From an uncultured Planctomycetaceae bacterium (GTDB taxonomy: Bacteria > Planctomycetota > Planctomycetia > Isosphaerales > Isosphaeraceae): a stretch of 64,000 nucleotides of DNA. The notes beneath the pieces are model-generated. The model did not search any database. It was not told where the DNA came from and saw only the letters and a program-made list of their open reading frames with translations. Shown here piece by piece: positions 1 through 64,000 of the stretch; position 1 is the stretch's first letter, and every line of letters begins with the position of its first letter. Location of the stretch: positions 2,112,001 to 2,176,000 of the forward strand of contig CAWIAD010000002.1 in NCBI GenBank assembly GCA_963833985.1. The letters are read 5' to 3'. The position numbers and the translations under genes were made by a program.

Positions 1-855
1 CGAAGAAAACGAACGGTCAAATCCATCGTGAGGCGTAGCCGTCAAGAGGAGCAGGGAGTCACATCGACGAGCCAGAACCTCGGCAAGGCCTCGTCTCTGA
101 GAATCCTCGGCGTTTTGGATGTTGCCGGTGTCCGTGCAATGGTGAGCTTCGTCGATGACGACAATATCGTAGCTGGCACGATCGAGCTGATCGAGGATCC
201 GTTCTTGCTTCAGGAAGTCGACGGAAACGAGGCCAAGGGGGATGAAGTCGAACGGATTCGAGCCGAGTTCCGTGCTCCTGCGGATCTCCTCGAGCTTCGA
301 CCTGTCGATGACTTCCAGTCGAAGCCCGAAGCGTTGAGCCATCTCGAGATGCCACTGTTCGAGCAGTGGGCCTGCGGGAGAGACCACGAGGACCCGGTGA
401 GCAAGCCGTCGTGCGACGAGCTCAGTGATGATCAGACCGGCCTGGATGGTCTTACCCAGTCCGACGGCATCGGCAAGAAGCAACCTGACTCTGCTGCTGC
501 GGATCGCCCTCAGAACTGGAACGAGCTGATAGGGCTCGATCCGGAGGCGTCCCGGTTGGACGGCGAGTAACGCGGTCGGTCCCAGGGCCTGTTCGAGGAG
601 GAACGCTTGGTGATAGACGAGCCAGTTGATCAACGGGGCCGCACGTTCAGGGCGGAGCTTGTGCCGAACCGGTTCGATCTCCTCGAACGGAGAGAGAAGA
701 TCGAATTCCTTCCCGAGGACAGCGTTCTCGAGCCCGCGAAGACGAAACAGCGTCTCCTGGCCCAGACTCTCGGTTGACACGACCTCCCAACGGAGACCAC
801 GTGCGATCACCTCTGTTCCTGGAAGTAGCTCCGTCGAATCGTGTTGACCCTTCAT
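1..855 (-). CDS. SNF2-family helicase, DISARM DrmD-like, N-terminal part (runs off the window)
   Basis: Manual translation from ATG 855: [26 protein letters not shown]...[35 protein letters not shown]...VVIDEAHH...[11 protein letters not shown] (Q motif, Walker A, DEAH, motif III). Confidence 0.9.
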
Positions 856-1242
856 GAGTAACCAAAGGTTTAATGAATCCGATCAAAGAACTCGACATCC
901 GCCACAGACGCATGCACATCTAATAGAGCATGGCCTGACAGTCGATTCCTACGAGGTCTTTACATCTGATGACTGGTAATCCGGAATCCATGGACGATCT
1001 CGGACCGTCCCGAACCCCTAGGTTGGGCAAGGATTCCGGTCAGACCATGCTCTGGAAGGAGACTACTCCGAGCGGCCCGCAGACATTGACCAGCTTCTCA
1101 TCCTATCTCTTATTTTGGCGGCACCCAATGGGTGGATGGCCGAACTGCCGCTTTTTTCAAGGCTCGGGGTTCCAGGGGGGCTCGTTGATCGCTGATGAAC
1201 CATCGGGGCAAAGCCAAGGGCCCATCGATAAGAGACTTGAAA

Positions 1243-2115
1243 TCAAACGATTAATGTATTTGCTGACTTGTTTGCGGTCTTGTATTGCCAGGTCACGCAA
1301 TTCAGAGCACCACCAAAAACCGCGAGCCGCCGGCAATTTAGTGACTCGACCGTCGGAATCAAGCCGTTGCGACGAACTACCCTTCGAGAACACTCGTCTT
1401 CGGGCAACTCGTAGATGGGCATGATGAGAATCCTCTCGAGTCGCAGGAGGTTCACATAGTTTCCAATTGCCGAGGGCATCCCTTCATGTGCCCCCGAATC
1501 CGGCCGGTAGGGCATCTCAACGAGTTTCAATCCAGCCCGCTTTACCCTACGAAGCAGCTTCCGCCGATAGTTGCAATCGATCTGCCGGTAGTCATTCACT
1601 AATACGTTCTCTTCATCCACGAACCGAATCACGCCATCCGCGTGTCCGGTCACATCACCAGGTTCCGGAGGGATCAGGATCACCCGGTCCACTTCTAACA
1701 GCCTCTCAAGCTCAGCTATAAGCTCTCGGCGGTGCCACCGAGGATTCTCGACGAAGACCTTCTCGGTCATGATGACCTTGTTGGTCCACTTCACCACGTT
1801 CCCACCGTCGAGGACGATGTCACACTGGACGCAGTTCTTCACCCAGGGAAGGGTTGGTCCGATCTTTCCGTCCAGTCTCAGATGGCGGTACTTCCCCCTC
1901 AGATAATCAGGCTCATATCTGAACTGCACGAACCGATCCTCGGCCACCTGGATCGGCATGTAATCCCGGCACCAAATATCGCGAGTCCCTGGGATGATCC
2001 TCAGAGGAATGCCGTGGTCCGTCAGGATGGACTTCAAGCCCCTAAAGAGGTCGGGGAACCTCCCCTCAAGGCTATCGGCAACGAAAACCACATTGGTGTC
2101 ATGATCGGCGATCAT
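1243..2115 (-). CDS. Agmatine/peptidylarginine deiminase family protein
   Basis: Motifs DIWCRDYMP, LDGGN, GHADG, GGALNC. Confidence 0.88.
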   Translation of the reverse strand: MIADHDTNVVFVADSLEGRFPDLFRGLKSILTDHGIPLRIIPGTRDIWCRDYMPIQVAEDRFVQFRYEPDYLRGKYRHLRLDGKIGPTLPWVKNCVQCDIVLDGGNVVKWTNKVIMTEKVFVENPRWHRRELIAELERLLEVDRVILIPPEPGDVTGHADGVIRFVDEENVLVNDYRQIDCNYRRKLLRRVKRAGLKLVEMPYRPDSGAHEGMPSAIGNYVNLLRLERILIMPIYELPEDECSRRVVRRNGLIPTVESLNCRRLAVFGGALNCVTWQYKTANKSANTLIV

Positions 2116-2405
2116 CAGCCCACTTGATCCTTATGAACCCGTCTTACCCACCACTCCGATATTTCCTACGGATTCCTGACGAACATTGGAGAGTCCGAAT
2201 TCATCTCGTGGAGAAAGCTCAACGTAATCGGGTTTTCTGGACGGTGAACGACAACCGTTCTTTCCCCGCTCGCCGACCTCTTCCGCCTGCCGATCCACGA
2301 ACTCAGTCGCGGCGTGGCTCGCTCCTCCGCGGGGTAGCTCTTGATGAGGCCAAAGAACGTCTGCTTGGCCCACCTGAACCGGTCACCCTCATCAGGAGAA
2401 TCATC

Positions 2406-3389
2406 TTGGCTCACGAACTCTGCATCCAGAATGGCCGAGCGGCAATGATGTACGTTGACGAGGTCCCCTGGCACGGGCTGGGAACGCGTCTCGATTCCCC
2501 GGCAACGGCGAAGGACGCCATCACAGCCGCAAGCCTGGATTACGAGGTTGTCTTGTCAGACCTCTTCACCAAGGACGGTGTCCTCGTCCCGGGTCGCAAA
2601 GGGGCCATACGGACCGACTCCAATGACGTTCTCGGGGTCGTCGGCAACTCTTACGTGCCGATCCAAAACCGCGATTGCTTCTCGTTTCTCGATGCCGTGG
2701 TTGCCGACGGAGGCCTCCGGTATCACACTGCGGGTGCTTTGAGGAAAGGCGAAAAGATCTGGCTCTTGGCCAAGCTCCCCGGTCACATCCGGGTCCGATT
2801 CAGCGACGATATCTCCGAGAAGTATCTCCTTCTCTCTAACAGCCACGATGGGTCTTCCTGCCTCCGGGTCTTCTTCACGACCATCCGCGTTGTGTGTGCT
2901 AACACGTTGGCGATGGCAGACCGAGAGGGTCAGGGGGAAGGCATCAGCATTCGCCACCAGGGCGATCTTACATCGAAAATCCGTCAGGCCCGCGAAGTCC
3001 TGGGCATCGCAGCCCGTTATTTTGACGACCTGGCCGGACAGTTTGACCTCTTGGCCCGCCATCAACCCACATACGCCCAAGTCTCGGGCTATTTCAAAGC
3101 CCTGGTTCCCGATCCCGAAGAAGGCAATCGAACCCGGGCCGAGAATGTACGCAATGAGTTGTTTCAGCTCTTCGAACATGGCCGAGGTCAGGAAATCCCC
3201 CAGATCCGGGGAACCACTTGGGCCGCTCTCAACGCCGTCACTGAGTACGTAGATCATCTCCGGCCCACTAGAGCCAAGACGGAGCTAGATCGAGCTGCCA
3301 ACCGCCTCGAGTCAGCCTGGTTTGGTTCGGGGTCGCGGCTGAAACACCAAGCCTTCGAGTTAGCTCTCGAGCTGGCAGCCAAGAACTGA
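2406..3389 (+). CDS. DUF932 family phage/plasmid protein
   Basis: AGGAGA RBS then TTG start (MAHEL); PWHGLG, LLSNSHDGSS, IRVVCANTL, GTTWAALNAVTEYVDH motifs. Confidence 0.9.
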   Translation: MAHELCIQNGRAAMMYVDEVPWHGLGTRLDSPATAKDAITAASLDYEVVLSDLFTKDGVLVPGRKGAIRTDSNDVLGVVGNSYVPIQNRDCFSFLDAVVADGGLRYHTAGALRKGEKIWLLAKLPGHIRVRFSDDISEKYLLLSNSHDGSSCLRVFFTTIRVVCANTLAMADREGQGEGISIRHQGDLTSKIRQAREVLGIAARYFDDLAGQFDLLARHQPTYAQVSGYFKALVPDPEEGNRTRAENVRNELFQLFEHGRGQEIPQIRGTTWAALNAVTEYVDHLRPTRAKTELDRAANRLESAWFGSGSRLKHQAFELALELAAKN

Positions 3390-3516
3390 AACCTACTCTA
3401 TCCCCGTTCGGCGTCAATCTGACACTTTGGGGTTCAAAGTCCCGAGGCATCGAGCGGGGTACCAAGTCTGTCGAGATCAAGAACGCCCACTCAACCTCTT
3501 TTCGAGAATCTGCACC

Positions 3517-4035
3517 ATGCTCAAAGCCAACGTCGGACTCTCCCGCAAGATGTCGGAGAACTTCAATTCAACCGGATTCAGCCTCAACCTGGAGGGCGAG
3601 ATCCTGGCCACTCTCGATGATCCCGAAGCCGTCATCGAACGAATTCGGGAGCTCTACAATGTGGCCGAAGATGCTCTGGACCGCCAGGTCTCCGAGAGCC
3701 AGTCTGTCAATTCGATGGCCCGTCGCGACGCCGAGTCTCAGTCCCAGTCGGAAGACAGCCACCGGTCCAATGGTCGCCAGAACGCTGAGCCGGACCATTC
3801 CAACTCCGATCGGAATGGCAAACCCCGCAACGAAGAGCCCGCGACAAACAAACAGGTCCAGTTCCTCCAGACCTTGGCCAAGCGACAGAAGTTGTTCGGG
3901 GCCAAGCTGGAAGGCATCATCGAGGGCATCATTGGTCGACGCTGCACGCCTTACGACCTCACGAAGAAGGAAGCCGGGCAGGTGATCGACCAACTCAGCG
4001 GCGAAGAATCCGAATCCAACCGACCTCGCCGGTGA
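3517..4035 (+). CDS. Hypothetical mobile-element protein
   Basis: MLKANVGLSRK start; C-terminal PATNKQVQFL...LTKKEAGQVID motif; co-oriented with neighbours. Confidence 0.75.
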   Translation: MLKANVGLSRKMSENFNSTGFSLNLEGEILATLDDPEAVIERIRELYNVAEDALDRQVSESQSVNSMARRDAESQSQSEDSHRSNGRQNAEPDHSNSDRNGKPRNEEPATNKQVQFLQTLAKRQKLFGAKLEGIIEGIIGRRCTPYDLTKKEAGQVIDQLSGEESESNRPRR

Positions 4036-4065
4036 TCAGGTCAACCATCTCTACGACTCTCACCA

Positions 4066-4093
4066 AGGGGACAGGAGCAACGCCTCCGTCCCC
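4066..4093 (+). terminator. Intergenic hairpin (terminator/processing-like)
   Basis: GGGGACAGGAG-caacgc-CTCCGTCCCC stem-loop followed by ATTTC. Confidence 0.35.
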
Positions 4094-4113
4094 ATTTCAT
4101 TAGGAGCCCCGCG

Positions 4114-4965
4114 ATGCCTCATGAATCTAATAGACCGCACTGGTCCTATTCCTCCATCAGCCAGTACTTGAAGTGCCCGCTCCAGTTCTATTTCGAGCGA
4201 GTTCTCAAGTTGCCGAGAAAGACCATCTCCGACGCCCAGGTACTCGGATCGTCAGTCCATGCGGCACTGGCTTTCTACCATGGTCGGCTCAAGGCCCACG
4301 AACCCGTCCTGAACCGCCAAGTCGAAGACGTCTTTGTCACAACCTGGGATCAACAATCCCGCCAAGAAAAGATCGTTCACACCGGTGACAGGTCGAGGGA
4401 GGACAACCAATCCCTCGGAGTGGCCCTGATCGAAACTTACCTCAAGGCACCGCCACCAACCAACATCCTCGCCATCGAACAACCGATGCTGACTCCTCTT
4501 GTCACCTCGCAAGGCAATGTCCTGGAGAAGCCGCTCCTGGTCATCCCCGACATGATCACCCGAGATCAACCGGACAGCCTCAAAGTGATCGAGATCAAGA
4601 CCTCGGGACGAGCTTACTCGGAGTCTGAAGTGGCCGTTTCTCTCCAGCCAACTTGTTACGCTCATGCCCTATTTGAGTTGACCGGCGAGGAGCCGATCGT
4701 CGAATTGACCGTGCTGATCAAGACGAAAGCTCCCCGGCTCCAGAAGATCGACGCCATCCGAACGATCTCGGATTTCGGACGGTTGGGGGACTTGGTCGAG
4801 GTCGTGGAACAAGCCGTCGAAGCCGAGATCTTCTATCCGCAGGAGTCGCCGATGAACTGTTCGGGCTGTTCATTCTTCCGGGAATGTCGGGAGTGGACCG
4901 GCCCGGTGAACTCGGGGCCCGGGAATTCTCAAGTTCATATGATCGAGGAGGGCTCCCCGTGCTGA
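4114..4965 (+). CDS. PD-(D/E)XK nuclease, RecB/Cas4-like, with Cys cluster
   Basis: WSYSSISQYLKCP, GSSVH, PD...IEIKT, Q..CY, CSGCSFFREC. Confidence 0.88.
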   Translation: MPHESNRPHWSYSSISQYLKCPLQFYFERVLKLPRKTISDAQVLGSSVHAALAFYHGRLKAHEPVLNRQVEDVFVTTWDQQSRQEKIVHTGDRSREDNQSLGVALIETYLKAPPPTNILAIEQPMLTPLVTSQGNVLEKPLLVIPDMITRDQPDSLKVIEIKTSGRAYSESEVAVSLQPTCYAHALFELTGEEPIVELTVLIKTKAPRLQKIDAIRTISDFGRLGDLVEVVEQAVEAEIFYPQESPMNCSGCSFFRECREWTGPVNSGPGNSQVHMIEEGSPC

Positions 4966-5786
4966 CTGAGATGCTCGGCAAGGGGGGCAGAATCTGTTCT
5001 CAGGCCCGCTCGGGCCAGATCCGCTGTCCGCTCATCGTCCGCCCCACCAGCGAGGATGTCATCACGGGACACTTGGCCCAGACTCTTCGAGTTCTTCCCC
5101 CCAGGTGGTGGCTCCCAGACCTGCTCAATCTCTCCTTGAGAGCACCACGCTTTCGACGTCAGCATTTCCGGAACCTCCGCATCGAACCCTGGCAGAACCG
5201 CCCGTGTTTTCCCTCCGAACTTCTCCCCTGGAGTGAGGGGTCAACACAGGTGGACCTGACTATCTCCTGGGAGAACCCCCCGACGACGGTACTCATCGAG
5301 GCCAAGTATCTGTCGGACCTTTCCGAGAGTGTCTCAGGGGACGACGGTCGATCAGGTTTCCCTAGCGACCAATTGATCCGGAACATCCGTGTCGGACTGC
5401 TGGAGACCGGCTATTACGACCGTGGCAGTCGCCTGTTCTCTCAGCCCGAGAAGGATCTGATCGTCCTGGTCTTCTCCCCCAGGAAAGGCCATCCGCTCGT
5501 CCAGCGATACCGAGATCCGAGTGCTCTCCGGAAGGCCATTCCACACGCGGAGAAACTCAAGCGTCTGCCCCAATCCCCGTTCGTGGGGGAATTCTCCTTC
5601 GGGGACGTGATTGAAATGCTCCGAGCTCAATCCCGGTGGTTCAAACGGGCCGAACGGATGATAGCCAAGGATCTGACGGAATTCCTCGAATTCAAACTTC
5701 AAAGTCAAGCGAGGTCATCGCCAAGCCAATCCACTGAAAACTCGGACTCGCGATTTCGTCAGAATCTCCCGGTTAGGACCAGCTGA
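4959..5786 (+). CDS. Putative PD-(D/E)XK-fold nuclease
   Basis: GTG start overlapping the upstream stop; SEDVITG, TQVDL...LIEAKY, DQLIR. Confidence 0.7.
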   Translation: MLTEMLGKGGRICSQARSGQIRCPLIVRPTSEDVITGHLAQTLRVLPPRWWLPDLLNLSLRAPRFRRQHFRNLRIEPWQNRPCFPSELLPWSEGSTQVDLTISWENPPTTVLIEAKYLSDLSESVSGDDGRSGFPSDQLIRNIRVGLLETGYYDRGSRLFSQPEKDLIVLVFSPRKGHPLVQRYRDPSALRKAIPHAEKLKRLPQSPFVGEFSFGDVIEMLRAQSRWFKRAERMIAKDLTEFLEFKLQSQARSSPSQSTENSDSRFRQNLPVRTS

Positions 5787-5837
5787 AGGGCTTTCCGTTT
5801 GGGTCCGGCCAACCTCGGGGCTCCTTGAAAAGTTCCA

Positions 5838-5908
5838 TTATCAGATCTGGATAGGTGCCGCAGTAGACGGTCTTTGACAGGCGACCGTCTGATAAGCCGC
5901 CTTTATCA
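5838..5908. promoter_or_regulatory. Cluster of three palindromes (possible recombinase/res site or operator)
   Basis: TATCAGATCTGGATA; AGACGGTC-N10-GACCGTCT; TGATAA-N7-TTATCA upstream of the recombinase operon. Confidence 0.4.
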
Positions 5909-5963
5909 TGCATTAGAATTCCGGTAGAACATCCACGCAACGAGTGACCAGCGACGGAGGACC

Positions 5964-6176
5964 ATGGACACGGTAACGCTAGACGGACTCACCGTAACGC
6001 TCACCCAGGATGCGTATGTCTCCGACGACAGCGAGACCTACGAGGCACACGCCGCGGATGATGAAGGGAATGTCTATAAGGTATTTTGGCGGGTGATTTG
6101 CACCGACACAGACGACCAATCAAATTGCTGCGATTGGGATAAGCCCTTTCACATCACCCTGGTCGAGACTGCCTAG
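5964..6176 (+). CDS. Small acidic hypothetical protein
   Basis: GGAGG RBS, 70-aa ORF, first gene of a co-oriented run. Confidence 0.7.
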   Translation: MDTVTLDGLTVTLTQDAYVSDDSETYEAHAADDEGNVYKVFWRVICTDTDDQSNCCDWDKPFHITLVETA

Positions 6177-6223
6177 GGCCAGTAACGAGAGCCTACGGAA
6201 CACCCCGCCGGCCACGGAGGAGC

Positions 6224-6459
6224 ATGTACCACGAGAGACGCTTCAAGACGGAGATTCACGAGGACCTCTTAGCCAATTGGGACGATAACGGTCACGGGGC
6301 AGACGTCATCTTCGACCCGAGACGGGACCAATCGGGCAGATTGAGGATTGGGACGACGGGCACGGGCTGCTCGCAAATGGTGAGGATATGGCCGAGGTAA
6401 TTGACGGGGCCAAGAAGGCTATTCAACAGGTTCTTAAGGGCTCGCTTCCTTGTTGCTAA
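6224..6459 (+). pseudogene. Small acidic hypothetical protein with apparent frameshift near 6320
   Basis: GGAGGAG RBS + ATG (MYHERRFKTEIHEDLL...); protein-like continuation ETGPIGQIEDWDDGHGLL...CC* in another frame. Confidence 0.45.
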
Positions 6460-6478
6460 TCAACCACTAGGGAGGACC

Positions 6479-6913
6479 ATGGCCGACGACTCACTTGACC
6501 GCTTAGCAGCAGGCCGAGAACTCATGCGGGAGCGTTGCTATGAGTGTGCCTTGGCGAATACGCCGGACACGGTGCGGGCGATTAAGATTCGTCGGAGTCT
6601 GTCAGGAAGAGCCCACGTCAGAAGCGGAAGCGGGTTGATGGAAGCACCGGTGCCCAAGACCAGGAAGGCCCTCTACATCTTCCTTCACGAGTGTGCTCAC
6701 TTTGCCCTGGACCTTCGAGGACAAAAGCCGATTCACGTCCAGGAGCACGAGGCCGAGGAGTGGGCTCACCAGAGGATGCGTCAAGCCGGGATTCCAGTGC
6801 CGCGGTCGATGACTACGAGGGCCAAGGATTATGTTTCTCGCAAGATTGGTCGAGCCGAGAGGCGAGGAGCAAAGAACATCGACAGGAAGGCACGCAGATT
6901 CGCTGGGAGGTAG
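6479..6913 (+). CDS. HExxH metallopeptidase-like protein (ImmA/IrrE-like)
   Basis: GGGAGG RBS; IFLHECAHF and downstream QEHEAEEWA. Confidence 0.7.
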   Translation: MADDSLDRLAAGRELMRERCYECALANTPDTVRAIKIRRSLSGRAHVRSGSGLMEAPVPKTRKALYIFLHECAHFALDLRGQKPIHVQEHEAEEWAHQRMRQAGIPVPRSMTTRAKDYVSRKIGRAERRGAKNIDRKARRFAGR

Positions 6914-6930
6914 TCGTAGTCAATCCAAGG

Positions 6931-7263
6931 ATGACCATGACCGCCAACGTGATTTCGCTGAAGGATAAGCTGGCCGAAGAAGAGCAGGCCCTTCGAGCAC
7001 GAATGACCGCGTTTGCTCTGACGTTCCCCTCGATGCGGTACGCTTTGGGAGTCGAGCCCAGGGATGCCGTGGAACTAGACGCTTGGGGCAACGGCCCTCG
7101 CTCGCATGGTGAGCGAGTCACCGCTCAGTTTCTCTTGAATGTGTGGGACCCTTCGACCGAGTGGAAGTGTGGCCGCTTTGACGTGATGGAAGCGTTGCGA
7201 CTCTGGAGCCCCTCGCACCGAGAGCCGTTTCTTCGGTGGGCTTCTGACCCGTGGTGGCCGTGA
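6931..7263 (+). CDS. Hypothetical protein
   Basis: Co-oriented ORF; Trp-rich C-terminus (QFLLNVWD...FDVMEAL...DPWWP). Confidence 0.7.
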   Translation: MTMTANVISLKDKLAEEEQALRARMTAFALTFPSMRYALGVEPRDAVELDAWGNGPRSHGERVTAQFLLNVWDPSTEWKCGRFDVMEALRLWSPSHREPFLRWASDPWWP

Positions 7264-7273
7264 CGAAGGAGCT

Positions 7274-8290
7274 TTGCCCGTGTCCACTGACTTAGTCGTT
7301 ATAGAGCAAGGTGGCCCACCAGGTCGAAGGCCAGACGAGCTTCCCGCCCTGGTCATCCGGGCCGGGAGACCCGCCCGGGCGTGGACTGACTTCTTTGACG
7401 GCCGCTTGCGGAACGACCACACACGCAGAGCTTACGCCCGCTCGGTGCGCCACTTCCTCGCATGGTGCGAGCGGGAGCAGCTCGACCTTCCCCGCATCAT
7501 GGCCGGCGACGTCGGCCGCTACCTCTCGCAACTCTCGGGCGGGCCCGAAAAGAAGAAGGCGACGCTTGCCGCACTCAGGCGATACTTCCGCATCTTAGTC
7601 GAGCGGCACATCTGTCTTATCAATCCGGCTTCTGAGGCAGAGACGGACCGATACGAAATCGTCGAAGGCAAGACGCCCGAAATCACCGATACTCAGTTTC
7701 GAGCGTTACTCGCTGTCATCGATTCGACGACGATGACCGGCCTGAGAGACCAGCTCATCATAAAGACGCTTGCCTACACGGGGGCCAGAGTCGGAGCAGT
7801 GGCAGGCCTTGAGCGGGAGCACTATTATGAGGCCCGGGACCAGTGGATGCTTCACTTTGACGAGAAGCGAGGCAAGTCTCGGGAGATTCCCGTTGCCCAC
7901 GACTTGAAGACTCTCTTCGACGAGTACCTTGAACGAACCGGCATCAAGCACGAGCGGCGGAGACGAGACCCCGAGACAAACGAATTTGAGCCCATCTATC
8001 TCTTCAGGACCGCGTTGAGACGAAGCGGCCGGCTGACGAAAAACCCTATCTCCGGAAACGACATCTACCGCATGATGCAGAGGCATGCCGAGACGGCAGG
8101 CCTGGGAGCTAAGTTCTCACCGCACAGTTTCCGCGTGGCGATTGAGACGGACCTCCACGAGCAGGGCATTCCGACCGATGAGATTCAGACACTTCTCGGG
8201 CATTCGGATGTCCGGACGACAAACCTTTACAAGCGGAACCGCCGTGGCGTCACGCGAAACCTCGTCGAGCGGATTAGACTCGGCCGGTGA
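7274..8290 (+). CDS. Tyrosine recombinase (resolvase/integrase)
   Basis: YTGARV, EKRGK, SPHSFR, LLGHSDVRTTNLY catalytic motifs. Confidence 0.93.
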   Translation: MPVSTDLVVIEQGGPPGRRPDELPALVIRAGRPARAWTDFFDGRLRNDHTRRAYARSVRHFLAWCEREQLDLPRIMAGDVGRYLSQLSGGPEKKKATLAALRRYFRILVERHICLINPASEAETDRYEIVEGKTPEITDTQFRALLAVIDSTTMTGLRDQLIIKTLAYTGARVGAVAGLEREHYYEARDQWMLHFDEKRGKSREIPVAHDLKTLFDEYLERTGIKHERRRRDPETNEFEPIYLFRTALRRSGRLTKNPISGNDIYRMMQRHAETAGLGAKFSPHSFRVAIETDLHEQGIPTDEIQTLLGHSDVRTTNLYKRNRRGVTRNLVERIRLGR

Positions 8291-8355
8291 GAACACACGG
8301 CACCTAGGCAGTCTCCTGTCAGGTACACGTCAACAGCATGGGACGTTGAAAGGGT

Positions 8356-10110
8356 TCATTGAGTGCCGATTTCCTGAGGGTCACTGTCAGGAGGCACGGT
8401 CCAAAAGCCCCTGTTAAAGAGCTTTGCGAGATATTGCCGATGGGCCGGTACGAGCTTCCTAAGAGCTTCTACATCGTTTACGCCCAAGAGACCAAGAAGC
8501 CGCTCCGCGTATTTCTTGCTCTTGGCACGCAGAAGAAATTTTGGGCCATTCGCCGGCATATATAGAACGCTCCAAGGTCGCCAATACTCGAACATATCGT
8601 CTTGTGCGATAGCGAACGCTCGCATGGACAGAAAATAGTCTGCCTCAGTGAATTGTTCGCGGGGTGTCACCTTGGCCAAGTCGCCCTCGGTGTGTCGTTT
8701 CGTGAGTATCTCGGAGTGAAGACTTATCCTCCTCAGGTTTAGCCGCCGATTGCGACGCTCAAGCAGGTCAAGGTGTTCGGAAATGTCATTGAACCCAGCA
8801 ATACCCGGCTGATAATTGATGCAATTATTGGCATAAATGCCATCGCTCAGTAACTCGCCGACCGTTTCCCAGCGGTCTTCACGAATAAGCGACGCTATAA
8901 ATATGACGAATAACTCATGTCCGAGGAATTTATAGAAATCAAAGGAATATGTGTAGTAACTTCCTCCGCCTTTGGACGGGTTGGAATAGTATTCACTGAT
9001 TATATTCCCGAATGATTCATAAAGGGCGGTGGACGCTTCCTTGGCGTTCGTTACGGCAATGGTGGACGCGACACTGGCGAATTCAACACATAGAGGTATG
9101 GACTTCTCCAACGACTCGACTAACAGCTCGTCATGCTCACCAGGACCTGAGAACTCCGGAGCAATCTTCTTAAGCTCTTCGAGCAGCTCGGCCATGAAGG
9201 ACCGAACGCCCGACGACGCATCGGGGCGGCGGTCGCGAATGGCTTCTGTCACGGCGATTACCGACGCAGGCAGACCGGATGTCGGTGCCAAGGCCGCGAG
9301 TTTATGGTATACCGCGAGCAACTCCTTAAGGACGGCGGAGGCCCCTGAGCACGGTACGTGCGTAAAGGTGCCCGCCTCAGCATGGAAGAGGGATGGAATG
9401 GTGTCCGGTGGTTCGCTCGGATTGACCCAGAACGTCGGATAGTGCCTCTGCTTTGTTTTCCTAAAAACCCGGAGAATGCTCTCATCCGACCCTGAGTAAC
9501 CGAGCACCATGAGCCCATGGTCACTGAGGACCCGTGAAAGCTCTCTCTCCATTCGTCCCGTTAGTTTCTGGAGGTCAGCCGGGGTGTTCCGCAGCCGGCC
9601 AACGCCCATAGTTCCGTGAGGCTTGTAAACGCGGAATTGCTTGCAGTGGATGAGCGGCTCCGAGTGCTCAAGGTCGTCGTCGTTCGATATGACTTGGACG
9701 CTCAATCCGACCTTGGCAAGAGCTTGCTCAATGAGGTCGTCAAAGTTTGTCGTGATGATACAACGGAGTACCTTTAACCGTGCTAGTTCCGCGATAAGGA
9801 CGTGAGCTTTGCCAGGTTCTTTGGCCCGGAGCTTTTCGCGTATGAACTGTTGTTGTTCTACAGATGTACTGAAGAGTCCTCCTATTAGTTCGGAGTACTT
9901 CATGTCTTTGTAACGACTTCCAAGAAACCACGTCTGCAAGTCGGTGCCGTCGTCTACTTCATTGGTACGGAGGACAGCAGCAGTTTGAAGCATTAGATCC
10001 CAGGCCGTTGGGAGCCCCGCGTCCTTCGATAATCCAGCACCGGCAAGACACACATACTTGGCTTCGCCGGGTGTCGCACTTGTTGCCAGTTTCACGAGCG
10101 GAGGCAGCAT
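8356..10110 (-). CDS. SIR2-family NADase with bSEFIR-like C-terminal domain
   Basis: GAGLS, TTNFDDLIE, KPHG, LGYSGSD; C-terminal FDFYKFLGHELF...RNRRLNLRRISLH...EADYFL...WRPWS. Confidence 0.88.
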   Translation of the reverse strand: MLPPLVKLATSATPGEAKYVCLAGAGLSKDAGLPTAWDLMLQTAAVLRTNEVDDGTDLQTWFLGSRYKDMKYSELIGGLFSTSVEQQQFIREKLRAKEPGKAHVLIAELARLKVLRCIITTNFDDLIEQALAKVGLSVQVISNDDDLEHSEPLIHCKQFRVYKPHGTMGVGRLRNTPADLQKLTGRMERELSRVLSDHGLMVLGYSGSDESILRVFRKTKQRHYPTFWVNPSEPPDTIPSLFHAEAGTFTHVPCSGASAVLKELLAVYHKLAALAPTSGLPASVIAVTEAIRDRRPDASSGVRSFMAELLEELKKIAPEFSGPGEHDELLVESLEKSIPLCVEFASVASTIAVTNAKEASTALYESFGNIISEYYSNPSKGGGSYYTYSFDFYKFLGHELFVIFIASLIREDRWETVGELLSDGIYANNCINYQPGIAGFNDISEHLDLLERRNRRLNLRRISLHSEILTKRHTEGDLAKVTPREQFTEADYFLSMRAFAIAQDDMFEYWRPWSVLYMPANGPKFLLRAKSKKYAERLLGLLGVNDVEALRKLVPAHRQYLAKLFNRGFWTVPPDSDPQEIGTQ

Positions 10111-10152
10111 GACTTAATCCCATAGTTCGCGGTAAGGCGACGTCCGTCGGCT

Positions 10153-10470
10153 GTGGTAGCAGTATACGAAAGTTCTCTACCCCCGTCGTCAACCTGGTGG
10201 TTCCGCTCGGCACCTAGAAAATCAGTCACGCTCACATCGCATGCATTGAGGCAGAACAATGCCCTCGATATGGTGAAGAGAAGGGCCAGGGCCGCGGGCC
10301 TCTCCGAGCGGATTTGCTGCCATACGTGCCGGGCAACGGGAATCACGGCCTACCTAGGGAACGGCGGGACCATCGAGAAGGTCCAGCAAATCGCGGCTCA
10401 CGAAAGCCCGAAGGCGACGAAGCTCCATGACCTCAGGAACGTCCAAACTACGCTCGATTGCATCGAGTGA
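10153..10470 (+). pseudogene. Tyrosine recombinase C-terminal remnant
   Basis: ICCHTCRATGITAYL...AAHESPKATKLHD (catalytic Tyr replaced by His); no N-terminal domain. Confidence 0.8.
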
Positions 10471-10515
10471 ATTATGGTTTAATGCCTAACCCGCCGGAAC
10501 GGAGTCGCCAACGCC

Positions 10516-11901
10516 ATGCTGACACCGGAGCAGAGCAATCGGGCCGTTGAAGTGATGCGGGAGTATCTCGCAGCCCCACCGAATCCAGACGGACGAACGC
10601 CCCTTCAAATCCAGACTGAACTGGACAAGGACCGAGTCAAGCTCATCGAGACCGAGCTCAAACCGCTCGTCCAGAGCTACCTCAGTGGGCAGACGCCTCT
10701 GGCCGAGTTCAAGTCGAGAATCGACGGGATTAACAAGCGGAACGAGTTCTGGGGGTTCAAGGGCATCAAGGGCCAGATGTTCTTCAACATGGTCGTCAAC
10801 GTCTCCGACGATGAGGCCGAGTGTGACCAGGAGCTCAAGGCCGCCGTCGCCCTGCCCGCGGTCGAGGACATCGCCAGCAGCCGCATCAAGACGTTCCACA
10901 GCTACGTGCGGCGAATCGGCAACGAGTTCGTCGAGAGGGGAGGGTCGAAGCAGGGGCGACCCAACCCCGGGAGCATCCCGTTCTTCCTGTCCTATTTCTG
11001 GCAGATTCAGGACCGGTCGACCTGGCCCGTGTATTACACGAACAGCGTCAACACGATGATTGACCTCAACCTCTGGCAGCCAAGCGACGAGCTCGCCGTG
11101 GATTACGTCGCCTACAAGCACATCCAAGAAGAGCTCACCGCCTTCTTCACGAAAGCATCAGGCCGACCCTTCGACCTCTACGGGGTCGAGCACGTCTTCT
11201 GGTTCAAGGGCGGGAATCCCTATGGCGATGCGAAGCCACTCCGCGACGCGGAAAGGCTGACCACGCCCCAGCCCAAACCACCGGCCGTCATAGACGCCAC
11301 GTCCGTCTCCCGACTCCCCGAGAGCTATGTCCCGCCGGTTATCGCCATCTTGCCGAGCATGGCCCGTAACGAGCCCGGCTTGGAGGACGCAGCCAAGGCG
11401 TCGGGAACCAGCTTGCCGAGAGCCTTCGAGAAGAGCATCCATGCCGCCTTCACCGTCCTCGGCTATGACACGAAGCTACTCGGTCAAGGGAGTGGCCGGG
11501 TACCAGATGGGTTGGCGTTAGAGCTCGATAACTCGTACGCCATTCTCTGGGACGCCAAGACCCGTGAGGACGGCTACAGCATGGGGACCGATGACCGGGC
11601 CATCCGAGAGTACGTGATGACCCAGAGCCGGGAACTCAAGCGACGACGGGCCTTGCGGAACATCTACTACGCCATCATCTCAAGCGGATTCAAGGATGAC
11701 TACGACGACCTTATCCGTTCCATCAAGATGGAGACGGACACGAACGAGGTCTGCCTCATCGAGGCGTCTGCCCTGGTGGCAATGGTCGACGCGAAGCTCC
11801 GCAACCCTCTGCAAGTCTCTTTGGGGCCGGACGGCTTGCAGCGACTGTTCAGCAATAGCGGAATCCTTACCCCCGAGGACGTTCTTAAGAACTTCGGTTA
11901 G
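10516..11901 (+). CDS. Putative restriction endonuclease with FokI-like cleavage domain
   Basis: AFEK...LGY...GRVPDG...WDAK...GY resembles the FokI PD...DxK motif. Confidence 0.72.
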   Translation: MLTPEQSNRAVEVMREYLAAPPNPDGRTPLQIQTELDKDRVKLIETELKPLVQSYLSGQTPLAEFKSRIDGINKRNEFWGFKGIKGQMFFNMVVNVSDDEAECDQELKAAVALPAVEDIASSRIKTFHSYVRRIGNEFVERGGSKQGRPNPGSIPFFLSYFWQIQDRSTWPVYYTNSVNTMIDLNLWQPSDELAVDYVAYKHIQEELTAFFTKASGRPFDLYGVEHVFWFKGGNPYGDAKPLRDAERLTTPQPKPPAVIDATSVSRLPESYVPPVIAILPSMARNEPGLEDAAKASGTSLPRAFEKSIHAAFTVLGYDTKLLGQGSGRVPDGLALELDNSYAILWDAKTREDGYSMGTDDRAIREYVMTQSRELKRRRALRNIYYAIISSGFKDDYDDLIRSIKMETDTNEVCLIEASALVAMVDAKLRNPLQVSLGPDGLQRLFSNSGILTPEDVLKNFG

Positions 11902-11976
11902 CTCCCGCTGACCGATTACGGGTATGACGACGCCCCCATCACACGAACCGACCAGCTCCTCATTGGCTGAGACCAG

Positions 11977-12510
11977 ATGGATTCAACGAATATCGGCATT
12001 GCCGGCGAGTTCTACGTCCTAGCCCAACTCGCACAACGCGGTTTTGTGGCGTCCTTTACCCTGGCGAACACAAAGGGAATTGACATCATCGTCATCAACC
12101 CGCCCCTTGACCACTTCATCAAGCTCGAGGTGAAGACAACGAACAAACCGTCAAGGAAGGAGCGGCCATTTTCCCTGGACCCAGTGTATGGTTGGCCGAT
12201 GTCGGAGAAGCACGAGACGATTTCTGAATCCCGGATGTTCTATTGCTTCGTCGTTCTCCAAGGCCCTTCGACCCTCCCGCTCTTCTTTGTTGTCCCCTCA
12301 AGGTACGTCGCCGAGTACGTGCGTGAGCAACACCGCTATTGGGTTCGCACCCGGACAGAGCCACCAGACCCGTCGAACAAGGTGAGGCGGTTCCGCATCC
12401 ATCCGAGTGACCCGCTCGGGTTCAAGGATAATTGGCAACTGCTCGCCGGGGTATCACCCAGTCCCCAGCAATCCCACGTTATGGAACCTTGGGTCTCGCA
12501 CGAGCCCTGA
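11977..12510 (+). CDS. Small PD-(D/E)XK endonuclease
   Basis: GIAGEFYV...GIDII...LEVKT. Confidence 0.8.
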   Translation: MDSTNIGIAGEFYVLAQLAQRGFVASFTLANTKGIDIIVINPPLDHFIKLEVKTTNKPSRKERPFSLDPVYGWPMSEKHETISESRMFYCFVVLQGPSTLPLFFVVPSRYVAEYVREQHRYWVRTRTEPPDPSNKVRRFRIHPSDPLGFKDNWQLLAGVSPSPQQSHVMEPWVSHEP

Positions 12511-12521
12511 ATCGGTTCGGT

Positions 12522-12585
12522 AGCTTCGGGGACAGAAGGTGCCGGTTCAATGGCCCTGCCTGTTTGCCGGAGATAATTCCCTTTA
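12522..12585. repeat. 64-bp imperfect direct repeat, copy 1
   Basis: 54/64 ungapped identity with 13547-13610. Confidence 0.9.
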
Positions 12586-12589
12586 CCTG

Positions 12590-13375
12590 TCAGAGCGTCA
12601 CCAAGGTAGAAACAAGGACTGAAATATGGCCGAGCCCGTGCCGCTGAAGTAGAGATTCCACTCGCTCCCGAAAGGCCTCGGAGCTTCCAGGCTTCAAACG
12701 AATTCCCGTGATGAGAGTGCTCAAACGGATAGGCACAAGACAGAACACATCGCCCGCTTGAAACGCCACGTCGCTAGTTCGTGAACCAGGTCGGATGACC
12801 ACCCTGTATTCCTGCTCCGGTGCGAAGTTCGCACGCTTCCGGAACACGTGACGCATGTCGCTCACTGGTTGACCCATCTCGGTGTAGAGGTCGACCGTCT
12901 CGTCACTGAAGTAGGTCACGCCGCCCACCGTGAAACCATCATATGGGGCAATCTCACCCTCACTGGTTTTTACCAGTACAGGACCACCTGTGTAGCTCGG
13001 ATGTGACAACTCGCCCTTGAGCCTCTCGACTGTTGTCATAATCATGAGCCCATCCTCGTCACGCCTCCCAGTATAGTTGGCCCACATGTGGGGTTCCTCG
13101 GATTCACCAATCACAAAACATGTTACAAACGTAGAAAATCTATTTTCCTCATACCACGCTTTTACCTGACCACCTTGGGTCGCGTCCCCTTCTGCAAGGG
13201 ATGTCTTGCCTTCAAGTTTGTCTTCGAACTCGTTGAGCCGCCTGAGATAGAGGCTGGCGTTCTGAATCAGCGACTCGAAATGCGGTGTGTAGGGCATGTA
13301 CTTGCACAGGACCGTAGCCTCATCCAAGTTCTGGACGTTCTCATCGTTGAAGAGCTGCCGCGGAGTGAATGTCAT
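12590..13375 (-). CDS. DUF2971-like protein
   Basis: KYM, FEDKLEG, VTCF...MWANY, FRKR..F..EQEYRV. Confidence 0.75.
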   Translation of the reverse strand: MTFTPRQLFNDENVQNLDEATVLCKYMPYTPHFESLIQNASLYLRRLNEFEDKLEGKTSLAEGDATQGGQVKAWYEENRFSTFVTCFVIGESEEPHMWANYTGRRDEDGLMIMTTVERLKGELSHPSYTGGPVLVKTSEGEIAPYDGFTVGGVTYFSDETVDLYTEMGQPVSDMRHVFRKRANFAPEQEYRVVIRPGSRTSDVAFQAGDVFCLVPIRLSTLITGIRLKPGSSEAFRERVESLLQRHGLGHISVLVSTLVTL

Positions 13376-13463
13376 CGCTCATCCCTCGCTCTATCCGTTT
13401 CCAACACGCCTGAACGTCCCCATTTTACCGAGCGGCCATGGCAATAGCCCATCGCTTTGACTT

Positions 13464-13491
13464 TGGGGACATAATGGACCTTATGACCCCG
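13464..13491. other. dif-like 28-bp recombination site
   Basis: TGGGGACATAA-tggacc-TTATGACCCCG (11-6-11, CATAA/TTATG core). Confidence 0.6.
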
Positions 13492-13546
13492 AAGCCTGCC
13501 TTCCTCGACCGACCGACCGGACCAGGAGCTGCCAGAACACACCCAC

Positions 13547-13610
13547 AGCTTCGGGGACAGAAGGTACCGGTCCAACCTCCATGCCCGTGAGCCGGAGACA
13601 ATTCCCTTTA
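13547..13610. repeat. 64-bp imperfect direct repeat, copy 2
   Basis: 54/64 identity with 12522-12585. Confidence 0.9.
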
Positions 13611-13630
13611 GAAGAACGGGAGGGCGAGAC

Positions 13631-14662
13631 CTATTCAACCGTAGCGAGGCCTAATGCGGACGCAGCTTCGCGAATAACACGGCAGACCAGCTCAGTCGCT
13701 TCTTGAATCTCCTCCCGAGACATAGGGACTTCTGACCCCCGTCTCTCCCACGTGCGTACCTGTTCACGATACTTGTCGTCCACGAGGCCGAGGTTGTGGG
13801 TCAGAACGTGTCGCTTAGCGAAGACCCGCTCGAGCAGCCCACGCTCGTCGGCGGTGAGAGATGAGAATATCGCGACGCCGAGGTCTCGTGCCAAGAACTC
13901 TTGAGCCCCAGCAAGCCTCTGAAAGTTGACCTTTACCTTATCGAGCTTCTTCTCGGCCTCTTCGGGGCTGAACCGCTTCCGCACGGCGTAGCGATAGAGC
14001 ATCTTGAGGAACCCCTCGAAGAGGCTAACAACGTCCTCATAGGCGTTTCCGTACATCCTTTCCTCTGCCTGACGCCCGTGAGTTTGGCCGATACGCTCGG
14101 CTTCATCGGCCAGGACGCGAATCGTGCTGACGCTCTGTGAGAGGTGCTGGGCAATGGCTCCCTGGCCGCACCAGGGACAGTGGAAAGACAACCCATAGAC
14201 CGCGTACCGATGCTGGCAGCCGCTGCACGTGACGGTCTGCTTGAGCCTTTCCTCGACGTAATGCCGAACGGAAGGCAGCGACCCTCGCTCAACCTTGATT
14301 GAGATGAGCCCTTGGCGATGTGGCCGGAAGGCTCTCTTAAGCGTGTCGTAGACGGCCCGGGCTGCGTCCCGGAATACCATCGACATAATCCAATCAAGTT
14401 GAGCTTTCGTGTTGAAGTCCTGCATGTGACCGCCGGTGCCGCAGTACGGACAGACCAACTCCAATTGGCTTAGCTCACCCGCAGGTTCGCCTTGCTCCGG
14501 GAGTTCTAGGCTGATTTTGAAGTATCTGGGGTCGCAGTTTTCGTTCGGGCATTCCCGGCCTATCAACCCGTCTTCATCAGGCTTGAGCGGCACCTGGAAA
14601 TGCTCGATGCCATCCTCATCCCGCCCGGTCCGGAATCGCCGCATGTCATGGAAGATGTCCAT
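13631..14662 (-). CDS. Zn-finger + HEPN-like protein
   Basis: CPNENC, CPYC, CSGC, CPWC; C-terminal FQRL...RHVLTHNLG (RxxxxH). Confidence 0.75.
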   Translation of the reverse strand: MDIFHDMRRFRTGRDEDGIEHFQVPLKPDEDGLIGRECPNENCDPRYFKISLELPEQGEPAGELSQLELVCPYCGTGGHMQDFNTKAQLDWIMSMVFRDAARAVYDTLKRAFRPHRQGLISIKVERGSLPSVRHYVEERLKQTVTCSGCQHRYAVYGLSFHCPWCGQGAIAQHLSQSVSTIRVLADEAERIGQTHGRQAEERMYGNAYEDVVSLFEGFLKMLYRYAVRKRFSPEEAEKKLDKVKVNFQRLAGAQEFLARDLGVAIFSSLTADERGLLERVFAKRHVLTHNLGLVDDKYREQVRTWERRGSEVPMSREEIQEATELVCRVIREAASALGLATVE

Positions 14663-14780
14663 CGCTCGACCGCCCCACAACCTCAAAGGAAGTCCAAGCC
14701 CTGCCATCCATGATACCCAGGACCCTCCATTTGGTGAACTGAACCTCAGAATACAGGCGACCACCGGCGGACCAACCTTT

Positions 14781-14808
14781 CTAGGTCATAACGTCCTTTA
14801 TGATCTGG
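14781..14808. other. dif-like 28-bp recombination site
   Basis: CTAGGTCATAA-cgtcct-TTATGATCTGG (11-6-11). Confidence 0.6.
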
Positions 14809-15179
14809 AAACAGCCACTCCGCATCGCCTCTTTAATCCTCGAAGCCGTGAATGCATCTCGGCCACCCAAGCTACACTTTTGAACCCCGCTCTGGCCAAG
14901 AACTTCAGGGCGGCTTCCTGAGGGGCTCAAAATCCAAAGGGACTCATGACCTCACGAGGAATCGTCCTTGCGGTCGGTGACAAGTGCGTCAAGCGGGGTG
15001 GTCATGTCATCCAGGAACTGGTGTTAACCCGGCGACTCTGTCTCGTCTGCGTTTCGCGTAGTCTTGTCCGTCTGCAAGAGGGCACCATTGTGCTCGGTCC
15101 CGGCCCGTCGATCAGGCTCCAGACGTGATCGATGCTGCGAGAGCATGCCCAGGAAAGTGCCTCAGAAATCTGTCAGTCC

Positions 15180-15214
15180 ACTGACCCGGCGTTGGCAGTG
15201 GTCCTCGCTAGGAT
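15180..15214 (+). promoter_or_regulatory. Putative WYL-regulator operator and -10 element
   Basis: ACTGAC-N8-GGCAGT-N9-TAGGAT. Confidence 0.55.
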
Positions 15215-15311
15215 GCAGCCTCAGCCAATCTGACTTTGGTGATGGGACCCCCGATTGGAGACGATTCCGATCAGCCTCTACCCATCGCTGCGGATGGGGT
15301 GTGGGGCGAGC

Positions 15312-15743
15312 ATGGCGAAGAAACGGACGGACGCTGAAAGGAGAGTTCGCCAAACCGATCGGCTGGCTCGGGTCCTCCGGGTCCTTCAACTGATTCAGAG
15401 TTCGGGTCAGTGGACGGCAGAGAGCATCGCCAAGGAACTTGAGTGCTCCGAACGAACCGTCTATCGAGATCTCCAGACCCTTTCAGCAGCCGGTGTGCCT
15501 TGGTACTTCGACGACTTCAGTCAAAGCTATCGCATCAGGGAAGGATACAAAGGTCCTTTCCCGCATCTCCAAGCTCGAAGGAATAAGGCCCAGGGTTCTG
15601 CGTCGGGAGATGATGCCCGGTCCATCGCTTCTCTCGCTAAGGAAGCAGCCCAAAGACTCCTCACCGAAGCCGAGAGCGTTGTTCAAGCCTTGGATCGTCT
15701 GTCCAAGGCGATCGAGGATATGGCCGGACCGATGTCTCGTTGA
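15312..15743 (+). CDS. Winged-HTH protein (WYL-regulator N-terminal domain only)
   Basis: IAKELECSERTVYRDL; paralogous to the N-terminus of 17221-18243; helical tail, no WYL domain. Confidence 0.85.
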   Translation: MAKKRTDAERRVRQTDRLARVLRVLQLIQSSGQWTAESIAKELECSERTVYRDLQTLSAAGVPWYFDDFSQSYRIREGYKGPFPHLQARRNKAQGSASGDDARSIASLAKEAAQRLLTEAESVVQALDRLSKAIEDMAGPMSR

Positions 15744-15785
15744 GCGAAAACGACAATCTGATCTCCCACCCGCCGTCAATTCTTG

Positions 15786-15820
15786 ACTGACCCACCGATG
15801 TCAGTCTAGCCGCGTAGGCT
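15786..15820 (+). promoter_or_regulatory. Putative WYL-regulator operator and -10 element
   Basis: Perfect ACTGAC-N8-GTCAGT followed by N9-TAGGCT. Confidence 0.6.
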
Positions 15821-15858
15821 GCTATTCACGATCTCTGAAACCTCCGTGAGTAGCACCA

Positions 15859-16737
15859 ATGAACCCCTCTGCTTTCATCAAGCAACGACAGATCTTCTGG
15901 GCCCTCCGACACGGCATTGAACTCGGCGGACAATTCCGCCACGATCCTGACCCTGGCGAAGCCAACCGAGGTGAGGCGAGCTTTGTCTACGAGTTGGAGG
16001 AGAACCTGTTTGAGCCTCTGCTTCCCGAGGTACGCCGGGAATACGAGGCAGGTGACGGCGGTGAGATTCGGCCAAATCGAACTGACGGTCGTATGTACGC
16101 AGTCAACTCATCGTCGGCCCTTGTGGTGAACGTCTTCCACTACTGGCGACGTCTCGGACAGGTTGCCGACATCGCCCGGGCCTGCCAGCTTCCCTCAACG
16201 CCGATCAGTCGAATGGAGTTTGAGGCTCATTGCCCTATAGACGATCAGTTCGAGCGTGCTCCCAACCTGGACGTGGTAATCCATTATGCTCGGAAGCAGG
16301 GTCTCCAAGCTTCCGCGATTGAGAGTAAGTTCCAGGAACCATACTCAGGCCGAAGGCACAATGGGCTCTCACCAAACTACCTCGAACTGGCGAGAGTGTG
16401 GACGGACATTCCAGCTCTTCGTGAACTGGCCGAGCAAGTCTCACCGAATAACGAGCGCTTTGCCCATCTGGACGTCCCCCAACTCATCAAGCACATCCTG
16501 GGCCTCAAAGAGGCGTACTCCAAGAGCGGATTCAGGCTGCTCTATCTCTGGTATGCGTCACCCGGGCCGGAAGCCCTCAAACACGCTCAGGAGTTGGAGG
16601 AGTTCGGAGCCTTCACGAAACGCGACGAGATCGCCTTCCAGGAACTGACCTATCAGGACGTCATCCTCAGCCTGGCTCGGAACCAGCGAGCAGGTCACAC
16701 CGCCTACATCGACTATCTCATGGATCGGTACTTTTGA
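15859..16737 (+). CDS. Putative restriction endonuclease (PGN_0703-like, PD-(D/E)XK)
   Basis: SSSALVVNVF, FE, PNLDV, IESKFQEPY, QLIKH. Confidence 0.78.
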   Translation: MNPSAFIKQRQIFWALRHGIELGGQFRHDPDPGEANRGEASFVYELEENLFEPLLPEVRREYEAGDGGEIRPNRTDGRMYAVNSSSALVVNVFHYWRRLGQVADIARACQLPSTPISRMEFEAHCPIDDQFERAPNLDVVIHYARKQGLQASAIESKFQEPYSGRRHNGLSPNYLELARVWTDIPALRELAEQVSPNNERFAHLDVPQLIKHILGLKEAYSKSGFRLLYLWYASPGPEALKHAQELEEFGAFTKRDEIAFQELTYQDVILSLARNQRAGHTAYIDYLMDRYF

Positions 16738-17220
16738 ACCAGCATCGTCTGGGGCATTCGACGAACTCGTCAACGCCTATTACAGGAGCCGATCGCTGGT
16801 TCCCCGACTTACGCGAAGCAATCATATCTGGGATATTATCACATGTCAGGACCTCGGCGTCTGGGATGGTATCTCGCATCTCGACTTCAGGCCGCTCCTC
16901 CTCAAGCAACTTGCGGAAGCCTGGAGTAAGGACGCAAGTGGCCTCATGCGTCGCCCAGGCAATAACAACAAGCAACTTCCTCGCGGCCGGATCACCCCCG
17001 AGGGCAGGCTTCCTGAGCGTACACAGCAACGACGCACGGTTGGAATGCTGGAGGCCCATGGTCAAAGCCCGCTTCCGACTCTGTAGGGTGAACGTCATCG
17101 CGATATTTGACGGGCACTAACGCATGCTCGGCGAAAACCATCAGGCCCTTCAGGATCCCCCCGGAGGTTTTCTGGGCCGCGACCGAACCGTCTGACCCCC
17201 GTCTCCCAGGTGGTAGGATC

Positions 17221-18243
17221 ATGCCCGGCGATGAACGCTTCCGAAGGTCTGATGCCGACCGAAGACTCCGGCAGGCTGCCCGATTCGCACGGGTCCTCCG
17301 CGTCCTGGAGTTGATCCAAGGGCGGTGTCGCTACGACATCAACGACCTGGCCCGGGAACTGGAGTGCTCATCACGGACCGTATTCCGTGACTTGAACGTT
17401 CTTGAGCTTGCCGGGGTCCCCTGGTTCCACGACGAATCGGACCGATGCTACCGAGTTAGACCCGACTACCGGTTCCCCGCCCTCAACTTGACAGACGACG
17501 AACTCATCGGCCAGGCCACGGCAACCGCGATATCGAGCTCTCCCAACTTGAACGTCAGTCTCGGGGCTGCTCCAACCACTCGGAAGATTTCCACCACGTC
17601 ACGTGACCAGGCAAGCCGTCTTCTCGAGGATGTCCAGAGGCTCACATCGGTGCTCGACTTGAAGCTGGCTGATCACAGTCGGCACCACGAGGTCATCCAC
17701 ACGGTTCAACGAGGCCTGGTCGAAGGCAAGCAGCTGGCCGCGATCTACATAAGCCCGTATGAGTCCGGATCGAAGAGGTTGGTACTTCATCCGTACCGAT
17801 TATGTTTGATCAAGCAAGCCTGGTACGTCATCGCCAGAGTAACAGTCGCGGAGCAACCTCAGACTCTCCGAATCTCCAGGTTCGAATCGCTCAGGTCATT
17901 GGAGAGCCCGGCTACAGTCCCCGCCGACTTTGACCTGAGGGCCTATTTCGGCAACGCTTGGGGCGTCTATCGGGGTGACCGCACGTACGATGTCGAGATT
18001 CGCTTCTCTCCCGAGGCGGCCGACCTTGTGACCGAGACGACCTGGCACCCTACGCAGAAAGTCCAACGCCGTCGAGATGGGGGCGTTACGCTCGTCTTCC
18101 GTGTCGATGGACTGAATGAGATCGTCCACTGGGTGCTTGGTTGGTCGGGTCGTGCTACTGTCGTCCGCCCGGACGATCTCCGCCTGTTGGTCGTGGAAGA
18201 ACTCCGGAAGGCCCTCTCACTGAACCAAGCGATTCCAGAATAG
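17221..18243 (+). CDS. HTH-WYL-WCX transcriptional regulator
   Basis: N-terminal wHTH; HPYRL...AWYVIAR...RISR; WVLGWSGRATVVRP. Confidence 0.93.
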   Translation: MPGDERFRRSDADRRLRQAARFARVLRVLELIQGRCRYDINDLARELECSSRTVFRDLNVLELAGVPWFHDESDRCYRVRPDYRFPALNLTDDELIGQATATAISSSPNLNVSLGAAPTTRKISTTSRDQASRLLEDVQRLTSVLDLKLADHSRHHEVIHTVQRGLVEGKQLAAIYISPYESGSKRLVLHPYRLCLIKQAWYVIARVTVAEQPQTLRISRFESLRSLESPATVPADFDLRAYFGNAWGVYRGDRTYDVEIRFSPEAADLVTETTWHPTQKVQRRRDGGVTLVFRVDGLNEIVHWVLGWSGRATVVRPDDLRLLVVEELRKALSLNQAIPE

Positions 18244-18341
18244 CCTCTCTGATGCTGTTCGTTCTTCTGACATCCCTCGCGAGCCCTCCTGTCTCGGATT
18301 GATCGAACGTCGTTGATTTCGGACGGCATGCCATCGAGTTC

Positions 18342-18361
18342 GTTGACCCACCTGCGTCAGT
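18342..18361 (+). promoter_or_regulatory. Putative WYL-regulator operator
   Basis: GTTGAC-N8-GTCAGT. Confidence 0.45.
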
Positions 18362-18642
18362 CCGATGGACGAGGGTGGAGGTAGGCGGCATGTCGGTTAC
18401 ATGTTGCTGGTCGTGAATCCGTGATCGGGATCGACAGCTATCCTACAAACCAAGATCGGACAGATCCCTCAACGCAAGGCCCTTTTCCCTCGGGTAAGGT
18501 AAAGGACTGAGACGACCACCGGCCCCTTTTCGGTCAAATCCAACCGAAATCACCTACGTGGAGACAACGAGTCCAAGCTTCCACGTTAACGACTTCGTGT
18601 GACAATCACGCGAAGTAAGTCCCCGAACAAGGACCCCCATTC

Positions 18643-18858
18643 ATGTTCCGACCCCAAGCTTCGCCGCCATCGTTGGCTATCCCCAACACCGGTCGCTGTG
18701 CCGCCTGTAATGGGACCGGCCACCATCAGTCTTGCAGTCGACCGCCCCGCGACCTGGGCCTCTGCACCCACTGTCACGGGACTGGCCGTTGCGGTCTCTG
18801 CCGAGGGAGTGGTTTGACTCCCTCCGGTCATCGCTGTCACTGTTGTGGCTCATCGTGA
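18643..18858 (+). CDS. Small DnaJ-type zinc-finger protein
   Basis: CAACNGTG, CTHCHGTG, CGLCRGSG (CxxCxGxG repeats). Confidence 0.7.
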   Translation: MFRPQASPPSLAIPNTGRCAACNGTGHHQSCSRPPRDLGLCTHCHGTGRCGLCRGSGLTPSGHRCHCCGSS

Positions 18859-18934
18859 CCTGACGACTTCTCTATGACCTTCAATTGGCTGTCCACGCAC
18901 TCCGTGCTTCTCTGCCTTAATGTTAGGAGTTCCT

Positions 18935-20368
18935 ATGCCCCTCACCCAGGCAGAAATGGATTTCTTTGCCCGTCACTCCTACGAACTGCACAATTTCGAC
19001 AAGCCAACTCCCGCTCATGAGTTCTTAAGGCATCTCTGTCCGACGGGGCGGCCCGAGTCGCGGATATTGTTAATCTTCCAGTATCTCTGGCAGGAGCAGT
19101 CCCGGGATGATGGGACCGCCGAGTCCTTTTTCTCCTGGGCACCGCCCATTGATCTCCCTCCGTTGGCCCCTCCATGGTCAACCTGGCAAGAGTTCGTAGA
19201 TCGGGCCGAGAGTCTCTACGCGGAGAGCGTTTACCGACAGTTCGAGGCCAACGCACACCCCCTCCGCTACCCGCATTTCACCACAACTCGGAAGGGTCGT
19301 TACCTGGACAAGATTCCGGAGTTCACCCTTGCTGAGAACGTGTTCCTAGATGCTTACTACCGGGAAATCTCTTCCCAGAAGAAAGGGCCCTGCTTAACCA
19401 CAGTAGACTCTTTGAATATTCCGGTGGACGAAATCAACACTCTGGTCGCTTATCGGGCTATGGAGTTGATGCACACCGGTCAGCCCTGGCCTCAGCTGGA
19501 TGCCGTGGGCCCTCCCAATCCCTGGTCGAGTCTGGACGAATTCAAGCGGCGTTTCTTCCCCCCACGACCAAATTTCCCCCGCTGTCACTACGTTACCTTG
19601 AATCGGACGGAGCTCTCTGCCAAGGAACAGTCTTTCTTCCATCATTACTACTGCGAAGTTATTTCCCTCACTCCAGGTCCAGCCCACGAATACATACGGG
19701 ACCAGGACATCCCCGGCATACTTCTTGTCCCTTTCCAGTACGCAATCTTCCGAGGCGTCGGGCATGGTTTGGTTGGTTTGTTCATGGATGACCCTCTGCC
19801 TCCCTTCGAGGTCCCCTGGTCTTCAAAGTCTATCTTCTACCAGCGGGCCTACTTTTTCTGTCCTACGGAGATGGAGAAGGAAGCCTTCTCTCGCCACATC
19901 CCGGCCAGAGATCGAGAGTACATCACGAGCTCTTTCTTTGAGCTTTGCTACCCCAACCAGTTCGAGGAAGAATTCATCGAGTGGTACCTCGCCGAAACTG
20001 CGGGCAAGACCGCCGGGTTCACTCCCGCTAGCAATTGGCTTTGGACCCATGGGGTTTACCCGACGAATCTGAAGGTCATGATCCATTCGGCCCAGAATCC
20101 CCCCGGTCGCTGGCACGCCGTCGAGTACGACAACCCTCTCCCACTCTTTAAACCCGCCTGGGTGGACAAAGACGAGTTCAACGAGCGGCTCAAGAAATTC
20201 CTCCGTGCTTACCCTGAATTCACCGAAGATCCAACGGCGATCCCGGATTATGCTCCGGAGGGCTACGAGGAGAAGAGGATGGCCTGGTTGAAGTCGATCC
20301 CGACTCCCCCAGCCGTGGGTTCTTTCCCGACTCCGAATGAGCCAGAAAATGATCACCACTCCAACTGA
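18935..20368 (+). CDS. Hypothetical protein with four internal repeats
   Basis: AGGAG RBS; four copies of E..F...(Y)..E......P....(I)......P....PW....(E)F..R. Confidence 0.85.
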   Translation: MPLTQAEMDFFARHSYELHNFDKPTPAHEFLRHLCPTGRPESRILLIFQYLWQEQSRDDGTAESFFSWAPPIDLPPLAPPWSTWQEFVDRAESLYAESVYRQFEANAHPLRYPHFTTTRKGRYLDKIPEFTLAENVFLDAYYREISSQKKGPCLTTVDSLNIPVDEINTLVAYRAMELMHTGQPWPQLDAVGPPNPWSSLDEFKRRFFPPRPNFPRCHYVTLNRTELSAKEQSFFHHYYCEVISLTPGPAHEYIRDQDIPGILLVPFQYAIFRGVGHGLVGLFMDDPLPPFEVPWSSKSIFYQRAYFFCPTEMEKEAFSRHIPARDREYITSSFFELCYPNQFEEEFIEWYLAETAGKTAGFTPASNWLWTHGVYPTNLKVMIHSAQNPPGRWHAVEYDNPLPLFKPAWVDKDEFNERLKKFLRAYPEFTEDPTAIPDYAPEGYEEKRMAWLKSIPTPPAVGSFPTPNEPENDHHSN

Positions 20369-20804
20369 CGCACTGGCTGGCCCCCTGACCGGTGCGTATT
20401 ACTGGGTGCCCTTTCCACCTGTTAGTTCACTGACCTGGCGGATTCTGACTTACCACGAGTTGGGATTCGGCGAGGACATCAGCCATTACGAAATCTGGCC
20501 GAAGGTGGTTACTCAACTCGCAGGAATCTGGAGACGTGATCCGAAGGTGTTAAGAAGGCACTTGGGAAAGCACTGCTACGGACTTCCGCGTGGTCGAGTT
20601 ACTCATCCGGAAAAGACATACCTGATCCTTCATGGAAACGATTCGCCGATTCCTGACTGGAAGGCGAGAGTTATTCGCCGGTTCAATATGCAAGGACTAC
20701 TAGTCAAGCCTCTCTTCGATGAGCATGAACAACGGATGGGAGAAGATGCAAGAAAGACTGGGGAGGCTCTTGGAATAGTTGCGAGCACTGGGAACTTGAT
20801 TTGA
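20349..20804 (+). CDS. Hypothetical protein
   Basis: Start overlaps the upstream gene; GAYYW, HYEIW, YGLPRGRV, DEHE. Confidence 0.75.
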   Translation: MITTPTDALAGPLTGAYYWVPFPPVSSLTWRILTYHELGFGEDISHYEIWPKVVTQLAGIWRRDPKVLRRHLGKHCYGLPRGRVTHPEKTYLILHGNDSPIPDWKARVIRRFNMQGLLVKPLFDEHEQRMGEDARKTGEALGIVASTGNLI

Positions 20805-21607
20805 ATCATGCCAGCTCGAATGCAGCCGCGGCTCTCGTGTCCTGGCATGCAGTCGTTTTTCGGACCTCAATTTCCTGGTTTTGGGAATTCACGCCGATTA
20901 AAAGGGAAAGACGACGCAGTTTCCAGATCCTTCCCATATCCGGGTATCGCCCTAACTGCCGCAGTCTATTTATTTTCGACAATTCGCTATCCTGTCCTAT
21001 TTTCCTTAGTGTCCCACTCAAATGCCGTCAGCCGGAGCCTTCTGTGAAAAATTCTTAATATATAAGAGTTTCATTATTCGTCTATTGACGTATTCCGGCC
21101 AGACCTCCTCGATAAGTCGCAGCAGATCGACCTTATAATGTTGGTTATTTGCTCAAGATTTGTTGAATATCAGTCGGGTTGGCCCTGTCTGGGCCACGGT
21201 CGCCGACGGGCCATGAGCGGCATTGAACTGAGTATCAGCATGGGCTGGACATGCCGGTCCTGTGAGAAAGAATCGTACTGACATCCAGAAGCATCGCTTT
21301 CCAGGTGGTGCGGGATGGATACCAACGAGTTGTCAGCAGTCGCAAGAGAGTCGTGTCCCATTCCAGTTGTGACGGTAGAGGAAGCCTCGACGCTCGCTAA
21401 TGTGAACGGTCGCAGATCTAGCTCTCCTCATACGCTCTCTGGTGGTGCTCGAACCGAAACTCGAGTGTAACCGGGACCCGATTAAGAATCGGGACCTCCA
21501 CATACTTCGCTAGTTACGTGGCGACGGGTCGGAGATCGTACGTGCTGGAGCCGCATCATGGGTAAAGAAACCGATCGGACATTCTGGGAGCAGTTTGCCG
21601 CAATCGC

Positions 21608-21772
21608 ATGTTCACTATCCAACAGGTCACGGAGATCCTCGGTGTCAGTGAAACTCACGTTCGGAACCTCCGCGATCTCGGTTGGCTCAGTTGTTTCCAG
21701 TTGCGGGACAAAGGCAGAGGACGCTTCCGATTCCAGAAGGAGGATGTGCTCAATTACTTGATGTCATGTTGA
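21608..21772 (+). CDS. Excisionase-like HTH protein (54 aa, below ORF-track cutoff)
   Basis: MFTIQQVTEILGVSETHVRNLRDLGWLSCFQLRDKGRGRFRFQKEDVLNYL. Confidence 0.75.
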   Translation: MFTIQQVTEILGVSETHVRNLRDLGWLSCFQLRDKGRGRFRFQKEDVLNYLMSC

Positions 21773-21913
21773 TATAGTCTTAAGACGCTCGAAGGGAAAC
21801 AAGCATCCAGCCAAAGCGTGGGCAGGCCCCCTAAAGAGATCGACGGCGACCGACTGCACGATGTTTAGCAAAGACAGCGTGGTTCGTCACTTACCCTCTT
21901 GGAGACGCATGAA

Positions 21914-22177
21914 ATGACAGATGCGAAAGCCACGAAACCACCATGCTCGGGCCTCAAGAATCGCTCCTGGATCGCTCTTCAGGAAGGAGTCTCCATCCGC
22001 ACGACTTATCGGATGGAGGTGAAGGGTCGTTTGATCGAGCCGATTCGAACAAATTCGGAGGGGCACCCGCGATGGGACCCCTATGAATACTTCAACTGGC
22101 GTGACCAGGGTCGTCCGCCCATACATGTCTGGAGAAAGATCTGGCCTCGATACCGTCGAAAGGGTGGTGCACGATGA
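21914..22177 (+). CDS. AlpA/Xis-like DNA-binding protein
   Basis: GVSIRTTYRMEVKGRLIEPIR...PRW...NWRDQGRPP. Confidence 0.7.
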   Translation: MTDAKATKPPCSGLKNRSWIALQEGVSIRTTYRMEVKGRLIEPIRTNSEGHPRWDPYEYFNWRDQGRPPIHVWRKIWPRYRRKGGAR

Positions 22178-22518
22178 GCGACATGTCGAGAGAGCCTCAA
22201 TCCCCCAAGAAGGAGCAGATGGGGAAGAAAACGAGCCGTCGCCTACGCCCGAAGCTAGCCTCCCTCGCGTTAACTCCTGTGACCATCGACATCCCAAATG
22301 ATCTGTGGGGCTGTCTCGAAGACAGGGCAAGGCGCGCCGGTCGTCGGAGGGAGGATCTGGCAACCGAATTCTTGGTCATAGGTATGAACCACTATGTCCA
22401 GCAACAGCTGGAAAAGCGGGGCAAGAACCCTGCCACAATCTCCTTGGGACATGTGCTTCTCGCCTATCGAGGACGATATCCTGCAGCTGAGAGCCACGAG
22501 ATGGGAGACCGGAATTAA
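22174..22518 (+). CDS. Ribbon-helix-helix-like protein
   Basis: ATGA coupling to the upstream gene; VTIDIPNDLWGCLEDRARRAGRRREDL. Confidence 0.6.
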   Translation: MSDMSREPQSPKKEQMGKKTSRRLRPKLASLALTPVTIDIPNDLWGCLEDRARRAGRRREDLATEFLVIGMNHYVQQQLEKRGKNPATISLGHVLLAYRGRYPAAESHEMGDRN

Positions 22519-22726
22519 TCCGAACAGTCAGCCTCTCCAAACGCTCATTGCTGTCTCGTTTCATTCAGGCTTCGCTATATCCGTTGTCGTGACCTGTCGA
22601 TCGTCGACCGGCGTAACTCTGTCCCACGCCCAGAAACCGTGCAAAAACCTGATCCTGGGAGTCCACTGAGACGACTCAGCCCGATCGAGAACGCCCAGAG
22701 AGCACCAGACCACGAGGAGCCCCACC

Positions 22727-24463
22727 ATGAGCGTCTTTCGTCCGCGTGTCACCCGTTCCGGCAAGACGACCAAGGCTGCAACCTGGTCGTTCCGATGCCG
22801 ACGCATCGATGGGAAGCTATATCAGGAGAACGGCTTCAGGACCAGAGGGGAAGCCTATGGCCGACGGGAGGAAGTCCAGCGATTGATCCGTCTTGGGCTC
22901 GATCCCAGTGGACAATCATCGAGAACCCCGCTGATCCATCTCCTCGAAGACTTCCGCAAGGCCTTGGAGGCCAAGGGTATCACACCAGCCCAGATCAAGT
23001 TGGTCACCGGTCGCATTCGCCGCATCCTCAGCGATTGCCTGTTCTATGAAGGAGCCCAGCTGGATGAGCAACGGCTCATGCACTTCCTGGCTTCGCTCAA
23101 GACAAAGCGTGCAAGCGATCAGACAATCAAGCATTATCTTCGCTCAATCAAGCAATTCACGCGTTTCTTACACCGTCAGCGTCACTTGTCGCAGGACCCA
23201 TTCCTTCACATCGAGGCCCCGAAGGTACTCCGAAAAAAGCATCAACGCCGTCCGCTGACCAATGATGAGACCCGACGCTTGTTGGAGACAACGTTGACTC
23301 AGCCGATATTCCGCGGTCTGACCGGACAGGAGAGGGCCGCACTCTATTTCACGGCGTTGAAGTCCGGTTTGAGGGCCTCGGAGTTGGCCAGCCTTCGCGT
23401 CGAGGACTTCTCTCTCTATGGACCCAACCCCCACGTCACCCTGGCTGCAATCAACTCGAAGCACCGTCGGACCGACGTGATACCGCTTGATGGTGAGGCC
23501 GTCCGCTTCCTCGAACCCTTCTTATCTCAATGGGCCCCCAGCGTTCGACCCTGGCCCGGGAACTGGGCGAAGTATAAGGAAGCCGGTGTTATGCTCCGCC
23601 GCGATCTGGAAGCCGCCGGCATACCCTACGAGGTCGGCGACAAATTCGCCGACTTTCACGCCCTGCGACACACGTTCATTACGAACCTGGTCCGGGCTGG
23701 TGTTCCTCCCAAGATTGTCCAGATCCTGGCCCGACATTCCTCCATCGAGCTGACTATGAACACCTACACCTTATTGGGTCTGACCGAAGTCTTCGAGGCG
23801 ATAAATCGACTCTCACCAATTCTTGGATCGGTTGATGTTGCACCAGATGTTGCACCCGCAACCGTCACGCAGGAGCAGGAAACGTCTCAGATTGGCACTC
23901 CGGAGGGTCCGGTGCCTGGAAAGGCAGGTCATGAGAAGACGACCTTCCTGCAAGCGGAAAGCCTTTCCCAGTCAGGACATGACACGAGCTGTCAGGAAAT
24001 GTCTTCAGATGTCAGCGGAGGAGGTGGGATTCAAACCCACGGTACCCCGAAGGGGTACACCGGTTTTCGAGACCGGCCCTTTCAACCACTCAGGCACCCC
24101 TCCGGGTCGCCAGTTTCCTGTTGCTTCAGTTTAGAAGAGACGCGCCGATCCTGGAAGAAGAGACTGAGGATTTCGGCTCGCACGAGCCTGCCTGGGCAGA
24201 CTTATCGATCCTCACGTTGCGGATCGGAGTTCGATGGATTGGCGAGCATCGCAATGATATGGCGCACCAGAGGCTCAGCAATCTCTCGATGGCGAGGCAC
24301 GGGCTGGGAGACTCCGGTCGCCGGGTTTCGATACCAGTCGTGCCGCCCGCCATGCCTGACGAGAACGCATCCGCAGCTTGCGATCGTGCGGACCAGATCC
24401 AACCGCTTCACGGCACAACCAGTTCGTCGACCTTGCGAATCCCTGGAAGCGCTCCGCTCGTGA
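22727..24463 (+). CDS. Tyrosine integrase of the element (ORF reads through att/tRNA; catalytic core ends near 23820)
   Basis: GAGGAG RBS; SGLRASEL, SKHRR, DFHALRHTF, LARHS...NTY. Confidence 0.93.
   Translation: MSVFRPRVTRSGKTTKAATWSFRCRRIDGKLYQENGFRTRGEAYGRREEVQRLIRLGLDPSGQSSRTPLIHLLEDFRKALEAKGITPAQIKLVTGRIRRILSDCLFYEGAQLDEQRLMHFLASLKTKRASDQTIKHYLRSIKQFTRFLHRQRHLSQDPFLHIEAPKVLRKKHQRRPLTNDETRRLLETTLTQPIFRGLTGQERAALYFTALKSGLRASELASLRVEDFSLYGPNPHVTLAAINSKHRRTDVIPLDGEAVRFLEPFLSQWAPSVRPWPGNWAKYKEAGVMLRRDLEAAGIPYEVGDKFADFHALRHTFITNLVRAGVPPKIVQILARHSSIELTMNTYTLLGLTEVFEAINRLSPILGSVDVAPDVAPATVTQEQETSQIGTPEGPVPGKAGHEKTTFLQAESLSQSGHDTSCQEMSSDVSGGGGIQTHGTPKGYTGFRDRPFQPLRHPSGSPVSCCFSLEETRRSWKKRLRISARTSLPGQTYRSSRCGSEFDGLASIAMIWRTRGSAISRWRGTGWETPVAGFRYQSCRPPCLTRTHPQLAIVRTRSNRFTAQPVRRPCESLEALRS
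23834..23856. repeat. Tandem GATGTTGCACC, putative integrase arm-type sites
   Basis: Two identical 11-mers 1 bp apart, about 160 bp from the tRNA 3' end. Confidence 0.55.
24016..24103 (-). tRNA. tRNA-Ser(CGA)
   Basis: GGAGGGG/CTCCTCC acceptor stem; CCGGT-CTCGAAA-ACCGG anticodon arm; long variable arm; T-loop TTTGAAT. Confidence 0.95.
24074..24175. repeat. 102-bp direct repeat copy 1 (tadA 3' end + tRNA 5' end)
   Basis: Identical to 24665-24766. Confidence 0.95.
24202..24411 (-). CDS. hicA: HicA mRNA interferase toxin
   Basis: GCVLVRHGGRHDWYRNP...VPRHREI. Confidence 0.92.
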   Translation of the reverse strand: MKRLDLVRTIASCGCVLVRHGGRHDWYRNPATGVSQPVPRHREIAEPLVRHIIAMLANPSNSDPQREDR

Positions 24464-24599
24464 GGTCGACGTAGAGCTCGGCAAGGAGGTCTTTCAGATC
24501 GTCCAAAGAATCGCCCTGGGTCCAGTAATCGGGATAATCCACAAGGTAACCCAGAAAAACGTCACCGTCCTGCCAGTGAATGAACTTGACGGTGTGCAT
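24408..24599 (-). CDS. hicB: HicB antitoxin
   Basis: GYLVDYPDYWTQGDSLDDLK; 4-bp overlap with hicA. Confidence 0.9.
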   Translation of the reverse strand: MHTVKFIHWQDGDVFLGYLVDYPDYWTQGDSLDDLKDLLAELYVDLTSGALPGIRKVDELVVP

Positions 24600-24664
24600 G
24601 CCTCACCTCGTTGTGACCGCTGGCACGATGCCGCATTCTGAGAGTCCGCTGCGAGCGATGGCAG

Positions 24665-24766
24665 CGGCCCTTTCAACCACTCAGGCACCCCTCCGGGTCG
24701 CCAGTTTCCTGTTGCTTCAGTTTAGAAGAGACGCGCCGATCCTGGAAGAAGAGACTGAGGATTTCG
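24665..24766. repeat. 102-bp direct repeat copy 2
   Basis: Identical to 24074-24175. Confidence 0.95.
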
Positions 24767-25213
24767 CCGCACTCGCGCTCCATCACGCCGGCCGTCACGA
24801 GGGCGCGGTGGTTCAGACGGGGGTCGGAGACCAGGCGGTACAGGGTGTCGCAGGCGCCTGCCTTGGGGTCCTTCGCTCCGTAGACGACCCGGGCTATGCG
24901 GCTTTGCACGATGGCCCCGGCGCACATCGGACACGGCTCGAGCGTGACGTAGAGCGTGCAGTTCTCCAGTCGCCACGTCCGCAGCACGCCGCCGGCCATG
25001 GTGATGGCCAGCCGCTCGGCGTGCGCCGTGGGGTCGTGCAACGTTTCACGCAGGTTGAACGCCTGAGAGAGGATCTTGCCGTCGCGGACGATGAGAGACC
25101 CGACCGGTACCTCGCCAAGCAGCGCGGCCTGCCGCGCCAGCTCGAAGCGCATGCGCCATCATTTCGAGGTCGAAATCACTGGGTTCAAAGCCGGATGAGG
25201 AGGGACCTGTCAT
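24673..25213 (-). CDS. tadA: tRNA adenosine(34) deaminase (apparent frameshift near 25146)
   Basis: GEVPVG, PTAHAE, TLEPCPMCAGA; N-terminus MTGPSSSGFEPSDFDLEMMAHAL lies in another frame. Confidence 0.93.
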
Positions 25214-25426
25214 GGATCAACGCGCATGGGGGGAAACCAGGGCGACCGGAAGGCCGACCATCCCAGGGCACGGATCGTCTCTGGCTCCCGGGGAGTCGGC
25301 AGGGAGTCGGGCTCTTACCGGCTGTCTCTGTGACCTGGACCGGGAAGGCCTGGCTCGGGTTCTGGGCGAGCCCCGGTGTTTCTTGAAGAACACGGCTCGA
25401 GGATCATGGGCAGGTTCACCCCTCGC

Positions 25427-26110
<684 letters not shown>

Positions 26111-26411
26111 TCAAAAAGCAGCGGTCCCGAGCCACAATCGCCCGCAGCAAGACGGTCTGGAGCTTCGGACCACGAGCGGGCGGCACTCGTGTCGCCGGAG
26201 ATCTGGCCTCGCGAACGAACCAATGACTGGCTCAGCTTTGAACCTTCAGGAACCTTCAGGGACGGGCAATGTTATACTAGAGCCGATCGAACGCATTCAA
26301 GAGAGCTTTCGATGGATCGGACGGGTGCCCGGTCCAGACTGGCGGTGTCAACGAAAAAGGGGTCTGGCGCGGCTGCACCAGGCCCCTGGCAGGATCTCGT
26401 CCCTGGCCCTG

Positions 26412-27545
26412 TCAGTGCAGCACGGTCAGCGCCTCTTCTTCCTTGACTTTGCTGGCCGCTCGCTCATTTTTCTGGGCCGAGAGCAGGGTCAGCCCCATCT
26501 TCACCTTGTCGCCCAGGGTTTTCTGGGAGAGGCAAGTGTAAAGGCAAAGGCGGTCGCATTCCACGGTCTGCTTGCGGATTTCGCGGGCCTTGGGGCCGTA
26601 CCAGATCTCGCGCGCCGAGGCTTCCTTGATGTTGCCGATGGCGGGATAGAAGAAGCAGACCTCGATATCGCCGTTGGTGCGGATAAAGAAGTCGCGCATG
26701 CCCACGCGGCAGGGCATGGCTTCCGGCGGTGCCGACTTCTCCTGGAAGTGCGGTACCAGCAGCGAAATCACCAGCTCGGAATTCATGATGGGCTCGCCCT
26801 TGCGCTTCAGGTCGAGCATCGTGTCGACGACTTTCTGGACTTCGGGCCACTCGTCTTCCTCGACCCAGAGCTCGTTGTAGGTTTCTGGAGTCCAGCGATC
26901 CATGGGCTGGAAATTGAGTGCCGTGGCGCCCATCTCCTTGGCCCACTCCACCATCTCCGGCAAGTACTTGTAGTTTTTCTTGCCGATGGTGGGCTTGATG
27001 ACGATCGGGAAGTCGAGCCCGCGCTTGTCACGCTCCTCGCGGACATGGCGAATCCCCGCGCTCAGCTTGTCGAAGAGGCCGGGCCAGCCGCGGAGATAAT
27101 CGTGCATCTCGGCGTTCGGGGCGTCGACCGAAACGTTCAGGTTCCAGGGCCGCGCCTCGGCGAATTTGGCGGCATTCTTCTGATTGAGCGCAGAGCCGTT
27201 GGTCGTGACCCCCGCGTGGATGCCGTTCTTGTGGCAGAACATCATCAAATCGAGAAAGCCCGGCTTGATGAACGGTTCGCCACCACTGAAGCTGATCGAG
27301 AACGTTCCCACGAAGTCCTTGATGCTGAGAAGTGCATTCTGCCACTCCTCGATGCTCATCTCATCCTTGTATTTCGGCAGCCGCCAGTACTCGCAGTAAC
27401 GGCACTTCACATTGCAGCGCTCGTTGACCAGCCCGTAGAAGGTGATGGGCCTGGTGACGTCCTGGCCGCTTCGGAGGTACAGTTCCTCGGCGAAGTGATT
27501 GTATGTGTGCTTGAACGCAAGCTTTGATAGCGTGAGGACATTCAT
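26412..27545 (-). CDS. Radical SAM / SPASM-domain protein
   Basis: CNVKCRYC, SGGEP, C-terminal Cys cluster. Confidence 0.9.
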   Translation of the reverse strand: MNVLTLSKLAFKHTYNHFAEELYLRSGQDVTRPITFYGLVNERCNVKCRYCEYWRLPKYKDEMSIEEWQNALLSIKDFVGTFSISFSGGEPFIKPGFLDLMMFCHKNGIHAGVTTNGSALNQKNAAKFAEARPWNLNVSVDAPNAEMHDYLRGWPGLFDKLSAGIRHVREERDKRGLDFPIVIKPTIGKKNYKYLPEMVEWAKEMGATALNFQPMDRWTPETYNELWVEEDEWPEVQKVVDTMLDLKRKGEPIMNSELVISLLVPHFQEKSAPPEAMPCRVGMRDFFIRTNGDIEVCFFYPAIGNIKEASAREIWYGPKAREIRKQTVECDRLCLYTCLSQKTLGDKVKMGLTLLSAQKNERAASKVKEEEALTVLH

Positions 27546-28338
27546 GGCGGATCATCCGTCCGTCGTCAGGGTATCGGTTCGAAGCAAAACGCGGGAAACT
27601 CAATGAGGACCAGCACCGGACTGGGAGAGATGCCCGCTCTGTTCGTATGGCCCACCCGGAGATTCGGTTCGTTGTCGATCTCGTGGACTGCGTTGGTGGC
27701 AGCTGGGGCGGCCCGGGGTTACTGGTTTGCGAGGTCGGCCAGAAGGCCGGTCAGCGAACGCATCAGGTCGAGATGCCCTCCTGTCGGGCCGCGATCCCGG
27801 GCGTTTCACGTGCCTTAAACTACTAATAACGCGTTCGCCTCGACAAGCCCTCGTGCTCCAACATCCCGGGCCTCCCGCCTCGCGAGGCGTGCAAATCCCC
27901 CAGGAACGCTGGTTTTGTCGCAGGATGTCGATTTCAGGGAACATGGCGCTGGAGACAACTCAGGAAACCGGAATCCGGGTTCCTCCGATCATCGCCCGCA
28001 TACGGAAGGGTACGCCACGGTCCTGCGAAGATTTTTCGTCGAGACATTTTCCGGGTGACCTGACCCTCCGTTCCTGTCTGCTTACTTTTGGCCGGTACGG
28101 GTGTGACAGCGCTGCTGCTCGCCGGTGCAGGCTGATGCCCGCCTCGTGTTGCGTAGGAGCAGCAACTCTTCCTGGGCCAGTCACTCAGGAAGCGCCGCGG
28201 CCCAGGAGAAGTGTAGATCGTCCTTGCAGGAACTGGCTGGCCAAGATGATGGACGGTTCGTGATCGGCCCGGCCCTGAACCTGGCGGACCGGACGTCCCT
28301 GGCGAGTTGTCTCGGTGAGCTTCCGTCCCCCCGGCCAA

Positions 28339-30555
28339 TCAGCTCAGGTATACCGCGTCGACAAACGCCGTGTTGTCTCCCCCGGCGCTGTCCAGGCCCT
28401 GTAAGGTGATGGTGTGAGAGCCGGTGCTGACCGTGAACGGCGCGGTGGCGTAGGTCTGGTACGAGGTGCCGGAGGGTGTAAAGGTTCCCACCACCGTGCC
28501 GTCGATCGCCACGCTGAAGTTCTGCTTCGAGGCCTGGTAATTGGCGCGCTGGGCCGCGTCAAGGCTGAGCACGTAAGTCCCCGCGGTCCAGCCCGCAACC
28601 GACTGGCTGAAGAAGCCTTTTCCCTGCAAGAAAGCCACCTGGACGCCCTCGGGAGCCGGCGGGTTGCCGGCGGTGAATGCACTGTTGTTGCCCGATATTC
28701 CCGCCCCCCCGGTGAAGGTCCACGACGAACCGCTGGGGTCGTAGCGGAAGTTGCCCTGGCCAACCACCACCTGCTCGAACCCGGGATCTCCGATGCTCAC
28801 TGCGGGGGCCGTCGCCGCGGCCATCGCGTCGACGAACGCCGTGTTGTCTCCCCCGGCGCTATCCAGGCCCTGTAAGGTGATGGTGTGAGACCCGGCGCTG
28901 ACCATGAACGGCGCGGTGGTGTAGGTCTGGTACGAGGTGCCCGAGGGTGTGAACGTTCCCACCACCGTGCCGTCGATCGCCACGCTGAAGTTCTGTTTCG
29001 AGGCCTGGTAATTGGCGCGCTGGGCCGCGTCAAGGCTGAGCACGTAAGTTCCCGCGGTCCAGCCCGCAACCGACTGGCTGAAGGAACCCTTCTGCTGCAA
29101 GAAAGCCACCTGGACGCCCTCGGGAGCCGGCGGGTTGCCGGCGGTGAATGCGCTGTTGTTGCCCGAGATTCCCGCCCCGGTGAAGGACCACGACGAACCG
29201 CTGGGGTCGTAGCGGTAGTTGCCCTGACCGACCACCACTTGCTCGAACCCTGGATCTCCGATGGCAAAGCCGGTCAGAGCCGCTACCACCAGGTCAGATC
29301 GCCTGGGAGTTCCTTCCCCGGTGACCAGGTCGAAGCCGGGTCCGGCGGACCCGACGCCGTTGGAGCCGGAGGTAATGTCTTGAAGCGGCTGGGTTCCGTT
29401 CGTGCCTGTGGCCATGGCGTAGATGGCCGGCAGCGTCTGGCTCGGGCCGCTCAGGGTCGACTCGCCTTGCGCAGCGCGCTGCTGGTTCGCCAGGGCAATG
29501 AGCGCCGTCCATTGCGGGGCCCCCGCGCTGGTGCCGCCGTACTGGCCCCATCCGTACCCGCCGTAAGAATCGTAGACCGCAAAGCCCGTGTTCGGGTCAG
29601 CATCGTACGCGATGTCCGGGGTGGCGCGGTTCGTATAGCTGAGGCCGCTCTGGTAGCTGGGCCTGGCCTCGTACGCGCTGACGCCGCCTCCGCCGTAAGA
29701 CCATCCCACCTCACCCGTCCAGTTGAAGTTCGCATCGTGAGAAAGCGAAGTCCCGCCCACCGAGACGACGTTCGGCGACACGGCGGGATAGGATTGGTTG
29801 CCGCTGTCGCCCGCGGAGAACACAAAGGTCACGTTCGGGACAACAAACGTGCTGTCAGAATTGATCTCACCCTGAAACTCGCCACCTCCCCAGCTATTGG
29901 AGACCACCGTCGCACCCTGCTGGGCGGCCACCGTATCGGCATTCAGCAGGTCGCTCAAGCTGGACGACGCAGCCTCCACCAGGAGGATCTTGGCCTGTGG
30001 TGCGATCGCGTGCATCCACTCAACATCAAGCGAGATCTCCTGACCCCAGCCGGTATTGCCAGGAGGTTTGGATCCCGAGGCGTACACCTTGGTCAGCCAG
30101 CTTGTACTGGCGCCGTAGGCCGAGTAGTAGGTCGTCGATCCGCCCAGCGTGGTCATGAACTGCTTGTCGAAGACGTTGGCGTCGCTGAAGATGGATGGAT
30201 CGTCATACGCATCGACGATCGCAATGGTTTGTCCCTGCCCCAGATTGGAGATCTGGTCAATCGAGTCTATGTGTCGCATCTCGGCGGGTGTCAGTGCGCT
30301 GGCCGGTGGGCTGCCCGTTGCAAGCGGGCTGACGCCGGGGTAGGCGACGATCTTGTCGAGGAATGTCTGCTCCTGCCCTGGGAGCGAGATCGAGCTGGAC
30401 ACGGGGAGGATGTACGCCGGGTAGTCGCTCGGCACAGTTGCTGCCGCGGGCACCTGCGCTGTGCTCGAGGTAGCCAGGCTGAGCAATGTGCGCGCTTCCA
30501 GCGGCTCCAGAATCATGGGCCGGAAGCGAGGGAAGGCATTCCTGAGTTTTCTCAT
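28339..30555 (-). CDS. Secreted S53 (sedolisin-like) peptidase with two C-terminal beta-sandwich repeats
   Basis: LEPLEARTLLS; EISLDVEW, SAGDSG, GGTSAGAP. Confidence 0.9.
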   Translation of the reverse strand: MRKLRNAFPRFRPMILEPLEARTLLSLATSSTAQVPAAATVPSDYPAYILPVSSSISLPGQEQTFLDKIVAYPGVSPLATGSPPASALTPAEMRHIDSIDQISNLGQGQTIAIVDAYDDPSIFSDANVFDKQFMTTLGGSTTYYSAYGASTSWLTKVYASGSKPPGNTGWGQEISLDVEWMHAIAPQAKILLVEAASSSLSDLLNADTVAAQQGATVVSNSWGGGEFQGEINSDSTFVVPNVTFVFSAGDSGNQSYPAVSPNVVSVGGTSLSHDANFNWTGEVGWSYGGGGVSAYEARPSYQSGLSYTNRATPDIAYDADPNTGFAVYDSYGGYGWGQYGGTSAGAPQWTALIALANQQRAAQGESTLSGPSQTLPAIYAMATGTNGTQPLQDITSGSNGVGSAGPGFDLVTGEGTPRRSDLVVAALTGFAIGDPGFEQVVVGQGNYRYDPSGSSWSFTGAGISGNNSAFTAGNPPAPEGVQVAFLQQKGSFSQSVAGWTAGTYVLSLDAAQRANYQASKQNFSVAIDGTVVGTFTPSGTSYQTYTTAPFMVSAGSHTITLQGLDSAGGDNTAFVDAMAAATAPAVSIGDPGFEQVVVGQGNFRYDPSGSSWTFTGGAGISGNNSAFTAGNPPAPEGVQVAFLQGKGFFSQSVAGWTAGTYVLSLDAAQRANYQASKQNFSVAIDGTVVGTFTPSGTSYQTYATAPFTVSTGSHTITLQGLDSAGGDNTAFVDAVYLS
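28355..29263. repeat. Intragenic tandem duplication (~440 bp; 28355-28795 and 28826-29263)
   Basis: Near-identical DNA encoding IGDPGFEQ...TAFVDA twice. Confidence 0.9.
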
Positions 30556-30896
30556 GGATGGGCATCCCGGATGGATTGGTGCGGACCAACGGTTGCGCCG
30601 CGCGCGAGGAAACGCAAATGCTGGAACACACGCGCAGCCGTATGCTACAGAGATCAGGAGCGGCGCGGATCCCTCCGGCGGATCGCGTTCCTGTTCCGAA
30701 GCTGGCGAACGATACGACCCTGGCCCTGCCGGACCGATCGATCAGGACGTCTGCCCCAACGTCCTTTTGCCGTCGCCTACGATGATGCTTGACCACAGAA
30801 TAGAGTACTGGCTCTCCCTGGAGAATCAATCTTTTCTTTCGATCCTGGCGATGACTTCATGAACGGTGTCACGGTCGCCCGCTGGGCCGGCCCGCT

Positions 30897-31637
30897 TTGG
30901 AGCAGGCCAAAACGACGCGAACCGCGAGGCATGGTGGGATGCAGATCAACAGCCAGGCGATCGAGTGCGCCGAGCGAAACGCGGTTGAGACGACCCTGGC
31001 GTCCGATCGCTCGGCCGGTGCCGCAATGCGGATCAGCCAGGACGCACAGGAGCACTCCGACTGGCTCACCGGCGCGGCGAAGCAGCTCATTCCTTCAAGC
31101 CCGGTTGCTTGCCGTGAGGGGTGCGCATTCTGTTGCCGGCTGCGCGTCGTCACGACGATCCCGGAGGTCTTGCAGATTGCCGCGGCGATCCAGTTGTGGC
31201 CGTCACCGCAGCAATCGGCGGTGCGGGCTCGAATCGAGGCTCACGTCGCGGCCATGGCGGGTGTCGATGGAATCGCCCGTCGCATCACACTGACGACGTG
31301 TCCCCTGCTGGTGGACTCGAGATGCTCGGTCTATCTGATCCGTCCCCTGTCCTGCCGGGGCTGGAATTCTCTGGACGCCGAGGCGTGCGAGGCCAACGAT
31401 CGCGATCCCAGCCGGATGCTGCAAATTGAAATCAATATGCCACAGCATCAAATCAGCGCTCATGTTCAGCAAGGCATGGCTGACGGTCTCAAGCGCGCCG
31501 GACTGGAGCACAACCGCGTTGAGTTCATGGACGCACTGAAGCTGGCGCTGGTGGTTCCCGACGCCGAGGCACGCTGGCTGGCCGGCGAGTCCGTCTTCCA
31601 GTCCGCTGTGGCGCATCTCCAAGCAGGTTCGCAATAA
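30897..31637 (+). CDS. YkgJ-family cysteine-cluster protein
   Basis: CREGCAFCC, CPLL..SRCSVY..RPLSCR; start uncertain. Confidence 0.85.
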   Translation: MEQAKTTRTARHGGMQINSQAIECAERNAVETTLASDRSAGAAMRISQDAQEHSDWLTGAAKQLIPSSPVACREGCAFCCRLRVVTTIPEVLQIAAAIQLWPSPQQSAVRARIEAHVAAMAGVDGIARRITLTTCPLLVDSRCSVYLIRPLSCRGWNSLDAEACEANDRDPSRMLQIEINMPQHQISAHVQQGMADGLKRAGLEHNRVEFMDALKLALVVPDAEARWLAGESVFQSAVAHLQAGSQ

Positions 31638-32836
31638 TTCTTTGACAGGCATTCATCAGGTTGATGCGATCGTGGATGAACGGGAAGCCGCTCTTTGTGG
31701 TACACGATCGCAATCGTGTCACTTTTTCGATCGCCTCTTGGGACACGATTCCGGTGCGCCGTGGAAAGGTGTTGGTCTTCAGTGGGTGTAACTCCCACCC
31801 GGCAACTGGGTCGCTCCAGCCGGTAGCTATCGGAGCGGCGGTGGAGGAGACGAAACCGTCGGAGCCTTCGAGACAGATGTGTCGCTTGGCGATGCAGCGA
31901 ACCGACAGGCCGTAACGCGAGTGAACGTTGAGCAGGCCTCGAAAAGTCCAATGTGGTCGCCGACCTTGCTGGAATATGGGGAAGGCCGCCGTCGCTGGGG
32001 ATGAAAGGGAAACGGTTGGAATAGGCCGCCCCACGAGCGATCAGAACCCAGCGGGCCACCGGGGTATTGACGACGGCATGTCGGCACACGGAGATCAACA
32101 CAACACGGGAAACCCCAAGCGGTGAGGGCGCGTGACCCTCAACCGGACGCCCGCGAGGGACCGGCCGGGCTGCCTGGGGTGGCGGAGAGGCCCGTAGTAC
32201 CGTCGACGCCGGGTAACTCCGGTCGAGGGAAGGGGCCTTGGTTCAAGGTCAACGCAACAAGCGGCAGACAGCCGGGAGATTGGCGTGAGTCTATCACCTC
32301 CACTGAAGGTCGGGAAGTTGCAGACGGCGTTGCACACCAAAGCGAAGAACGCGCCCAACTATCGGTTCTACGTCCTGTACGACAAGATTTATCGACGTGA
32401 CGTTCTGGGATTCGCCTACGAACGCTGCCGTGCCAACGGCGGCGCGCCGGGGATCGACGGCCAGAGTTTCGCCGACATCGAGGCGTCCGGGAAGGAACGA
32501 TGGCTGGACGAACTGGCGGAACAACTTCGTAAGGAGACGTATCAACCCCAGGCGGTGCGGCGCGTGTACATCCCCAAAGGGGATGGCAAGCAAAGGCCGC
32601 TGGGCATTCCTTGCATCAAGGATCGTGTGGTGCAGATGGCTGCGGTGCTGGTCTTGGAGCCGATCTTCGAGGCCGACCTGGAGCCGGAACAACACGCCTA
32701 CCGCCCGGAGCGCAGCGCCCTGGACGCCGTCCGCGAAGTCGAACGGCTGCTCAAGACGGGGCACACCGAGGTGGTGGACGCGGACTTATCTGGATATTTC
32801 GATAGCATACCCCATTCCGAGTTAATGAAATCGGCG

Positions 32837-34633
32837 TCACGGCGCATCAGCGACGGTCGCGTCCTGCGGCTGATCAAGATGTGGCTGGAAACACCGGTGG
32901 AAGAAACCGACGGGAAGGGGCAGCGCCATCGAACGACCCGGAATAAAGACCAGGGGATGGGTACACCGCAAGGTGCACCGATCACGCCCCCAACAATGTT
33001 GCGAACTACGTTGTTGGGGGCCTTTCTCAAAAGGGGACGGACTGACCCGATACACGATGCGGACCTCCTGCTCGTCGATCTCGACCTTCTTCACCAAGGC
33101 CCGAACCACCTCCCGTCGCGTGGCCCAGTCCGGCTCTTGCAACCCTTGCGAGACGCGACGTGCGAACTCCTCCAACTGACCGATCACCAGTCGCAATTCC
33201 GCCTCTTGGGCGGCCTCGCCGATTCGTTGTCGATGCTCCTCCGCCAATCTCGAGAGGCGCGTCCTTGCCGCCGAGATCCGGGGCTCGAACTCCGATTTGT
33301 CGAGCAACCCGTCGCCGTAAGCATCGATTAATCGAGAAATCATCTTTTTCACATTATTTATCAATTTGCCGAGATGCTCCACCTCCTGATTCGGCCCGCC
33401 CTGGGCACCCTGCAGCCGCCGCTCGTACTCCTCCCGGACCCGCTCCGGCTCGGACAGGAGACCTCGTAAGTCCTCCCAGACGGCAGCGTCAAGGATATCG
33501 GTGCGGATCTGCTTGTTCCAGCAGAGGCGCTGCCCGCCGAAACGATAGGCGTCAGAGCCCGTGCAACGGTAGTACGCGTAGCGGACCCTACCCTTGCCCT
33601 CGAACGCGGCTCGGCTCGTCGGCTTGCCGTAGCAGCCGTAGCCGCAGCGCTTGCAGACGACCAGGCCCTGGAGCAGATATCGGCCACCGCCGGGCCGGTC
33701 GCGACGGCGTTGCCGGTTCTCTTCAAGCTGGGCCTGGACAGCCAGGAAGAGGTCTTCGCTCACCAGCCCGGGGACTTCAATGAAGATTTGATCTTCCGAG
33801 GATGTATCAACCCGTGAGACCGGTCGCCGGGAGTGTTCGGGGCGGCCTCGCTGCGGGCGGAGGCGTTGAGGTTTGAACTCACCTGAGCGCGTCTTGCCGA
33901 AGGCCGCGGTCCCCTTGTAGGCAGGGTTCTTGAGGATCAACCAGACCGTCGCGCGATCCCAGGCCGATTTCCCGGTCCGCGTCGGGATACTGTCGCGCCG
34001 GAGGCGTCGGCACACCTCGCCGATCGAGCACCGTTCCTGACCCACCCATTCGAAGATCTTCCGCACGACCCGGGACTCTTCAGCGAGGACCTGATAACGC
34101 GCCTCGCCACCTCCCTCGTGCTTGCCGATGTAACGGTAGCCGTACGGCGCGCCGCTGAGGACGTTGACCGAACCGCGGCGGGCGGCGTGTTGCTTGCCCC
34201 TGCGGCAACGCTCCATGATCTTGGCGCGCTCGTATTCCGCGATCATTCCCTGGACCTGAAGCAGCAGGTCGGCTTCCGGACTGCGGCCGACGGGGTTGCG
34301 CAAGAAGACGACCTCGACACCGCACCGGATAAGTTCCTCAAGGATCAAGACCTGATAGGCATACTTGCGTGAAAGTCGATCCGGATCGAGCATATAGAGG
34401 CGGTCGATGGCTCCAGCGGCGGCTTGGTCCCGAAGTCGCTCGAGTGCCGGTCGGGCCAGGATGTAACCGCTGACGCCGTCGTCCACGAAGTGCAGTTCGG
34501 GCTCGCATTCCAAGCCATCAGTGGCGATCCGCTGAGTGACCGCCTCGAGCTGGCTGGCGATCGTGTCCTCCTTCTCCTGCTGCTCCCCCGAAACCCGGGC
34601 GTAGAGCGCCACGCGGAGATTGTCCGTGATCAT
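32837..34633 (-). CDS. Large serine recombinase
   Basis: YARVS, DDGVSG...RPAL, DRLSR, APYGY, Zn ribbon (CKRCG...YYRC), coiled coil. Confidence 0.95.
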   Translation of the reverse strand: MITDNLRVALYARVSGEQQEKEDTIASQLEAVTQRIATDGLECEPELHFVDDGVSGYILARPALERLRDQAAAGAIDRLYMLDPDRLSRKYAYQVLILEELIRCGVEVVFLRNPVGRSPEADLLLQVQGMIAEYERAKIMERCRRGKQHAARRGSVNVLSGAPYGYRYIGKHEGGGEARYQVLAEESRVVRKIFEWVGQERCSIGEVCRRLRRDSIPTRTGKSAWDRATVWLILKNPAYKGTAAFGKTRSGEFKPQRLRPQRGRPEHSRRPVSRVDTSSEDQIFIEVPGLVSEDLFLAVQAQLEENRQRRRDRPGGGRYLLQGLVVCKRCGYGCYGKPTSRAAFEGKGRVRYAYYRCTGSDAYRFGGQRLCWNKQIRTDILDAAVWEDLRGLLSEPERVREEYERRLQGAQGGPNQEVEHLGKLINNVKKMISRLIDAYGDGLLDKSEFEPRISAARTRLSRLAEEHRQRIGEAAQEAELRLVIGQLEEFARRVSQGLQEPDWATRREVVRALVKKVEIDEQEVRIVYRVSPSPFEKGPQQRSSQHCWGRDRCTLRCTHPLVFIPGRSMALPLPVGFFHRCFQPHLDQPQDATVADAP

Positions 34634-34998
34634 GGTTTGTCAAACCCCCCCGACCTTGGACTGGATAGTGTGGACCACAGTCGCGTGGTTGCGGCTGGGT
34701 CGCGGCCGATCCAGGCGCTGCGAAACGACCGGGATCAAGACCTGATATGCACGCGCGATCAATTGCTCCTGAAGCCGAGTGAACTCGAAGTGGCGGGTGA
34801 CAGGAGGACTGAACGTGGGCCTCCGTGGGGACGTGATCATGTCGACTCCTCCTCTCCGAGAGCGCGGCCGCCAGCCTGCCTTGGATCGGGATCGAGTCGG
34901 GGCTGCCATCCGTGCCCGTACTTCGGTCGAAGCCGCGATCTGGAAATGACAGAGTCAGGAATCAGGGACGATTTTGCAACATTGTTGGGGGCGTGATC
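32980..34998 (-). mobile_element. 2015-bp large serine recombinase element inserted at GATC in the RT PQG motif
   Basis: GATC at both ends; perfect 23-bp inverted ends GATCACGCCCCCAACAATGTTGC; empty site visible at 41511-41514. Confidence 0.93.
34640..34840 (-). CDS. Small protein upstream of the recombinase (66 aa)
   Basis: GAGGAGGAG RBS; MITSPRRP...FEFTRLQEQLIARAYQVLIP; ends 6 bp before the recombinase start. Confidence 0.7.
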   Translation of the reverse strand: MITSPRRPTFSPPVTRHFEFTRLQEQLIARAYQVLIPVVSQRLDRPRPSRNHATVVHTIQSKVGGV

Positions 34999-35540
34999 TC
35001 ACCATTGTTGTCAAACATCTACATGCGACGATTTGTGAAGGGATGGAAGACTGGTGGACACGAGCGGCGTCTGGTCGCGCGAATCGTCAACTATGCGGAC
35101 GACTTCGTCATCTGCTGTCGCGGCACGGCCGAAGAGGCCATGACGGTGATGCGGAAGATGATGTCCAGGCTGAAGTTAACGGTGAACGAGACCAAGACGC
35201 GGCTGTGCCACCTGCCTGAGGAGACGTTCGACTTTCTGGGTTATACCCTCGGCCGGAACTACGACCGACGAACGGGCCGATCCTACATAGGGTCACGCCC
35301 ATCGCGGAAGAAGATCATTCGGCTGTGCAGCGAGATCAGTGCGATGACGACGCGCCAGACCACTGGACAGGACGTCGAGATGCAGATTGGTCGGATCAAT
35401 CGCAAGTTACGCGGTTGGTCCAACTATTTTCGCATCGGAACGGTGAGCCCAGCCTATCGCCAAGTCAACCACCACGTCCGCTACCGGGTACGTCAGTGGT
35501 TGTGTGCGAAGTTCAAGGTGCCGGGTCAGGGGCTCAGACG

Positions 35541-36825
35541 CAGGGCCAGCGCGCACTTTAGGCAGGCTTGGTAGGATGTAGGGGTTGCGCTTTGTGCCGT
35601 TTATTTGTATACCTCTCCGTGTGTGACATCGCTCCCGGCACACGGAGAATCCGCCATGGCAGATCATCGACGTGTCTCTTTGGATGAGGTTGTGGCCCAC
35701 TTTCAGCAATTGGAGGATCCACGCTCGACCATCAATCAGCGACATCCCCTGGTCAGTGTACTGGTTATCGCCTTGCTGGCGGTGCTCGCCGGTGCCGCCG
35801 GGCCAACCGCGATCGCGCGCTGGGCATCCCTGAAGCAGGAGCTTCTCCTTCAGGTGCTCGAGTTGCCCAACGGCGTGCCGCGCAAGGATGTCTTCCGCCG
35901 CGTCCTCATGATGCTGAAGCCGGCCGCCTTCCAGGCCTGCTTTGCCAGTTGGTTGCAGTCGTTGCGTACGGCGGCGATCGCGGCGACCGGCGTGGAGCAA
36001 CCCATCCTGGCTGTGGACGGCAAGACGGTGCGACGCAGCCACGACCACAAGAACGGTCTGGGTGCCCTGCATTCGGTCACCGTCTGGGCCAGCGAGTTCG
36101 GCCTCTCGCTGGGTCAGGTGGCCTGCGACGAAAAATCGAACGAAATCACGGCCATTCCCGAGCTTTTGAGGCTGGTGGACATCAAAGGGGCGATCATCAC
36201 CATCGACGCGATGGGCACTCAGAAGGCAATCGCAGCGGAGATCATCAAGGGCAAGGCCGACTTTGTGCTGGCGCTGAAGGGGAACCAAGAGACGCTGCAT
36301 CAGGCGGTCATCGATTACATCGACAAGCAACTCGATGGAGACATCTCCGATGCGCAAGAACATGTAACGAATGAGCGTGGACATGGGCGTGAGGAGATGC
36401 GAACCTATCTCCAGCTCCCGGCCCCCAAGGAGCTGCCCGGCTTCGATCTGTGGGCGGGACTGAAGTCGATCGGGGTGGTGACGTCGCGCTGCCTTCGGGA
36501 CGGGAAGGAATCTGTCGAAGTCCGCTACTACATCAGCAGTCTGGCCCTGGATGTGAAAACCTTCGCCCGAGCCGTTCGTGGGCACTGGGGTATCGAGAAC
36601 AGCTGTCACTGGACGCTGGACATGAGCTTTCGCGAGGACGAATCGCGGCTCCGCGAGCGGCGGTTGAGAGAGAATTTCGCGTGGCTGAACCGCTTCGCGT
36701 TGTCGCTCTGCAAACAGCATCCTGGACGCCAAAGCGTCGTGATGAAGCGCCGGAGTTGCGGTTGGAGCGATACCTTCTTGATGGAAGTCGTTACTGGATC
36801 TACATGTTAGTGTGCGCTGGCCCTG
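35541..36825 (+). mobile_element. ISAs1-family insertion sequence (1285 bp)
   Basis: Inverted repeats CAGGGCCAGCGCGCACT / AGTGTGCGCTGGCCCTG; 10-bp target duplication GGCTCAGACG (35531-35540, 36826-36835). Confidence 0.95.
35656..36810 (+). CDS. ISAs1 transposase
   Basis: DPR, AVDGK, KSNEITAIP, IDAMGTQ, LKGNQ, HWGIENSCHWTLD. Confidence 0.95.
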   Translation: MADHRRVSLDEVVAHFQQLEDPRSTINQRHPLVSVLVIALLAVLAGAAGPTAIARWASLKQELLLQVLELPNGVPRKDVFRRVLMMLKPAAFQACFASWLQSLRTAAIAATGVEQPILAVDGKTVRRSHDHKNGLGALHSVTVWASEFGLSLGQVACDEKSNEITAIPELLRLVDIKGAIITIDAMGTQKAIAAEIIKGKADFVLALKGNQETLHQAVIDYIDKQLDGDISDAQEHVTNERGHGREEMRTYLQLPAPKELPGFDLWAGLKSIGVVTSRCLRDGKESVEVRYYISSLALDVKTFARAVRGHWGIENSCHWTLDMSFREDESRLRERRLRENFAWLNRFALSLCKQHPGRQSVVMKRRSCGWSDTFLMEVVTGSTC

Positions 36826-37088
36826 GGCTCAGACGCTACCCTGACAGATACCTGCACCAGGAGTTGCATCTTTACCAGCTGCAACGAACCTAGCCGCGAT
36901 GGTTTCGTGAGCGAACGTGTGAACTCAACCGATGAGACAAGCCTTGTCCGAAAGCTGGATGCGGGAAAACCGCCCGTCCAGTTTGATGAGCGGGGTGTGG
37001 AAACGAGGCCCAGCCGAGCCATCGACTCGAGCCCACCGCGCCACACCTCGACTCTACATCGTGTCACTTCTTCGATCTGATGGAACCT

Positions 37089-37295
37089 GGAATGGCACGA
37101 TGAGAATCGTACCCCACGAGAATGGAATGGCACGATTGGAATCGTACCCCACGAGAATGGAAAGGCACGATTGGAATCGTACCCCACGAGAATGGGAAGG
37201 CACGATTGGAATCGTACCCCACGAGAATGGGAAGGCACGATTGGAATCGTACCCCACGAGAATGGGAAGGCACGATTGGAATCGTACCCCACGAG
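37089..37295. repeat. Six tandem 35-bp REP-like palindromic repeats
   Basis: GGCACGATTGGAATCGTACCCCACGAGAATGG(G/A)AA unit at 37094, 37129, 37164, 37199, 37234, 37269. Confidence 0.95.
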
Positions 37296-37472
37296 GAGAG
37301 CGGCCAGGCAGGGCTCTCAGCCCTGGGCAAGCGAACGGCAATCCTGTCCAGAGACTTCTCCGGATCTGCTTGAGGCGCGGCACGCGGATCCGACGCAGGC
37401 CGTTTCTGGCGTGCAGACAAAGCCGGGCGGCTCACGGAGCCACCTCTCGAGTGAAGGCGTTCGACCCGGCGA

Positions 37473-39551
37473 TCAGCCCCGCTCGCCAGTCTGTTGCCGT
37501 TTCTTATCCTTTCGGCGTGCTGTCGTCCGCCCCGGGCGGTAGCCTGTGCTCGGCAGCCCGCGCTCGCCGGCCGGCTCGCCCTTCGCAGGATTTGCCATCG
37601 AGTGATAATGGTCGCCTTCGGCCGTCTCGTTCGCCTGACGCCTTCGTGCCTCGATCGCTGCCCTGGGCGGCTGAGCGGGGATCAGGCAATCGCAGCCGCT
37701 GCCGATCAGGTCCGCTCGGCCCGCCTTGAGCAGGGCGTCCCGCACCAGGAAGTAGTTCTCGGGCTTGAAGAACTGCATGAGCGCGCGCTGCATCTTGCGG
37801 TCCCGCAAGCCTCTGGCGATGTGTACCGGTACCCCGCTGAACGGATCCAGTCCGGTGTAGTACATGCAGGTGGCGATATCGAAGGGAGCGGGGATGAAGT
37901 CTTGCACCTGATCGGGCTTGTATCCGTTCCGTTTCAGGAAGACGGCCAGGTCGATCATGGCGCTCAGGTCGCTGCCGGGATGCGAGGCGATGTAGTAAGG
38001 AACCAGGAACTGCTTCTTGCCTGCCTTGCGGCTCGCCGTCTGAAAGGCTTCGGCAAAGCCGTCGTAATCGGCGGCGTTCGGCTTCTTCATGAGCCGCAGC
38101 ACGTTGCTGTCGGTGTGCTCGGGAGCGACCTTGAGATGGCCGCCGACGTGGTGGCGGGCGAGCTCGTCCATGTACTCGGGCGATTTCTGCGCCAGGTCCA
38201 TGCGGATGCCCGAGGCGACGAGGACCTTGTCGATGCCGGGAACCTGGCGGCTCTCGCGCATCAGCTCCACGAGCGGGCCGTGGTCGGTGCCCAGCAGCTT
38301 GCAGATCGTGGGATGAACGCACGACAGCCGCTTGCACTTCGCCTCCACCTCCGGCCGCGTGCAGCGCATCTCGTACATGTTGGCCGTCGGCCCGCCCAGG
38401 TCGGAGACGACACCCGAGAAGCTCTTGTCGGCCGCCATCGTTCTCAGTTCCGCCAGGACCGACTCTTGCGACCGCGACTGGATGATCCGCCCCTGGTGGG
38501 CCGTGATCGAGCAGAAGGTGCAGCCGCCGAAGCAGCCGCGCATGATCGTCACCGAGTCTTTCACCACCTCGTAGGCCGGGATCTTCCGGCCCTTGTACAG
38601 CGGATGCGGCCTGCGCGTGTAGGGCAGGCCGTAGACCCTGTCCATGTCCTCCTGGCTGATCGGCAAGGCGGGCGGATTGCAGACCACCGCCTGGCGGTCG
38701 TGGAACTGCACGAGCGTTCGCGCGTTCAGCGGGTTGGTCTCCTGGTGGATGACCTTCGTTGCCCGGGCGAACGCCAGCTTGTCGGCCTTGACCTCCTGGA
38801 ACGAAGGCAGCACCAGGGCGTTCAGCGGAGGCGCCTCGCTGGCTCCCAGGGCATAGGCGACGCCGCGCATGTCCCGCAGGTCCTTGACGGTCTCTCCGGC
38901 CTCGAGCCGGCGCGCAATCTCGACAATCTGGTGCTCGCCCATGCCGAAGACCACCAGGTCCGCCTTCGCGTCGAGCAAAATAGAGCGGCGCACCGTGTCG
39001 CTCCAGTAGTCATAATGGGCCAGCCTGCGCAGAGAAGCCTCCACGCCGCCGGCGATGACCGGCACGCCAGGAAAGGCCTCGCGGGCGCGCTGGCAGTAGG
39101 ACAGCGTCGCCCGATCGGGGCGCAGGCCAATTTGCCCGTCGGGGCTGTATGCGTCGTCGTTGCGCACCTTCTTGTTCGCGGTGTAATGGTTGATCATGCT
39201 GTCCATGTTGCCGGCGCTGATGCCGAAGAACAGCCGGGGCCGGCCGAACTGCCGCCAGGGCGCGGCGCTGCGCCAGTCGGGCTGGCTGAGGATCGCAACG
39301 CGAAACCCGGCCGCCTCGAGCACCCGTCCCAGAATGCCCATCGCGAACGCGGGATGATCGACGTAGGCGTCTCCAGTCACGAAGACGACGTCGACCTCGT
39401 TCCAGCCCCGCGCTTCCATCTCCGCACGCGACGCCGGCAAGTGTGGCAGCGTCAGCGGAACAACCGGCAGCACTGGAAGTTGCGTCGGTGCCGCGTTGGG
39501 GTCGCTTGGCCGCGTGGTGGCGCAGGTGGTGTTCGTGAAATCAGGCGTCAT
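37473..39551 (-). CDS. ygiQ: YgiQ-family radical SAM protein
   Basis: [38 protein letters not shown]. Confidence 0.93.
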
Positions 39552-39608
39552 GCGATTCGTCTGCGATGTTCAAAGGCAACTACAAGAAAGCGTTACGCCA
39601 AGAGTATT

Positions 39609-40148
39609 ATGGCTTTGCAGTCAACCGGGGAACATGTCACTTCAGCGGATTCACCCGTGGATCGATTTTACAGGATCGTCAATTCCATCAGCGCGGTCAT
39701 TCTGATCGTGGGATTGAGCTACGGTGCTCTGGTCGTGGTGATCGGCGTGCGCGATGCGTTCAAGCCTGCGGACTGGGTTGAGCTTCACCTGGAGCATGTC
39801 CCGGAGAGCGTCGATAAGATCTTTGTGGTCGCCAGGCGCCAGGACACGACGTTTCCTCTGGGATGGTACTTTTTCAAGGTGCTGGCCTGGTCAGGGTCGT
39901 CCCACGACGTTGGGGAGATGTGGTACACGAACACAGGCAGGGACCAGAGAAAGGGAGATGTCCGCTGGGCATCCGCCGATTCGTATGGCATCCTGGCACG
40001 CCTGAAGTCGGGCAAGTGGGTGCTGTGGTGGCTCGAGCCGAAGTTCATAGCGGGTCCATCGAACTGGCGCTACCTGTTTGGAGGCGGCGAAACCGTGGTC
40101 ATCCAGACTCTGGGAATCGAGTCGGCGGAGGATGCGCCCGATCGCTGA
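39609..40148 (+). CDS. Hypothetical membrane-anchored protein
   Basis: ATG 39609; TM segment ISAVILIVGLSYGALVVVIGV; divergent from ygiQ. Confidence 0.6.
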   Translation: MALQSTGEHVTSADSPVDRFYRIVNSISAVILIVGLSYGALVVVIGVRDAFKPADWVELHLEHVPESVDKIFVVARRQDTTFPLGWYFFKVLAWSGSSHDVGEMWYTNTGRDQRKGDVRWASADSYGILARLKSGKWVLWWLEPKFIAGPSNWRYLFGGGETVVIQTLGIESAEDAPDR

Positions 40149-40284
40149 TCGACCAGGTTCGGACGCACGATTGACGGTTTTCCCCGGTGGCTAAGCAGGT
40201 TCGCAATAATTCTTTGACAGGCATTCATCGGGTTGATGCGATCCTGGATGACCGGAAGGCCGCTCTTTGTGGGACACGATTCCG

Positions 40285-42278
40285 GTGCGCCGTGGAAAGG
40301 TGTTGGTCTTCAGTGGGTGTAACTCCCACCCGGCAACTGGGTCGCTCCAGCCGGTAGCTATCGGAGCGGCGGTGGAGGAGACGAAACCGTCGGAGCCTTC
40401 GAGACAGATGTGTCGCTTGGCGATGCAGCGAACCGACAGGCCGTAACGCGAGTGAACGTTGAGCAGGCCTCGAAAAGTCCAATGTGGTCGCCGACCTTGC
40501 TGGAATATGGGGAAGGCCGCCGTCGCTGGGGATGAAAGGGAAACGGTTGGAATAGGCCGCCCCACGAGCGATCAGAACCCAGCGGGCCACCGGGGTATTG
40601 ACGACGGCATGTCGGCACACGGAGATCAACACAACACGGGAAACCCCAAGCGGTGAGGGCGCGTGACCCTCAACCGGACGCCCGCGAGGGACCGGCCGGG
40701 CTGCCTGGGGTGGCGGAGAGGCCCGTAGTACCGTCGACGCCGGGTAACTCCGGTCGAGGGAAGGGGCCTTGGTTCAAGGTCAACGCAACAAGCGGCAGAC
40801 AGCCGGGAGATTGGCGTGAGTCTATCACCTCCACTGAAGGTCGGGAAGTTGCAGACGGCGTTGCACACCAAAGCGAAGAACGCGCCCAACTATCGGTTCT
40901 ACGTCCTGTACGACAAGATTTATCGACGTGACGTTCTGGGATTCGCCTACGAACGCTGCCGTGCCAACGGCGGCGCGCCGGGGATCGACGGCCAGAGTTT
41001 CGCCGACATCGAGGCGTCCGGGAAGGAACGATGGCTGGACGAACTGGCGGAACAACTTCGTAAGGAGACGTATCAACCCCAGGCGGTGCGGCGCGTGTAC
41101 ATCCCCAAAGGGGACGGCAAGCAAAGGCCGCTGGGCATTCCTTGCATCAAGGATCGTGTGGTGCAGATGGCTGCGGTGCTGGTCTTGGAGCCGATCTTCG
41201 AGGCCGACCTGGAGCCGGAACAACACGCCTACCGCCCGGAGCGCAGCGCCCTGGACGCCGTCCGCGAAGTCGAACGGCTGCTCAAGACGGGGCACACCGA
41301 GGTGGTGGACGCGGACTTATCTGGATATTTCGATAGCATACCCCATTCCGAGTTAATGAAATCGGCGTCACGGCGCATCAGCGACGGTCGCGTCCTGCGG
41401 CTGATCAAGATGTGGCTGGAAACACCGGTGGAAGAAACCGACGGGAAGGGGCAGCGCCATCGAACGACCCGGAATAAAGACCAGGGGATGGGTACACCGC
41501 AAGGTGCACCGATCTCACCATTGTTGTCAAGCATCTACATGCGACGATTTGTGAAGGGATGGAAGACTGGTGGACACGAGCGGCGTCTGGTCGCGCGAAT
41601 CGTCAACTATGCGGACGACTTCGTCATCTGCTGTCGCGGCACGGCCGAAGAGGCCATGACGGTGATGCGGAAGATGATGTCCAGGCTGAAGTTAACGGTG
41701 AACGAGACCAAGACGCGGCTGTGCCACCTGCCTGAGGAGACGTTCGACTTTCTGGGTTATACCCACGGCCGGAACTACGACCGACGAACGGGCCGATCCT
41801 ACATAGGGTCACGCCCATCGCGGAAGAAGATCATTCGGCTGTGCAGCGAGATCAGTGCGATGACGACGCGCCAGACCACTGGACAGGACGTCGAGATGCA
41901 GATTGGTCGGATCAATCGCAAGTTACGCGGTTGGTCCAACTATTTTCGCATCGGAACGGTGAGCCCAGCCTATCGCCAAGTCAACCACCACGTCCGCTAC
42001 CGGGTACGTCAGTGGTTGTGTGCGAAGTTCAAGGTGCCGGGTCAGGGGCTCAGACGCTACCCTGACAGATACCTGCACCAGGAGTTGCATCTTTACCAGC
42101 TGCAACGAACCTAGCCGCGATGGTTTCGTGAGCGAACGTGTGAACTCAACCGATGAGACAAGCCTTGTCCGAAAGCTGGATGCGGGAAAACCGCCCGTCC
42201 AGTTTGATGAGCGGGGTGTGGAAACGAGGCCCAGCCGAGCCATCGACTCGAGCCCACCGCGCCACACCTCGACTCTAC
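40285..42278 (+). mobile_element. Group II intron copy 2, uninterrupted (1994 bp)
   Basis: GTGCG start; domain V AAAGCTGGATGCGGGAAAACCGCCCGTCCAGTTT; domain VI; AC end. Confidence 0.96.
40816..42114 (+). CDS. ltrA: Group II intron RT/maturase without endonuclease domain
   Basis: RPLGIP, DADLSGYFD, GTPQG, YADDFV, FDFLG, LRGWSNYF. Confidence 0.96.
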   Translation: MSLSPPLKVGKLQTALHTKAKNAPNYRFYVLYDKIYRRDVLGFAYERCRANGGAPGIDGQSFADIEASGKERWLDELAEQLRKETYQPQAVRRVYIPKGDGKQRPLGIPCIKDRVVQMAAVLVLEPIFEADLEPEQHAYRPERSALDAVREVERLLKTGHTEVVDADLSGYFDSIPHSELMKSASRRISDGRVLRLIKMWLETPVEETDGKGQRHRTTRNKDQGMGTPQGAPISPLLSSIYMRRFVKGWKTGGHERRLVARIVNYADDFVICCRGTAEEAMTVMRKMMSRLKLTVNETKTRLCHLPEETFDFLGYTHGRNYDRRTGRSYIGSRPSRKKIIRLCSEISAMTTRQTTGQDVEMQIGRINRKLRGWSNYFRIGTVSPAYRQVNHHVRYRVRQWLCAKFKVPGQGLRRYPDRYLHQELHLYQLQRT

Positions 42279-42513
42279 ATCGTGTCACTTCTTCGAGCTT
42301 GTCGTGGGACACGACACCAATCGTGTCACTTCTTCGATCTGATGGACCAGGAATGGCACGATTGGAATCGTACCCCACGAGAATGGAATGGCACGATTGG
42401 AATCGTACCCCACGAGGAGAGCGGCCAGGCAGGGCTATCAAGTGGGGCCCTCTCCGAGAGCTGGGCGGGCGAAACGACAATTCTCGTCATCACTGGATAT
42501 TGATAATAATCGA

Positions 42514-42768
42514 ATGACCATTCCCGAAACGGATTCGCGAGCCGACACAGGACACCTCGTGGATGAGCAGATTGCCGCCGAGCCGCCACTGGCCGCGCCC
42601 GGCTTGCCCGCCGATGCCCGGCCGCTGCCGATGGAAATTCATCTGGGCAGGCTTCGTCGGCCTCTGGCCGTAGCCGGCGTCGTAGAAAACGGAGTTGTCC
42701 GTCCTCTCGACCCCTCGGTCACGCTCCGGGAACATTCGCGAGTCATCATTATTGCCAGTGAGCCGTGA
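42514..42768 (+). CDS. Hypothetical protein with AF2212/DUF104-like C-terminus
   Basis: GVVENGVVRPLDPSVTLREHSRV. Confidence 0.6.
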   Translation: MTIPETDSRADTGHLVDEQIAAEPPLAAPGLPADARPLPMEIHLGRLRRPLAVAGVVENGVVRPLDPSVTLREHSRVIIIASEP

Positions 42769-42798
42769 CGAGAAGTGAGATCGTTTTACCAACGCATC

Positions 42799-45700
42799 TC
42801 AATCCCAGGATCCTGGACGCCAGGACGCGCCGACGTTCTGGCGGAGGGATTCCTCTCGTCTCGAAGGTGGCCTCAGCAGTGCGTCGATCATCCGCAAGAA
42901 GCCGATGTGCACCGTCCTGGCCTCCGGCCGCGTCTGGAGTGCGCTCAAGTCAGCTTCGACAAGTGCCTCGGCCTGCTTCAGGTCGACCAGTGCCCACGCT
43001 GCCAACCAGTTCTCGCCGGCGATCGAGGCCAGCTCGGCGGGGCTCAGTCCGCTGCGCACTTCGATCTGGCCCAGGATGATTTCGGCCGCGGCCGGATCAA
43101 GCAGGGCCACAAGGGGTGCGGCGATGGTGGCCGAGAGCGTCTGCATGGCCGGGTCGCTGAAACCAGTCTGGCCGTCGGGCCGGGCCGCCATGACTTGCAT
43201 CAGAACCGCATTCATGTCCGGGTAACCGATGCGCCGGGCATTCAGCGCGATCCCGGCCGAGGAGGCCAGAGCGCCGCCGAAATAGACGTAACTGCCGAAT
43301 TCCTGCGGCCTGTCAATCGGCAGTGCCAGGGCGCGGTCGATCAGCTTGCAGGCTCGGCTCCTGTCCCTGGGCGCGATCGCCACCGCGAGCCAGCCCAGAG
43401 CCTCGGCCTGATGTTTGAGGGAACCCTGTCCCTCGGTCATCCCATCGACGATCGTGACTGCCTTGTCGGGCTGCGTGGGTGCAATCGCGTAGGCGACCTC
43501 GGTCTTCAAGGTCTGCGGCAAGCTGGTGCTGGAATCCAGCGAAGCAACGAGCGCCAGGGCGCGGTCGGGAAGAGCGGCAGCGATGCCCTCGACGATGAAC
43601 CCGGTGTAGCGATCCTTGTCGCGACGCTCCTTGATCGGCTCGATCAGCGCGAGGGCTCGCTCCAGGTCGATCGGTGCCAGCGCCCTCGCCACGATGCCTC
43701 GTGCGTAGCCGTCCTGCCCCACAGTGCCCAGCGTGGAGGCGGTCTTCGCTGCATCTTCGATGAGTTTGCGGCCAGCCTCAGGTTTGCCGACCTGAACGAG
43801 CACCGCGCCCGCCCGGGCCTGCTGGTCGCACGACCGGGCACGCAGCGCGGCCTCCTGGGCAAAAAGCCACGCCTTGTCATGGTCGATCGGCAGGAACTCC
43901 CCGGCAAGCTGCTGGAGGTGAAAGCCGGCGTTGTTTCCATCGTCCTGGGCGAGCAGTTTGACGGCCGCGGGAGCGTCGGTCTCAGCCAGGCCCCGCGCTT
44001 TGCCCGTGACGACTGAATCATCGAACCGGTTTCCAAGCTCGGTCGACCACCTCAGGGCGAGCTCCGGATCGATGCTGGCCATGGGCTCGACCAGGGCCCA
44101 AGCCCCGTTCTTTGCGGCGTTCTGGCCGTATTTGTCCCAGAGACGGATCATGATTTGCTTCGCGAACGCTCTCTGCTCCTCGTACGAAACAGCCTCCCTC
44201 GGTTTCCAGCCGTCCGGCGGCTCGTCCTGCTTGAGCAGCTTCACGGTGAGGTCGTCGGCGTCGCCGACCACGGCCATGCCCGTGAAGCGATAACCGTCCT
44301 TGCGGACGAACAGGAACCTCGTCTGGGCGGTCTTGAGCGCGTCGGCGAGGCGGCCGAAGCGATAGCCATCGCGCCGGGCGAAGGCATACCGGGAGCCCGA
44401 GTAAAGCCCGTCCAGCAGGAAGCGGCCGTCGGGACCGGTCTGCGTGCTCACCGGCCTGGGACTGTCACCTCGGTTGAAAACCTGGGCACCGGCGATCGGC
44501 TTGCCATCCGATCCGACCACGCGGCCGGCAACGTGCGCCGAGGTCTCGACGAGCGAGATGGTGCCGAAATCATGGGTCTCCCCTGCTGTTCCCTTGATGT
44601 CGGGTGTCTCGGCCTTCGCGAAGATCCTGGACTCGACCGAGACCTTGTAGCTGTCGCCCGGCCACAGCGCCTGCGAGACGAAACGGCCGTCCGGGTCGGT
44701 CTTGACCATGTCCAGCGCGCTGCCGATGCCCGTCCCTTTCATCGACTTTTCGCTCACGAGCAGCCGCGTCCACCAGATGGTGACCGGCACGTTTGAGACC
44801 GGCTTGCCGCGCTGGTCCACGATACGGCCTTTGACCCGGAATGCGAACTTCGGGTCGATGGTCACGGTGAGCTTGCCCTTGTCTTTCTGCTCGTTCGTCC
44901 GGATCACGATTGCTCCGTCGGTCGCGGCACCGCGCGTGCGCGCCGCACCGGGACGCGATCGTCGGGCTCGAGGTGCTCGAGTCGAAACGAGCCGTCGGGC
45001 TGGGTGATCGCCGGAGACGTGTTGCCCATGAGCCCGTTCGACTCGGGAACGACGATGTGAACCTCGGAGCCGGGAACAGGCTTGCCGGAAGAATCGACAA
45101 CTTCTCCATCCACGGCCACGGCCCGTGCCAGCTTCAGGTCCGGCCATGTCCGATCGTCCTTGACCTCGAAGCGCGGGCACGATTCGGTGGCCATGCCCAT
45201 ATGGCTCCGGGGAGGACTTTCCGGCTGGATGATCACCATGCCGGGCTCGACCGCGACCCTGTAGTGGCCGGAACCGTCGGTCATTGCCTGATTGCCGGAC
45301 ATCAGACTGTTACGCTGGAGCCTGAAAGTGCGCAGGCGGACCGCGACAATTCCCTGCCCGGTCGTCTCGTCGAGGACTCGGCCGGCGACGATCGGCAGCC
45401 GCCGGAGCGGAATCTCCAGCCCTGCCATCGTGGCGCCAGGCGCGATCTCAACGTCCTTGACGGGGTTTACCGAGTAGGGCGTTTCGGGGCTGAACTCCGG
45501 GTAAAGCCTGTATCGGCCGGGAGGCAGCCCGTCCATCCGGAACGTGCCGTCCCGATTCACGGCGATGGTCCTGGAGAGATGAACCTGCTGTGCGGCCGGC
45601 GCGCCGACCTGCCGGGACGGCTCGCGAAGAATGTTGAGCTTGATCATGCCCGTCAGAGGTTGCTTGCCTGGCGGCATGAACCGCCCCTCGATGGACCCCA

Positions 45701-46358
45701 GCCGCCGATCAAGGATCAGCGTCGCCGGCCTGGCCGCAATCCATGAGACGATCGGCGAGCCGAACTCAGGATTGGCGGCACGCACGCTGGCCCGCGCCCC
45801 CCTGGGCATCGCGCGCAGCACGAACCGGCCATCAGGACCAGACCGGGTCGTGTAGAGTTTCGCCGTCTCCGACGGGAGCTGAATCGCGTCGTGCTCCCCG
45901 GGCTTGCCTGGGAACCGATCAAGGGCCACGATCGTGATCTCGATGCCGGCGATTGGCTTGCCCGCCTGGTCGGCGAACTGACCCGCCGCGTCGCCTGTCT
46001 CACCGAGTGTGATGGTCAGGTCCTCGGAGCCGGGTTGATTGCGCCAGACCGTGGATTTCCAGCCGCAACGGCCGTCCTCAGCCCGGGCGAAGACGGCCAG
46101 ATAAGCCAGTTGGTCGTCTCCCATCTGCCATGCCCCAGGAAGGGAGAAGCGACCCTCCCGGTCGGTTCTCGCCTCTGCCAGAACGACGGGTTCCGCCTCG
46201 TTTCGGCCGATCGCGCAGACCTGGACGCCGGGAACGCCCTTGCCCTCCTGGTCAACCACCTGCCCGGCCGGATCACCTGCGCCCAGGCCGAGCATGGTCA
46301 GGGTCAGCAGCAGCACGACGGGGCACCGATCGGCGAAGGCGTCTCTTCCTGGCGGCAT
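42799..46358 (-). CDS. Large secreted protein with carboxypeptidase-regulatory-like repeats (frameshift near 44945)
   Basis: Signal peptide; repeated GxVVDxxGKPVxG and TDxxGRF motifs across ORFs 44904-46358 and 42799-45180. Confidence 0.82.
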
Positions 46359-46394
46359 GACCTGGCTCCTGGACTGGATGGCACGATGGGTTTC

Positions 46395-47429
46395 TCAATG
46401 ATTCCGAGAAAACCATCGGCTTGCAAGCCGGGGCAGGCAGGCCAGAACCGCCATCTGACCGAAGAGTCGGGGATCGGAGCCAAGCGACCTGAAGAGCGCG
46501 AGCGAGGAAAGACTCCCGGCGCGGGCCAGGCAGTTTCGGGCCAGCTCGACGTGGTTGTTGTGAAGGGCGTCCAGCGACCGGTTCAGGAACGCGCGGCTGA
46601 GCCGGCGGCGGGCCAGCCGGTGCTGCCGCGCGAATGCCGGCGACCCATGGTTCTGCGGCCGACGGATGAAGTCCAGGAGCCGGGCAGCCTCCTCTAGGTC
46701 GTCTGTCCCGGTCTTGAAGCGATGCGTCTCGCTGGCCGCATGCCAGCGCACAAGCACCGTGGGCTCCCGCAGCTTCCACGAGACGGCATGGCGGCAGGCC
46801 ACCCGGTACCAGAAGTCCCAGTCAACCACGTAGCGGTATGATGGATCGAACCCGCCAACGGACGCATGTGCGGCCCGGTTGGTGACCACCGCCGAGCAGC
46901 GCAGCGGGTTCTCGCTGATCAGAGATTCCGCGAAGTCGCCCGGGCCGAAGGCCACGTATTCGAGCGCCGGGGGGTGCGGTTCGCAGATCAGATGGCCGCC
47001 GGGGTCGATGACCGATGGCGGAACCGGCCGGGAGTCTTCATCGACGATCCGCACGGGGCCGGCAAGCAGGCCGAAGTCGATGCCATCGCGCCTCGTGAGC
47101 GCGAGCCCCCGCATGACCGACTCCAGATGCCCGGGGAGCATGACGTCGTCCTGATGGAAGATGCTCACCCAGGGAGTCTCGCTCATCGCCATGCAGCGGT
47201 TCCAGTTGCCCGCCAGGCCAAGCCGGCGCTCATTGACGACCAGACGCGCTCGCTCCCCGGCCAGCGCGCCCACCAGGCTCACGGTCTCGTCGTCGGAGCG
47301 ATCGTCGACGACCAGCAGCTCAAATGGCTGGCATTCCTGGCCGAGGATGCTCCGGAGGGTCTCGGCCAGGTGCCGCGCACCGTTGCAGGTGGGGATCGCG
47401 ACGGTCAGCGGCATGAGATCGCGCGGCAA
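46395..47429 (-). CDS. GT2 glycosyltransferase
   Basis: VAIPTCN, VVDDRSDD, FHQDD, DWDFW. Confidence 0.92.
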   Translation of the reverse strand: MPRDLMPLTVAIPTCNGARHLAETLRSILGQECQPFELLVVDDRSDDETVSLVGALAGERARLVVNERRLGLAGNWNRCMAMSETPWVSIFHQDDVMLPGHLESVMRGLALTRRDGIDFGLLAGPVRIVDEDSRPVPPSVIDPGGHLICEPHPPALEYVAFGPGDFAESLISENPLRCSAVVTNRAAHASVGGFDPSYRYVVDWDFWYRVACRHAVSWKLREPTVLVRWHAASETHRFKTGTDDLEEAARLLDFIRRPQNHGSPAFARQHRLARRRLSRAFLNRSLDALHNNHVELARNCLARAGSLSSLALFRSLGSDPRLFGQMAVLACLPRLASRWFSRNH

Positions 47430-47432
47430 GGG

Positions 47433-47756
47433 TCAATCCGTCTCGGTTCCAGCGCGGAGGTGGTCGGCAAGCTGCTGGAGCGTTTCCCACGTGTACAGTC
47501 CGGAGGCGTGGCCATCGCTCCAGGCGGGCTGCACGGCATAGGTGCCAACCATCTCCATGCCCACCAGTTTCAGGTCGGTTGAAAGCGAGTCCACGCGCAG
47601 GATGCGTTCTCCGGTCCACTCGTCGCGGCAGCTTGCGCACGGGCACTCCGAGCGCAGGAACAGGTAAGGGAACCGGTCGATGCGGCCATCGGGCCAGGTG
47701 ATCTCCAGAACCTGTTCGCCTTGCAGGGCCCGGATGTTGCTGGGAGGATCAATCAT
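47433..47756 (-). CDS. DUF971 (GBBH N-terminal-like) protein
   Basis: LRSECPCASC, VGTYAV...WSDGH.SGLY. Confidence 0.9.
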   Translation of the reverse strand: MIDPPSNIRALQGEQVLEITWPDGRIDRFPYLFLRSECPCASCRDEWTGERILRVDSLSTDLKLVGMEMVGTYAVQPAWSDGHASGLYTWETLQQLADHLRAGTETD

Positions 47757-47998
47757 TCTCTGGTCCCGTCTCGGTCAGCGGGAACGTTTTTGACATAGGC
47801 CCTCATGGGATCTGAGACTAACAGAGAGCGGGACTCTCTTGAAAGGTCGTCCGGCGTGCAGGGATCGAGGACGCGACCGGGGCGTTCGCCCCTCACGCTG
47901 GCTTTCGTGCTGGCCCATGCCGTGTCCGGAAAGGACGGCCGGTGATAAACTGGATCGGAAGTCCTCGCTCGCGGCCAGGTCACTGGGGACGTGCTCCC

Positions 47999-48967
47999 AT
48001 GGCTCAGCTCACGCTCTTCGATTCCAACGATCAGCCTGCGCAGGCCAGCCGGCTTGCGGTGAAGCTCCGCGGCCTGGCGGAGCGGAATGCCTTCTTTGGC
48101 ACCTCCTCGTGGAAGTATGAGGGGTGGCTGGAGAACATCTATCGCAAGGATCGATACATCGAACGCGGGAAGTTCTCGCAGAAGAAGTTCGAGGCGGAGT
48201 GCCTGCGCGAGTACGCCGAGACCTTTCCCGTGGTCGGCGGCGATTTCAGCTTCTACCAGTTTCCCTCGCCGCCCTACTGGAAGCGGCTGTTCGAGGATTC
48301 TCCGGCCCGGCTCAGGTTCGGCCTCAAGGTGCCCGAGGAGATCACGGTCCCGCGCTGGCCGGGGCATGCCCGTTACGGTGCGCGTGCGGGTACGGCGAAC
48401 CAGGGGTTCCTCGACAACCAGTTGTTCCACGAGCAGTTCACCTGGCCGCTGGAAGCGTATCGCGACCGGGTTGCCGTGCTGATCTTCGAGTTCGGCACGT
48501 TCGCGCGGTCCACATTCGCCCGCCCCGCCGAGTTCCTGGCCAGGCTCGGTCCGTTCCTTGGCTCGGTCTCGCGTCATTTCCGGTACGCCGTGGAGATCCG
48601 CAATCCCGACTACCTGACTGAGGATTACTTTGCGACGCTCCACGCGCACAACACGGCGCACGTGTTCAACGCCTGGACACGCATGCCGGAGCTGCTGGAC
48701 CAGATCGCCCTGCCGGGTGCCTTCACCGCGGATTTCACCGTGGTCCGGGCGCTTCTGAAGAAGGGCCGGGCCTACGAGCAAGCGGTCAAGGCGTTCGAGC
48801 CATACACCCGCGTGCAGGAGCCGAATCCCGGCGCCCGTGAGGCGCTGCGGCAGGTTGCGGACCGCGCCTGGAAGACACGGCAGCCGGCTTACGTCTTCGT
48901 GAACAACCGCCTGGAAGGGAACGCGCCGGGGACCATCGAGGCCGTGGCCGATGCACTCGGCGAATGA
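47999..48967 (+). CDS. DUF72 family protein
   Basis: GTSSWKY, FYQFP, KVPEEIT, AVEIRN, FVNN...GNAP. Confidence 0.9.
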   Translation: MAQLTLFDSNDQPAQASRLAVKLRGLAERNAFFGTSSWKYEGWLENIYRKDRYIERGKFSQKKFEAECLREYAETFPVVGGDFSFYQFPSPPYWKRLFEDSPARLRFGLKVPEEITVPRWPGHARYGARAGTANQGFLDNQLFHEQFTWPLEAYRDRVAVLIFEFGTFARSTFARPAEFLARLGPFLGSVSRHFRYAVEIRNPDYLTEDYFATLHAHNTAHVFNAWTRMPELLDQIALPGAFTADFTVVRALLKKGRAYEQAVKAFEPYTRVQEPNPGAREALRQVADRAWKTRQPAYVFVNNRLEGNAPGTIEAVADALGE

Positions 48968-49047
48968 ACCGCGCTCGGGCGGCGGCTTCCGCTCGGCGAG
49001 CGCGGTGCGGTGCTGTGGGAGCGTCACCTGTGAGCGGGGGGGCGGGG

Positions 49048-49807
49048 TTACCTGGGCCGGCCAGGAAAGAACACCTGGGCCCTGGTTCCGACACCGGGAG
49101 TGGAATCGAGCACGATCGATCCGCCCAGCCGCTCGATCAGCCCGCGGCAGATGGACAGCCCCAGGCCGTTCCCTTCGATGCGCGACTCCTCGTCGCGGCA
49201 AAGCCGGAAGAACGGCTCGAAGACGCGCTCGAGGGAATCGGCGGGTATTCCGGGTCCGTCGTCGATCACGGTCACGCACCAGCCGTCGGGGCGGGCTTCA
49301 CCCTCGACGCGAACGCTGCCGCCGGAGGGCGTGTACTTGATGGCGTTGGAGACGAGGTTGCCGAAAATCTGCTGGCAGAGCGAGGCATCGGTGACCACCT
49401 GGACTGACGGCTCGACGGCCACGGCTTCCCAGCTCAGTGACCTGGCCAGTGCCGCGGCACGGAACTGCCGGTCGATCTCGCGGATGATGGCCCCCAGGGA
49501 GAAGGAGCCAAGCGACGTCGACCGCGAGCCGCTCACGAGCCCGGCGTAATCAAGGTACCCGCGGGTGAGACGCAGCAGATCGTCGCAGAGTGAGACCATG
49601 GTCAACAAATGCCCGCGCTGTTCCAGGGTCACCAGGGCGGAGGCGTCGCCGAGCAGGAGGTCAAATCCCGCGCAGGGAGACCAGGGGACGGCATAGCTCG
49701 TGGCTCAGGCTCGTCAGGAGCGTCCGGAGCTCGGCTTGATCGATGGCGACGTGACGGCTGCCGGCGGAGGGCTGCTGCTCTTTCTTCGTGGGAGTCTGCA
49801 CGTCCAT
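49048..49807 (-). CDS. Sensor histidine kinase (frameshift near 49670)
   Basis: H-box LSHELCRPL in the upstream frame; NLVSNAIKY, DDGPGI, FEPFF, GNGLGL. Confidence 0.85.
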
Positions 49808-49924
49808 GGCAAGAATGTCGGCTCCGGGTCAGGGGCGGAATCAGGAGAAGCGCTCTTCCTTGGCCCGCAGCTCATTTTCCGGACCGTGCGGCCGGGCAGG
49901 TTGCGGGTTTCGCGGCACCAGCGG

Positions 49925-50185
49925 TCAGGCGACGACGATCTGGTTTGCCAGCAGGGGATGTCCATCGGTCAGGTCGAGCACGGCCTGATGGGCCAGCTGC
50001 TTCGCGTGGTAGGTGCGGGATCGGCCCTGGAGGACGATCCGGTCCTCGGAGCAGACGACATGAAGGTCACGAATCCGGCCGTTGGCGGCACGATTCACGT
50101 GGCCTTCAATGAACTGGGCGAGTTCCTGGGGATCCTTGGTGAGGGCAGCCCATGGAGGATCCGCGCTCATGTGATGCGATGACAT
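49925..50185 (-). CDS. BON-like small protein
   Basis: IRDLHV...IVLQGRSRTYHAKQLAHQAV. Confidence 0.75.
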   Translation of the reverse strand: MSSHHMSADPPWAALTKDPQELAQFIEGHVNRAANGRIRDLHVVCSEDRIVLQGRSRTYHAKQLAHQAVLDLTDGHPLLANQIVVA

Positions 50186-50476
50186 GCCAGGCTCCCACAT
50201 TTTGATCGGCTTGACTTGGGCACTGAAGCGACGGAGGACTGCAAGGCCGAACGAATGGCTTGGGAGAGGCCTCGAATGTCGAGAGCCGCAGAGGTTCGGG
50301 ACAGGGCCGAGTTCGTTACCTGAAGCAGGAAGAAGCCGCCCCAACCATCCTTGTTCCCAACCGGATACCGTTTTGTCTGGAGACGTAGGAAGGGCCGGCG
50401 TCGGTCCACCGACGACCGGACCTCCACGTTCGATTTCCTCCCTGAGACTAACCGGAGCGCCACGCGGCGTCAAATA

Positions 50477-51187
50477 CTATTCGGCGCCCGGGAGATCGCT
50501 CGGTGCGCGGCGGATCGGCCGCGGGGCGGCGTTGCCCGGGTGGTTCGGAGCTTCCAGCAGCTCGTCGGTCTGGATGATCGACTCGGCGAGCTTGGCCATC
50601 GGGATGCGTCTGTCCTGACTTTGCCTTTGCAGCAGCCGGAACGCCTCGTTCTCGCTGAGGTGGCGGCGGGACATGAGAATCCCCTTGGCGCGTTCGATCA
50701 GCTTGCGTTCGCGCAGGGTCATCTTGAGGTGATCGACATTTTCCTGAAGGACCTGGATCTCGCGTGCCCGCGCCACGGCCACCTCGATGGCCGCGTTCAA
50801 GGCCGGGTTGGTCATCGGCTTCAGCAGGTAGGAGACCACGCCGTCCTCGACAGCCTGGTCGATGAGGTTGGGATGCCCGTGGGCTGTGAGGATGATGACC
50901 GGAGTGCCGGGGTCCTCGGCAATCTGCCGCGCCGCGGCCAGCCCATCCATTCCTGGCATTTCAATATCCAGGAAGACGGCGTCGGGAAGTGCGCGCCGGC
51001 ACATCTCCACGGCCCGCTGCCCGTCGTTCACAACGGCCACGACGTCGTAGCCCAGCGATTCCAGCTGATCCTGCAAGCCAGACGCGACGGGTTTCTCGTC
51101 GTCCGCGATGACAAAACGATAAGGCCGAGGCATCGCCGTCCCCCTCTCTCGTTGCGTCGAGTCCTGTTCCGCCATGTCACGATCCAT
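50477..51187 (-). CDS. ANTAR-domain response regulator
   Basis: IADDE, LDIEMP, YLLKP; RKLIERAKGILM; GGGGAGG RBS. Confidence 0.93.
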   Translation of the reverse strand: MDRDMAEQDSTQRERGTAMPRPYRFVIADDEKPVASGLQDQLESLGYDVVAVVNDGQRAVEMCRRALPDAVFLDIEMPGMDGLAAARQIAEDPGTPVIILTAHGHPNLIDQAVEDGVVSYLLKPMTNPALNAAIEVAVARAREIQVLQENVDHLKMTLRERKLIERAKGILMSRRHLSENEAFRLLQRQSQDRRIPMAKLAESIIQTDELLEAPNHPGNAAPRPIRRAPSDLPGAE

Positions 51188-51402
51188 GCTTGCCTCCCCA
51201 GTTGGCCTGTCGGAGCCTGGGCTGCGGTCAATCACCGGAGCCTTAGCAGTCCGAGATCTGGTCCATTCGGAAGTCATTTCACAGCCTTGACGGTCGGGCT
51301 GCAACTCATCAGAATTCGGGCCTCCCTGGCCCTGTGGATGCATCTGAGAAACACGCTCTTCCTGTTGATCGCGTTATCACGCCAAAGAAGGACAACTCGA
51401 AC

Positions 51403-51903
51403 GTGAGTCGATCTTCGCACCCTGTTCTCTTGTTTGACGATCTCGCCGTCGGTGACGAATGGGAAAGCCCTGGAAGGACGGTGACCGAGACGGACGTGGT
51501 ACTCTTCTCAGGCCTTTCGGGAGATTATAATCCGCTTCATTGTAACGAGGAATTCTCCAGGCAAGGACCATTCGGGCGCCGGGTCGCCCACGGCATCCTG
51601 GGACTGGCCATCGCCAGCGGACTCACCAGCCATGCTCCGCGCATCGACACCATGGCTTTCCTGGCGATCCTCGAATGGAGGTTTCTGCTCCCCATTTTCT
51701 TTGGCGACACGATCAAGGTCGTTTCCCGGATTGAAGCACTCCAGCCGCAAGCCAGGGGCCGGCGCGGCGTCGTGACCTGGCATCGACATATCCTGAACCA
51801 GGATGCGCTGGTCGCTCAGGAGGGCCGTAGCCAGACCCTTGTTCGTGGCAGGTCGAGCCGGCGCCCCTCGGAGGGCGTCTCGCCGACCGCCTCGGATGCC
51901 TGA
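51403..51903 (+). CDS. MaoC-family dehydratase
   Basis: GRTVTETD, SGDYNPLH, RVAHG, PIFFGDTI. Confidence 0.92.
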   Translation: MSRSSHPVLLFDDLAVGDEWESPGRTVTETDVVLFSGLSGDYNPLHCNEEFSRQGPFGRRVAHGILGLAIASGLTSHAPRIDTMAFLAILEWRFLLPIFFGDTIKVVSRIEALQPQARGRRGVVTWHRHILNQDALVAQEGRSQTLVRGRSSRRPSEGVSPTASDA

Positions 51904-52194
51904 AAGCATTTACTCACCTACCCTCGTATCAGTGATAACGTTCTTCCCTGGATTTGATCAACGCTTTTCTGTCAAAGGATGAGCCATTTTTAATTGCCCT
52001 TGGTGCGGTTGCCGGATCCAAGGATCGGAATCGACCGCTTCGGTACAGGATCAAGCGTTTTCCAGGTGAGCCATGGAACATCATTCTTCACTCCGTTCAC
52101 TCCGGCGCGGCAGCCGCGCCGCGCTGGCAATACCTGTGCGACCGGTCTCGCGGACCGGCCGGCCCAGGCTGGCCCGGGTCCGGGTGAAACGTGC

Positions 52195-55100
52195 TCACCG
52201 CGAGCGCTGCACGGGCAAGCCGGGGCTCTGCGCCACGGGTGAGCTCTCCGTTCGCTCCCGAGTTGCGGGCTGGCCCAGCGTGCGGCGGATGAACTCGAGC
52301 TGTAGCCGGGTGTAGTGCGGGCTGAAGATCGGATGCCGCGACCCGGGGTAGATCATCAGCTCGAAGTCCTTGTTCGCGGCCTGAAGCGCTTCCACCAGAC
52401 GCATCGTGTTCCGCACCGAGACGTTGTCGTCGATGAGCCCATGAACGATCAGCAGCTTGCCGTGCAGGTTCCGTGCGGCCTTGACCACCGAGGCTCACAT
52501 CGTAGCCCTGGGGGTTGTCCTGCGGCAGCCCCATGAACCGCTCGGTGTAGATCGTGTCGTAGTCGCGCCAGTCCGTGACGGGCGCTCCGGCGATTCCCGC
52601 GGCGAAAAGGTCGCTGTGGGTCATCGCATAAGAGGTCATGTAGCCGCCGTAACTGTGGCCGGTCATCCCAATCCGCGTGCCGTCGACGTAGGCTCGCTTC
52701 TTCAGCCAGGCGATACCGTCCTTGATATCGTCGAGTTCCTGGACTCCCAGGTGCTTGTAAGCGTGCCACGCCGAGACCGCGCCCTTGCCGCTGGCGGAAC
52801 GCGGATCGAGATGGAAGATGATGAATCCCTCGGCAGCCAGCGCCTGATCCGCGAGCCCGCCGCCCGCCCAGCCTTCGCTGGTCATGGGCGTGTGCGGACC
52901 GCCGTAGGTCTTGAACCAGACGGGATACTTCCGGCTCGGGTCAAGGTCCGGCGGCAGAACAACCTCGCCTTCAAGCAGGAATCCGTCGCGGGCCGGCACA
53001 TGAACCCGCTCGCGCGGGCCGAACCGGTATTCCTTGAGCCGGTGCGCCGGGTTGCTGTCCACGGTCCGCACCAGCATGCCGTCGGCACCGTGGAGGGTGA
53101 GTCGCGGGGGCGTGTGCAGGTCGGACCAGCTCGCGAGGTAATGGCGGCCGTCCGGTCCGAGGTGAACCTGGTAGCTTCCCGCGCTCTGAGTCAGCCGCTC
53201 CGGACTGCCGCCCAGCTTCGTCCTGTACAGGTTGATGGAAACCGGGTTGTCGCGCGTGGCCGTGAAGTAAATCCAGCCGGTATCGGCATCGACGTGGGCC
53301 AGCGAGCGAACCTCCCACGGGCCGCTGGTGACCTGCCCGTGCAGTGTCCCTTCCGCCGCATAATGGTACAGGTGCTTCCAGCCGTCACGCTCGCTGGACC
53401 AGAGGAAGCTACCGTCCTTGAGGAACGTGATCGGCTCGGGATCGGCGATCCACGCTCTGGTCGCGTCACGGAACAGCCGGCGCGGCTGCGGGCCTGGCTC
53501 GTCGGCCGGAACCTGCACCAGGTCAAGCCAGGTCTGGGTGCGATTCTGGATTCCGCAGTAGGCCGACGAGCTGTCCGGCCACCAGCCCACCTGGCTGATC
53601 AGGAAGGCCTCGGAAGAATACCCCGCAAGGTCCGCCCAGCGCACGCTCCCTCCGCCCGCGTCCACGATCCCCAGCCGAACCTTCGGGTTCGGCTCGCCGG
53701 CGCACGGGTACCGGTTCTGCTCGACCGTCCTGGGGCTGGTGGTCTCGTTCAGCATGGTGAGCGTCTTCACGGGGGAATCGTCGAATTCCATGAGCGCGAT
53801 CCGCTTTGAATCCGGGCTCCACCAGAACGCCCTCCAGTGCCGGTTGAAGATCTCCTCGAAGTAGACCCAGTCCGCGATGCCATGCCGCAAGGTCTCGGTG
53901 CCGCCGGTGGAGAGTGCCCGCTCACGCGGGTTGGCGATCTCGACGACGTGGAGATCGAAATCTCGCGTGAACGCGACGAAGCGGCCATCCGGGCTGAACT
54001 GCGGTTCCTTCTCCACTCCGGGGTGGTCAGTCAGCCGCACCGCCGTCTTGCCGTCGAAGCTGGCGTAGTAAAGGTCGTCGTTATGTGTGAACAGGAAACC
54101 CTTGTGCGCGGGGTCCATGTTGAAGGAGTGGTCCCCGGCAATGGAGTCCGCCGTGCTCTCGTCGATCGTCGGCAGCCGCCTGAGGCTCGCGGCCAGGGCG
54201 CGCGTATCGACAAAGGGACGCGAGCGTCCTGACCTGGCGTCGACGCGGTTCAGCTTACCCTCGCGGATTTGCAGCCAGCTCTGGCCGTCCAGCCAGGTGG
54301 CCGAGACCGGCGAGTCCGCGAGCATCTGGCCACCGCCTCCTCTGCGGCCGCCCTGAACCATGCCGAAGGTGATGGGCAGGTCGTGCTTCCGCTCCTCGGC
54401 CAGCGGCTCGGCCGATGTCGTGGTGATCGGCTCGGGATGGTTCAGCCGGGTGACCGGAAAGTCGCTGCCGGCCTGGACCATCGAGCCAAGGAGTTTCCAT
54501 GTGGCCAGGCCATCCTCCGAGCGCGGTTCCAGCAGGTAAACGGCCAGGTTGCCCAGCGGCTGCGCCGTCTTCACCATGAGGGTGCCGGCCGGAATGCGCC
54601 GGGTCTCCTGCCGCGGGCTGACGCGCAACTCGACCACGTCTTGCCGATCCCAGCTCGATCCCGCCGGCCTGGCGATCTCGTCCACGCGGCAAACTTCCAG
54701 GTCCAGCTCGATATCCTCGCGCAGCTCCTGGACGTCGATGCCGTGGCGCTTCAGGACGGAGGCAGCCTGCTCGCAACTCGCGGGCAGGAAGTAGGCGTAA
54801 GGACGAGCGACCGTCTCCGTGGGGGCGAAATCGTGCATGAGCTGCACCGGGTATTCCACGAGCGTGTCGGTCTTCTTCCGATGGCCCCCCTCCTCACGCT
54901 CGACATAGCCGAGAATGGGCTCGGGGTGGGGCAGGGGGCGTGGCTCGGAGCGAACCGCCACGCGATCCTGGCCGGGCGCCTGGCCGGCTCTGACGGCGGC
55001 CCGGTCCGCCTCGGCCTCGATCTGCCGGATCTTGTCCTTGTGGGCGGCCGCTTGCAGCAGGCATTCGCGCACGAAGTCGCGCGTGGCCAGGACGCGCTCC

Positions 55101-55996
55101 TTGTAAGTCGCATAAGCGTACGCCTCGGAGAGGACGCCGATCCGGTTTCTCAGGCCGAAATACGTGGTGCCGTAGCGGCCCTCCGCGGGAAAGGTGGTCC
55201 AGCGCGTGTGGTCGCGGCTCAAATTGCCGTAATAATAGGCTTGCAGCCCCGTCTTCTTCTCGAAAGCGCGGGTCAGGTCCGGCAAGAACGTGTCGCGGCA
55301 AAAATCGATGAGCGCATGATTCCCGGCCGGGTTCTTGGGGCCCTCGTAGGTGATCGTATACCGGTGGTAGGAGCCATTGGTCGTGTGCGTGTCGATGAAC
55401 AGGTGCGGCTTCCAGGTGTTGAAGAACCGGACCAGGGCCCGTGTCTCGGGTGCCTCGAGCTTGATGAAGTCGCGGTTCAGGTCCAGGCCGCGCGCATTGG
55501 CCCGCTGGCCCATGCCTTCCTCGGGGCCGACCTGGCCGGGCCGGTTCTGCTTCGACACGCGCTCGTTGCCGTCGGCATTGTAGATGGGGGCGATGGCCAC
55601 CACGATGTCCTTCAGCAGCGGATGGTGCGGCGTTTCCAGGAGCTCGCGCGCCAGCATCGGCAGCGCTTCCTTGCCGCAGACCTCGCCCGCGTGGATATTG
55701 CCGATCGCCAGCACGATCAGCTTGCCGGAGCGCGCGGCTTCCGCCGCCGTGTGCACGGGCGGATCGGCCACGATCAGGAGCGGCAGCACGCGGCCCTCGG
55801 CAGAACGGCCCAGCTCTGTGAAGGTGGCGCCGGGATAGCGCTTTGCCAGGGCCTGGCACAGGGCCACGACATCGCCGTGGCGGCTGGTCGACCTGTAGCC
55901 GCTCTGCTCGGCGACCGTCTGGAGGGTGTCGACTTGCTGCGGTGAATCTGCAAGGATAGGTAAAAGCAGTGCAATCAGCGTGTGGGTGGCAAGCAT
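52195..55996 (-). CDS. M14 carboxypeptidase-S9B dipeptidyl peptidase fusion (frameshift near 52492)
   Basis: IHAGE, NADG, DLNRD, IDTH; DPPIV propeller; GHSYGG; HGLIDDNV and SRH in ORF 52195-52488. Confidence 0.88.
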
Positions 55997-56185
55997 GAAC
56001 CAGGGATCCTCGTTCGTCGAGCCGGGGGAATGAGCCAGATGTCGCCGGTGAGAGGGACGGCGGAATGAAAACAGCCTACCCGACGCGCTGGTTCGAAGCG
56101 AGGACCTCCAGGAGATTCCCGGCGGCGTCGGCCTGCGGAGTCCCAGCGGTTCCAGTTGAGGGTGGCGACGTGGTCGGTCGTGGCG

Positions 56186-57137
56186 ATGATGCCTGAAGGA
56201 AACAGCCGGTTACCGGCCGTCTGGATGTTCACGGCGGCGTTCTGCTTCGCGGCAATGGGCACACTGGCCCATGCGCTGGGCACTGCGCTGCGACTGGCTG
56301 CTGGTCGCCCTCATCCGCATCATCTGCACCTTCGTCTTCTCGGTACTCCTGGCCTGGACGGCGCGCGCCAGGCTGGTGATCTGGACCCCCCGAACGCTCT
56401 GGATCCGCAGCATTTCCGGAACGATCAGCCTGCTCTGCTCGTTCTACGCGCTGGCGCGCCTGCCCGTGGCCGACGTGCTCACGCTCACCAATACTTACCC
56501 CTTGTGGATCGTGCTGCTGTCGCTACGCCAGTTGCGGCGCAGCGAGATCGGCGTGGACCTGACGTGCGTGGCCTGCGGCGTGCTGGGTGTGGTTCTGATC
56601 CAGCTCCCGTACCTCTCGGGCCAGGCGAACCTGGCCGTGCCCGTGGCGCTGCTGGGCTCGTTCACCACCGCCGTGGCCATGCTTGGCCTGCATCGCCTGC
56701 GCACGGTCGACGCCCGTTCGGTGGTGGCTCACTTCTCCGGCCTGGCCAGCCTGGTGCTCTCGGTCTGGGTCTTTGTTCATCCGCACATTGCGGCACGGAC
56801 GACCTTCAGCGGGGCCACCTTGCTCCTGCTGCTGGGCGTGGGCATCACGGGTACGATCGCCCAGGTGATGCTCACCAAGGCGTTCGCCTCGGGGCCACCG
56901 GCGCGGATCTCGGTGCTGAGCCTGAGCCAGGTGGTCTTCGCGATGATCTTCGACCTGACGCTGGGCGGCCGCGTGCTCGCGCCGTCGACCCTGCTCGGCT
57001 TCCTGCTGGTGCTCATTCCCACCGCCTGGATCACGCTGCACCCCGCGCGCCAGCCGCATGCACCCGCCGTCGCGCCCAGGAGCCCGGGCCGTTCCCTGCC
57101 GCGCTGCGCCGTCCCGCGGAGGCATCGCGACCATTGA
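56186..57137 (+). CDS. DMT/EamA transporter (frameshift near 56282)
   Basis: Multiple TM segments with EamA-like pattern; N-terminal TM in the upstream frame. Confidence 0.85.
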
Positions 57138-57177
57138 GTTAGAGCGATTTTCACTCGGATCGCAGACTGAGACCGGG

Positions 57178-57235
57178 GGGCAGGCATTCCTGCCTGCCGG
57201 AGCAGGCCTGCCCTGGCAGACAGGAATGTCTGCCC
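57178..57235. repeat. Intergenic palindrome (REP/terminator-like)
   Basis: GGGCAGGCATTCCTGCCTGCC...GGCAGACAGGAATGTCTGCCC between convergent genes. Confidence 0.65.
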
Positions 57236-57464
57236 TCCTTTCCAAGATCTCAGAAGCTGCTTGCAACCCGTCAGAAAGCCGCCCTCGGTCCGGGAGTTAG
57301 GTCCGAGTCACGGTCAGGCAGGCGGCGCATGACGTGAAGGCCCTGGCACACCAGGCGCGCGTGCCCGACAAAATGGCGTACGCCCCCGCTCATTGATCGC
57401 GTACCCGAGGACGCCCAGCCGGCGGGTTGAGGGGCGTTCCAGCCGGACGGTCGCGACCGTTCAA

Positions 57465-57860
57465 TCACGGCCGATACTGTTCGTCGCTCACGTGTTCCAG
57501 CCATTCGACGGTCTTGCCGTCGAGCCTTTCCTGGATGGCGACGTGCGTCATGGCCGTGGTCGCCGTCGCCCCGTGCCAGTGTTTCTCGCCCGGCGGGAAC
57601 CAGACCACGTCGCCGGGCCGGATCTCCTCGACCGGGCCGCCCCAATGTTGTGCCCAGCCGCAGCCCGAGGTCACGAGCAGGGTCTGCCCCAGCGGATGCG
57701 TGTGCCAGGCCGTGCGAGAGCCGGGCTCGAACGTGACCAGGGCACCGACGGCACGCGCGGGGTCGGCAGCCTGAAAGAGCGGGTCGATGCGCACGGTGCC
57801 GGTGAAGTAATCCCCGGGACCCTTGGTGGAGGGTTGCGAGCCGCTTCTCTTGATGTCCAT
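57465..57860 (-). CDS. Cupin domain protein
   Basis: [34 protein letters not shown]. Confidence 0.92.
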
Positions 57861-58049
57861 GCGATGTCTCCTCCGGGGCCGACGACCGGGTCTCTGCTCC
57901 AGCTTCTCGGGGACGAGGGTCCTCGCCACCCACCTCTCCCTCTTGACCCGACCGTTTCGGGCTGCTGCAATTCTCTCTCAGGTAAGCCGGAACGGGAACA
58001 GGGCACCACACCTCTCTGACCGTCCGGCAACTGGTGATCGAGATCAACC

Positions 58050-59459
58050 ATGCAGCCGCTTCGCTGTCCTCGCTTGTCATTCGGCCCGCCCTTCTTGGTC
58101 GTGATCGTGATCCTGGGGAACGCCCTCCCGGCCAAGGCCGAAGGCCCTTCCCGTCGCGACCCGCAGATCGAGGCGGCACTGCGGGAGATCGACGTCTCTC
58201 GGATCCGAGCGCGCATCGAAAAGCTAGCGAGCTTCGGCACCCGTCATACGCTCTCGGACACCACGAGCGACGTGCGCGGCATCGGGGCCGCCAGGCGGTG
58301 GATCAAGTCCGAGTTCGAGCACATGGCCGCCGCCAGCAGTGGCCGTCTCATCGTGGCTGACGATTCCTACGTTCAGGAGCCAGCCCGGCGCGTGAACCGG
58401 GCCACCGAGATCGTCAACGTGACTGCAACCCAGAAGGGGAGGCAGGCCTCCTCCGCCGATCGCATCATCGTGCTGGGCGCACACTATGATTCAATACCAT
58501 CGATGAAAGCCGACGGAACCGACCCCAATGCGGACGCACCAGGAGCTAATGACGACGCCAGTGGAACGGCCGTGATCATGGAGCTGGCCGAAGTTCTCTC
58601 GAAGCGCGACTGGGACGCGACCCTGGTCTTCGCGGCGTTTGCGGGTGAGGAGCAAGGCCTCTACGGCTCGACCCACTTCGCGCAGCAGGCTCACGCCGCG
58701 TGCAAGAACCTCGAGGCGATGATCACCAACGACATCGTCGGGAACACCGCGGGGGGCGACGGCCGGCGTGACAACCGTACGCTGCGCGTGTTCTCGGAAG
58801 GCATGCCCGCCGTCGATTCACCGCTGGCGGCCCGGTTGCGGATGGTCGGAGGGGAAAGCGACGGTCCTTCACGCCAGCTCGCCCGCTACATCCAGGAGAC
58901 GGCCGAGCTGTACGTGCCCGATTTCCGGGTCCGGCTCATCTTTCGCAGCGATCGCTACCTCCGTGGCGGCGATCACCTGCCATTCGCCCAGCGCGGGTAT
59001 CCTGCCGTCCGCTTCACCGAGCCCGCCGAAAACTTCGCTCGTCAGCATCAAGACGTCCGCATGGAAAATGGAATCGCATACGGCGACGTCGTCAGCGGGG
59101 TCGATTTCGACTACGTGGCACACGTTGCCAGGGTGAACGCGGCCGTTGCCGGCGCCTTGGCACTGGCCCCGGCTCCTCCCGGCGATGTCGCCATCGAAAC
59201 GCGCAAGCTGGAGTACGACACCACGCTCACCTGGACCGCGCCGCGGGACACCGGTCTGGCCGGGTTCGAGATCGTCTGGCGCGATACGACGGCGGCGCGC
59301 TGGGAGCACGCGCTGGAGGTCGGCAAGGTGAGCTGCGTCACCCTGGCCGGCCTGTCGAAGGATGACTGGTACTTCGGAGTTCGCTCGGTCGACGCAAGAG
59401 GCCACCGCAGCCCGGTCGCCTTCCCACTGGCCGGTGGCCGTCAACCGCCGCGCAGGTAG
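58050..59459 (+). CDS. Secreted M28 metallopeptidase with FN3-like C-terminus
   Basis: GAHYDS, GANDDASG, GEEQGL, GGDH. Confidence 0.92.
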   Translation: MQPLRCPRLSFGPPFLVVIVILGNALPAKAEGPSRRDPQIEAALREIDVSRIRARIEKLASFGTRHTLSDTTSDVRGIGAARRWIKSEFEHMAAASSGRLIVADDSYVQEPARRVNRATEIVNVTATQKGRQASSADRIIVLGAHYDSIPSMKADGTDPNADAPGANDDASGTAVIMELAEVLSKRDWDATLVFAAFAGEEQGLYGSTHFAQQAHAACKNLEAMITNDIVGNTAGGDGRRDNRTLRVFSEGMPAVDSPLAARLRMVGGESDGPSRQLARYIQETAELYVPDFRVRLIFRSDRYLRGGDHLPFAQRGYPAVRFTEPAENFARQHQDVRMENGIAYGDVVSGVDFDYVAHVARVNAAVAGALALAPAPPGDVAIETRKLEYDTTLTWTAPRDTGLAGFEIVWRDTTAARWEHALEVGKVSCVTLAGLSKDDWYFGVRSVDARGHRSPVAFPLAGGRQPPRR

Positions 59460-59675
59460 ACGCCCTCAACAGTGACCAGGATGGCGGCCTGGCGCTTTCT
59501 TGACGCCACTCGATCGTGGAGTGGTTTCCGGTTCTCGCCACGTGAGCCGTTGCGACTCTTCCCAGGAGGTGTCCGGATTCGGCGGCCCGAGATCTCGGCG
59601 AATGATGATCTTGCGTGTTCGCGGCGGGCCGTGGAAGCTGGAGCCACCGTGAACCCTGATCATGGAGAACGCCGC

Positions 59676-60508
59676 GTGCCTGATCCGTTCGACGCCAGCC
59701 CGGAATTCCAGAGACTGCTTGCCGGGGCCGACAGGCCGGACCTGCTGCGGATCGCGCTGGAGATCGCGTCGGACGCATACCCGGATCTCGATCTGGATTC
59801 CTACCTCCGCCAGGCCGATGCACTGGCCGAGCGGGTCCGCGCACGGTGCGAGGAACGGGCAAGGCCACGCAAGATCCTCGGTCAGATCAACTGGTGCTTT
59901 TCGTCGAGGAAGGCTACGAGGGGAACCGGGAGAATTACTTTGATCCTCGAAACAGCTACCTGAACGAGGTGATCGACCGCAAGCTGGGAATTCCGATCAG
60001 CCTTTCCATCCTTTATGCCGGGCTGGCCGGGCGGCTGGGAATCGTGCTCGAAGGAGTGAACCTGCCCGTGCATTTCATGCTCAGGCTGGAGGAACCGGAC
60101 CGACCGCTGTTCATCGACCCATTTCATGGGGGCGAGTTCCTTGACCGGCAGGGCTGTGAGTCCCGGCTCACGGACCTGACGCGCCGTGAGGTGGTGCTCT
60201 CGGAGGTCCAGTGCGCTCCGTGCTCCGCGCGAATCGTCGTGGCGCGGATGCTGCGGAACCTGAAGGCCATCTACCTGGGGACCAGCGACTTTCCTTCCGC
60301 CCTGAGCGTCCAGCGCAGGCTCGCCGCGGTGGCCGCCGAGCCCGAGGAACGGCGCGACCTGGGGATGATCTGCCTTCAGCTCGATCATCCCGGAGAGGCC
60401 ATCGATCACCTCCAGGCGTACCTGACAGCCCTCCCCGATGCGGACGATACCGAACCCGTCAGCGCCCTGCTGCAATCGGCCCGCCGGCAGGTGGCGCACT
60501 GGAATTGA
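59676..60508 (+). CDS. SirB1/transglutaminase-like + TPR protein (frameshift near 59895)
   Basis: YFDPRNSYL, GIPISL, PVHF, IDPF, RMLRNLK. Confidence 0.87.
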
Positions 60509-60551
60509 GTTTCGTGTGGGTGCCGGTGCCACGTTTTCCAGGAACCTTACC

Positions 60552-61883
60552 GTGCGAATTCTGCTCACAAGCTGCGCCCTGGCCGTATGCCTGCACGGAC
60601 CGCCGGGCATGAAAGCGAGCTCTGCCGTCGCGGAATCGCCATCCGGTATCGCCGGGTCAGAGACCGACGACCCGGAACTGGCTGAGTACAGGAAGGAGCT
60701 GGACGCGTTTCGAGCCGCATTCGGAGGCGTCCGATCGCTTCCGGACGTACCCTTCTTCCTCTTCGGTCTGGGAGCCAGGCCCAAGCTGATCTACAAGGCG
60801 GGCACGCTTGTGGGCTGGCCCGATGGCAAGGTGCTGCGGCGCTGGGCCATCAAAACCGAGCAGATCGTGCCCCCGGCGTGCCGCGTCCGTCTCACGACGA
60901 CCGAGGGCCGTGCCGTAATGATCGAGGAGGATGAGCGGGGTGTGTGGATCCAGGAGGCGGACCGACGGACGGTGGTTGGCGGCTCGACCTCAACGGTCCA
61001 CCTGCCGTCGTTCCAGGGCTATCCGTACCCCCGCGTGATGCGCGTGCTCCATCAGGAATTGCTCGTGAACGTGGTCGCCGGCAAGCCCGTTCCCTGCCTG
61101 TTCGTGTACTCCCGGCCGTGGTACCGCGATGGCGCCATGACGGCGATGTGCTTCAAGGCGACGGAGAACCTGGGACTCATCAGGGACTGGATCCTGGGCC
61201 TCTCCGACCCCTTCGACCGCAATAACAGCGGCGAGACCGAGGCCGACAACCCGGGAGAAGTCCTGTACCTGCTCTCGCTGGTCTCCGACCGGAACCACCC
61301 GCTGGTGCCCCGAGTGCTCGACGAGCTGGCACGGTTCGAGGTTCACCACGGTGCGGCCAGTCATATCCAGGGACGGACCGATTTCGCGGACCATCCTGTT
61401 TACCAGACGAGGTGGGCCAAGCTGGGCCTGAAGGCACTGGGCTTGCCGGACCCATACTCCGTGCCCCGCGTTCAGGACAGCTACGCTTCCTTGTTCTGGA
61501 TGGACGCGAACCACGACGCTCAGCGAGGCAGTGAAGCGGCCGACCGGGAGAAATACCCTTATCTGGGCTGGGCGGTGGACCATTATCGACGCGAGCGGAA
61601 AAGCCCGATCAGCAACCGCGATTACCCGCTCACCTGGGAGCGAGATGCAAGCCAGGCTCACTACGAGGGCATCAGGCTGGTCTCTGAAGTCCATGCTCAG
61701 CAGCGCATCGCCGCCCCCCACACCTGGCATGCGGCCGAGGTTTTGCTCTACTTGCTCGACCGCGCCCCGGTCTCACGCTCCGGTGCGGCCGTTCCTGAGC
61801 GCTCGGCCCGCGGCCACGTGACCGCCGTCCCGGTGAGTCTTCCTGAGGCCTCAGTGCCACACGTTGCGGGTCCATCCGAGTAA
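60552..61883 (+). CDS. Secreted hypothetical protein, possible (alpha/alpha)6 glycosidase-like
   Basis: Signal-peptide-like start; PWYRDGAM, EADN, HTWH. Confidence 0.7.
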   Translation: MRILLTSCALAVCLHGPPGMKASSAVAESPSGIAGSETDDPELAEYRKELDAFRAAFGGVRSLPDVPFFLFGLGARPKLIYKAGTLVGWPDGKVLRRWAIKTEQIVPPACRVRLTTTEGRAVMIEEDERGVWIQEADRRTVVGGSTSTVHLPSFQGYPYPRVMRVLHQELLVNVVAGKPVPCLFVYSRPWYRDGAMTAMCFKATENLGLIRDWILGLSDPFDRNNSGETEADNPGEVLYLLSLVSDRNHPLVPRVLDELARFEVHHGAASHIQGRTDFADHPVYQTRWAKLGLKALGLPDPYSVPRVQDSYASLFWMDANHDAQRGSEAADREKYPYLGWAVDHYRRERKSPISNRDYPLTWERDASQAHYEGIRLVSEVHAQQRIAAPHTWHAAEVLLYLLDRAPVSRSGAAVPERSARGHVTAVPVSLPEASVPHVAGPSE

Positions 61884-62120
61884 GCCCGGGAATCGCTGTG
61901 CCAGCGCACCCTGGAGATAGGCCCAGGACCACCAGAGCACCCAGGCCACCAGCAGCCAATCGCGAAGCGTGCCCGGCCGCCGGATGACGGGAATCACGCG
62001 TTCCGGGCCTGCTGGAGGGCGAGCCGTGGATGGCTCCGGTTCAAGCTGCGTTTCCGCGCCGCCGGAATTGCCCGGACAGGGGCTTGAGCCGCTTGCGAGA
62101 CTTGGGGAGGTTTTGCGCAC
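61851..62120 (-). CDS. Small membrane protein
   Basis: C-terminal hydrophobic DWLLVAWVLWWSWAY; downstream of the GT9 gene. Confidence 0.5.
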   Translation of the reverse strand: MRKTSPSLASGSSPCPGNSGGAETQLEPEPSTARPPAGPERVIPVIRRPGTLRDWLLVAWVLWWSWAYLQGALAQRFPGLLGWTRNVWH

Positions 62121-62149
62121 GATCGACGCTCCGGCGGCGGCCAGCGGCC

Positions 62150-63514
62150 TCAGATCGGGTTATGTGGAGACTGGAACTGGTGGAACCGCGCCCAGCAACG
62201 CATTGCCGCACGGAACACGCGGTCGGGCTCGATGCCGCTCATGCAGGGATGGTCGGCCAACGGACAGGTTTTCTGGTGGCACGGCTGGCATGGCACGCGG
62301 TGCCGGAGTATCAGTGAATGCCGCGACCAGGGACGCCATTGCCGGTGCAGGTTGGTGCCGCTGAAGAGGATGACCGAGAGCGTGCCCGCCGAGGCCGCGA
62401 GGTGCGAGGGGCCGGAATCAGCACCGATGAAGAGGTCCGCTCGCTCCAGCAAGGCCGTGGTCTGGGTGACGGTGAGCCGGCCCGTCCAGTCCCGGAGCCG
62501 CTCGTGGGCCGCGAACAGGTGCGCAGCGGGCGGGTCGTCTGGTCCGCCCACCACCACCACCCGCCAGCCGTCGTCAAGAAACCGCTGGATGAGCGTATTC
62601 CAGTGCTCCAGCGGCCAGCGCTTGGCGGCCGTGCCGGCACCCAGGTGCACCGCCAGGAGGGGCGCCAGCTCTCCAAAACGGCCGGCATGCAGGCCTTCGG
62701 GGTCATCGGCCCGGGACCACCGGGAGATGGTACCCAGGCCCGTCGCCTGGTGATCATGTGCTTCCCCGGCGCGGCGTCCTCGCGCGCCGGCGGGAACTTC
62801 CAATCGCCGGGGCATCCTGCGCGGCCAGGCCTCCGCCAGATGGCGAGACACGATCGCCCGGTCCGCGTCGGCGACCTGGACCTCGACTCGTGCCGGCAGC
62901 GCGCCGTCGGCGATACCCAGGGGAGCCAGCAGTGCCAGCCGCGCCCGGACCTCGTGGCGGCCGCGGACCCATTGCGCCACGTCGGTCAGCAGAAACGCCC
63001 CGCCCCCCATGGCCCAGCCCACTCGCCGCGGAATCCCGCCCAGGGCCAGCACCAGGACCGACAGGACATCGCCCCGGACATCGATTCCCAGGTCGTAACC
63101 AGCACTGCGCACCCAGCGGCCCAGCCGCCAGACCTCGCGGAGCAATCCCCAGCGATTGGGATGCCGCTCGAACCAGGTGCGATCGGCAATGTGCACGCGG
63201 CTGATATCCGAGTCGGCTTCGAACACCTCGTGATTGCTCGGCGAGGCCAGGACATCGATGACCGCCGCAGGATAGGCCGCCTTCAGCCTTGCGATGAGCG
63301 GACTGGTCAGTACCGAGTCGCCCAGGTGATCGAGCTGGATCACGAGGATGCGCCGGGGCTCGGTGACCTGCGGTACGCTCCGAACTGTGCGCCAGGCGGC
63401 CAGTGCCATCGCCCCGGCGGCATCCAGCGCGTGCACGAGGATCCGCCACCGCCACTTGCTGTAGCGATATCGTCCCGTGTTCACCGGCCTGGGGCTAGCG
63501 GGCGACCTGCTCAT
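62150..63514 (-). CDS. GT9 (heptosyltransferase-like) glycosyltransferase
   Basis: LGDSVL, AKRWP, IGADSGPSHLA, CQPC. Confidence 0.92.
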   Translation of the reverse strand: MSRSPASPRPVNTGRYRYSKWRWRILVHALDAAGAMALAAWRTVRSVPQVTEPRRILVIQLDHLGDSVLTSPLIARLKAAYPAAVIDVLASPSNHEVFEADSDISRVHIADRTWFERHPNRWGLLREVWRLGRWVRSAGYDLGIDVRGDVLSVLVLALGGIPRRVGWAMGGGAFLLTDVAQWVRGRHEVRARLALLAPLGIADGALPARVEVQVADADRAIVSRHLAEAWPRRMPRRLEVPAGARGRRAGEAHDHQATGLGTISRWSRADDPEGLHAGRFGELAPLLAVHLGAGTAAKRWPLEHWNTLIQRFLDDGWRVVVVGGPDDPPAAHLFAAHERLRDWTGRLTVTQTTALLERADLFIGADSGPSHLAASAGTLSVILFSGTNLHRQWRPWSRHSLILRHRVPCQPCHQKTCPLADHPCMSGIEPDRVFRAAMRCWARFHQFQSPHNPI

Positions 63515-64000
63515 AGACCTCCGCCGTTCTTGCCGCAACGCGCGGCCAAAGATAATGCGCAGCGACAAATCCCGCCAGACGAGGATCGGCTCCGTCGTTG
63601 TATGCATTGATGATTGAGCGCCTCATCTCATCGGGGCGGTCGGGCCGGGCGTAGACCGCACGGTCGCCAAAGTACTCCCGCGCCGAGCCGAACGGCGTGA
63701 TCACCACGGCGGTCCCGGCCAAGGCGGCCTCGAGCGCCGCGAGACCCGGCGTCTCGAACCAGCTTGGCAGGGCGAAGACCCGGGCGGCTGCGTAGGCCGA
63801 GGCCAGCAGCGGATCCTCATGGCCCATCGCCGCCAGCCAGAGGACCGCGTCGCCTCCTGCCGCCAGACATTGCGCGCGGTACTCACTGCATTCGGGCGGA
63901 GCGGCGCCGATGACCACCAGCCGCAGCCCCAAGGACCGGACCGCGGCGATCAGGCCCAGCAGGTTCTTGCGGGGCTCGACGCGGCCCACGAAGAGCACGA
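63495..64000 (-). CDS. GT4 glycosyltransferase, C-terminal part
   Basis: FVGRVEPRKN, LPSWFETPGLAALEA. Confidence 0.92.
   Translation of the reverse strand, partial: VLFVGRVEPRKNLLGLIAAVRSLGLRLVVIGAAPPECSEYRAQCLAAGGDAVLWLAAMGHEDPLLASAYAAARVFALPSWFETPGLAALEAALAGTAVVITPFGSAREYFGDRAVYARPDRPDEMRRSIINAYNDGADPRLAGFVAAHYLWPRVAARTAEVYEQVAR

Follow-up and report, generated by a model that had tools for sequence, protein, structure and literature searches.

Protein B of the locus described here is, judged from its sequence, four diverged and fused copies of a ~105-aa helical domain, which we call REP. The best reading of B, though a tentative one, is that it serves as an orphan four-valent antidote to zinc-ribbon proteins of a second family, Z, and that it is carried on a WYL-regulated island. 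The stretch of DNA analyzed (64,000 nt, G000:C2:2112001-2176000; hereafter the window) comes from a 10.2-Mb genome with 65% GC, and the named relatives of its proteins belong to the Isosphaeraceae, presumably the family of the host as well. Three forward-strand genes are concerned: ORF A (18643..18858), encoding a 71-aa CxxCxGxG mini-protein; B (18935..20368), with a strong ribosome-binding site and a 477-aa all-helical product made of four tandem REP units; and C (20349..20804), encoding a 151-aa alpha/beta protein of the PRGRV family that is predicted to be a His-dependent enzyme. All three lie where the initial annotation had placed them, and B and C overlap by 20 nt. B and C are genuine genes and A probably is one too, and the divergence of B and C from their relatives is biased toward third codon positions, as in real genes. 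They are not, however, a conserved three-gene unit.

The initial annotation had described A, B, and C as one operon, and this was not supported. A adjoins C at one of 30 C loci, namely the window itself, and is missing wherever else B or C was seen; among 120 kin genomes it has only weak partial matches in eight (E 7e-4 to 9e-3), none of them credible. Gene order also varies, being WYL-D-C-B in L031 and L033 and WYL-A-B-C in the window. Nonetheless, A is probably a real gene: it carries three CxxCxGxG motifs, its ribosome-binding site is plausible, and three or more such motifs occur in only 4 of the 126,877 six-frame segments of the genome. Against PHROGs, A gave weak matches to families of unknown function only (best E 0.0013). 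Membership of A in the Z family was considered and rejected (hhalign probability 0.5%). A would be a recent passenger.

The four repeats claimed for B are real. A profile built from 23 single-unit relatives matched B four times at 27-64 bits, against at most 7.3 bits for the best domain among 200 shuffled B sequences; since those relatives had themselves been detected with the alignment of B, the test covers the four-fold repeat and not, independently, the family link. The units lie on the forward strand at 18941..19264 (aa 3-110 of B, 28.9 bits), 19322..19552 (aa 130-206, 27.3 bits), 19604..19849 (aa 224-305, 60.8 bits), and 19958..20266 (aa 342-444, 63.8 bits). No repeat was visible when B was compared with itself by BLAST. 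The units are 17-28% identical to one another and 26-38% identical to the nearest stand-alone REP, which suggests that the fusion either joined units that had already diverged or is old. Structure prediction gave an all-helical model (pLDDT 74, pTM 0.57); a fold search with the whole 477-aa model returned nothing at E 0.001 (best Z-score 3.3), the ESM Atlas held no usable match, and no B homolog was found in IMG/VR. A homolog search yielded 24 matches among 2804 candidates, of which one is a near-identical fragment and the others are 43-81% identical. The copy of B in a related genome, G011, is frameshifted and interrupted.

A search of 121 genomes of the order with the alignment of B recovered mostly single-unit proteins of 95-130 aa, in 20 genomes, so that REP is seen as a stand-alone gene in Isosphaeraceae, and the REP profile extended this to 36 genomes with 1-10 matches each. 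REP was not found in 400 other genomes of the phylum sample, a set without members of this bacterial family. Across 28 units only E11, G28, and W74 are nearly invariant, a conservation pattern that appears binder-like. Two-unit forms occur in L034 and L100, and REP is fused to other domains in L053 and L097. At L053:5800-6894, a REP unit stands in frame with a C-terminal RxxxxH-motif domain, which we take to be HEPN-like; other copies of that REP stop earlier. Stand-alone REP matched nothing in Pfam or NCBIfam, and the domain falls outside the named immunity families (SUKH, SuFu, Imm).

The usual gene directly upstream of a stand-alone REP gene is Z, which encodes a ~110-aa protein with four conserved cysteines (a CxxC zinc ribbon), in which conserved polar residues are few. 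Of the 121 genomes, 20 contain Z, with up to seven matches per genome; in the window's own genome, G000, neither a genome search nor a six-frame scan with a widened profile detected it. The open frames that contain these matches are short (none above 332 aa, the majority below 250 aa), and no long carrier was seen. With three split matches per list merged by hand (Z rows from 52 to 49, REP rows from 114 to 111), a REP match lies within 600 nt downstream on the same strand at 48 of the 49 Z loci in the 121 genomes, a count inflated by a Z profile that was seeded with 13 genes chosen for standing upstream of REP. The single Z locus without REP is 100 nt from a contig end. Conversely, Z accompanies 48 of the 95 REP clusters and is missing from 47; two or more REP matches are present in 11 clusters, some as tandem arrays. 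The sequences of 36 of the 47 Z-less clusters were fetched, and 14 of these have a more distant Z-like gene upstream, which suggests that the Z-REP pair has diversified into subfamilies (10 of the 14 genes had served as seeds of the widened profile, and these 10 reached only 2-16 bits on the original Z profile). The undescribed two-gene cassette, seen for example at L043:5764-6465 and at 48 other loci, falls into at least four subfamilies. At L044 (in G042), Z and REP share one open frame.

Z was seen with REP at all loci but the one at a contig end, and REP often occurs without Z; this suggests a toxin role for Z, an antidote role for REP, and for B that of an orphan antidote of four valencies. 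A first gene that is never without its downstream neighbor, while the neighbor may be alone, arrayed, or fused, is the toxin-antidote pattern described in PMC3482391 and PMC7354431. Three further observations point the same way. Pairwise distances in Z and REP are correlated (r = 0.87, 38 pairs with one locus counted twice, 0 of 2000 permutations), although linkage alone makes genes diverge together even if their products do not bind, and related genomes are not independent samples. At least 4 of 29 distinct loci have a split or truncated Z, and the REP gene that follows is whole at all 28 with sequence; many of the genomes are metagenome assemblies, however, so that split Z genes may be assembly errors, and broken REP genes also exist (L176, L181, L186, and the B copy in G011). 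Finally, REP genes stand behind the WYL regulator in the window and in L031, L033, L034, L097, L100, and L108. The binder-like units, the all-helical model, and the lack of Z in G000 also agree with B being an antidote. Other facts weigh against this reading. Z resembles no known toxin family. The distance of B's units from the closest stand-alone REP, as given above, is large, and B has been kept as a four-unit whole in its relatives, which would also fit a fixed function of its own.

If B is such an antidote, Z would be toxic inside the cell and REP would neutralize it by binding. No trafficking domain or signal peptide was visible by eye in Z, which suggests that it would be an intracellular toxin and not a secreted one. 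Each unit of B might cover a different Z subfamily, so that B would shield its host from Z-REP cassettes that are gained or lost, in the manner of an anti-addiction module. The WYL regulator may turn on this cargo after DNA damage or infection. C would likely belong to this conflict module as a distinct His-dependent hydrolase, transcribed together with B but not its obligate toxin.

This scheme has precedents. Polyimmunity loci and proteins combine tandem arrays and multi-domain fusions of immunity domains, with recombinases nearby (PMC3482391). In B, too, a single polypeptide comprises several divergent copies of a small domain, REP exists both as single genes behind a partner and as orphan arrays, no cognate toxin lies beside B, a recombinase is nearby, and the gene content varies between kin. 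Unlike in polyimmunity systems, Z is a stand-alone protein of ~110 aa instead of the terminal toxin domain of a polymorphic toxin that is trafficked, REP is in no Pfam immunity family, and its neutralizing role is conjectural. Orphan antitoxins, for their part, act as anti-addiction modules according to PMC7354431. Z and REP resemble a type II toxin-antitoxin pair in being two small, co-oriented, coupled genes present in several copies per genome, of which one, REP, persists alone, while Z is accompanied by REP at nearly every locus. The pair departs from that type in that the putative toxin gene comes first, neither gene is in a known toxin-antitoxin family, REP lacks a recognized DNA-binding domain, and four units are fused in B. 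By this comparison B likely works like a polyimmunity protein or an orphan antitoxin, without being a member of a named family. The family was not mentioned in the open-licence papers listed, taken without supplements, on Isosphaeraceae toxin-antitoxin systems or islands; REP could appear by a different name in the supplement of PMC3482391. The initial annotation had suggested a candidate defence or toxin-antidote system; an antidote role for B is retained as the best reading, and the three-gene unit is not.

The relation of B to C was examined at 32 loci, 30 of which contain C, within a range of 3.5 kb. Around these 30 C genes, the WYL gene was found at 17 loci, a phosphoesterase gene at 10, a REase-ARP gene at 8, REP at 8, a gene D at 6, and Z at none. 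D is a conserved 70-aa gene of no known family (L033:636-848, L034:12249-12458, L097:6765-6980), which lies directly upstream of C or REP at 6 of the 30 loci. A WYL gene, C, and a four-unit B recur together in L031 and L033, in the order WYL-D-C-B-phosphoesterase, and in G011 the arrangement WYL-REP-D-REP-C-REP-REP occupies the same tRNA site. The recurrence of B-type genes with C behind WYL in related islands partly upholds the neighborhood claimed by the initial annotation; all three genes together were found at none of the other loci read. In a tree of 36 C sequences, the window C groups with the REP-flanked C of G011 and four further proteins (support 100/98); the longest contig of each of these four has the same nucleotide length as that of a B homolog (18332, 10976, 83163, and 22087 nt). 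A second clade, of four C proteins (support 97/95), is REP-adjacent. B and C are thus partly coupled.

Alternatively, B and C could constitute a self-contained two-gene system, with C as a toxic or defensive enzyme and B as its inhibitor or sensor, released on phage infection; this comes near the toxin-antidote idea of the initial annotation, minus A. The 20-nt overlap of the two genes and the REP-linked clades, six-membered in the case of the window C, agree with this account; C could stand in for Z, which is missing within 3.5 kb at all 30 C loci, and the island carries many defence-like genes (SIR2/PDC-S65, PDC-S31, PDC-M14A). We nevertheless consider it rather unlikely. REP is lacking within 3.5 kb at 22 of the 30 C loci, which indicates that C is not an obligately neutralized toxin and does not need an antidote everywhere. 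Furthermore, C lies sometimes upstream and sometimes downstream of REP, the phage copies of C have no REP among the open reading frames read by eye, the shared contig sizes are an indirect link, and C and Z have no sequence feature in common.

Z and REP may instead be a regulatory or structural pair, that is, a zinc-ribbon sensor or nucleic-acid binder with its partner, for which B would be a multivalent adaptor or a decoy that titrates such proteins. The four cysteines of Z, its few conserved polar residues, and its failure to match any toxin would suit this explanation, and strict adjacency with co-divergence suits any obligate heterodimer. It would not predict that REP stands alone in about half of its clusters, nor that it forms arrays, and selfish or conflict modules typically show the kind of patchy, multi-copy spread that REP has (1-10 per genome, in 36 of 121); this explanation is therefore unlikely. 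That A, B, and C are merely unrelated passengers of the island's variable slot, with B and C independent and adjacent only through a shared element, is very unlikely: the slot between WYL and the integrase does differ in nearly every element, C copies are often broken (window 16766, L034, L090, L105, L108, L206, and L207), and A has no relative, but two supported C clades are associated with REP, both B and C show selection-like codon divergence, and the idea is in any case compatible with an antidote role of B.

A homolog search for C gave 67 matches among 86 candidates, and the PRGRV family numbers 579 representatives (clusters) at E 0.001 in the full library. The H, PRGR, and DEHE residues to which the initial annotation drew attention are indeed conserved: H46, PRGR, and D124/H126/E127 are kept in 86-100% of 88 members, with H46 invariant and R81, R83, H95, D98, D124, H126, and E127 at 86-99%. 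This set looks like an active site, and C is likely a His-dependent enzyme. Within the order, 18 of 121 genomes contain C, as do 4 of the 401 in the phylum sample. Selenocysteine in C matches was considered and rejected, the flagged TGA codons being ordinary terminal stops. A broken second copy of the family, with a frameshift and a stop, lies at 16766..17138 (+), at a backbone position between the REase-ARP and WYL genes, and G011 has a broken C copy at the same place.

Neither B nor C belongs to a recognizable family, as had been stated initially: Pfam, NCBIfam, PADLOC, and PHROGs name neither of them, and the same four collections assigned no family to A, Z, or REP. In particular, PADLOC profiles detected no system component in A, B, or C at E 0.05. 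The model of C is confident (pLDDT 89), and the fold search gave nothing at E 0.001 (best Z-score 3.7). The best match in a viral fold library is an uncharacterized siphovirus protein (E 0.003), the first match in the ESM Atlas (0.81) is annotated 'hypothetical', and C profiles found nothing below E 0.2 among the sequences of solved structures. The top Foldseek PDB match of the C model is the phosphohistidine phosphatase PHPT1 (Janus/Ocnus, PF05005; 2nmm_A, E 0.083, probability 0.75), with which VIA-align aligns 90 of 113 residues. PHPT1 uses His53 and Arg78, according to PMC4817053, and in C an invariant His precedes a helix and there are invariant Arg residues. On the other hand, the VIA-align Z-score is only 3.3 at an rmsd of 4.2, tied with gelsolin domains, and no sequence profile links C to PF05005. 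The modelled relation to PHPT1 is therefore a lead only; the open-licence literature on PHPT1 in bacteria or phages held nothing on the topic.

Homologs of C also occur on IMG/VR contigs of 269, 116, and 100 kb; no match was found in plasmids, nor any to the phage-type C in cultured phages. On these phage-like contigs (L214, L215, and L216, respectively) the C homologs lie beside SF2 helicases, and by eye the helicase of L214 carries an intein-like insertion. Phage members have N-terminal extensions of 20-50 residues, and an [LIVM]xE[SAG] motif is found there in 45 of the 88 aligned members, a figure without a control count. The motif resembles LIE, the cleavage site for gp21 in T4, whose internal head proteins carry capsid-targeting propeptides (PMC9026906). 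No sequence likeness of C to those proteins was shown, and the window C has no extension. A more ambitious picture would combine these threads: an undescribed and rapidly diversifying Isosphaeraceae family of Z toxins and REP antidotes, countered by the four-fold fusion of a widespread WYL-controlled element, and a PRGRV enzyme, remotely related to the PHPT1 fold, that is packaged and injected by large phages and used by island and phage alike in a conflict over phosphorylated signals. As a whole we regard this as quite improbable.

Regulation of B may depend on the HTH-WYL-WCX regulator encoded at 17221..18243 (+). The operator consensus is YTGACCC-N6-GTCAG, of which the 10.2-Mb genome holds four exact copies, two within the island. 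One exact copy (15787..15804, +) precedes REase-ARP and is followed after 10 nt by a TAnnnT box, and a copy with one mismatch (15181..15198, +) likewise lies 10 nt before a TAnnnT box, upstream of a gene (15312..15743, +) for a short HTH protein that is a paralog of the regulator's N-terminus (38% identical). The box 10 nt before TAnnnT is also seen in L034, L096, L097, L100, L101, L102, and L104. Sites with two mismatches in the window are not above chance (16 versus 13.05 expected). As the initial annotation had reported, an operator copy stands behind the WYL gene, exact at 18343..18360 (+) and ~300 bases upstream of the ORFs. The hexamer 10 nt downstream of this copy is GAGGGT and not TAnnnT, which makes WYL-driven transcription of B uncertain and tells against the antidote reading to that extent. 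Equivalent copies behind WYL in L031, L034, L097, L102, and L105 are also followed by GAnnnT. The conserved operator position and the recurrence of B-type and C genes behind WYL fit the proposal that the cargo is under WYL control, which the weak -10 element makes less certain.

The regulons of DriD, PafBC, and DdaA are governed by WYL activators (PMC12392091). The HTH-WYL-WCX regulator of the island resembles them in having a repeated box at a fixed distance from the -10 element. With these regulons and with BrxR and CapW, the island shares an imperfect palindrome repeated in front of several units, 10 nt 5' of the -10, and the link of such a regulator with defence-like cargo. The island differs in its box sequence, in its second, truncated HTH paralog, and in the non-canonical -10 before A-B-C. 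By analogy, the layout fits a DriD/DdaA-type WYL activator with a weak, activator-dependent cargo promoter.

Three protein families without a name, REP, Z, and PRGRV, are thereby defined. If Z-REP is a toxin-antidote pair, it would add a new family to a lineage that has received little attention for its conflict systems, and B would represent a polyimmunity strategy at work inside the cell, a single gene serving as insurance against several cassettes. PRGRV proteins occur both in a planctomycete integrative element and in large phages not yet cultured, and the family's active-site-like residue set without a recognized fold makes it a good target for enzyme discovery.

The island itself is ~73 kb long with 54-58% GC. 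Its integration site is a tRNA-Ser(CGA) gene (24015..24103, -), the 3' 63 nt of which recur at G000:C2:2062946-2063008 and bound the island; the open reading frame of the tyrosine integrase (22727..24463, +) runs through the tRNA-Ser attachment region. The backbone of related elements consists of a deiminase, DUF932, a PD-(D/E)XK nuclease, the short HTH protein, the nuclease-fold REase-ARP (PF22558; 15859..16737, +, in the window), a C-family gene, WYL, a variable slot, a calcineurin-like phosphoesterase, and the integrase; A, B, and C occupy the variable slot. Open-licence literature on REase-ARP, or on the combination of REase, ARP, WYL, calcineurin-like, and DUF932 genes, was not found. The segment from deiminase to WYL (window 1243-17120) is shared with L096, L097, L100, L101, L102, and L104, from several genera of the family.

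Other island cargo resembles defence candidates, including the SIR2/PDC-S65, PDC-S31, and PDC-M14A types. A 64-nt direct repeat (84% identity; 12522-12585 and 13547-13610) flanks the PDC-S31-like gene at 12590-13375 and may be a cassette recombination site. Between tadA and tRNA-Ser lies a 114-nt direct repeat (96%; 24074-24187 and 24665-24778), which encloses a gene pair at 24202-24599, presumably HicA/HicB-like; the arrangement appears to reflect a small insertion, by which the tadA end and the beginning of the tRNA gene were duplicated. A second, near-identical tRNA-Ser region (97% over 92 nt) lies at G000:C2:2061825-2061916, 1 kb past the far boundary of the island.
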